From the NCBI GenBank assembly GCA_964016885.1, contig OZ024757.1:30132001-30196000 (forward strand): DNA of 64,000 bases, given 5' to 3'. The notes beneath the pieces are model-generated. The model was not told where the DNA came from, did no database searches, and saw nothing but the letters and a program-made list of their open reading frames with translations. The translations under genes and the position numbers were made by a program. The number at the start of each line of letters is the position of its first letter. Position 1 is the stretch's first letter. Origin of the DNA: Eledone cirrhosa. Lineage: Eukaryota. This document shows, one piece after another, positions 1 to 64,000 of this stretch.

Positions 1-368
1 AGTAGCTGTAAAACATTCCCATTCCTATTTTAGGCGACGAATAACCAAAGTCGTTAGAACGCTGAATGGAATGTTTTGTGGTATTCGTTCTGAGTTCAAA
101 TCCCATTCGAGGTCAAATTTGCTTTTCATTCTTTCAGTGTTCAATTGCAGAGAATTCATTTTTAGAGGGGAGCATATTGTTGATTTAACCAATAAATTAT
201 TTTATTTTATTTTATTTTACTCACCTGCATACGGCCTTTGGATACTTCGGACATGTTTGAAAGCGACAAGGGTTATCACGGCATCGTACATACTTGCATT
301 TCGCTGAAATAAAAAATATATTATATATATATATATGTATGCATAAACATATATGCGTGTGTGTGTGT

Positions 369-446
<78 letters not shown>

Positions 447-453
447 ATGTGTC

Positions 454-495
<42 letters not shown>

Positions 496-512
496 GGAGT
501 ATACATATATAG

Positions 513-573
<61 letters not shown>

Positions 574-766
574 ATTTATTATATCTATATGTATGCATAA
601 ACATATATATGTGGGGGGAGTATGTGCGTGTCTATCCCGGGTCCAATCGGATGTAACCACGATTAGTAAGGTACTCAATACATAGTAGAGTATATAATGT
701 GCTTTCCTTGTTATTTCCTTCGAATGAAATAGTGCTAGTCCTGTAGAAGCTATTTCTATATTAAAC

Positions 767-818
<52 letters not shown>

Positions 819-1044
819 TATATAAAACAAAGAAGGTGTAGTAAGATATCGGGTGGACCATAATGCACCAGAGTACTCAATACTTAGGTTAGTAGAGTGG
901 GTAATAGGAAAAGAGTCAGGACTCTGACGGCTGAGCTTTGGCCGTCTCGACAGCTAGATCCGAACTCCGATGTTCGGGTCTAGCTGACGAAACGGCCGGA
1001 GCTCAGCCGCCTGGGGTCCTGATTCTTTTCCTATAGATAGATAT

Positions 1045-1083
<39 letters not shown>

Positions 1084-1222
1084 TAAATTTTTCTAAGAGG
1101 TTCCTCACTGAGATTGAACCCCAGACTAACAACTCCACCGTCTCTAACAGCTACCACTAGTCCAACGAAACAGCTACATTACTCCAGTAGCATATCAAAA
1201 GCAAAAATGCCACAATATTCCA

Positions 1223-1283
1223 CCTGTCTGAAGAGAACACACAAAAGCAATCACTTTGACGTCTTCGAAATACGTATAACAAG
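1223..1283 (+). ncRNA. Type-I hammerhead ribozyme motif (Penelope-like element type)
   Basis: cctgt-CTGAAGA-stem II (GAACAC...GTCTTC)-GAAA-TACGTA-TA-acaag; palindromic stem III and a short stem I. Confidence 0.65.
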
Positions 1284-1334
1284 ATTATTTAATAAACAGA
1301 GGATGTACACGTAAAATCGTCTCCCTTCTTTATA

Positions 1335-1367
<33 letters not shown>

Positions 1368-1864
1368 CATAATACGGTAATGTCGCTGTCTTATGTTACC
1401 CGGATGTCTAAACGTCGTTATTCCGAAGTCTACACCAGTATCAGGTTTGGCCAGGGGCAAAAATAAATTAATAAAATATATTAAAAAATAAAAAGTAATG
1501 GCAAAAATAAAAACGAATCAAAAAAATCTTTCAATGATGAATTTTAGATATGTTATTTTGTTTCATGTAAATAATAAATATATATGCTGAATCAGCGTAT
1601 ATTTGATTGAAGCTATATTTAGTATAGATATCATTATGGATTGTTTGTTTGTTTGTTTGTTTGTTTGTTTGTTTGTTTTAATTAAAAGCCTTCGCTGTGA
1701 AAAAATGTGGTTTTATCTGCATTAAATTTTGTATAAATATCTGATTTTATTATTATTTACGTGGAGGAGAAAGGCTGCAATCCACCTTCTTTCCATTCAG
1801 GTAAAAGTCGAAGAAACAGCCATTGCAGTAGTTGGGTCTGCAATGAAAATCGAGAAAATTAATA

Positions 1865-2040
1865 TACAGTGAAATTCCGTTATGACGATATTCACGGAGT
1901 ATAAAAGAAATTCGTACCAACCTATATTTCTTTATCGCGAGATCAACAGAAAACAAATCGAGATTTGTTTGTTATTACCTCGGGGATTGAAAAAAATCTC
2001 ATTATACTGAAAAATTCGTTATGATGGAATTTTACCTGTA
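1865..2040. mobile_element. Tc1/mariner-pogo-type MITE; related tandem copies at 16700-16955
   Basis: TA-CAGTGAAATTCCGTTAT...ATGGAATTTTACCTG-TA. Confidence 0.6.
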
Positions 2041-2722
2041 GTAGGAATCTGAAACACGGAAGTAGCTGTAAAACATTCCCATTCCTATTTTAGGCGACGA
2101 ATAACCAAAGTCGTTAGAACGCTGAATGGAATGTTTTGTGGTATTCGTTCTGAGTTCAAATCCCATTCGAGGTCAAATTTGCTTTTCATTCTTTCAGTGT
2201 TCAATTGCAGAGAATTCATTTTTAGAGGGGAGCATATTGTTGATTTAACCATTAAATTATTTTATTTTATTTTACTCACCTGCATACGGCCTTTGGATAC
2301 TTCGGACATGTTTGAAAGCGACAAGGGTTAACAAGGCATCGTACATACTTGCATTTCGCTGAAATAAAAAATATATTATATATATATATATATGTATGCA
2401 TAAACATATATGCGTGTGTGTGTGCATGTGTCTGTGTGTGTACATATATATTTATATATGTGTGTGTGTGAGTATACATATATATGTGTGTGTGTATGTT
2501 TGTGTGTATATATATATATATAATTTATTATATCTATATGTATGCATAAACATATATATGTGGGCGGGGGGGGGAGTATGTGCGTGTCTATCCCAGGTCC
2601 AATCGGATGTAACCACGATTAGTAAGGTACTCAATACATAGTAGAGTATATAATGTGCTTTCCTTGTTATTTACTTCAAATGAAATAGTTCTAGTCCTGT
2701 AGAAGCTATTTCTATATTAAAC

Positions 2723-2782
<60 letters not shown>

Positions 2783-2785
<3 letters not shown>

Positions 2786-3269
2786 TGGCTGCCAACTCGT
2801 TTTCGAGTACGGCCACTACTTTATATCCATGTAGGAGAACCCCTACCGATGCGCTGAACGAGTGTGACTTTTTAGTCCAGCCAGCGACTTGAAAACTCTG
2901 GTACAAACACTACACTTGTGACAATTATTGACACATAGTGCTGGGCCCATGGGACCATGTGACGAGAAGTGCAGAGAGATCTCCAGATATAAAGCAATGC
3001 GTGTGCCGTGAAGCTTTTATAGTGAGCAAAGGCACTGCACAAAGCCAGTCCCACTCTCTTAACCAAGATGATATTTACCAAAAAGAAGAACAAGTCAACA
3101 TCATTGGATACCATCAGGGTTGCAGGTGTTATATCAGAGTTTTCCTTCTCCTAGAATTCTGCCTTGACAAAGGCTAAGGGGTCATCTCTCCCAGTGATTT
3201 TGGATGGCCATTGACTCTTAAGAGCTCCTTTGCCCTTTGACAGGTTTTGTTTTTAGTCCTGCAGGATGT

Positions 3270-3270
<1 letters not shown>
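2783..3270 (-). mobile_element. Internally deleted RTE-like element between (TA)n tracts
   Basis: Minus-strand remnant CSVCTRVFKSLAGLKSH; the 5' segment is also found at 8980-9055. Confidence 0.45.
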
Positions 3271-3326
<56 letters not shown>

Positions 3327-4079
3327 GTTCAAGAATAACCAATCTTAAAGAGAGAGATGGAGATAGGAGAGGAGAGATATGAGAGGAGAGATTGGTGAAT
3401 TAGTTAGAAGCCAAAGCGTAAAGGCATGTGCTCAATGTGCAATATGCAGTAGAAAGCAGCTAGGTGGCTGGGGACATAGATTAGTCATCATAGAGTGTTT
3501 TCTATATATATCAGCGTATCGTTTTTTTTATTCCGTGGTCATTCTGCAGATAAAAATCGATAGGGGGGGGGGGGGGTCACCTTTTTTTAAGTATCGAAAC
3601 TTCGGCTCCACTTCACACATAAATCAATTTATTTGGTTCAACTTTTATACTACGATAGAACCTATCATTGCACATCTTATAGATGGTCAAAGGCAAAACG
3701 ATGGTCATTACCTCCCTCCTCCAGCATGCCCCTTCGTCAGTCACCCACGTTTCTCAGTGATAGAGGTCATCATCACCCTCCCACGCATGGCCTGTGTGTG
3801 GGCATAGATGAGTCATCGAGAAGCAGTCGCTAAGATCAACACCTTTTCATCAAAGCAGATATTAATTTACCTACCCAGGCAACGCTGAGTACTGCTGCTA
3901 GTATATATATAAAACAAAGAAGGTGCAGTAAGATACCAGGTGGACCATAATGCACCAGAGTACTCGATACATAGGGTAGTAGAGTGGGTAATAGGAAAAG
4001 AATCAGGACCCCGACGGCTGAGCTCCGAATTCAGATGTTCGGATCTAGGTGTCGAAACGGTCGGGGTCCTGCCTCTTTT

Positions 4080-4186
<107 letters not shown>

Positions 4187-5322
4187 TAACATGTCTCTAA
4201 CAAAATTTTTGCTTTACAAATAATCTCTCTCTACCTCTCTCCACCCTTCTCTAACTCCTTCTCTCTCTCTCTCTCTATCTCTCTATCTCTCTATCTCTCC
4301 CTATCTATCTTTCTCTCTTTCTCTCCCTCCCTTTCCATTTCACTCATTCTTATTACGCTGGAAACTCCTTATCTTAATCGCACAGAGATTTCACAGCTGG
4401 GTCATATTATCCCATAGCCTGGCAAATGATATCCCATGGCCTGGCCCATGGGCTTTTAGATATTTCGAGCAGCTTTTCAGGCTCTTCGATAATTCAACCC
4501 CACTGCAGTAAAAAAACGCATTGACATATCTTTAGTCTCTGCAGAACCCCTACGCTTCAGCCTTATCAATAACACGACCCTGATGCTTACGTGAAACAAC
4601 CATGACGCATTTGACTTAAAAGACCGATGTTACCTATGGATTTCCTCAGCATCCGTCACCACCACCACCACTACCACAGCCGCGGCACACATCTCCTCCT
4701 AAACCGTACGTTCAAATTTCGGTGAAATCGCTACACTCATAGATGAAGATCCGGTGAAGACATCGGTCAAAAAAATTTTCAAATCGACCCACGCCAAGTG
4801 CAAAAATCGAATTTGTAATGTATTGATTTTTCAGTTCAAATGTATAAATAGAGATGAGAGACGAGTTATTTCCCTTTTATGGCGTCATTTGCTTATCTAT
4901 TTACGTTACGTATAAACGACGCGGTCGACCGAGAAGAACAATTTCATGCAAAGACAAGACCAAGTTTATGGTGTAAATGGAGTCGTTAGACTAATATTCT
5001 ATTTAAAATAACCGAATGATTTACAGCCCCGGAGTTTAAGAATGATGTAAATAAAAGATGTAAACGAAAGTGACGGGTTATTAAAATAGTTGTTTCTACT
5101 TTTGGGACAAGGCCAGCAAATACTCAGTACATTACTGGTACTTTATTTTATCGACCCCCGTAAGGATGAAAGGCAAAGTTAACCTCGATGGGATTTTAAC
5201 TTTGGCTTAACATAGTAAAAGTAAATAGTGAAGATTTAGGCCAGTACATACGTATGGGCCCACGAATATACACATACATATACATACGCACACACAAATA
5301 CATACATACACACACACACACA

Positions 5323-5417
<95 letters not shown>

Positions 5418-6127
5418 ACGCGCGCGTGTGTGTAATCCTTATGCATTTCTACAGTATTTTGACCAAACTTAAGACATAGGTTACTTATGTACTCCGGATA
5501 GTCATGGGAACTTTCATTTTTCCAGATATTGATTATAGGGCCTCCCGGCAGATAACCCCATTTAACCACTTCCTTGGAGTCGACTGAAGCACTGCAGTGC
5601 AATGCAACAAAACGTTATAACTTCTGGAGTTCACAACCGATTTTCACAAAACTTGACACATGGGCTATGTTTGTTCTACAGATGAATGTGAACTCTCAGA
5701 ATTGGCACATATTGAGTAGGGGACTGTTAGGGGCAGGAACCCCCTTTTGGAAAAAGCCGATGATTTTGTAAAAGTATAGTTTTCGAAGCAGCACTGAAGT
5801 ATTGACATAAATGGTATGCATAACTACTATTTAATACCCGAGCAACGCTGGGTACCTCTGCTAATAGAATAATATAATATTCATTCAGATATACACGTTA
5901 TATGTTGATATTATGAGTGTGTTTGTGTTTATTTATATATATGCATATGTGTGTGCAAATGTGTGAGCGTTTGAGTATAGAGAAAGAAAGAGATAAACAC
6001 AGAGAAGGAGACATAGATACTAATGTATATAGACATGTGGATAGAGAGAGAGATAGCTGTGTAAATAGAATATCAAAATATACGTATATGAATATATTTA
6101 TGCATATATATGTGTGTGAGAGAGAAA

Positions 6128-6180
<53 letters not shown>

Positions 6181-6292
6181 TATATATACACATATATGCA
6201 CATATATGCATATATATACACATATATGCATATATATATATATATATGTGTGTGTATGTCTATGTGTAAATATATATATATATATATACATA

Positions 6293-7245
6293 TATAATAA
6301 CTAGAAATTGATTAACATATAAATAAACATGAATAATCACAGGAGATAATTTTTACAAGTGTGTTACCACACATAGCTAGGTAGGTAACTAAATAAAGTT
6401 GACCAGAACTTCAAAAATAGATACCTTATAATATGATTAATCTTCCCTGTATATATTCCATTAAAGAAATATATTTCACCAATTAATCGGATGGTAAACC
6501 ACGGAAGTGGAGACTTGGATTTTCAACAAGGAAGAAGTTTCAGCGATCCGTGTTTACACTTCAAGTTCAAATCAGCGACTGGCCAGTAACACGTGCTATA
6601 TTTACTAGAAATACACACATCATACTAGCTTCGTCCCAGTGGCGTGAATAGGGTTATCGACAACTAGAAACAGCAGTCGAGTCCATTCAACAGAGTTAGC
6701 TCTACAATTAAGGAGCCGTATTTATATATCTATATCCAAAATTAAGATAAATCAAATGAATTTAATCTAAATCAAAATTATGGGTGTCATGCCAGAAAGA
6801 CATGCGCCATATCACCCACAAAATAAGCTCTAAGATTCTAACGAGTAGGTCCGAGCATTTTATAATAACTAGAAATTGATTAACATATAAATAAACATGA
6901 ATAATCACAGGAGATAATTTTTACAAGTGTGTAACCACACATAGCTAGGTAGGTAACTAAATAAAGTTGACCAGAACTTCAAAAATAGATACCTTATAAT
7001 ATGATTAATCTTCCCTGTATATATTCCATTAAAGAAATATATTTCACCAATTAATCGTATGGTCTCGACTGCTGTTTCTAGTTGTCGATAACCCTATTCA
7101 CGCCACTGGGACGAAGCTAGTATGATGTGTGTATTTCTAGTAAATATAGCACGTGTTACTGGCCAGTCGCTGATTTAAACTTGAAGTGTAAACACGGATC
7201 GCTGGAACTTCTTCCTTGTTGAAAATCCAAGTCTCCACTTCCGTG
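6293..7245. repeat. A-B-C-A-B(inverted) rearranged element between (TA)n tracts
   Basis: 6293-6495 = 6861-7063 (direct); 6500-6681 = reverse complement of 7064-7245; a few substitutions between copies. Confidence 0.88.
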
Positions 7246-7290
7246 TGATGTATATATACATATATATATATATATATGCACATATATGTG

Positions 7291-7381
<91 letters not shown>

Positions 7382-7516
7382 AAAGTTTTATTTAAAATTG
7401 TTGGGTTACAACAAGTAAATATTTTATAACCGATATAAAGCACTCGACATATCCCTGAAATATGTATAATGAAATAAATATGGTTTTATAAATATAGTTT
7501 CCATTTGTTTACTATC

Positions 7517-7572
<56 letters not shown>

Positions 7573-7795
7573 GTCTGTGTGTATGGATGGGTATTTGTAT
7601 ACTTACGCATTCTTTGGGCCGCGTGAAATCCCACCAAAATAACCAGAACACACATAAAAACCAAAGATCCAGTTCCCTTCATACTGTTACTGCTGTGGTG
7701 TCACTTCGAACGATAATTTTTGACTAAATAAATCTTTCACTGCTCCTCTCTCACACTCTTTATATATACACTCACTTGGTGTCTGCGTGTGTATA

Positions 7796-7882
<87 letters not shown>

Positions 7883-8123
7883 ATTTAAATATATAAATAT
7901 ATATGGAGGGTGGTGTTTATATTGGTTAATACATTTCTTATTGGAAATTCGCAACGAAGTAGATTTAACAACAAAACTCTTTCAAACACGCACTGTTTTG
8001 GTTTAGTAAAGTTGTTGTTTTTTGTGTTGATTGTTTGATTGTCAATCATTGTTCTAAATGAATGAAGTATTTATATGTTATCGTCATCTAGACGATAACA
8101 TATAAACACGCACATACATATAC

Positions 8124-8198
<75 letters not shown>

Positions 8199-8530
8199 AA
8201 GAAGAGAAATAGGACGAAGGTAAACAATTACAAAAGAATTTAATCCACGTATTTACAATTCTTTCATCAGAATTTCAGTCCAATATTCAATCCATTATTC
8301 AACAATAATGGACTGAAATTCTGATGAAACAATTGTAAATACATGGATTAAATTATTTTGGAATTCTTTTGTAATTGTTTACCTTCGTCCTATTTCTCTT
8401 CTTTGATTACACTCCTCGTTTGTTCGTGTTTCCACTACAGAATCCCTACCAACCTGTCGAGTCACCTTAACGTATGTTGAGAACTTTCCTCACAACTTGT
8501 TCTACCAAGCTTTGGAATACTCCTAATAAC

Positions 8531-8583
<53 letters not shown>

Positions 8584-9861
8584 AAAGAGTAAAATGAAAA
8601 AAATACAGTAGAAAATGGTAGGGGGATTTTTTCAGTATAATACCAAAACATTTATTAAGTAGGGATTTCCGCATTTAATCGTGTACCGGTTTCAGCTTTA
8701 TATGCTTTATACGACGGGAGTGTATAGTGCAGTTAAATTGCATATTTATACGAATAATAATTTAAAAAAAACTTTTTTTTAGTTTTTACATACATATTTA
8801 GAGAGGAAAGTTCATGATTTTGTCCGTAGTTTTGTTTGTGTTGACCAACAGCGGTAGTAGCAGTTTCAATTGTTGGCTTCGACTGCAGTCGATTATTTCT
8901 ATGTCCTCGCGCATATACATACATATTCATATACATACATACACACATACATTACATATGTACATACATATTTACACATTTTTGGATGGCCGTTGACTCT
9001 TATGAATTCTTCCGCCCTTTGTTAGGTTTTGTTTCTTGTCCTGCAGGGTGTCCAAAATCACCCATACACACACACACCCACACACACTCGAAATGTTGAG
9101 GGTGGACTTTGGTTTACTTACATAAGAAAAATATCCGTTCTTTTGATAGTAATTAGAACTAGCCATCTATACGTGGCTGGCTAAACTTTCTATCAAGGAT
9201 AACCTTACTACAAGTCAACCAACAAACATAAAAACGGTTCTATCTAAACTATAATAAAGTAAGGAGTGCGGGACTGCGTACGGTATATAATATTTTATCC
9301 CATTAGTAAAATAAGTTGGATTACTTTGAATAAATAATGAATGAATATTACATAATTTATCTACTAAATTTCGTGGCTGTTGATTAAATATATTTTATTA
9401 CTTATTTAAAGATTCACTTCTTTAAAATTTTCAAATGTCAACACTTCCGGTTAGTGATCGCTTAAACAAACATTCATATATTTCCGTCACTAATTTTCTC
9501 CTAATGCAGTTTATATATAAAATCGTCTTTTTTTAATGTATCATGGATTACGTTACTGATTACATCAGAGAGTGTAACGCAGTCTTCGTTCAATTTCTGT
9601 GTATATTGTCAATTACGATTTTATTTGATGTATCATATCTACATGCATATATACTTACGTATAATATCAATATGCACACTACACATGCTAGCAGAAAACC
9701 ACCTGAAGGGTGGTTTTTCTGATAGTATAATATAAGTCAAAACGAATTCATATTATATACTTTTATTTTTGTTGGGTTTTATTATTTTTCATATTTATTT
9801 ATTTGTTTCAAACTCAACCAGCAACAAGTAACACACACTACACGATATTTGGTTTATTTTA

Positions 9862-29539
<19,678 letters not shown>

Positions 29540-29735
29540 GGCGTTCGTTTCATCGTCACTACCGCCGTCAGCAACATCAGCACCATCGTAAGCATCATAG
29601 TCGTAGGCATTATCGTCTGCTTTAACAACGCAGTCGTCGTCGACGTAGTGGTGGTTGTCATCGTCGTTGCAGTGGTGGCGCATTAATCAACATAGCATCA
29701 CTGTTAATCATATTCCGCCTCTCTCTCTCTCTACA

Positions 29736-29797
<62 letters not shown>

Positions 29798-29816
29798 TAT
29801 AAATACATATATATAA

Positions 29817-29873
<57 letters not shown>

Positions 29874-29906
29874 TATATACATATACATATAAATACATAT
29901 ATATAA

Positions 29907-29943
<37 letters not shown>

Positions 29944-30082
29944 TATACATATATATATACATATATATATACATATACATATACATATATATATACATAT
30001 ACATATATATATACATATACATATATACATATATATATACATATATACATATATACATATATATATATATATACATATATAC

Positions 30083-30167
<85 letters not shown>

Positions 30168-30207
30168 ATATTAACAAATGGAAACTATATTTATAAAACC
30201 ATACTTA

Positions 30208-30269
30208 TTTCATTATACATATTTCAAGGGCCACCAGAGTAAACTATGGTGCGCTTTCATCAGATAAAA
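30208..30269 (-). ncRNA. Type-I hammerhead ribozyme motif (same family as the 12485 and 13335 copies)
   Basis: Minus strand: ttttat-CTGATGA-AAGCGCACCATAGTTTACTCTGGTGGCCCTT-GAAA-TATGTA-TA-atgaaa. Confidence 0.65.
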
Positions 30270-30470
30270 TATAATATAGGTTAGTTTTATAAATAAATAT
30301 TAACATACCCTTAAAAAATGCAACCAAATAAATATGGTTTTATAAATATAGTTAATATATTGTATATTTACTCCAATAATTTGTTGAGTGCTTTATATCA
30401 GTTATAAAAATATTTTGCTTGTTGTATCCCAACAAATTAAATATAACCTCTACATACATATATATATATA

Positions 30471-30509
<39 letters not shown>

Positions 30510-30561
30510 AGTACCAGTAATGCATTGGGTAATTGCTGGCCTTGTGCCAAAAGTAGAAACA

Positions 30562-30593
<32 letters not shown>

Positions 30594-30745
30594 CGCTATG
30601 TATCAATCAATCAATTTGTCGTTTATTTAGATACCTTGTTGATAAATACATAGACATAAAGATATATATATATACACATACATATATATACACATTGATA
30701 TATACACATACATATTATATATATATACATATGTGTGTGTATGCA

Positions 30746-30776
<31 letters not shown>

Positions 30777-31089
30777 AAGAAGAAGAAGAATTCTAATTTG
30801 TGGCAGCAAATTTGTGGGTGAAGGACACAAAGTTGATAAAATCAACCCAAGTATTTGACTGGTACTTTATTCTATCGACCCCAGAATAATGAACGTGGAT
30901 AATAGTTGTAGAATGAGTATTTAAAACACAATTCAAACTTTAACTGAACACCTTTCATAATATCTACATGTTTTTAAATCATTTGTACGTCCTACTTTCT
31001 TTAAAGTTTGGGCTACTAAGTTGAACAAAGGGGTTGCCAATCAAATTAGCAACATCCCAGGGTGAGGAAGAGAACAAGAGACTTCTACC

Positions 31090-31720
31090 AACCTACCTAT
31101 CTACTTACATACATGCCTATCTATTTACCTATCTAAATATCCAACCTGCCTATCTCTCTACCTACCTACCTATCTATCTACCTTTCTACCAACCTACCTA
31201 TCTATCTACCTTTCTACCAACCTATTTATCTAATTTCTACCAACCTATATATCTCTCTATCTACCTTTCTACCTATCTCTCTACCTACCTATCTATCTAC
31301 CTTTCTACCAACCTATATATATCTCTACCTATATACCTATCTATCTACCTTTCTACCAACCTATATATATCTCTACCTATATACCTATCTATCTACCTTT
31401 CTACCAACCTATATATCTCTCTACCTACCTACCTATCTACCTACCTACCTACCTACTTACCTACCTACCTATATACCTACCTATATACCTACCTACCTAC
31501 CTACCTACCTATATACCTACCTACCTACTTACCTACCTACCTATCTATATACCTACCTACCTATCTACCTACCTACCTATCTACCTACCTACCTACCTAT
31601 ATACCTACCTACCTATATACCTACCTACCTACCTACCTACCTACCTACCTACCTACCTACCTACCTATCTACCTACCTACCTATATACCTACCTATATAC
31701 CTACGTATCTACCTATCTAT
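31090..31720. repeat. (CCTA/TCTA)n degenerate tetranucleotide repeat
   Basis: Directly visible. Confidence 0.9.
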
Positions 31721-32029
31721 GTGACTAATTTTTAAATTGCATTTGTGATAATATTTTACACGTTTTTATTGTATGTCAACTTCCCCCTTTGTATTTGTCC
31801 CCTTCTATTGTGCCCCTGTGGCTAATAAAGAAACATATCTATGTGCCTGTATATGACTAGCTAGATAACGACGTAAGCATGTATCTCTCTGTCTTAACTA
31901 ATTAACTGTCGCTCAGACTCGTTCTTATCGTACGACAGTCAGACGACAAAGAAAACCAACACATTCACAACCACACACATACACATCTATCTCTTGCTCA
32001 TTTCTTTTTTGATTTTTCAATCCCCCCCC

Positions 32030-32100
32030 CCTCTATATATATATATATATATATTTCTCTCTCACTCTCTCTCTCTATATATATATATATTTCTCTCTCA

Positions 32101-32166
<66 letters not shown>

Positions 32167-32206
32167 CTCTCTCACTCTCTCTCTCTCTATATATATTTCT
32201 CTCTCA

Positions 32207-32250
<44 letters not shown>

Positions 32251-32451
32251 CTCTCTCACTCTCTCTCTCTATATATATATTTCTCTCTCACTCTCTCTCT
32301 ATATATATATATATTTCTCTCACTCTCTATATATATTTTTTTTCTCTCACTCTCTCTATATATATACATATTTCTCTCACTCTCTCTCTATATATATATT
32401 TCTCTCTCACTCTCTCTCTCTCTATATATATATATATTTCTCTCTCACTCA

Positions 32452-32483
<32 letters not shown>

Positions 32484-32493
32484 TTCTCTCTCA

Positions 32494-32531
<38 letters not shown>

Positions 32532-32575
32532 TTCTCTCTCACTCTCTCTCTATATATATATATACTTCTCTCTCA

Positions 32576-32609
<34 letters not shown>

Positions 32610-32672
32610 TTCTCTCTCACTCTCTCTCTATATATATATATTTCTCTCTCACTCTCTCTCTCTCTCTCTCTC
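32030..32672. repeat. Higher-order compound microsatellite [(TA)n-TT-(TC)n-AC-(TC)n]
   Basis: Directly visible repeating compound unit. Confidence 0.88.
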
Positions 32673-32795
32673 CCTGTGTCTATATATCTACGCGCGCTCG
32701 CGTATATCCTACATATTGTATCTATTCCTCCCAAATTATCACCTAATCCCACTCTGACATACTTAATTTTATCTCTTTACTTCACTCTCTCTCTG

Positions 32796-32826
<31 letters not shown>

Positions 32827-33067
32827 GTATTAATTGTAGCTATATATAAATATATATATATAATGTGGGTAATAATAAATATTACCTAATTACAAGTATG
32901 AAAATAGCTCAATGTAAAATAACAAGTATAATACAGACCCGAAATATATATATATATATACACATACATACAGCTGCATACACACACACATATATATATA
33001 TATACACACACACACACTTTCACTTTTGATATCGTTTTCTCTAAGTAGTAATTCAATACCTTAATCC

Positions 33068-33118
<51 letters not shown>

Positions 33119-33366
33119 TGCGTGTCTGTGTATGTATGTGCGTGTGTAAATATGTAAATATATCCACATATCTGCATCTAACTATCTGTCCGTTTGTCCA
33201 GTTATTTATCTATCTACCTCTACACCTTTCTCTTCCCCCTGTCTCTATCACCATCATATATACACGACTGTACCTCTATAAACTCCATATCAACATACAT
33301 TAGCATACATCAGCATACATTAGAATACATTACAATGCTTTTCTAACATCGATCTAACACCTACGT

Positions 33367-33488
33367 CAGAGGTCCTCAAACTGGGCGCTACTGCCCACCA
33401 GGGGGCATTGAGAAGGTCCAGTGGGGGCGCTGGGGCCTAAGGGAGCCAGACATGATATAATAGTATATCAAATATCAAATACACATAT

Positions 33489-33533
<45 letters not shown>

Positions 33534-34158
33534 TCCAGTAACTCCTGATAGAGTCGTAGAGGCGCCGTGCTGACATACGGCGTTTCTTGGACATCCCTCT
33601 CCAGGCCTGAGTACAGCAGAGAGGAAGAATCGACCCCAGTACTAAACTGGTACTTTTTTATCGACCTTAAAAGGATGAAAGGCAAAGTTGACCTCGGCAG
33701 GATTTGAACTCAGAGAGCAAAGAGCCGGAACGAATACCAAAAAGCATTCTATCCGACGTTCTAACGACTCTACTATATATATAGTAAAATAGAAAATATA
33801 TAATACATATTTATACACAGTATATATTGTATAATTTATTATATATAAATCAACGGTGGATTGGCAGAGGGTCGGACTCCATGCTTTCCAGCATAGTTAC
33901 GTCCCTTTACGGTCTGAGTTCAAATCCCGCCGAGGTTAACTTTGCCTTTCATCCTTACGGGGTCGATAAAATAAAGTACCAGTAATGTACTGGGTAATTG
34001 ATGGCCTTGTGCCAAAAGTAGAAACAATTATATATAAATCAACGATTTTATTTATTATACATTATTACAATTTGCGTGTAGGCAGGTCTCTTTGGAAATA
34101 GCGGAGAGTATTACGTGGCTGTGAGGGGGCAGTCGCCCAAAAGGTTTAAGAACCTCTA
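33367..34158. mobile_element. hAT-type MITE with 8-bp TSD and two nested SINEs
   Basis: TIR CAGAGGTCCTCAAAC / GTTTAAGAACCTCTA; TSD ACCTACGT at 33359-33366 and 34159-34166. Confidence 0.85.
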
Positions 34159-37100
34159 ACCTACGTAAAGAGCCGGATAAAAAACCATCTGGGATATTCA
34201 ATCCGACGCTCTAACCACATGCCCATAGTACTGAAGCCGTGATCTCTCAATTCGGAAAAGTAGCGGCTCTACCTGGAGTGACTCCTCTGATCTCCAAGCT
34301 ACAAATCTGTCCAGCGATTCTTTCCTTAGACATTCGAACCACATGCCCATAGTATCGGAGCTGTGATCTCTCAATTTGGAGAAGTAGCGAGTATATCAAA
34401 TATAATTCGAGAGACGATGTAGGTAGACAGCTGGGTAATTCAACTAATATGTTTAAACCTTCTTCAAATAGAACATTTCTCGAAGTTGTACTTGTCTGGT
34501 GACACGATCTGAGGCAATCTGTTAAAACTAAAACAATCCCACTTTTTTTCTATCTTTTGTGGATTTATGTTTGTGTAACTGTATATGTCTGTTTTCTTTT
34601 CTCTTTAGTGACTAAAATTACTCTGCCAATAGTCAAAGTTTGCTCCCTTCCAAACCCTCTTTGGGGTCTTGGGATACGAAATTACAGTGCGTCCATTTTC
34701 ACGCCACACAGGACAGGTCGCAAGCCTATCGTCAGGAACAAAAAAGAACCATGCCGCATCGTCATTCATGCTAGTTAACAAGGGAAGCGTTCGGGCCTTC
34801 AAATTACTCTTCTATTATTTTTTTTATTTGGGGGTTGGGGAAGTTGTGTATATTTCTTCTTTGAAAAATCAATCAGAAGATAACCACTTCTGTATCTTTT
34901 TAAAGTAATCTCCCCTCGTCAGGTTTACTATATGAGAAAAGTGCTATTAAAGACATGAGGTGTAGTTGTGTTCTGAAGAGAGATAACCGCTATCAACTCT
35001 ATCGTCATCATCGTCGTGAATAACAATAACAACAAAAACAACAAAAGCGGAAACGGAAGTATTCCTAAATATACACATATGTAGGTATAGCTGTTGTGGT
35101 TGTAATTCGCTTCGCAACAACATGGCTTCCGTTTCAGTCCCACTGCGTGACTCTAAACCAGTACCTTGTGAGTGAAATTTGGTAGAGCAGAGGTCCCCAA
35201 CCACCGGTTGCACTTGAAATGAGTGACTGTGATATAGGTCCACATTACTGCTATTTGGGGCTGGTCGAACGATTAGGTAGAAGCTTCATTTAAACCTATT
35301 CGAGTGACGATCAAGGGAAATAACTCGTTCGAGCAAGTCTACTGCGTGTATTGAGAATTATTTCCCTTTGTAATTTTTTTGTTTTTGTTTTTTACTAAAA
35401 TAAGGATAAGGTGGTTATATTGCCCACGACCACTGTTAAGGAGGCCCTACACCTTTGATGGAATCGTAGGGGCGCCCTCCTGACACACGTGTCTTGGGTA
35501 TTTTAAATCTGGTGTAGCCCTTCCTACTCCAGGTTAGAACTCAACCGATTTCTTCCAAAGAGAGAGAAGAGAGACTGAAAGAGATACAGAAGAATCGATC
35601 CACGTACTGAACTAATACTTTTTTTTTATCGACCACGAAAGGTTAAAAGCGAAAGTAGACCTTGGCTGGATTCGAGCTCAGAGCGCAGAGCCAAAACAAA
35701 AACCGAGGTATAATTTGCTACCCTAACGACTTTGCCAATTCACCACCTTATGATACGTTATGATATGGTACGATATGTTATGGTATGGTATAGTATGGTA
35801 TGGTGTGGTATGTTATGGTATAGTATGGTATGGTACGTTATGGTATGGTATGGTGTGGTATGGTATGGTGTGGTATGGTACGGTATGGTATAGTACGATA
35901 TGGTATAGTATGGTATGGTATAGTATGGTATAGTATGGTATGGTATGGTACGCTATGGTACGGTACGGTATGGTATGGAAAGGACCTGTAACTCCTGATG
36001 GAGTCGTAGGGGCGCCATATTGACATACAGCGTTTTCACGTCATTTTTTTTAAAACCTGGTGGAGCCCAGCTCCTCTCCAGGCTTGAATACAGTAGATTT
36101 CTTCCAGAGAAGGATAGAGAGAGTGAGAGAAAGAGATACAGAGGAAGAATCGACCCCAGTACTTGACTGGTACTTTTTTATCGACCTCAAAAGGATGAAA
36201 GGCAAAGTTGACCTCAGTGGGATTTGAACTCGGCAGAGAGACGAAATAAATACTACAAAGCATTCTATCTGACATTCTAACAACTCTGCCAATTCACCGC
36301 CTTGACCACTACTATAAACATCTATAATTAATTACAAGAAAACATACAACAAAACACTTGCTTTGTCTCAAGGAAAAAATGTTTATTTATAAATATTTAA
36401 TGTTTATAACAGTTTTAACATCATAACGTCCTGCAATGATACAGCAGAAGATATCTATAAATACATTTATTAATTACTGAATGTAATTAATTGTAATTAA
36501 TACAATCGTGAATACAAGCGACCGAAATGGGATTCCTCCGAAGGGTCTTTGGAGCAATGTTACTCGATAAAGTGTGTAGCTCAGAGATCAGAGAGTCACT
36601 CCAAGTAGAGCCACTACTTCTCCAAACAGAGATCACAGCTCTGTTACTATGGGCATGTGGTTAAAATGTCTCGGAAGAATCGCTGGACAGATTTTAAGGG
36701 CAAAACCAACCGACAGGAGACCCAGGGGTAGACCCCAAACAAGATGGTTGGATAACATCCATGACCTTGGCTGGTCATGCTTGGGGATCCAGCCGGATCA
36801 GTTGGAGATGGTTGCTTCTGACAGGACCTGCTGGAAGGAGTGTTTAAGAACTTTGCTCCCACGACTTTCTTAGGAATAAGTGGGTGAAGAAGAAGGGTTT
36901 ATTAATTCAAATGTTTCTAGTGTCTTTATTAGTGGACAGATTGTTGTGAACATTTGGAGTATTTGAGGAAACAATTCAATTTTAAATGAGCTGACCCATA
37001 GAAATTCCACAGTTTCCTTAGAAACCACCAAGTATTAAATCTCAATATGGCACTTTACAGCACTTACACCATATGAATCCAATAGATTTAACAACTGACT

Positions 37101-38845
37101 GAACCCCTAAAATGGAATGTTTTACTCATTTATAATTTGAGGATAAACAATACTTTAAAAAAAGATTTTCGACCCCACCTCCACCACTTTCACTCTGTCT
37201 TTCTCTATAGCATTCTTACCTTCCTCTTCCCATGAAGTCATAAATTAAAAATAAAGAATTCTAACATTCACTACCACTACTACAGCACCCTGTCTTTCTC
37301 CCAAACACACATGTACACTTTTACCAGCCCCTTTCCACAGCATAGCCAACTTTTTACACCACACAAAATCTATTATTAGCACTTTAATATAATAGAGAAA
37401 GATTCAGACAGATGTGTTGCAGTCAGAGTGCTACTTTGTACTTTTAAACAATATCGTGTTAATGTGGTTTCATGTGGAACAGGACGTTAAGAGTTCATAT
37501 AAATTAGGTTAGTTTTTGTTGAAAGTATAACAAGTGAAACAAGTTAGTGGCATGTTAGTAGCTAAATAAATGTGATGTGAGTAATTAACAAAGTTTAGCA
37601 GACTCAAAGAATCCCTAAATATGTCTTCTTGATCCTTCTTGGCCAATAAGTTAGATTTATGACAAAATATAGATTTTTTTTTGTTTATTACGGAAACATT
37701 TCAAATAGATCCATTTCAATATATATATATATATATATAAATCAACATATAGAGAGAAGTACACATAGAGATATGTGTTCAATCATAGGGGATCAAAAAC
37801 CACCAGAGTGACGAACATATTACCTACGGAAGGAATGGTGAATATAAATCAATAAAAAGAATATATTAAAGTATACTAACCATTCAATTATAACAATAAC
37901 ACCCGGACATGCTCATATAAGAGTATGATTTGCTATGATAAGTGAAGAATCCATATTATAGATGTAGCTCATCGGCGGGTGCCTAGCAATATGATCAACA
38001 CTTCTATAAAAAATATATCAAATAACTAATAAAATAAGCACGGTACAGAGGAAAGGCATGCGCACTTTATAGCCCATGAATAAACCAAAAGACCGCTAAA
38101 AATAGCAGCTCAGAACCATTCAACTTTAGAAAGAATCAAGAGCCAAAATTTAAAATTAATTAATGGAGTTAAAACCTCGCATTAATCCTCTATAATTTAG
38201 GAAGCTCAAGGAAGATAAGCCACATGTGCCATTACAAATGCAAGGACTCTATTTATGCTAAACAGACTGGGCCAAATAGATTCAAAAGTATTTTGTCAGT
38301 CATGGACCAATTAAATGACCAATGATAATTATTTGAATATGGTTCTTTTCAGGTTCTCCGATGTTCTCAGTCAGAAATAACTGACCCAAGCAATGAGACA
38401 AAGATCTTTCTCCAAAGAAGTTAACCCTTTAGCATTTAAACCGGCTGTATCCTGCCAGAATTCTCTCACTTCTTTCTGGTCAAATTGGCTGTAACCGGCT
38501 GCTCATAATGATGTTAAGGTATTGTTCTCAAAATAAATATCAAAATCTCATAGATTCGATTTTATGTGAGATAATTATGTGAGGTAAGCCTTTATCACAA
38601 AAACATGATAGTAAATATAGAGCAATGTAAATACTAAAGAGCTAATGTTTGATGGAAAGAATGAGTGAGGGACAGTGAGAGAGGCATTGTTTTTACAAAA
38701 ATAAAAAATAAAATATAAGTAAAATTATAAGAACATGTTATTAATGCACAACAAAACACCAACTTCTAGTCTTCATTTTCCTTATTCAGGCACAAAATTG
38801 TTCCCTTTCTGGTGACTGCTTCATCTCCAGTAATAAGACGGATTG

Positions 38846-41800
38846 CTAGCTGGTTTCTTCCAGGTTATATTTGCTTCTTAATATAGAAATTGTGTTCATA
38901 TAAGCACTGAAATAAGGATAATAATAATAAAACACAAATAAATATATATATATATATACAAACAAATAGTAAAAAGGAAAAAAACTCAGCATAAAATGCT
39001 AGAGGGACTCCTCCAGTACAACATCAAAACATTCATCTACAAAGCAGGGACTTCTGCATTTAACTGTACCGGTCTCAGCCCTATATGCTCCTTCAATAGA
39101 AATTAGCATACAAAGAAGTGTGTTTTGAATTACATGGGTTGGAAACCACTTTGATGCAATGCATATAATCTATGAACAAACAGAAAATACATAATAACCG
39201 TAAAAAATGAATTAAAATGTACTAACCATTTCAATAACTATTAAACTCCTGGACAAACTACAGATAGAGTTTGTTTCGCCGAAGAATGCATCACATACGA
39301 CGGCTTATTATACAAGTGATGTTTATACACTGAAAAAATCTAGTAATAACTACAAAGTATGATAATCTCTGTTAAATGGAGAGGTCACCTTTGGAATACA
39401 AGGGAACTACATTTATGCAACAACTCTTACAAAAGATTTTTGCATTGTGTTGCATTTATTGAACTTTGCTTTGAAAAGTAAAATAAATTCCTTTGGTTTT
39501 AACAAGAAAGAAACTCTCCCAACATTAGAAAAAATAAATTTCTACTAAAATGATTTTAGCCTGTCTGGGAGGTCAGTAGAGTAGCCCCTGCTTTAATACT
39601 GACTTGGGCATTGTAAACCCGTCCAACCCTTGCTAGCAGGGAAAGCGGACATTAAATGATGATATTGATGATGATGATGTACAGACATAGCTGTGTGGTT
39701 AAGGAGCTCACTTCTCAACAACCTTATTTTTCAGATACAGTCCTAATGTGCGGCACCTTGTGAAAGTGTTTGGGGGTTATGAGTATAAATTTGGTAGATA
39801 GAAACAGCTAAAGCCTGTTGTATATATGTATGTGTGTGTGCGCGAGGGTGTGTATGCAAGTGTGTGTGTGTGTGCCTGTGTGTGTTTATGGGTTTATTGA
39901 ACGTGTATTAACATTGTTGGGTTGACCAATGCGTTGTGAAAGAAATTTGTTAGAGGTAAACTGTATGTTGGTAGTGCTGGTTCCACGACAAAAAGCGCCC
40001 AGTCCAACCTATAAGGTAGTTGTGCTGGTTCCATGACAAAAAAAACACCCAGTCCACTCTGTAATGTGGTAGTGCTGGTGCTACAATAAAATGCTCTCAG
40101 TCCACACTGTAAAATGGTTGATGTTAGGAAGCATATCCAGAAGAAACCAAACCAAAAACAGTTTGTATAAGCAAGGCCTCAGTACATGACAGCCCACCTA
40201 ACCCATGCAAACATGGAAAACAGATGATAAATGGAGATGATAATGTTGATGTTAAATGATGTTTCTTCTTACCTTCCATCTCGTAGAATCTTGAATTGAC
40301 CTTTGACACTGAGGTCAACAACTGTTGAACCTTGCCGTGACTCAACAGTACTCCCTAATGTGCCACCATCACAGATCATGTCCAATTCAGGCCAAAGGTT
40401 TTCAAATTCCTGTATTTTATCAGAAAGAAATGTGTAAAAACTAATATCATATACATATATGTCTGTATAGAATAAAAAAAATCTGAAGTAGTTTCAGATG
40501 TTAAAGTCCTTTATTGATAAGGCTGTGATACATATTTCAATGACGACAGCTTTATCAATAAAAGACTTTAACATCTGAAACTACTTCAGATTTTTTTATT
40601 CTATCTATTTTTTAATTCTACCTAACCAGTGCCATGATCTCGCAGACAGCTTCTTACATAATAATGTTAGATTCTCAAGGCAATCCAAATTAAAATGACA
40701 ATGAAACGAACAAAGATGATGTTCTTGGAGCCTTCGCCTGTTCCCTTGTGCATGTGTATATATATATAATTCACAAGTAAAAGATATATGAAAATAGAGA
40801 GGGCGAGAAAGGACTATATATCCAGAGAATACACAATATATTGTATATATACAAAGCACATATTTCAAATAAAAATATGTACTCAGCTCTGGACAAAGTC
40901 TATTGAGCTTTCTTATTGAGAAGCACAAAAATCAAACATATTTGATATGTTTTGATACCTTACATTTGTGTGTATATTTGCTTAACCCTTTAGCATTTAT
41001 ATTACTCTATATTTACCATTGTATTTTCTTGGTAAACGTTTTATCTTACATTATTATCTCACATAATATAGAATCTATGAGATTTTGATATCATTTAGTT
41101 TGAGAAAAATACCTTAACATCAGTATGACTGGCTGGTTACAGTTGGTTTGAACAGAAAGAGGTGAGAGAATTCTGGCCAGGTATGGTTGGTTTAAATGCT
41201 GAAGGGTTAAAGTTCTAAGGTGAATACACAAACAGAGACACACACACGTACACAAACATACACAATGTAAAATATACAAAAAAACCTTACCTTTATTGAC
41301 AAAGGACTTCGTTGGTCACTGATGTTAGCACTTGTGAGGGCAATGGGTCCACTGACACTCCGGGCCAAACCCCGTATGAACGTGTGATCTGGGATACGAA
41401 CACCAACATAATTTGTATCAGGGTTCAAATATTTGTTTAGTTGCTTTGACCGTTCAAACACTAAAGTTACGGGTCCAGGAAGTAAGTCATGTAGAAGAGA
41501 ACAGGGCACAGTGACATTGCACCATCTGAAACAAACCAAAAGATAATAATAATAATCTATATATATAAAGTTGTAGTTCCTGTCTGTTTGTTTGTTTGTT
41601 CACGAACTCCTCCTATGGTTTTGGAGATAGACCCCCATAACCTTATATATTCTGAAACTACATTGCCCAGGGTACTTGGATAAGTATATTTCATTTTAAA
41701 CAAAGGGTTCCCCGGGGGCACAAACCTCCGCTGAAAATTTTTTCCCTTCAATTTATATAAAATTTAAACCATAGGTAAATGACAAGATATGATGCCTATT

Positions 41801-44800
41801 CACAAAAGTTTTGAATTGATATTTTGAAAAAAATTATTTGCAAGAAACAAAATAAGAATAAGATTTAATAATGTTATTTTGATTTGATATATTACAAAAA
41901 ATAATGTTTCCCAATTTTTCATGCATTACATTTTACATTGAGTAATATTGAAATGCAGAGTTTTTCTCCATAAATTATATCACTGATTTAAAATCAATCA
42001 TCATTTTCTTACAAAAAAATGTGTGAAACGCAGCAAGGCGCGGGTAATTCGGCTAGTAGTAATAATAATAACAACAATAATGATATTAATAATGGTTTCT
42101 GGCACAAAGCCAGCAATTTGGGGGAGGGAGAAAGTCGATTAAATCAACCCCAATGCGTGATTGGTACTTTATTTTATCAACCCCGAAAGGATGAAAAGCA
42201 AAGCTAACCTTGACGGGATTTGAACTCAGAATGTAAAGCAACATAACTATGCAGCAAAGCATAGTGTCTGATGCTCTACCGATACTGCCAAATGTGCATG
42301 AGGTGCATCCAGGAGCGGTGACTAATCTCTCAGAGGCTGGGGTCACAAGAACAGTTAAAGAGCTCAAATGTGGCAAGGCTGCTGGGGAAGATGAAATCCG
42401 GCCCGAGATGTTAAAAGCCTTAAATAGAGAAGGTATTCTCTGGCTGACTCGTGTGTGCCGGGTTGCCTGGATCTCTGGAAAGGCACCTAAACATAGCAAT
42501 CAGGACTGATAATCCCAATTTTCAAAAAAGAAAACAAGAGAGATTGTTCCAATTAGAAAGAGATCTCCATGTTAAGCCGCCCCAGTAAAGTCTATGCTAA
42601 GTGTCTGGCAAAGAGATGTCGAGTTCAAGCTAACTGATGAACAGTGCAGTTTTCACCCCAGACACAGCACAGCTGACCAAATATCCACACTGCAACATCT
42701 CTTTGAGAAATTGTGGGAGTATTGCCAAGAAGTATATACTTGTTTTTTCAACCTTGAAAAGGCATATGTCTGTCCTAAAATATCTAGGTGATATTCTGTA
42801 GTCATTGCTTATACACCACTTAAGAAAGTGTATTGGGTGTATTTCATCTTGTCACAGACACTAACACTTTACAGAGTGTAATCAGTGCTTTTTTTATCTT
42901 GTCACTAGCACTAGCTTGACCACTTTACAGAGTATACTGGGTGTATTTTACAGTGGCACCATCACTACTACTTTACAGTATTTGTGGCACCAACACTACC
43001 ACTTTACAGAGGATACTGGGTGTATTTTACCGTCACACTATCACTATCACTTTACAGAGTGTATTGGGTGTCTTTTTATATTGTCACTAGCACAACTACT
43101 TCACAGAGTGCACTGGGTGTATTTTAATGTGGCACCATCACTGCAACTTTACAATATTCGTAGCACCATTACTACCACTTTACAGAGTGTACTGGGTGTA
43201 TTTTATCTTGTCACCACCACAACCATTTTACAGTTTGTACTGTAAAGTGGTTGGTGCTATGAAGGGCATCCAGCTAAAAATGCAATAAAAACAACCACCA
43301 AATAAACCAATTGATTTGAAGAAAGAAAGAAACATTACTTAGAAACATCTTCAACATCTGCAATACTAATAGCAATTGGTTTCAGGGGATTTCGTTTCTT
43401 TATCTTGTATATATTGTCAACAGCATCGTTATTTTGAGCCAGACAAGCAATACCATATATGGTGTCAGTGGGAACAGCAATCACACCTCCAGACAGGAGT
43501 TTCTTGGCAGCAATGGCTATCTGGGGTTTGACATCTAGAAACATAAGGAAACAAAACACACATTTATTTTATTCTAGTCAAGACTACATTGGTAACAAGG
43601 CGGTGAATTGGCAGAGTTGTTAGAACGTCATATAGAATTCTCTGAAGTATTCATTCCAACTCTCTACCCTCTGAATACAAATCCCATTGAGGTCAACTTT
43701 ACCTTTCATCCATTTAAAGTCGTTAAAAAAAGTACCAGTATAGTACTAGGGTCGATTTTTCCTTTTTATCTCTTTCTCACTTCCTTTCTTTCACTCTCTC
43801 TATCCTGTATTCAGACCTGGAGAGGAGATGGTCTCCGCCTGGTTTTAGAATGCCTTAAGAAATGTTGTATGCCACTACAGCGCACCTATGACTCCATCAG
43901 GAGTTACAGGACCATACATACATTGGTGACACACTAAAATGCTACACCTAGAAATTATTGGTGACACACAAAATGTCACAACACACCTAGTGATTATTCG
44001 TGACCCTATAAAGTGTTGTTGACACACCTAGAGTTTATTGGTAACACAATAAAATGCTGTGGCACAGTTGAAGGAGTGGGTAAAAAAAGCAAAGAAAATC
44101 CTGGTCCCAAAACATCAAGGACTGGACTGGTCTCAACATTACGACCCTTCTGTGTATAACAGAAGACAGAGGCCAGTGGCAATTGATTACTGCCAGAACG
44201 TCTAGAGCAGAGATTCTCAAACTTTTGGGGCCACCTTCACAGCCACGTAATACTCTATTTCCAGAAAGATCAACCTACACACAAATTGTAAATAATATAT
44301 AATAAATGATATAATATATACTACGTATAAATAAATATTTTATATTTTACTATATTTATATATATGCATCATTTAATATTTAATATACTATTATATCTCT
44401 ACCCTTCATCGATCCCTTAGGCCACAGTGCCCCCTGGACCCTCTCAACGCCCGGAGGGCGGCCGTAGCGCCCACTTTGAGAACCTCTGGTCTAGAGTAAC
44501 ACACACACACCAACGACTGGCTACACCAGTTACAGGGAAATGGTGATGGTATACAAGTCCAGTTCATTGCTCAAGAAAAGGTTTTACAATCCCTTATGAT
44601 GTGCGGCCGATTGTCACGTTTGGTGGTGACTTGATGGTCGGTTTTGTTTTTGTTTCCTTTTTTTCTTTATCTGGCTTTGAATTATATTTTGGTGCATTGT
44701 ATTTGTAAGGTTCCAAGAAATAGTTAATTGTATTTATTGTAAGTGTTTACATTTTTATTCTGAAAGAATTATGAACAATTTGTAATGTTATTTATAAAAC

Positions 44801-44907
44801 TTACCTTCTGTAATAGTCAATTGTACAATTTTTGCCATGGTGTTTACTGGTTCTAGGACTCTACTAAACTTAAATCTACAACTGAACAATAAACTAAAGG
44901 TTTTCAT
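38846..44907 (-). CDS. YRDC: Threonylcarbamoyl-AMP synthase (YrdC/Sua5 family); 5 coding exons; 243 aa from the first ATG or 220 aa from the second
   Basis: Exons (minus): 44805-44907 (second ATG at 44838), 43339-43534, 41291-41525, 40273-40409, 38846-38906; GT-AG, total 732 nt. Motifs VIAVPTDTIYG, KKRNPLKPIAI, LLPGPVTLVF, VGVRIPDH, PIALTSANIS, GSTVVDLS. Confidence 0.95.
41556..42056 (+). mobile_element. Non-autonomous Helitron-like element, 30 bp from the YRDC exon 3 acceptor
   Basis: Starts A|TC(TATATATATAAA), has an internal (GTTT)n tract, and ends with a GC-rich hairpin then CTAG|T. Similar 3' ends at about 3873-3902 and 5835-5865. Confidence 0.7.
42290..42780 (+). mobile_element. Degenerate RTE-clade LINE fragment in YRDC intron 2
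   Basis: LKCGKAAGEDEIRPEMLK...; EQCSFHP.HSTADQI..LQHLFEK.WEY...CFFNLEKAY. Confidence 0.8.
43598..43920 (+). mobile_element. SINE subfamily with the same head and a longer 3' part ending in (CATAC)n; other copies at 35760-36303 (-), 33530-33770 (-), 57630-57965 (+)
   Basis: Shared GGCGGTGAATTGGCAGAGT head and ...CAGGCCTGGAGAGG...CCTACGACTCCATCAGGAGTTAC tail. Confidence 0.75.
44208..44488. mobile_element. hAT-type MITE of the same family, in YRDC intron 1
   Basis: TIR CAGAGATTCTCAAA / TTTGAGAACCTCTG; TSD GTCTAGAG at 44200-44207 and 44489-44496. Confidence 0.87.
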
Positions 44908-45226
44908 TAAGCTGACAAATTCTAAGAATTTGGCTGGCTACTCGCTTGCTTACGCAATAGTTTCATTTCGAACAAACAAGTATATATATATATATATATC
45001 CTTACAAAGTCGATAAGTTTACAGTAACTTTAAATACATTCAGGCAGAGCTTCTCCTCATGAACAGAACAAATGTGGTAGGTTAAAACTCCTATAGACAG
45101 TTAATTATCTAGAATTAAATTGATTTCCGTTTAGATTTTCAGTTAATAGCCGGTATACGTGTTGACGGTGAAACTTGTTTATAATGCACGACGTTAAAAT
45201 AGACCAGATCTGCACCGCCTATAATG

Positions 45227-45601
45227 CAGGGCTCTCCAAAGTAATCGATATCAATCCACCGGTGTCTCGAAAGGGGGACTATCAAGGGGTGTCGATTGAA
45301 CTTTTTTTAGCCTAAACCTGACATCTGCATAAGAAATTAAAATAGATAAGCAGACATGTCAACCTCTAAAAACCCCAAAGGGGAATACCATGAAATACCA
45401 AAGTGGGTGGAAGGTCTCCCTGTCGGACTGGGAGAGTTGACAGATCTGCATTAGACATACAATAAAATACAACTTGCTTATATAGGTTTCTGTCTATTTA
45501 TTTTATATTGCTAACGAATTTATTTTTATACATACTTGAGGAAGATGAGGGTCTAAGATACCTTGAAGAGGTCGAGGCTCTAAAATATTTAGAGACCGCT
45601 G
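45227..45601. mobile_element. Old hAT-type MITE inside the YRDC/CDK5RAP1 intergenic region
   Basis: Left TIR CAGGGCTCTCCAAA vs right (reverse complement) CAGCGGTCTCTAAA; degenerate 8-bp TSD CTATAATG / CTGTAATC. Confidence 0.55.
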
Positions 45602-45774
45602 CTGTAATCTTCTGTTGCCATATTTCTCATGGCATACACTGTTTTTAAATTAATTAATGGAGAATTCACAGAGATTTACTAAAATTATTAATCATTTTGT
45701 TATTAAGATAGTATTTTTAATTCCCATTATTTGGTTTGTGGTCACCTGAAAAAATTACACCGTTTCAAACTAGC

Positions 45775-45813
45775 ATGGCGACCTTTTCTAGTTTTGTCCT
45801 TCGGATCATCTGA
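45775..45813 (+). promoter_or_regulatory. Upstream ORF MATFSSFVLRII*, formed by a 64-bp tandem duplication of the CDK5RAP1 start region
   Basis: 45747-45810 is a near copy of 45811-45874. Both copies contain agcATGGCnACCTTTTCTAGTTTT; the first ends at TGA 45811-45813. Confidence 0.6.
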
Positions 45814-45838
45814 AACAATTACACCGTTACAAGCCAGC

Positions 45839-47078
45839 ATGGCTACCTTTTCTAGTTTTTTCCTTCGTCGTTTCTGTTTAAATGATGTTGTCTTTCAGCA
45901 ATATGCTGTCAACAAATTATTTCATCATTTGTCTTCTGCTAAAATTCCAGCTAAATATAGCTGTTCCCATTACTGGGATGTACCGATCTGTACACAATGT
46001 ACGTCTTCAGTTAAACCTAACGAAAGCTCAGCACTCGGTGAAAATAAATTAGAAACTTTCAGAAAAAAACTATTGCGCGGTCCCAACATCCATGACTTCT
46101 TATCTTACGGAAATATAGATGAAACAGTTACAAATCAGACTGATAACTCTGCAGAAATAACCGATGAAATACCTTATTTACATAAATCTTTATTTAAAGG
46201 TCAAGGACGTAAAGGTCGGTGTGTGTTTATATAATTAATTAGCTGCTATAGTAAACAATATTGCATTAGTATGTACAGTAAGGTAAATGATAACTGTGTG
46301 AACCTGCATGTATGGGTATGTGTGTGTAAACATAAATATGGAAGAGGCTATGTAGCCGGTAAGAGTGCCAGACATCATGAGTTGCGGCCCGAGTTAAGAC
46401 AAGTTGAAATTTTTTCCACCATCAATTATTCAAATCATTTAGTCGTCCATTCGTAACGTACGTTACGCTTTAGTTACATACACACGCATAAATACATAAA
46501 CAAATACAGACATCAGAAGTGCAAACACACTGACATCTACTCATACATATTCATAAATAGACACATTATACAAAATAATTATTACAAACACGTACACCTA
46601 TGTAATGATTGAGGAAGGAAGAGGCTGGTGAAACGCTATAGTGTATTGCGTGCCTACCAAAATGATAAATGCCCGGACAGCCTGAGAGAAGGTCCTCTCA
46701 TATGCAGAACCTCAGGAGCATGTCATTTCATAGACCTAGCAGACAGAATAGAGAAAACTTGTCAGTACTGGAATATATATATATATATATATGTGTGTGT
46801 ATATATATACCATCATTATCATTGTTTAACGTCCACTTTCCACGTTAGCATGCAAGTTGGGTCAGATGACTGTGACTTGCTCATATAGAACTGTTTCTGG
46901 CTAGGTTTCTAAAGCTGGATGCCCTTCCTATATATATATATATATATATATAGTAAAGATAACGGAGCAAAGGACTCGCGTATAATCCTGTAATTGAATG
47001 AGCTCAAAGGAAATAGTTTTCGTTGTTCTAAACTCCTATAATGAAAAACACACTCTTCGGTGTCTTTCCCCTCTATAT

Positions 47079-47123
<45 letters not shown>

Positions 47124-50100
47124 TCACATTCATACAAACACACATACACTCACACACAGCGTAGCAAATGGAACGCCAGCCGCTGTTTTGCTATAGTTTT
47201 TCACCTCCCTTCCTTTTATACACACATACATTCACACAAACATCCACACATTGTGTGACAGACAGAAGTCACTCAAATGAATATATAGATATACACACAC
47301 ATAATGTATCCCTATGATCTGTTAAGTTTAGAACTCTCAAAATAAAATGTCTGCTGGATTCTCACAGCAATGATTGTGTCATTGCAGTTTATCTGGAAAC
47401 CTATGGATGTCAAATGAATGTTAACGATACAGAAATTGTTTGGTCAATATTGGAGAAGGAGGACTTTCAAAGAAGTTTTGATATTACTGACGTAAGAATC
47501 TTATCTCATGTTTTAAAAGAAAAAGAAAATAAAGAATTAACTATTATTAATAACCCACCCACCCCCTCACGACTCTCCCCGCCCCTTCTCTCTATCAAAC
47601 ATCCCTCACACACTACATCCCTATCTACTAATCAGCCACCGATACCCATTACTCATTGCCTTGCCAAATCACCACATACACCTGTAACTTCATATCTATC
47701 TCCCTTCTCAGAGCTGAGTGGGCTATATAGTTGGGTCTATGACCAACTACCTCTCCAGTGATGGTGCCATGAAAATGCACTCTGTATATCCGTAAGGTGG
47801 CTGGTGACACACACAGACAAGTTGCTGTTGAGATGTATACACACTCACTCTCTTGCATATGTGTATTCATGTCTATATTTCTGCTTTCAGTGTGATGTAG
47901 CCTTCCTGATGACATGTTCCATTCGTGAAGGAGCTGAAGTTAAGATATGGAAACGTCTAGAATACTTGAACTTCTTGAAGAAGAAAAGAAGAAAAAATAC
48001 TATGAAAATTGGACTTTTGGGTATGTTGCATTAAAATGTTTGTCCAATATAAATTTTGTTGAAATTAACCCTTTAGCATTCACATTACTGTATATTTACT
48101 ATTGTATTTTCACATAAAAGGCTTTATCTCACAAAATTATCTCACATTATATCGAATCTACAAGATTTTGATATATATTTTGAGAATAATACGTTAATGT
48201 TGGTATGAGTAGCCAGTTACGACCGGTTTGAACAAAAAGACGTGAGAGAATTCTGGCCAGATATGACCGGTTTAAATGCTAAAGGGTTAATTATCAAAAT
48301 TCGGAAGGTTCCAGAGAGGTTGTTGATAGCTTCTACTACCTTAGGTGACCTAATTAGCAGTGAAAGGGGTTGCTCCAAGAGCATAGTAGCTAGAATAAGA
48401 ACAGGATGGAAAAAGTTCAGGGAGCTACTACCTCTGTTAACAACAAAATGTTTCACTCTACAAACAAAAAGCCAACTGTGCCTGCATGCAATGTTGCATT
48501 GTAGTGAGACACAGGTAGTGAATGCAGTAGATATGCGAAGGCTGGAGAGAGATGAAGTGAGCATGTTTCATTATATGTGCAATATTAATGTGCATGAATA
48601 AACTGAGAGAAAATCTAGGTGTAAGAGGAATCAGATGTAGTGTTTAAGAGAGAAGACTGCATATAGATGGTGATTGTTGAGTAAAGTAGTGCCAAGAAAT
48701 CCCAGTGGAAAGTAGCTACAGTAGAGGAACAGATGAGCTGATCCGAAATTGCTGAAGCTCACAGAGGAGATGATGAAGGAACACAACAAATGGAGGGATG
48801 GTGTGCTGAAATGTACATCCACTTTTCCATACAAGCCTGGAAAAGAGGATGTAAAATGATGGTGATGGTTAGTTACAACAGAAAAAGTCATAGTGGATGG
48901 TATCATATTGATATTTGATGATCATCATCATGATAATTATGTGGATGATTGAATGGTTTGAATATGAGATGTAACTCACCATTGCAATGTGGTATTCTAT
49001 GCAACAGGATGTATGGCAGAACGGTTGAAAACCAAAATTCTGGAACAAAGCAAGACAGTTGACATTGTCTGTGGTCCTGATGCATACCGAGATCTCCCTC
49101 GTCTTTTGAGCGTTTCCTATGAAGGGCAGACTGCAGGTAAGTAAAGCCAACTATCTCCTGTTCTTTGACTTTCTTTTTGTGCCGAATTTCTCTTGTAAAA
49201 TGTGTGACTTTGTCTCTGTGTTAGAAATCGTTATATTATTATTTATCACTCTTCTGCTAATAAAAGAAATTGTCGCAGTAACAGCTCTCTAAAAGAACAT
49301 TATTTTCCATACATAGACATATGGCGTAGCTCTCTAAAAAATAAAATTATTTTCTATACATAGCCATATGCTGTAACTCTCCAAAACATTCTATTTTCTC
49401 CACACACACAACCATATGCTGCAGCTCTCTAAACAATATATTATTTTCTATACATAACTACACGCTGTAGCTCTCTAAAATATTCATTATTTTCTACACA
49501 CTGCACATGTGGTTGTTGTTAGGAAGGGCATCTAGCTGTAAAATACCCAGCCAAATTTACAGTCCTCACCAGAGCAAGGTGCGACATGTCTAACCATGGC
49601 CAGACTTGCCTCCCAACATGGACGACCCGTCTAAGCCATGCAAGCCTAGAAGAATTGACACTAAATAAAAATGATGATGATGGCACACAGCCACATGCCA
49701 TGGCTCTCTAAAAAACACTATTTTCTTCACACAACTACATGCTGTAGCTCTCTAAAAATATATATTATTTTCTACACATAACTACATGCTGTAGCTCTCT
49801 AAAAGAAAAACACTATTTTCTATACTTTCTACATTGCTTCAAGTAAACTACAACATTCACCTATTTTGTTTAATACCCTGTCTTGTTTCTAGTGAATGTT
49901 CTGCTGTCTTTGGAAGAAACTTATGCTGACATTATGCCAGTCCATATCAATAACACCAGTAAATCTGCTTATGTGTAAGTTTAATGTTTTATTTCCTTTT
50001 TAACCCTTTTGATATCAAACCACATGAAACTGACCCTGGTCCTATGATACAAAACTGTTTTAAATCATTTGTATTAATATTTGTAGAGTATGAGTTCAAA

Positions 50101-51874
50101 TTCCATCAAAGTTAGCTTTGCGTTTCGTCCTTACAGGGTTGATAAAATAAAGTACCAGTAATGCACTCGGGTCAATTTAATCGACTTTCCTCTCCCCAAA
50201 AAATTGTTGGCTTTGTGCCTAAATAAGAAACAATTGATATTAGTAGAGTAAAGGATGGCAGAGTAATTAGAGCGTTGGACAATTGCTTAGCAATATTCAT
50301 TACAGCTCTTTACATTCTTAGTTCAAATCCTGCTGAGGCCAATTTTGTCTTTCATCTTTCTGAGGTTAATAACTGGAGTCGCCCCTTTGTTTGGCTAGTT
50401 TATATTTGCCTAAAAACCTTCCATAATTTTATACAAGAACCATTAATTGATATTCCATTCTAATTTAGAAACAGATCTAGTAATTTTGGTGTGGAATTGA
50501 TTATACTGCCACCAGTACTCAACTGGTACTTTATTATGACAATAGGTTATAAGTTCAATTCTTGGACCAAGCAGTACAATGTGTTCTTGAACAAGGTATT
50601 TCAATTCATGTTGCTTTTCATGATAGGACTAGGAACCCTATCATTAACCCTTTAGCATTTAGACCAGCCATATCCGGACAGAATTCTCTCACATCTTTCT
50701 GTTGAAACTGGCCATAACCAACTGTTCATACTTATGTTAAGGTATTGTTCTCAAAATAAATATCAAAATCTTGTAGCTTCAATATAATGTGAGGTAAAAC
50801 CTTTACCGTGAAAATACAATAGTAAATATAGAGTAATATAAATACTTGTTTCTACTTTAGGCACAAGGCCAGCAATTACCCAGTGCATTACTGGTACTTT
50901 ATTTTATCGACCCCGTAAGGATGAAAGGCAAAGTCAACCTCGGCGGGATTTGAACTCAGATCGTAAAGGGACGTAACTATGCTGGAAAGCATGGCGTCCG
51001 ACCCTCTACCGATACTGCCAATCCACCGCCCTGAGTAATATAAATACTAAAGGATTAAAACACCCAAGAAGTCTCTTATGAGATGCAACATTGTATGAGG
51101 CCAGCTAAACCTACACAGGTGTGAGCTATAACAATAACATACATATATGTGTGTATGATAAGACTGGAGCCCCCACTCATTAAAACACCCAAGGAAACTC
51201 CTGAGATGCAACATTGTATGAGGCCAGCTAAACCCACATAGGTGTGAGCTATGACAATAATATACATATATATTTATATGATAAGACTGGGACCCCTTAT
51301 TAAAACACCCAAGGAAACTCCTATGAGATATGATATTGTAGGAAGTTAGCTAAACTTACATCTACATAGGTGTGAGATGTAAATTTCATTTCATTTTTTT
51401 TTTCCTTTGTCATTCCTAGGTCAATCATGCGTGGCTGTGATAATATGTGCTCTTATTGCATTGTCCCCTTCACACGGGGTCGGGAACGGAGCAGACCTGT
51501 GGATTCCATCTTGGAAGAAATTCGCATCCTATCAGATCAGGTAAAAATGTCTTTTGTTGTGAGTATAGTGGAGAGTAGACATCGGTCAAAGGTCTGAAAC
51601 TAGGAAAAAGAATGTGCTTATGTATGTATATATATATATATATGTGTGTGTGTGCATGTTTGTATGTGAGTGTATGTGTATATATATATATGTGTGTGTG
51701 TGTGAGTGTATCGTTTAACATCTATCTCCCACACTAGCATGGGTTAGACAGGAGTTGTCTCACTTGAGGCAAGGTTGATCGGGTGACCGTCTCGCTCGCA
51801 TGGCAGATTTTCTACGGCTGGATGTCCTTCCTAACACCAACTACATTTACAGTGTGGACTAGGAGCCTTTTATG

Positions 51875-51919
<45 letters not shown>

Positions 51920-54900
51920 ATGTATATGTGAGTGTATGTATGTGTTTATGTATATATATGTTTATATAATTTGTCATGTTATTCATGTTGCAGGGCATCA
52001 AGGAAGTGACACTTTTGGGGCAGAATGTGAATAGCTACCGTGATCTTTCCACCTGGCAAAGTGGTGTTGACTTCAACCTCACAGAAATGGCACCAGGTTT
52101 CAAAACTGTTTACAAAACTAAAAAGGGAGGACTACGCTTCGCTGACTTGTTAGACAAAGTTTCTTCCATAAACCCGGAAATGCGAATCCGTTTCACATCA
52201 CCTCATCCGAAGGATTTCCCAAGTTCTGTAAGAAATGTTTAACCCTTTAGCATTTAAACTGGCCATATCTGGCCTGAATTCTCTCACCATTTTCTGTTCA
52301 CACCAACCATAACCAGCCCCTCATACTGGTATTAGCCCTTTAGCATTTACATTGCTCTATATATTCTATTGTATTTTCATGATAAAGACATTACCTCACA
52401 TAATATCAAATCTATAAGATTTGGATATTATCTATTTTGAGACCAATACCTTAACATCAGTATGAGTGACCAGTTATAACAGAAAGAGGTAAGAGAATTT
52501 GTTGTTGCTGTGAATGTTATTTTTATTTATTTTTTTTATTTTCATTTTAAACAGGCCGAGTGTCCCTTTAGAGCCCAACACATCTACACACCCTCACCCT
52601 TTCATGAGCACATTTCTAATGAAATACACTCTATTTTAATTAATTAATGAAGACTTTTGAGTGATTTAGTAAAATTTTCATTACTAAGATAGTAACTTAA
52701 TGTAAGGTTCTTATATGAAATTATGTTGGAAGTTTTAAATTTAAATTGGACACCTTTAAAATGGGTGGTTTTATTTCCATAAAACCAGAACCACTTTTGG
52801 CCAGGTCGGTAACTAAAGGGTTAAAACAAACAGTTTAGCAGAGTCGGCCTTACAATCGTGAGGTTGTGACTTCAACTCTCAAACCAGGCTTTGCGTTGTG
52901 TTCTTGAGCTAAACACTTTATTTCATGTTATTCCAGTTCACTCAGCTGTAGAAATGAGTTTCAACATCACTGGTGCCAAGCTGTATCGGCGTTTGCCTTT
53001 CCCTTGGACAACATCGGTGGCGTAGAGATGGGAAACTAGTATGCATGGGCAACTGCTGGTTTTCTACAAACAACTTTGCCCTGAGATGTGCCTCAGGGGG
53101 GAACTTTCTAGATGCAAATCCCATGGTCATACATGACCGAAGGGAGTCTTTCTTTACTTTTTACCTTTTTGGTATGGAAAGGAATAAAAAAGTAAATTGT
53201 TGTTTGTTTGTATTTGGTCCTATAAAATAGAAAATGTCTTGTTTCTGATGAATGCAGGTGTTGCAATTAATCAAAGAACGCCACAATATCTGCAAACAGA
53301 TTCACCTACCTGCACAAAGTGGTAACAACTTTGTACTGGAACAGATGCGACGTGGCTATACAAGAGAAGCCTATCTTGATCTTGTGCAGCACATTCGTCA
53401 AGTTATACCAGGTAAGAACTACAAAATAAATAATTGCAGCATTATTGTTTTGTTTTGATTTTTTTTAATTCCATTTTTTTTTATTTAGATTTTTTCATGT
53501 TTATCATGTTTCTGATGGAGGCACATGGCTTAGTGGTTAGAGCATTGGCCTTGCAATCGAAAGGTTGTGAGTCCAATTCTCAGACCGGGTGATGTGTTGT
53601 TTCCTTGAGCAAGACACTTTATTTCACATTGCTCCAGTTTACTCAGCTGTAGAAATGAGATGATAGGGACTGGGGTCCCTATCATTCCACTGCAAAGTGG
53701 TCGTGGAGGTGCCACGGCAAAAAAGCACCCAGTCCACACTGTAAAGTGGTCGTGTAGGCACCACGGAAAAAAGCACCCAGCACTCACTGTAAATGAGGTT
53801 GGTGTTAGGGAAGGCATCCAGCTGTAGAAATCAAGCCAGAATCAGTTCCCGTCCCACCCTTGCAAGCAGGGAAAAGCGGACGTAAAATGATGATGATATG
53901 TTAAAAACATATTTTCAATAATTTTATCACAGTAGAGTCAGTCTACCATTCTATATTTCCAGACATACATCTGTCTACTATTCTGTAAGTCCAGATATAC
54001 ATCTGTCAAATATTCTGTAATTCTAGACATACATCTGTCAAATATTCTATAATTCCAGACATACATCTGTCTACCATTCTATAACTCCAGACATACATCT
54101 GGCTACTATTCTATACTTCCAGACATACATCTGTCAAATATTCTGTAACACCAGACATACATCTGTCTACTATTCTGTAATTCCAGACATACATGTCAAA
54201 TATTCTGTAATTTCAGACATATATCTGTCAACTGTTCTATAATTCCAGACATACATTTGGCTACTATTCTATAATTCCAGACATACATCTGTCCAGTGAC
54301 TTCATAACTGGTTTCTGTGGAGAGACGGAAGCAGCTCATCGTGACACTGTCTCATTAATGCAACATGTCCGCTACCACTACGCCTTTACTTTCCCATACA
54401 GCATGAGGCAGGTGAGTTGATATGGGGTGACAGGTGACAGACACTGAGGTGTGTTGACAGGGTGACAAGGGGATAAATACATGTCAGGTGACAGGCACAG
54501 CTGAGTTGATAAGGTAACAGGCATAGGGGTGAGTTGACAAAGTGACATAGTTGAGTTGACAAGGTGACAGACAGAATTGAATGTCTGACCAAAACTTTGA
54601 TTTCCTATTTGTCATGTCATAAATGATTTTTTTTTTTTTGTAATTCTTTTATATCTTAACCTGTACAGAAAACCCGTGCTTATCACCGCCTCATTGATGA
54701 TGTCCCCATGGACGTTAAAGCCAGGAGATTGGTAGAATTGGCAGAGACATTTCGTGAAATAGCTTCAGAATTGAACACACAGCAGATTGGAAGCTACCAG
54801 ACTGTTCTCATCAGTGGAGTAAGTTTGTCCTCTTCGATGGCTGCCACTTTCACCCTTTTGTTACCACATCTCTAATGAAAGACAATGCCTATGATTTTCA

Positions 54901-56303
54901 AATAATTTCGATAATAATTAAGAATTTAGGAGTTTAGTAAGTAATTTTCTCATTATTAACCCTTTAGCATTTAAATTGGCTGTATCCAGCCAGAATTCTC
55001 TCACCTCTTTCTGTTCAAACTGGCCATAACGAGCCACACTGTTCTCAAAATCTTATAGATTCGATACTATGTGAGATAATTGTGGGAAGTAAAGCCTTTA
55101 CCGCGAAAATACAATAGTAAATATAGAGTAATGTAAATACTAAAGGGTTAAGAAAGGATTTTACATAAAATTATGATGGAAGATTTTTAGATAAATATAA
55201 ACACTAAAAGTTAGCTATATTACTAAATCCTTCCAAATTCTTGATTATCTTCAAAATTATTTGAAAATGAGGCAGGCAGTCGTTCATTAGAAATATGTTA
55301 ATGAAAGGGTTAATTCTTCACACAGATACAGTGTCTATTTAATTCTTTATTCTTTCATCCAGACAAGTAAAAGATCTCAGCTGGATCTTGCCGGCCGGAA
55401 CGATGGCAACACAAAGGTGATTATACCTCAGACTGAAATACCAATCTCTGCATCCTCAGAGACAAGAAGACCAATGGAAGTGAGTGACTATGTTGTTGTT
55501 CAAGTGAGTATTATTTTTTTCTAGATTGTTCTATGAGGGTGCAGTGGGCAGGGGAAAGGAGTTCAAATCTAGTTCTGCTCTGAGGCTAAACAACTGTATG
55601 ATCATGATGATCATCATCATCATCAGCATTTAATGTCTATTTTCCATGCTTGCATGGGTTAGATAAACTGTCACATACACTAAAATAGTTACTTAACATA
55701 TTGTTGGAAGATTTTAATTTACTTGACAGGATGCATAGCTCAGAGATCAGGGAGTCACTCTAAGTTGGTGCTACTTCTCCGGATCAAGAGATCACAGCTC
55801 TGGTTCTATTGGGCATGTGGTTAGTATGTCTAAAGAAAGAATTGCAAAACCAACCAGCAGGAGTCCCAGAAGTATACCAGCTACAAGGGAGATGGTTGGA
55901 TATCCATAAGCTCTGTTGATCTCACTTGCGGACAGTTGCTTCTGAGGACTCTGCCTCAATGACCCTCTCGGGAATATCTGGGTACAGATTTCAATTTAAA
56001 TAGGAACTCTTTAAAATGGGAGGTTTTGTTTCATAGAACCAGAGCCAGTTTTAGTCAGATTAGTATTAAAAGGATTAAACAACAAATACAGCTAGATATT
56101 TTACTAGCCTCTATTCTCAGAAAGTTTTGATTAGTTTGAAAATATATTCTAACAAATATTTTCTTGTTTTCTTCTAAAAGGTAACTGGTGCCTCTTCTCA
56201 GGTGTTGAAAGGTGAAGCTCTCTATCACACAACTTTGGCAGACTCCAGCAGGTACGAAGCCAACAAAAGGAATCAAATAGAGTGGTCACAGTTGAATGGA
56301 TGA
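45839..56303 (+). CDS. CDK5RAP1: Mitochondrial tRNA methylthiotransferase (MiaB-type radical SAM; UPF0004, radical SAM and TRAM domains); 12 coding exons; about 624 aa
   Basis: Exons: 45839-46214, 47388-47491, 47891-48020, 49008-49136, 49893-49974, 51420-51540, 51994-52227, 53258-53411, 54281-54411, 54669-54818, 55363-55503, 56181-56303 (1875 nt, in frame). Motifs [37 protein letters not shown] (CxxxCxxC), [47 protein letters not shown]. The N-terminus looks like a mitochondrial presequence. Confidence 0.96.
48065..48290. mobile_element. piggyBac-like MITE of about 220 bp (TTAA target site; termini CCCTTTAGCATT...AATGCTAAAGGG). Copies at 38421-38645, 40982-41210, 50644-51058, 52239-52500, 54956-55151, 56435-56638; partial at 62885-62986 and 63420-63532
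   Basis: TTAA flanks, terminal inverted repeats and conserved internal sequence; present in both orientations. Confidence 0.85.
48300..48870 (+). mobile_element. Degenerate 3' fragment of the same RTE-X-type LINE family, in CDK5RAP1 intron 3
   Basis: [17 protein letters not shown]...MLHCSET...RRLERDE matches the 58698 ORF; frameshifted. Confidence 0.8.
49280..49835 (+). repeat. Degenerate 45-50-bp minisatellite upstream of CDK5RAP1 exon 5, interrupted by a LINE 3'-UTR fragment
   Basis: Recurrent GCTGTAGCTCTCTAAAA...TATTTTCTACACA. Confidence 0.8.
50847..51032 (-). mobile_element. Full-length tRNA-derived SINE with a 16-bp target-site duplication, inserted in a MITE; representative of the most abundant family here (roughly 20 full or partial copies)
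   Basis: A-box-like TGGCAGTATCGG, B-box GAGTTCAAATCC, central GCCTTTCATCCTTACGGGGTCGATAAAATAAAGTACCAG resembling a Deu/Nin-type domain. TSD GAGTAATATAAATACT at 50831-50846 and 51033-51048. Other copies include 16480-16665, 33853-34030, 42095-42290 and 57355-57515. Confidence 0.88.
51055..51378 (+). repeat. About 120-125-bp tandem repeat (about 2.5 copies) upstream of CDK5RAP1 exon 6
   Basis: TTAAAACACCCAAG... starts at about 51055, 51180 and 51300. Confidence 0.85.
53517..53660 (+). mobile_element. Second tRNA-derived SINE family; related copies at 52830-52960 and 50560-50615
   Basis: TGGCTTAGTGG A box, GTGAGTCCAATTC B-box-like motif, TCCTTGAGCAAGACACTT core. Confidence 0.65.
53941..54293 (+). 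repeat. 32-bp minisatellite, 11 copies, made of the CDK5RAP1 intron 8/exon 9 junction
   Basis: Unit about TTCCAG|ACATACATCTGTCTACTATTCTATAA; acceptor AGs end at 53962, 53994, 54026, 54058, 54090, 54122, 54154, 54186, 54216, 54248 and 54280. Confidence 0.93.
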
Positions 56304-56717
56304 GAAACCAGAAGAGTCCTAAACTGTCACGCTTGATTGGTTTTAACCATGTAAATAGAAGTGATATCTGTATTTTTTAAACCATGTGTTCTGTGGTATA
56401 GGTGACGCTGTGTACCTTTAACTTCAGAGAGGGGCATTTAAACCGACCAGAATTCTCACACCTTTCTGTTCAAACCAGCTGTAACTGGCCACTCATATTG
56501 ATTTTAAGTTATTGTTCTCAAAATAAATAATATCAAAATCTCATAGATTCGATATTATGTGAGATAATTATGTAAGGTAAAGCCTTTACTGTGAAAATAC
56601 AATAGTATGTATAGAGTAATGTAAATGCTAAAGGCTTAAAACAAGCTAAACAACTATGAAAATATTTAAATAAAACAAAACAGAACTAACAAACAAAAGT
56701 CACATTTATTATTATTA

Positions 56718-59700
56718 CTATTTCTTTTTCTGCCGCTTATGTCTTTGTTTGTGCTTCTTTTGAAGCGGTGGAGGTTTCGTTCCTGTCGTATTCAACAATA
56801 CACTGCGGTCTATAGGTTTGATGATGGTACCTAGCTTGGTTTCAATTTTAGGTTTGACTAGTTCCTTTACTACAGTCTGGGGGTTCCAGTCTTTACCAAT
56901 AGGGGCCGCTATAGTAGCTGCAAAGTCTTTGGCATCAACGTAAGGAAATGGTAGTTCTTTAACCTACAATGAAAACATATCAATAGCATTGAACCAATAA
57001 CAATGGATAATTGTGTGGTGTGTAGTGTAATGATATAATGGGTAGTGTGTGATGTGTAGTATGTGAACATAATGTATAGTGTGTGATGGTAATGGAGGTA
57101 TAGTGTGTGATGGTAATGGAGTGATAGTGTGTGATGGTAATGGAGTGATAATGTGTAATGGTAATGGTGTGATAATGTGTAATGGTAATGGTGTGATAAT
57201 GTGTAATGGGGTGATAATGTGTAGTGTATGAACATAGTAATGTGTAATGATATAATGCATAGGGCGTAATGGAATGGTATGATGATTTATAGTGTGTAAA
57301 GCTGATGATAACGGTGTGTAATGTGTGAACATGATGTAATGTAAAGGTAATAATTGTTTCTACGTTAGGCACAAGGCCAGCAATTAACCAGTGTATTACT
57401 GGGACTTTATTTTATCGACCCCGTAAGGATGAAAGGCAAAGTTAACTCAGAATAGCAAGGGCCGTAACTCTATATGTCAAAGCATGGCGTCCGACCCTCT
57501 ACCAATACTGCCAATCCAATGTACAGACATCATCGTTTTTCCATCCACATTTCCATGCTGGCATGGATTAGATGGGATGCCATTTACCTTTCCTGATACC
57601 CACCTTTTTTATTACTTCTTACAACTAATGCGATTCGGTAGTCGCTAGAACATTGGATAGAATGCTTTGAAGCATTCATTTCGGCTCTCTGAGTTGAAAT
57701 CCCGCCAAGATCAACTTTGCCTTTCATCCATTATTGGTCAATATAAAAAATTATCAGTCAAGTACTGGGGTCGATTCTTCCTTTATATCTCTTTCTCACT
57801 TCCTTTCTATCACTCTCTTTATCCTTCTCTGGAGGAAATCTACTGTATTCAGGCCTGGAGAGGAAATGGGCTCCACCGGGCTTAAAAAGTGCACTAAAAA
57901 CGCCATATTAACATATGGTGCCCCTACGACTCCCTCGGGAGTTATGGGTTTATACTATACCATACAACTAGTGCAGGGATACAGTGTACCTATTCAACAA
58001 ACCAGAGAACACACATGATAATGTGTAGTGTTAAAGTTAACCTCGGCAGGATTTGAACTCAGAATGTTTAGTATCAAAATGATTAAGATGTGATGTTGAC
58101 AATATGGCGTTTTGTAGTGCTTGTGGTAAGAATGAGGATGATGTTAATGATGGTTGAATGTATTGAGTGCTTCCAGGTGAGTAGCAACACATCAATACTA
58201 CTTACCTGGTATTTGCATATAGCGGTGTCCTTCGTTTCATCAATGATCACATGTCCAAGACGGTCGTCTTTCCGAGGTTCAGGCATCGGAGCCTTCTTTG
58301 TAAATCTGAGTAAAAAAGAAACAAAGTATTCCAGTACATAGATAAAGTATATACACAATATACAAACAACACGTAGTATAATACTAATCATCATCATCAT
58401 CATCATCACCGTTTTACGTCCGTTCTTCCACGCTAGCATGGGTTAGACGGGTTGTCCTGTTGTGGGCAGTGTCTGGTCGGCTGACCATGCCTTGCTCATA
58501 CAGGAACTGATCTGGCTTGATTTCTACAGCTGGATGCCCTTCCTAACACCAACCTCATTTACAGTGAGTGCTGGGTGCTTTTTCGTGGCGCCTACACGTC
58601 CACTTTACAGTGTGGGCTGGGTGCTTTTTTGCCGTGGCACCTCCACGACCACCTTGCGGTGGGGGGGGGGGGGGGGGGGGCATATTGTTTATATGCTTCA
58701 GCATGTACCCATGGGAGGTCGGGTACCCTGTATTACTGCGTGACGCCAGAAGTCACGGTCGTGTGTCATTGACTTTGAGAGGTGTAGTTGGGTAAGGTCG
58801 GCTTTTATCACCTCATCCCAAGTCATCTTGGGTCTCCCCACTCCGCGGTTTCCATCAACTTCTAGTGCTCTGCACCTTTTTATGCAGCTGTCATCCTTCA
58901 TACGCATCACATGTCCATACCAGCGTAACCGCCTCTCCTGCACGCAGCATTTGATTCCTCTTATGCTCAGTCTCTCTCTCAATTCATTTATGCTTTGTCG
59001 TTCACGTATATTACTGTTACACATCCATCGGAGCATGCAGGCTTCGTTTCTCTCTAATCTACGTAAGTCTTCCACCTTCAGCGCCCAGGTCTCACTACCA
59101 TGCAACATCGCTGTTCGGATACACGCATCATACAGTCTGCCTTTCATTCTGAGGGAGAAGCCTTTTGCAGCTAGCAGTGGTAGTAGTTCCCTAAACTTCT
59201 TCCATCCCGTTCTTACCCTAGTTATTGTACTTTCTGAGCACCCACCTCCGTTGCTAATTCGGTCACCTAGGTAGCAGAAGCTGTCTACTGTTTCTACAGG
59301 GCCCTCCCAGAGATTGGTGGTACTTGTTTCCTGTGGCTGTTTGCTTGCTGTTTCAGCACAGCTGCTGCATGTGAATCCTACATTCTTAATTAAGCTTCCT
59401 GAGATCCCGCTACATCTCTTGTGTACCCATTGTTTGCATTTGGGGCAAAGAATGGAGTTCCTACCTACACCTTTCCTACATACTGAGCAAGGCCATTTCC
59501 CTGAGGGGATCTGGGTTCTGTTTTCTCGTCTACTTATAAGGACCTTAGTCTTTGTCATGTTGACTTTGAGGCCCTTTCTCTCTAGTCCCTGCTTCCAGGT
59601 TTGGAATTTATTCTCTAGTTCTACCATAGATTCAGCTATGAGTGCGAGGTCATCAGCATACAGGAGTTCCCATGGGCATCCGGTCTTAAACTCCTCCGTT

Positions 59701-62700
59701 ATTGCCTGCAGGACTATGATGAACAGGAGAGGGCTAAGAACAGAGCCCTGGTGGACCCCAACCTGTACGCTAAATTCCTCGCTATACTCATTGCCAATCC
59801 TAACTTTGCTGACTGCTCCCCTATACATGGCTTGTACCGCTTTCACAAGCCATTCATCTACTCCTAGTTTTCTAAGAGCCCACCAGATTACTGCACGTGG
59901 AACTCTGTCAAAGGCTTTCTCAAGGTCGACAAATGCCAAGTAGAGTGGCTTACTTTTAGCTAGGTACTTTTCCTGTAATTGCCTCACAAGGAAGAGCGCA
60001 TCAGTGGTGCCTTTCCCTGGAACAAACCCAAATTGCATCTCGTCTATATTCACCCGGTCCCTAATCAGCTGTGCTATAACTCTTTCTGTTACTTTCATGA
60101 CCTGGTCCATCAACTTTATACCTCTATAGTTTCCTCTATCTAGTGCATCGCCTTTACCTTTGTAGCAGTTGACAATGATGCTACTGCACCAATCTTTTGG
60201 TATGGCCCCCTCTAGTATTACCTGGTTAACGATACGTGTGGTAATATATATATATATATATAATTTCGTCCATTACCAGAGAATGTATTCAGAAATCAAT
60301 GTATCGCCTTCCTGTTTTCCTTCGGTTGCAATATTTTTTTTAATATTTACTTCTGCATCTACAGATTGATTTTTCTCAGTTTCAGAAAATCCCATAAAAG
60401 GGTGAAAGCAGTGATTCTTTGCTTAAACTTTAATCTGTACATTATAAGTGTGTATGTATGCAGTATATTCTTAGATAAAAGTCCAAGGATAACCAACAGG
60501 TGCATGTGTTTTTATTGGTAGCATGACCCTCCCAAAGTATAACAAAATATGTGTGTGTGTATATATATTTTCCAAGCGATGTCAACATGAATAGACCTGT
60601 TATTTTTATCTAAAGACATTTTTTCCATTTCCACCCAGCCCATGCCTTCAAAATAATTTCTCATTCTTTCTTCTGATGAAGGACTAGCATCCGAAATGTT
60701 AAGATCCTCTTCCTGCTATTTCAAGCATTAACCTAATATATTCCTTCCATATACTGTACTGATTGTGTTGTTATTTCTGTTTACCTTTTACATATATATC
60801 ATCATCGTCATTTAACGTCTATCTTCCACAGTAGCATGGGTTAGACAGGAATTGTCCCATTTAAGGCAAGATTGGTCGGGTGACCGTGTCTCATTCGTAT
60901 AGAACTATCTGGCAGGTTTTCTACGGCTGGATGCCCTTCCTAACACCAACCACATTTACAGTGTGTGGTCTGGGAGCTTTTTACCGTGTTACCTACATGG
61001 CCACATTACAGCGTGGACTGTGTTTTTTTTTTGTTTTTTTTTGTTTTTTGTTGTGACACCTACACGACCTCATTGTACAGAGAGAGAGAGGCATAATACT
61101 ACATACAACAACAGACCCACAAGCCAGAGAGATAACTGATATAAAAAAAAAAATCTAAACTCACTTTTTCCTCTTATTGTTGCTGACTTGTAATCCATTT
61201 CCAGCCCATGACCCCCACCCAGGAAGGGTAAGGTCAATGTCCTTGGGTCTTTTACTTGCCTTCACTGCCTCTTTCTCCTCTTTAAACTCTTCAATGACAT
61301 CATCATTGGCAAAAGCTTGACTCAGTGTGAATTTGTCGTTGCCGTTGTCCTCCGTTTCCTCTTCCATCTCGTCGTCCTCATCTTCATTTTCAACCATCAT
61401 GGTCTTGATCGAGGTTGCTATCGGAGTGTTCATGTCGAGGATCTGTTTTGGATCGAGGCTGACATCGTTGCTCGGCGCCGCTGGCGGCTCCATGTATTTC
61501 AACCTGGGGCCACTGTCTCGCAGAGATTTCGGGATTACGTCCATAGCTTCCTCAACGATATCCACAGCCCCTTCTGGGATCGACTGAGATGATGATGGCT
61601 TCAACTTCTTCACCGAGACGCGAGTGGGACGCATCCATGTGTTACTGCCTGTCGCACTGACACTCTCTGTGTTTTCAGCCAAGTCATCATCGTTATCACT
61701 CTCTTTATAATACTCATCATCATCATCATCATCATCATCTTCTTCTACAACAGTAGGTTGTTTTTTTGTCAGCTCTCGATTTTTTTTTACCATATCACTT
61801 ATTCTTTGTTGAGTCTGAAACGAGAGAGAAAGAGTAAGACACATGAGATAGAGAGAGAGAGAAAGAGTAAGACAAATGAGAGAGAGAAAGTGTAAGACAA
61901 ACGAGAGAGAGAGAGAGAAAGTAAGAGAAATGAGACCCACATAAGAAAGGAAGAATAAGAAACACAAGAGAGAGAGTAAGACACACATGGTTCTTATTGG
62001 CTAAGATTGTGTAATAAAATAAGACGCAACTGACTCACATTCGGATCATATTTGGCGTACATCATCTGTCTCTTCTGGAATTTACTGCCTCCACGATGTT
62101 TTAATGAAATACGTTCCTGAAATACATAAACAGAGAAATCATTGAATCATCATCATCATTGTTTAATATCCACTTTCCTTGTTAGCAAAGGTTCGATGGG
62201 TCATCAGCAAACGAAGTCAGTACTCAAGTGGAGGTACTAACCCCACAGATAGACCAGGAGCTTGCATTTTGCTTTAGCAAAGGTTCAGTGGGTCATTAGC
62301 AGACGAGGTCAGTACTGGAGGTACTGACCCCCATGGATAAGCCAGGAGCTTGCATTTTGCTTATATATGTGTGTGCACTCTACCAAGTGATCAGACAGGC
62401 CAGTGGCTTGCAACTCGCTTACATATGAACCCACAGAGCATTTTATCATGGCACCAGCACTAAAGAAGTTGACGTGCCTTTGACACAGACAGAGTCCTCC
62501 CAACCCTTTGTTTGATTGATTTTCTATGGCTAATGCCCTTCTTATCATCAACGACTTTACAAAGATCGTTTATCATGTAAATTACCAGGATTAGGGACTA
62601 GCTAGAGTCCTCCCAATCCTTTGTTTGGCAAGTTTTCTACAGCTGGCTGCCCTTCCTCTCACCAACCACTTTACATTACAGAGTGTACTGAGTGTGTTTA

Positions 62701-63703
62701 TTGTGTAAATACCCAACACTAGTAAATTTATCTGAAAAGTCTAACCAATAACATCATACACTACTGTCTTCTACACTAGAAAATAAAGCCCCACAGTTAA
62801 TAAGTTTACTTTATTCTATGTAAAAATATATCATGTAAATACAATTTAACGAAAAAGAAATAAAATTTTAGATTGAGAAGAAAGAATGGAATGTAAAATT
62901 AAAATTTCATAGATTCGATATAATGTGAGATAAAGCCTTTACCATAAAAATACAATTGTATATAAAGAGTAATGTTAAAGGGTTAACAAAGGTAATATGG
63001 TCAGTAGCTGACTGACTTACCTTAGCGCGAGATTTCTCAACTGTTTTCATTTTGTCGAGGAATTTCTCTGGATCACTTTTAGCCAATTCATTCACATTAG
63101 TCTTTTCTTTCTCCAGTTTATCTCTCTTCATCAGACGTCGATAGCTGAAACAAAAATGATGAAATTACAAACTGCAAGAATAGTGACCGCATATATGTGT
63201 GTTTTATGCACTCAAACTTTTAAAATTAAAATAATGTCAATCAACAGATGATAATTATCATAAATACCGTATTTTCTTCCTAATCATTACATAGATATGT
63301 GTGTATGTAATAGTTATTATGTATGTGTCTATTTATGAATATGCATGAGTAGATGTGTGTGTGTCTGTGTGGGTTTGCACTTTTGTTGTCTGTATTTATG
63401 TATTTATGTGTAGATGTACTGTTCTCAAAAGAAATAACATCAAAATCTCATAGATTCAATATTATATGAGATAAAGCCTTTACCATGAAAATACAATAGT
63501 AAATATAGAGTAATGTAAATGCTAAAGGGTTAAAAAGTGCCCTCCTACAGCTCCATTAGGAGTGGCGGATCCATACGTACATAAATACATTCTTAAGATG
63601 ATACATACCGCTTGCTTTTAATCTTGTTCTTCCACTGTTGTTTGATTTCATGATAATTCAACAAAGCCCTATATTTCATCAGCTCACTCCGCCGTATTTG
63701 GGC
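56718..63703 (-). CDS. UTP14: U3 snoRNA-associated protein 14 (SSU processome); last 6 coding exons; the gene continues beyond the window end
   Basis: Exons (minus): 63609-63703, 63021-63144, 62039-62116, 61165-61814, 58206-58305, 56718-56963, with consistent phases. Motifs KIKSKRYRR, ERISLKH, AFANDDVIEEFKEEK, DLTLPGWGSWAG, HVIIDE, LPFPY, PIGKDWN, TKLGTIIKPI. Confidence 0.93.
58389..60243 (-). mobile_element. 5'-truncated RTE/RTE-X-type LINE with an uninterrupted RT ORF (about 515 codons), Cys-rich PHD-like motif, 3' UTR and (GAT)n tail; in a UTP14 intron
   Basis: ORF 58698-60113 extends open to about 60243 (NYRGIKL). Motifs QFGFVPGKGTTDA, FVDLEKAFDRV, GVHQGSVLSPLLF, LLYADDL, CSVC...CPKC...HKRC, RRLRWYGHVMR. 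Confidence 0.92.
60669..60704 (+). ncRNA. Minimal hammerhead motif of a second family; related copy at 12735-12770 has the core mutated to CTGGTGA
   Basis: tctt-CTGATGA-aGGActagcaTCC-GAAA-tgtt-aaga. The other copy is tctt-CTGGTGA-aGGACtagcGTCC-GAAA-cgtt-aaga. About 110 bp of downstream flank is shared by the two copies. Confidence 0.55.
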
Positions 63704-64000
63704 CTGAAAGGAGAAAATTATTCCACATTTGTACACATCATTATAACGAACAACAAACGTTTTAGAGACATTTTCCCTTGCTCAAACAGGCGAGTTAGTT
63801 AGCCTGTATAGGAGTAAAGGGAACATTACTGACTTCATATTCATCATTGGGCCCTTTTTGAGGCAATATTTTGCAGCCATCAGCGTCTTTCTTGGTGAAA
63901 AGTTCATAGGCTGACTATGACGGATTGATGCTAGAGCTGTGAAATCTTGCATGCATTAATTTCAAGTCTTCTTATTAATAACGTCATTATTTTTTTTTTC

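What the first reader, a model, noticed from the sequence alone, without database searches (positions are those of the whole stretch)
38846..56303. Two tRNA position-37 modification genes, YRDC and CDK5RAP1, lie head-to-head under 1 kb apart
Seen: the divergent ATGs (44907 and 45839) are separated by 931 bp, about 550 bp without the old MITE, in a region where introns are otherwise kilobases long. Established: YRDC makes threonylcarbamoyl-AMP for t6A37 in cytosol and mitochondria; CDK5RAP1 adds the 2-methylthio group of ms2i6A37 on mitochondrial tRNAs. Inference: this may be a co-regulated A37-modification module on one bidirectional promoter, with the ribosome-biogenesis gene UTP14 right beside it. 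The two enzymes are not sequential steps (ms2t6A is made by CDKAL1), so any link would be regulatory.
Basis: partly seen in the sequence, partly recalled or inferred. Interest (0 to 1): 0.72.

Follow-up and report, generated by a model that had tools for sequence, protein, structure and literature searches.

The report
Old mollusc tRNA-enzyme gene pair
Two genes predicted to modify the same position of mitochondrial transfer RNAs start back to back 931 bases apart in this likely octopus genome, have consecutive database records in another octopus, an argonaut, a freshwater mussel and two abalones, and likely share one ancient housekeeping promoter rather than a dedicated tRNA-modification switch.

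Summary
Confirmed: intact YRDC (5 exons, 243 aa, minus strand) and CDK5RAP1 (12 exons, 624 aa, plus strand) start 931 nt apart. A spliced contig shows YRDC is transcribed with a collinear leader, and one CpG-retaining zone covers both first exons. New here: the pair is not local to this species. Of 14 molluscs where both genes could be placed, 5 have consecutive records (octopods, a bivalve, abalones), 5 share a chromosome or scaffold with order unresolved, and 4 have them apart; 0 of 8 non-molluscs share a record. The link therefore likely predates the cephalopod-bivalve-gastropod split, though orientation outside octopods was not seen. Corrections: 931 nt is an ordinary intron length here (median 881); the 'old MITE' is two repeats of about 105 nt, one missing in a related species; UTP14 is tail-to-tail. 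The obligatory partner enzymes (TRIT1, Kae1 family, CDKAL1) are unlinked, no expression correlation was obtained, and rough arithmetic expects about one same-pathway pair by chance. Verdict: a new, likely ancient member of the known class of conserved divergent housekeeping pairs; a dedicated A37 module is unproven.

The parts
38846..44907 (-). YRDC coding span, 243 aa; exons 44907-44805, 43534-43339, 41525-41291, 40409-40273, 38906-38846; second in-frame ATG at 44838 (codon 24)
   Evidence: 205 of 243 residues identical to O. vulgaris YRDC; exon 1-2 junction present in X4 record 9
44908..45153 (-). Minimum YRDC 5' leader, collinear with the genome; holds a TA run (44968-45008) and three short upstream ATG frames (45060, 45039, 44966)
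   Evidence: X4 records 9 and 14, which meet across the skipped TA run (join inferred); ATG list; contigs cannot show the true start
45154..45838 (.). Largest interval left for the inferred shared promoter (685 nt); densest CpG at 45120-45340 (o/e 1.2); DRE-like palindrome at 45243-45250
   Evidence: o/e 0.78 over 44908-45838 against 0.35-0.36 in gene bodies; 0 of 255 gene-body windows reach it; motif label recalled
45351..45453 (.). Short multi-copy element with terminal inverted repeats (MITE-like), missing in organism B
   Evidence: joint 45339 to 45462 and record 20 in run X5
45606..45720 (.). Fragment of a second, unrelated dispersed repeat; covered by organism B contigs
45742..45867 (+). 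64-nt tandem duplication (89% identical) that copies the CDK5RAP1 start; the upstream copy gives a 12-codon out-of-frame upstream ORF from 45775
45839..56303 (+). CDK5RAP1 coding span, 624 aa; exons 45839-46214, 47388-47491, 47891-48020, 49008-49136, 49893-49974, 51420-51540, 51994-52227, 53258-53411, 54281-54411, 54669-54818, 55363-55503, 56181-56303
   Evidence: 478 identities to O. vulgaris CDK5RAP1 (605 aa); X4 record 15 (1967 nt) covers 45934-46214
56718..64000 (-). 3' part of UTP14, convergent with CDK5RAP1; continues beyond the window; not on the shared promoter
   Evidence: (PF04615 at 56718-56963 and 61161-62000)

Best explanation
YRDC and CDK5RAP1 are intact single-copy genes whose start codons face away from each other across 931 nt, and they likely run from one unmethylated bidirectional housekeeping promoter that likely formed in an early mollusc and has held the two genes together since. 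Mechanism (inferred): one open, CpG-retaining stretch of at most 685 nt loads polymerase in both directions; a chromosome break there would cut both promoters, so the pair survived even the cephalopod genome reshuffling, while small transposons that land in it are tolerated. Both genes would be broadly co-expressed as mitochondrial-translation housekeeping genes. Their products are predicted to act on different tRNA sets at A37 (t6A with Kae1-family partners; ms2i6A after TRIT1), so any coupling is through shared transcription, not a shared pathway step.
For: Shown: gene models; one orthologous locus each; spliced X4 contig joining YRDC exons 1 and 2 exactly at the intron ends, with a collinear leader to at least 45153; a single CpG-retaining zone over both first exons, 0 of 255 gene-body windows as high; the same layout in organism B contigs 20 and 21. 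Consecutive or near-consecutive accessions on the same record in O. vulgaris (CAI9738366-69), Argonauta (GAB1606961/62), Potamilus (KAK3588483/84, 682-kb scaffold), Haliotis asinina (XP_067674131/32) and H. rubra (XP_046584378/80, 850-kb scaffold). Known class: 68.6% of ancient conserved pairs in Lottia are 5'-5', and such pairs are closer and more co-expressed than controls (PMC3514665, passages); about 23% of human housekeeping genes analysed have a divergent start within 300 bp (PMC10887517, passage).
Against: No transcription start was mapped. The CDK5RAP1 contig begins 95 nt inside the coding region and X4 has no depth at 45746-45849, so its 5' end is unseen. Orientation and distance outside octopods are not shown; accession order gives adjacency only. 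The pair is apart in two Patella species, Plakobranchus and Biomphalaria, so the constraint is weak. CpG o/e is also high (0.74) in the gene-poor DNA left of YRDC, so CpG retention marks 'not a methylated gene body' and is not specific to promoters.
Confidence: 0.62

Rival explanations
1. Selected A37 module: the pair is kept because mitochondrial t6A37 and ms2i6A37 must be balanced, so the promoter is a dedicated co-regulator of both branches.
For: Linkage across three mollusc classes. In human the two branches cover 5 and 4 mitochondrial tRNAs (PMC11014344, PMC5714233; passages). For the A37 set alone, chance expects only 0.001-0.015 conserved pairs (assumed inputs). Both N-termini are basic, as targeting peptides are.
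Against: Over all equally narrow gene sets chance expects 0.3-1.8 such pairs. TRIT1-like (C2), CDKAL1-like (C3) and Kae1-family exons (C2, C17) are unlinked. Human YRDC is mostly cytosolic (PMC5951830). Apart in 4 of 14 molluscs and 8 of 8 non-molluscs.
Confidence: 0.2
2. Neutral left-over adjacency with two independent promoters: slow rearrangement has simply not separated the genes in some lineages.
For: Repeated separation in gastropods; two repeats and a tandem duplication tolerated between the starts; no shared promoter shown directly.
Against: A gap under 1 kb persists in two species with a repeat-rich background, and coleoids broke much ancient microsynteny (PMC9023564, passages); the older YRDC neighbours WRB and SH3BGR are on other chromosomes here.
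Confidence: 0.14
3. Sequential pathway: mollusc CDK5RAP1 also methylthiolates t6A37 in mitochondria, which would make the pair a two-step mini-operon.
For: Only the linkage itself; MiaB and MtaB/CDKAL1 are homologous.
Against: The O. vulgaris and Potamilus proteins pass the MiaB cut-off (402 and 411 bits, cut-off 355) and fail both t6A-specific models; the best solved relative is MiaB; CDKAL1-like and TRIT1-like exons exist elsewhere in this genome.
Confidence: 0.04

Closest known systems
Conserved ancient microsyntenic pairs in 5'-5' orientation, e.g. HSPD1-HSPE1 and HADHA-HADHB (Irimia et al. 2012, PMC3514665; passages read, supplements not available)
   Same: Unrelated nuclear genes for mitochondrial functions, divergent, under 1 kb apart, linkage kept over deep time and lost in some lineages.
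   Different: Seen here only in Mollusca (0 of 8 non-molluscs share a record); the products are not subunits of one complex or steps of one pathway; shared promoter and co-expression untested.
Human YRDC and yeast Sua5 (threonylcarbamoyl-AMP synthase; PMC5951830, PMC4615747, passages)
   Same: Sua5/YrdC domain with family motifs intact; basic N-terminal extension.
   Different: An in-frame second Met at codon 24, also seen in Octopus, Argonauta, Potamilus and Haliotis, resembles the yeast two-AUG route to dual location more than the human weak-signal route (inference).
Mammalian CDK5RAP1 / bacterial MiaB (PMC5714233, passages; PDB 7mjv)
   Same: UPF0004, radical SAM and TRAM domains, MiaB-type motifs, MiaB model over cut-off.
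   Different: Activity in molluscs untested; genomic partner differs.
Microsyntenic block 5970 (WRB-LCA5-SH3BGR, with YRDC in Lingula and Parasteatoda; Robert et al. 2022, PMC8851819, supplementary file 4)
   Same: YRDC sits in a conserved compact neighbourhood.
   Different: Other partners; CDK5RAP1 is not named in the held (cut) file; WRB and SH3BGR are on other chromosomes in this genome.

Membership tests
Bidirectional (head-to-head) gene pair | Adjacent genes on opposite strands, 5' ends facing apart | tested here: met
Bidirectional (head-to-head) gene pair | Transcription starts within 1 kb | tested here: inconclusive
   ATGs 931 nt apart and YRDC leader collinear to at least 45153; CDK5RAP1 5' end not covered
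Bidirectional (head-to-head) gene pair | One unmethylated or CpG-retaining region over both first exons | tested here: met
   o/e 0.78-0.9 against 0.35-0.36 in gene bodies; indirect proxy, not specific to promoters
Bidirectional (head-to-head) gene pair | Shared elements drive both directions; co-expression above matched pairs | not testable with these tools
   no RNA run on record; contig depth is not expression
Conserved ancient microsyntenic pair (Irimia 2012) | Non-paralogous neighbours in distant lineages | tested here: met
   consecutive records in Cephalopoda, Bivalvia and Gastropoda
Conserved ancient microsyntenic pair (Irimia 2012) | Linkage shared across phyla | tested here: not met
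   0 of 8 non-molluscs on one record; chiton, nemertean and brachiopod could not be paired
Conserved ancient microsyntenic pair (Irimia 2012) | Conserved 5'-5' orientation | tested here: inconclusive
   seen in the window and organism B only
YRDC/Sua5 (TsaC) | PF01300 domain with KxR and SxN motifs (motif names recalled), intact frame | tested here: met
   TIGR00057 over cut-off for the O. vulgaris orthologue
CDK5RAP1/MiaB | UPF0004 + radical SAM CxxxCxxC + TRAM; MiaB model over cut-off, MtaB/CDKAL1 models under | tested here: met
   cut-offs tested on the O. vulgaris and Potamilus orthologues, window exons scored singly
CDK5RAP1/MiaB | Converts i6A37 to ms2i6A37 in mitochondria | not testable with these tools
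   inferred from orthology (PMC5714233)
Pathway gene cluster (operon-like) | Consecutive steps or obligatory partners are linked | tested here: not met
   TRIT1-like, CDKAL1-like and Kae1-family exons on C2, C3 and C17

The most novel reading that the evidence does not exclude
Molluscs have kept, for about half a billion years, a two-gene A37 control unit in which one promoter sets the levels of both branches of mitochondrial anticodon-loop modification (t6A and ms2i6A); lineages that split the pair are natural controls for whether such pairs are held by pathway-level selection.
Probability: 0.2. Interest if true: 0.62.

Novelty: new member of a known kind. Interest (0 to 1): 0.38.

Why it matters
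It adds an apparently unreported, mollusc-wide gene pair to the conserved divergent pairs, one that survived the coleoid genome reshuffling. Because the pair is intact in some molluscs and split in others, public RNA-seq could test directly whether linkage raises co-expression of two functionally parallel genes. If a dedicated A37 control unit were shown, it would be a rare animal case of tRNA-modification genes regulated as a unit. Without that result it is an ordinary kind of housekeeping arrangement.

Tried and rejected
No RNA holder listed; X4 is treated as RNA only because its contig is spliced, and it comes from the same study as the best DNA holders. Read support beyond 43250-46350 was not obtained, so the other exons rest on homology and splice sites. 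Metagenome scan with the YRDC alignment: 80 loci, mostly prokaryote-like, 0 of 80 with a MiaB/CDK5RAP1 hit; no use for orientation. YRDC-CDK5RAP1 fusion: 0 of 20 long YRDC proteins scanned carry radical SAM domains. Promoter motifs: of 6 patterns, CCAAT and GC boxes are absent, TATA hits are not informative, one DRE-like palindrome (3 in the window) and one ATGGCG were found after the fact and are not counted as evidence. Species found in only one of the two protein lists (chiton, Solemya, oysters, Mytilus, Lingula, Batillaria, Lymnaea and many others) were dropped from the tally. UTP14 microsynteny in other species was not tested. Literature: searches listed no paper describing this pair (listings only; 24 of 26 papers naming both genes were listed, none on molluscs by title). 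Supplements: PMC3514665 not available; PMC9023564 had 0 name hits in 7 files, but may list genes by model id; PMC8851819 files 3 and 4 are cut. These could hold the pair.
Full report
1. Observation. The window lies on contig C18 of a 3.0-Gb genome; the closest named proteins are from Octopus and Argonauta, so the animal is likely an octopod. YRDC runs on the minus strand from ATG 44907 to the stop ending at 38846 in 5 exons (243 aa; 205 of 243 identical to O. vulgaris). CDK5RAP1 runs on the plus strand from ATG 45839 to 56303 in 12 exons (624 aa; 478 identities to O. vulgaris, 450 to Argonauta). All 15 introns have AG/GT ends and neither frame has an internal stop. Each has one orthologous locus in the genome (run with a stricter first look, which also found a 36%-identical paralogue on C2). 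The starts are supported by orthologues. The 931-nt spacing is real, but it is not short compared with the introns: these are 257-1813 nt, median 881. It is short compared with the surroundings: no clear gene was seen in the roughly 28 kb left of YRDC (long ORFs only), and a LINE-rich tandem array fills about 40 kb beyond UTP14.

2. The spacer. It holds a TA run, a roughly 103-nt element with terminal inverted repeats at 45351-45453 (66 matches from 40 scored of 841 candidates; alignment), a separate repeat fragment at 45606-45720 (46 matches from 40 scored of 2377 candidates; limits) and a 64-nt tandem duplication that copies the CDK5RAP1 start. There is no single 380-nt MITE. In run X5 (organism B, another species) one 968-nt contig covers YRDC exon 1 and most of the spacer to 45650 and lacks the first element; a second contig covers 45633-46348, including CDK5RAP1 exon 1. 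The two overlap, so the layout is likely the same there. CpG o/e is 0.78 across the spacer, 1.2 at 45120-45340 and 0.9 over CDK5RAP1 exon 1 and the start of intron 1, against 0.35-0.36 in both gene bodies; 0 of 255 overlapping gene-body windows reach 0.78. From my own knowledge of invertebrate mosaic methylation, this fits one unmethylated promoter zone between two methylated gene bodies. Gene-poor DNA to the left is also high (0.74), so the signal is not specific.

3. Transcripts. No run was on record as RNA. Of the 4 runs laid (of 8 listed), X4 has a 1060-nt contig that joins 44805 to 43534 exactly at the intron ends, which marks spliced RNA. It runs on through 44967 into the TA run, and a second contig covers 45009-45153. 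YRDC thus has a collinear leader of at least about 246 nt and no sign of a distant first exon. A 1967-nt contig covers CDK5RAP1 from 45934; its 5' end is unseen. At most 685 nt remain for both core promoters if CDK5RAP1 starts locally.

4. Conservation. Accession order and record length were used as a proxy for gene order (species matched by eye, those in only one list dropped). Of 14 molluscs, 5 have consecutive or near-consecutive records on one record: O. vulgaris, Argonauta hians, the mussel Potamilus streckersoni (locus tags 012892 and 012893 on a 682-kb scaffold), Haliotis asinina and H. rubra (850-kb scaffold). Five share a record of the same length with order unresolved: O. sinensis, O. 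bimaculoides, H. cracherodii (accessions 36 apart), H. rufescens and Argopecten irradians. Biomphalaria glabrata has both on one chromosome about 1,300 accessions apart in two assemblies. Patella caerulea, P. vulgata and Plakobranchus have them on different records. None of 8 non-molluscs (Capitella, Amphiura, Oratosquilla, five fishes) has them on one record. In supplementary file 4 of PMC8851819 (held text is cut; main text not read) YRDC of Lingula and of a spider lies in a WRB-LCA5-SH3BGR block with no CDK5RAP1 named; WRB and SH3BGR are on C11, C2 and C24 here. The simplest history is a link formed in or before the common ancestor of cephalopods, bivalves and gastropods (Cambrian, date recalled) and lost more than once in gastropods. 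Orientation outside octopods is inferred, not seen.

5. Enzymes and partners. The O. vulgaris and Potamilus orthologues pass the MiaB model and fail both t6A methylthiotransferase models; the best solved relative is MiaB. CDKAL1-like exons lie on C3, a TRIT1-like exon on C2 and Kae1-family exons on C2 and C17. In mammals CDK5RAP1 makes ms2i6A37 on four mitochondrial tRNAs and CDKAL1 makes ms2t6A on cytosolic tRNA-Lys (PMC5714233, passages); YRDC with OSGEPL1 makes t6A37 on five (PMC11014344, passages) and is mostly cytosolic (PMC5951830, passages). The genes each enzyme depends on are not in the cluster. UTP14 converges on CDK5RAP1 (stops about 414 nt apart) and continues beyond the window (weak Pfam hit), so it is outside the promoter.

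6. How it most likely works. Shown: layout, intact genes, YRDC transcription, CpG retention, linked records in three classes. Inferred: one bidirectional housekeeping promoter, whose small size makes any break costly, keeps the genes together and co-expressed. This is the behaviour described for conserved 5'-5' pairs (PMC3514665, passages) and for housekeeping promoters (PMC10887517, passages); ancient microsyntenies in squid and octopus are more co-expressed than random blocks (PMC9023564, passages). Whether the shared function matters is open. With assumed inputs (330-1000 conserved divergent pairs, 3000-6000 candidate genes, 12 A37 enzymes) chance gives 0.001-0.015 pairs within the A37 set, but 0.3-1.8 over all equally narrow sets. 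The coincidence is suggestive and no more. Odds: generic ancient bidirectional promoter 0.62, dedicated A37 module 0.2, neutral adjacency 0.14, sequential ms2t6A pathway 0.04.

7. Novelty. Nine searches (listings only) showed no paper on this pair, and the scan's notes hold none; unseen or cut supplements may list it. Other notes on this genome describe comparable old divergent pairs (unchecked), which shows the class is common here. It is a new member of a known kind.

Noticed in passing
window 45839-45970: Likely frame swap in the CDK5RAP1 targeting peptide: the frame from 45839 matches Argonauta, while the annotated N-terminus of three Octopus species matches a different frame starting at 45882, which is closed in this genome. 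An indel seems to have replaced the first part of the peptide in that lineage. Runs X1 and X4 agree with the window sequence where they cover it.
   Followed up: partly
window 44838: Second in-frame Met (codon 24) of YRDC, also present in Octopus, Argonauta, Potamilus and Haliotis and matching the annotated start in Patella; may give cytosolic and mitochondrial forms as in yeast Sua5.
   Followed up: partly
window 45742-45867: 64-nt tandem duplication creates a 12-codon upstream ORF that copies the first codons of CDK5RAP1; three short upstream ORFs also lie in the YRDC leader.
   Followed up: no
   Followed up: partly
P0427, P0464, P0468, P0471, P0481, P0489, P0490, P0498, P0499, P0502, P0503: 11 of 20 long YRDC proteins scanned carry an N-terminal exonuclease/phosphatase domain, 7 of them with a PDE12-like N-terminus: a recurring PDE12-like/YRDC fusion in unnamed organisms.
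   Followed up: no
window 58698-60272: 524-aa reverse-transcriptase frame (LINE) inside a UTP14 intron; a near-identical frame occurs in L095.
   Followed up: no
L092:9300 to L096:10000 (G000 C18, right of the window): About 40 kb of tandemly repeated multi-kb units built from LINE fragments, upstream of UTP14.
   Followed up: no
window 9865-10161: Minus-strand frame ending in a cysteine motif and hydrophobic tail, like a Ly6/quiver C-terminus (label recalled); no Pfam hit.
   Followed up: partly
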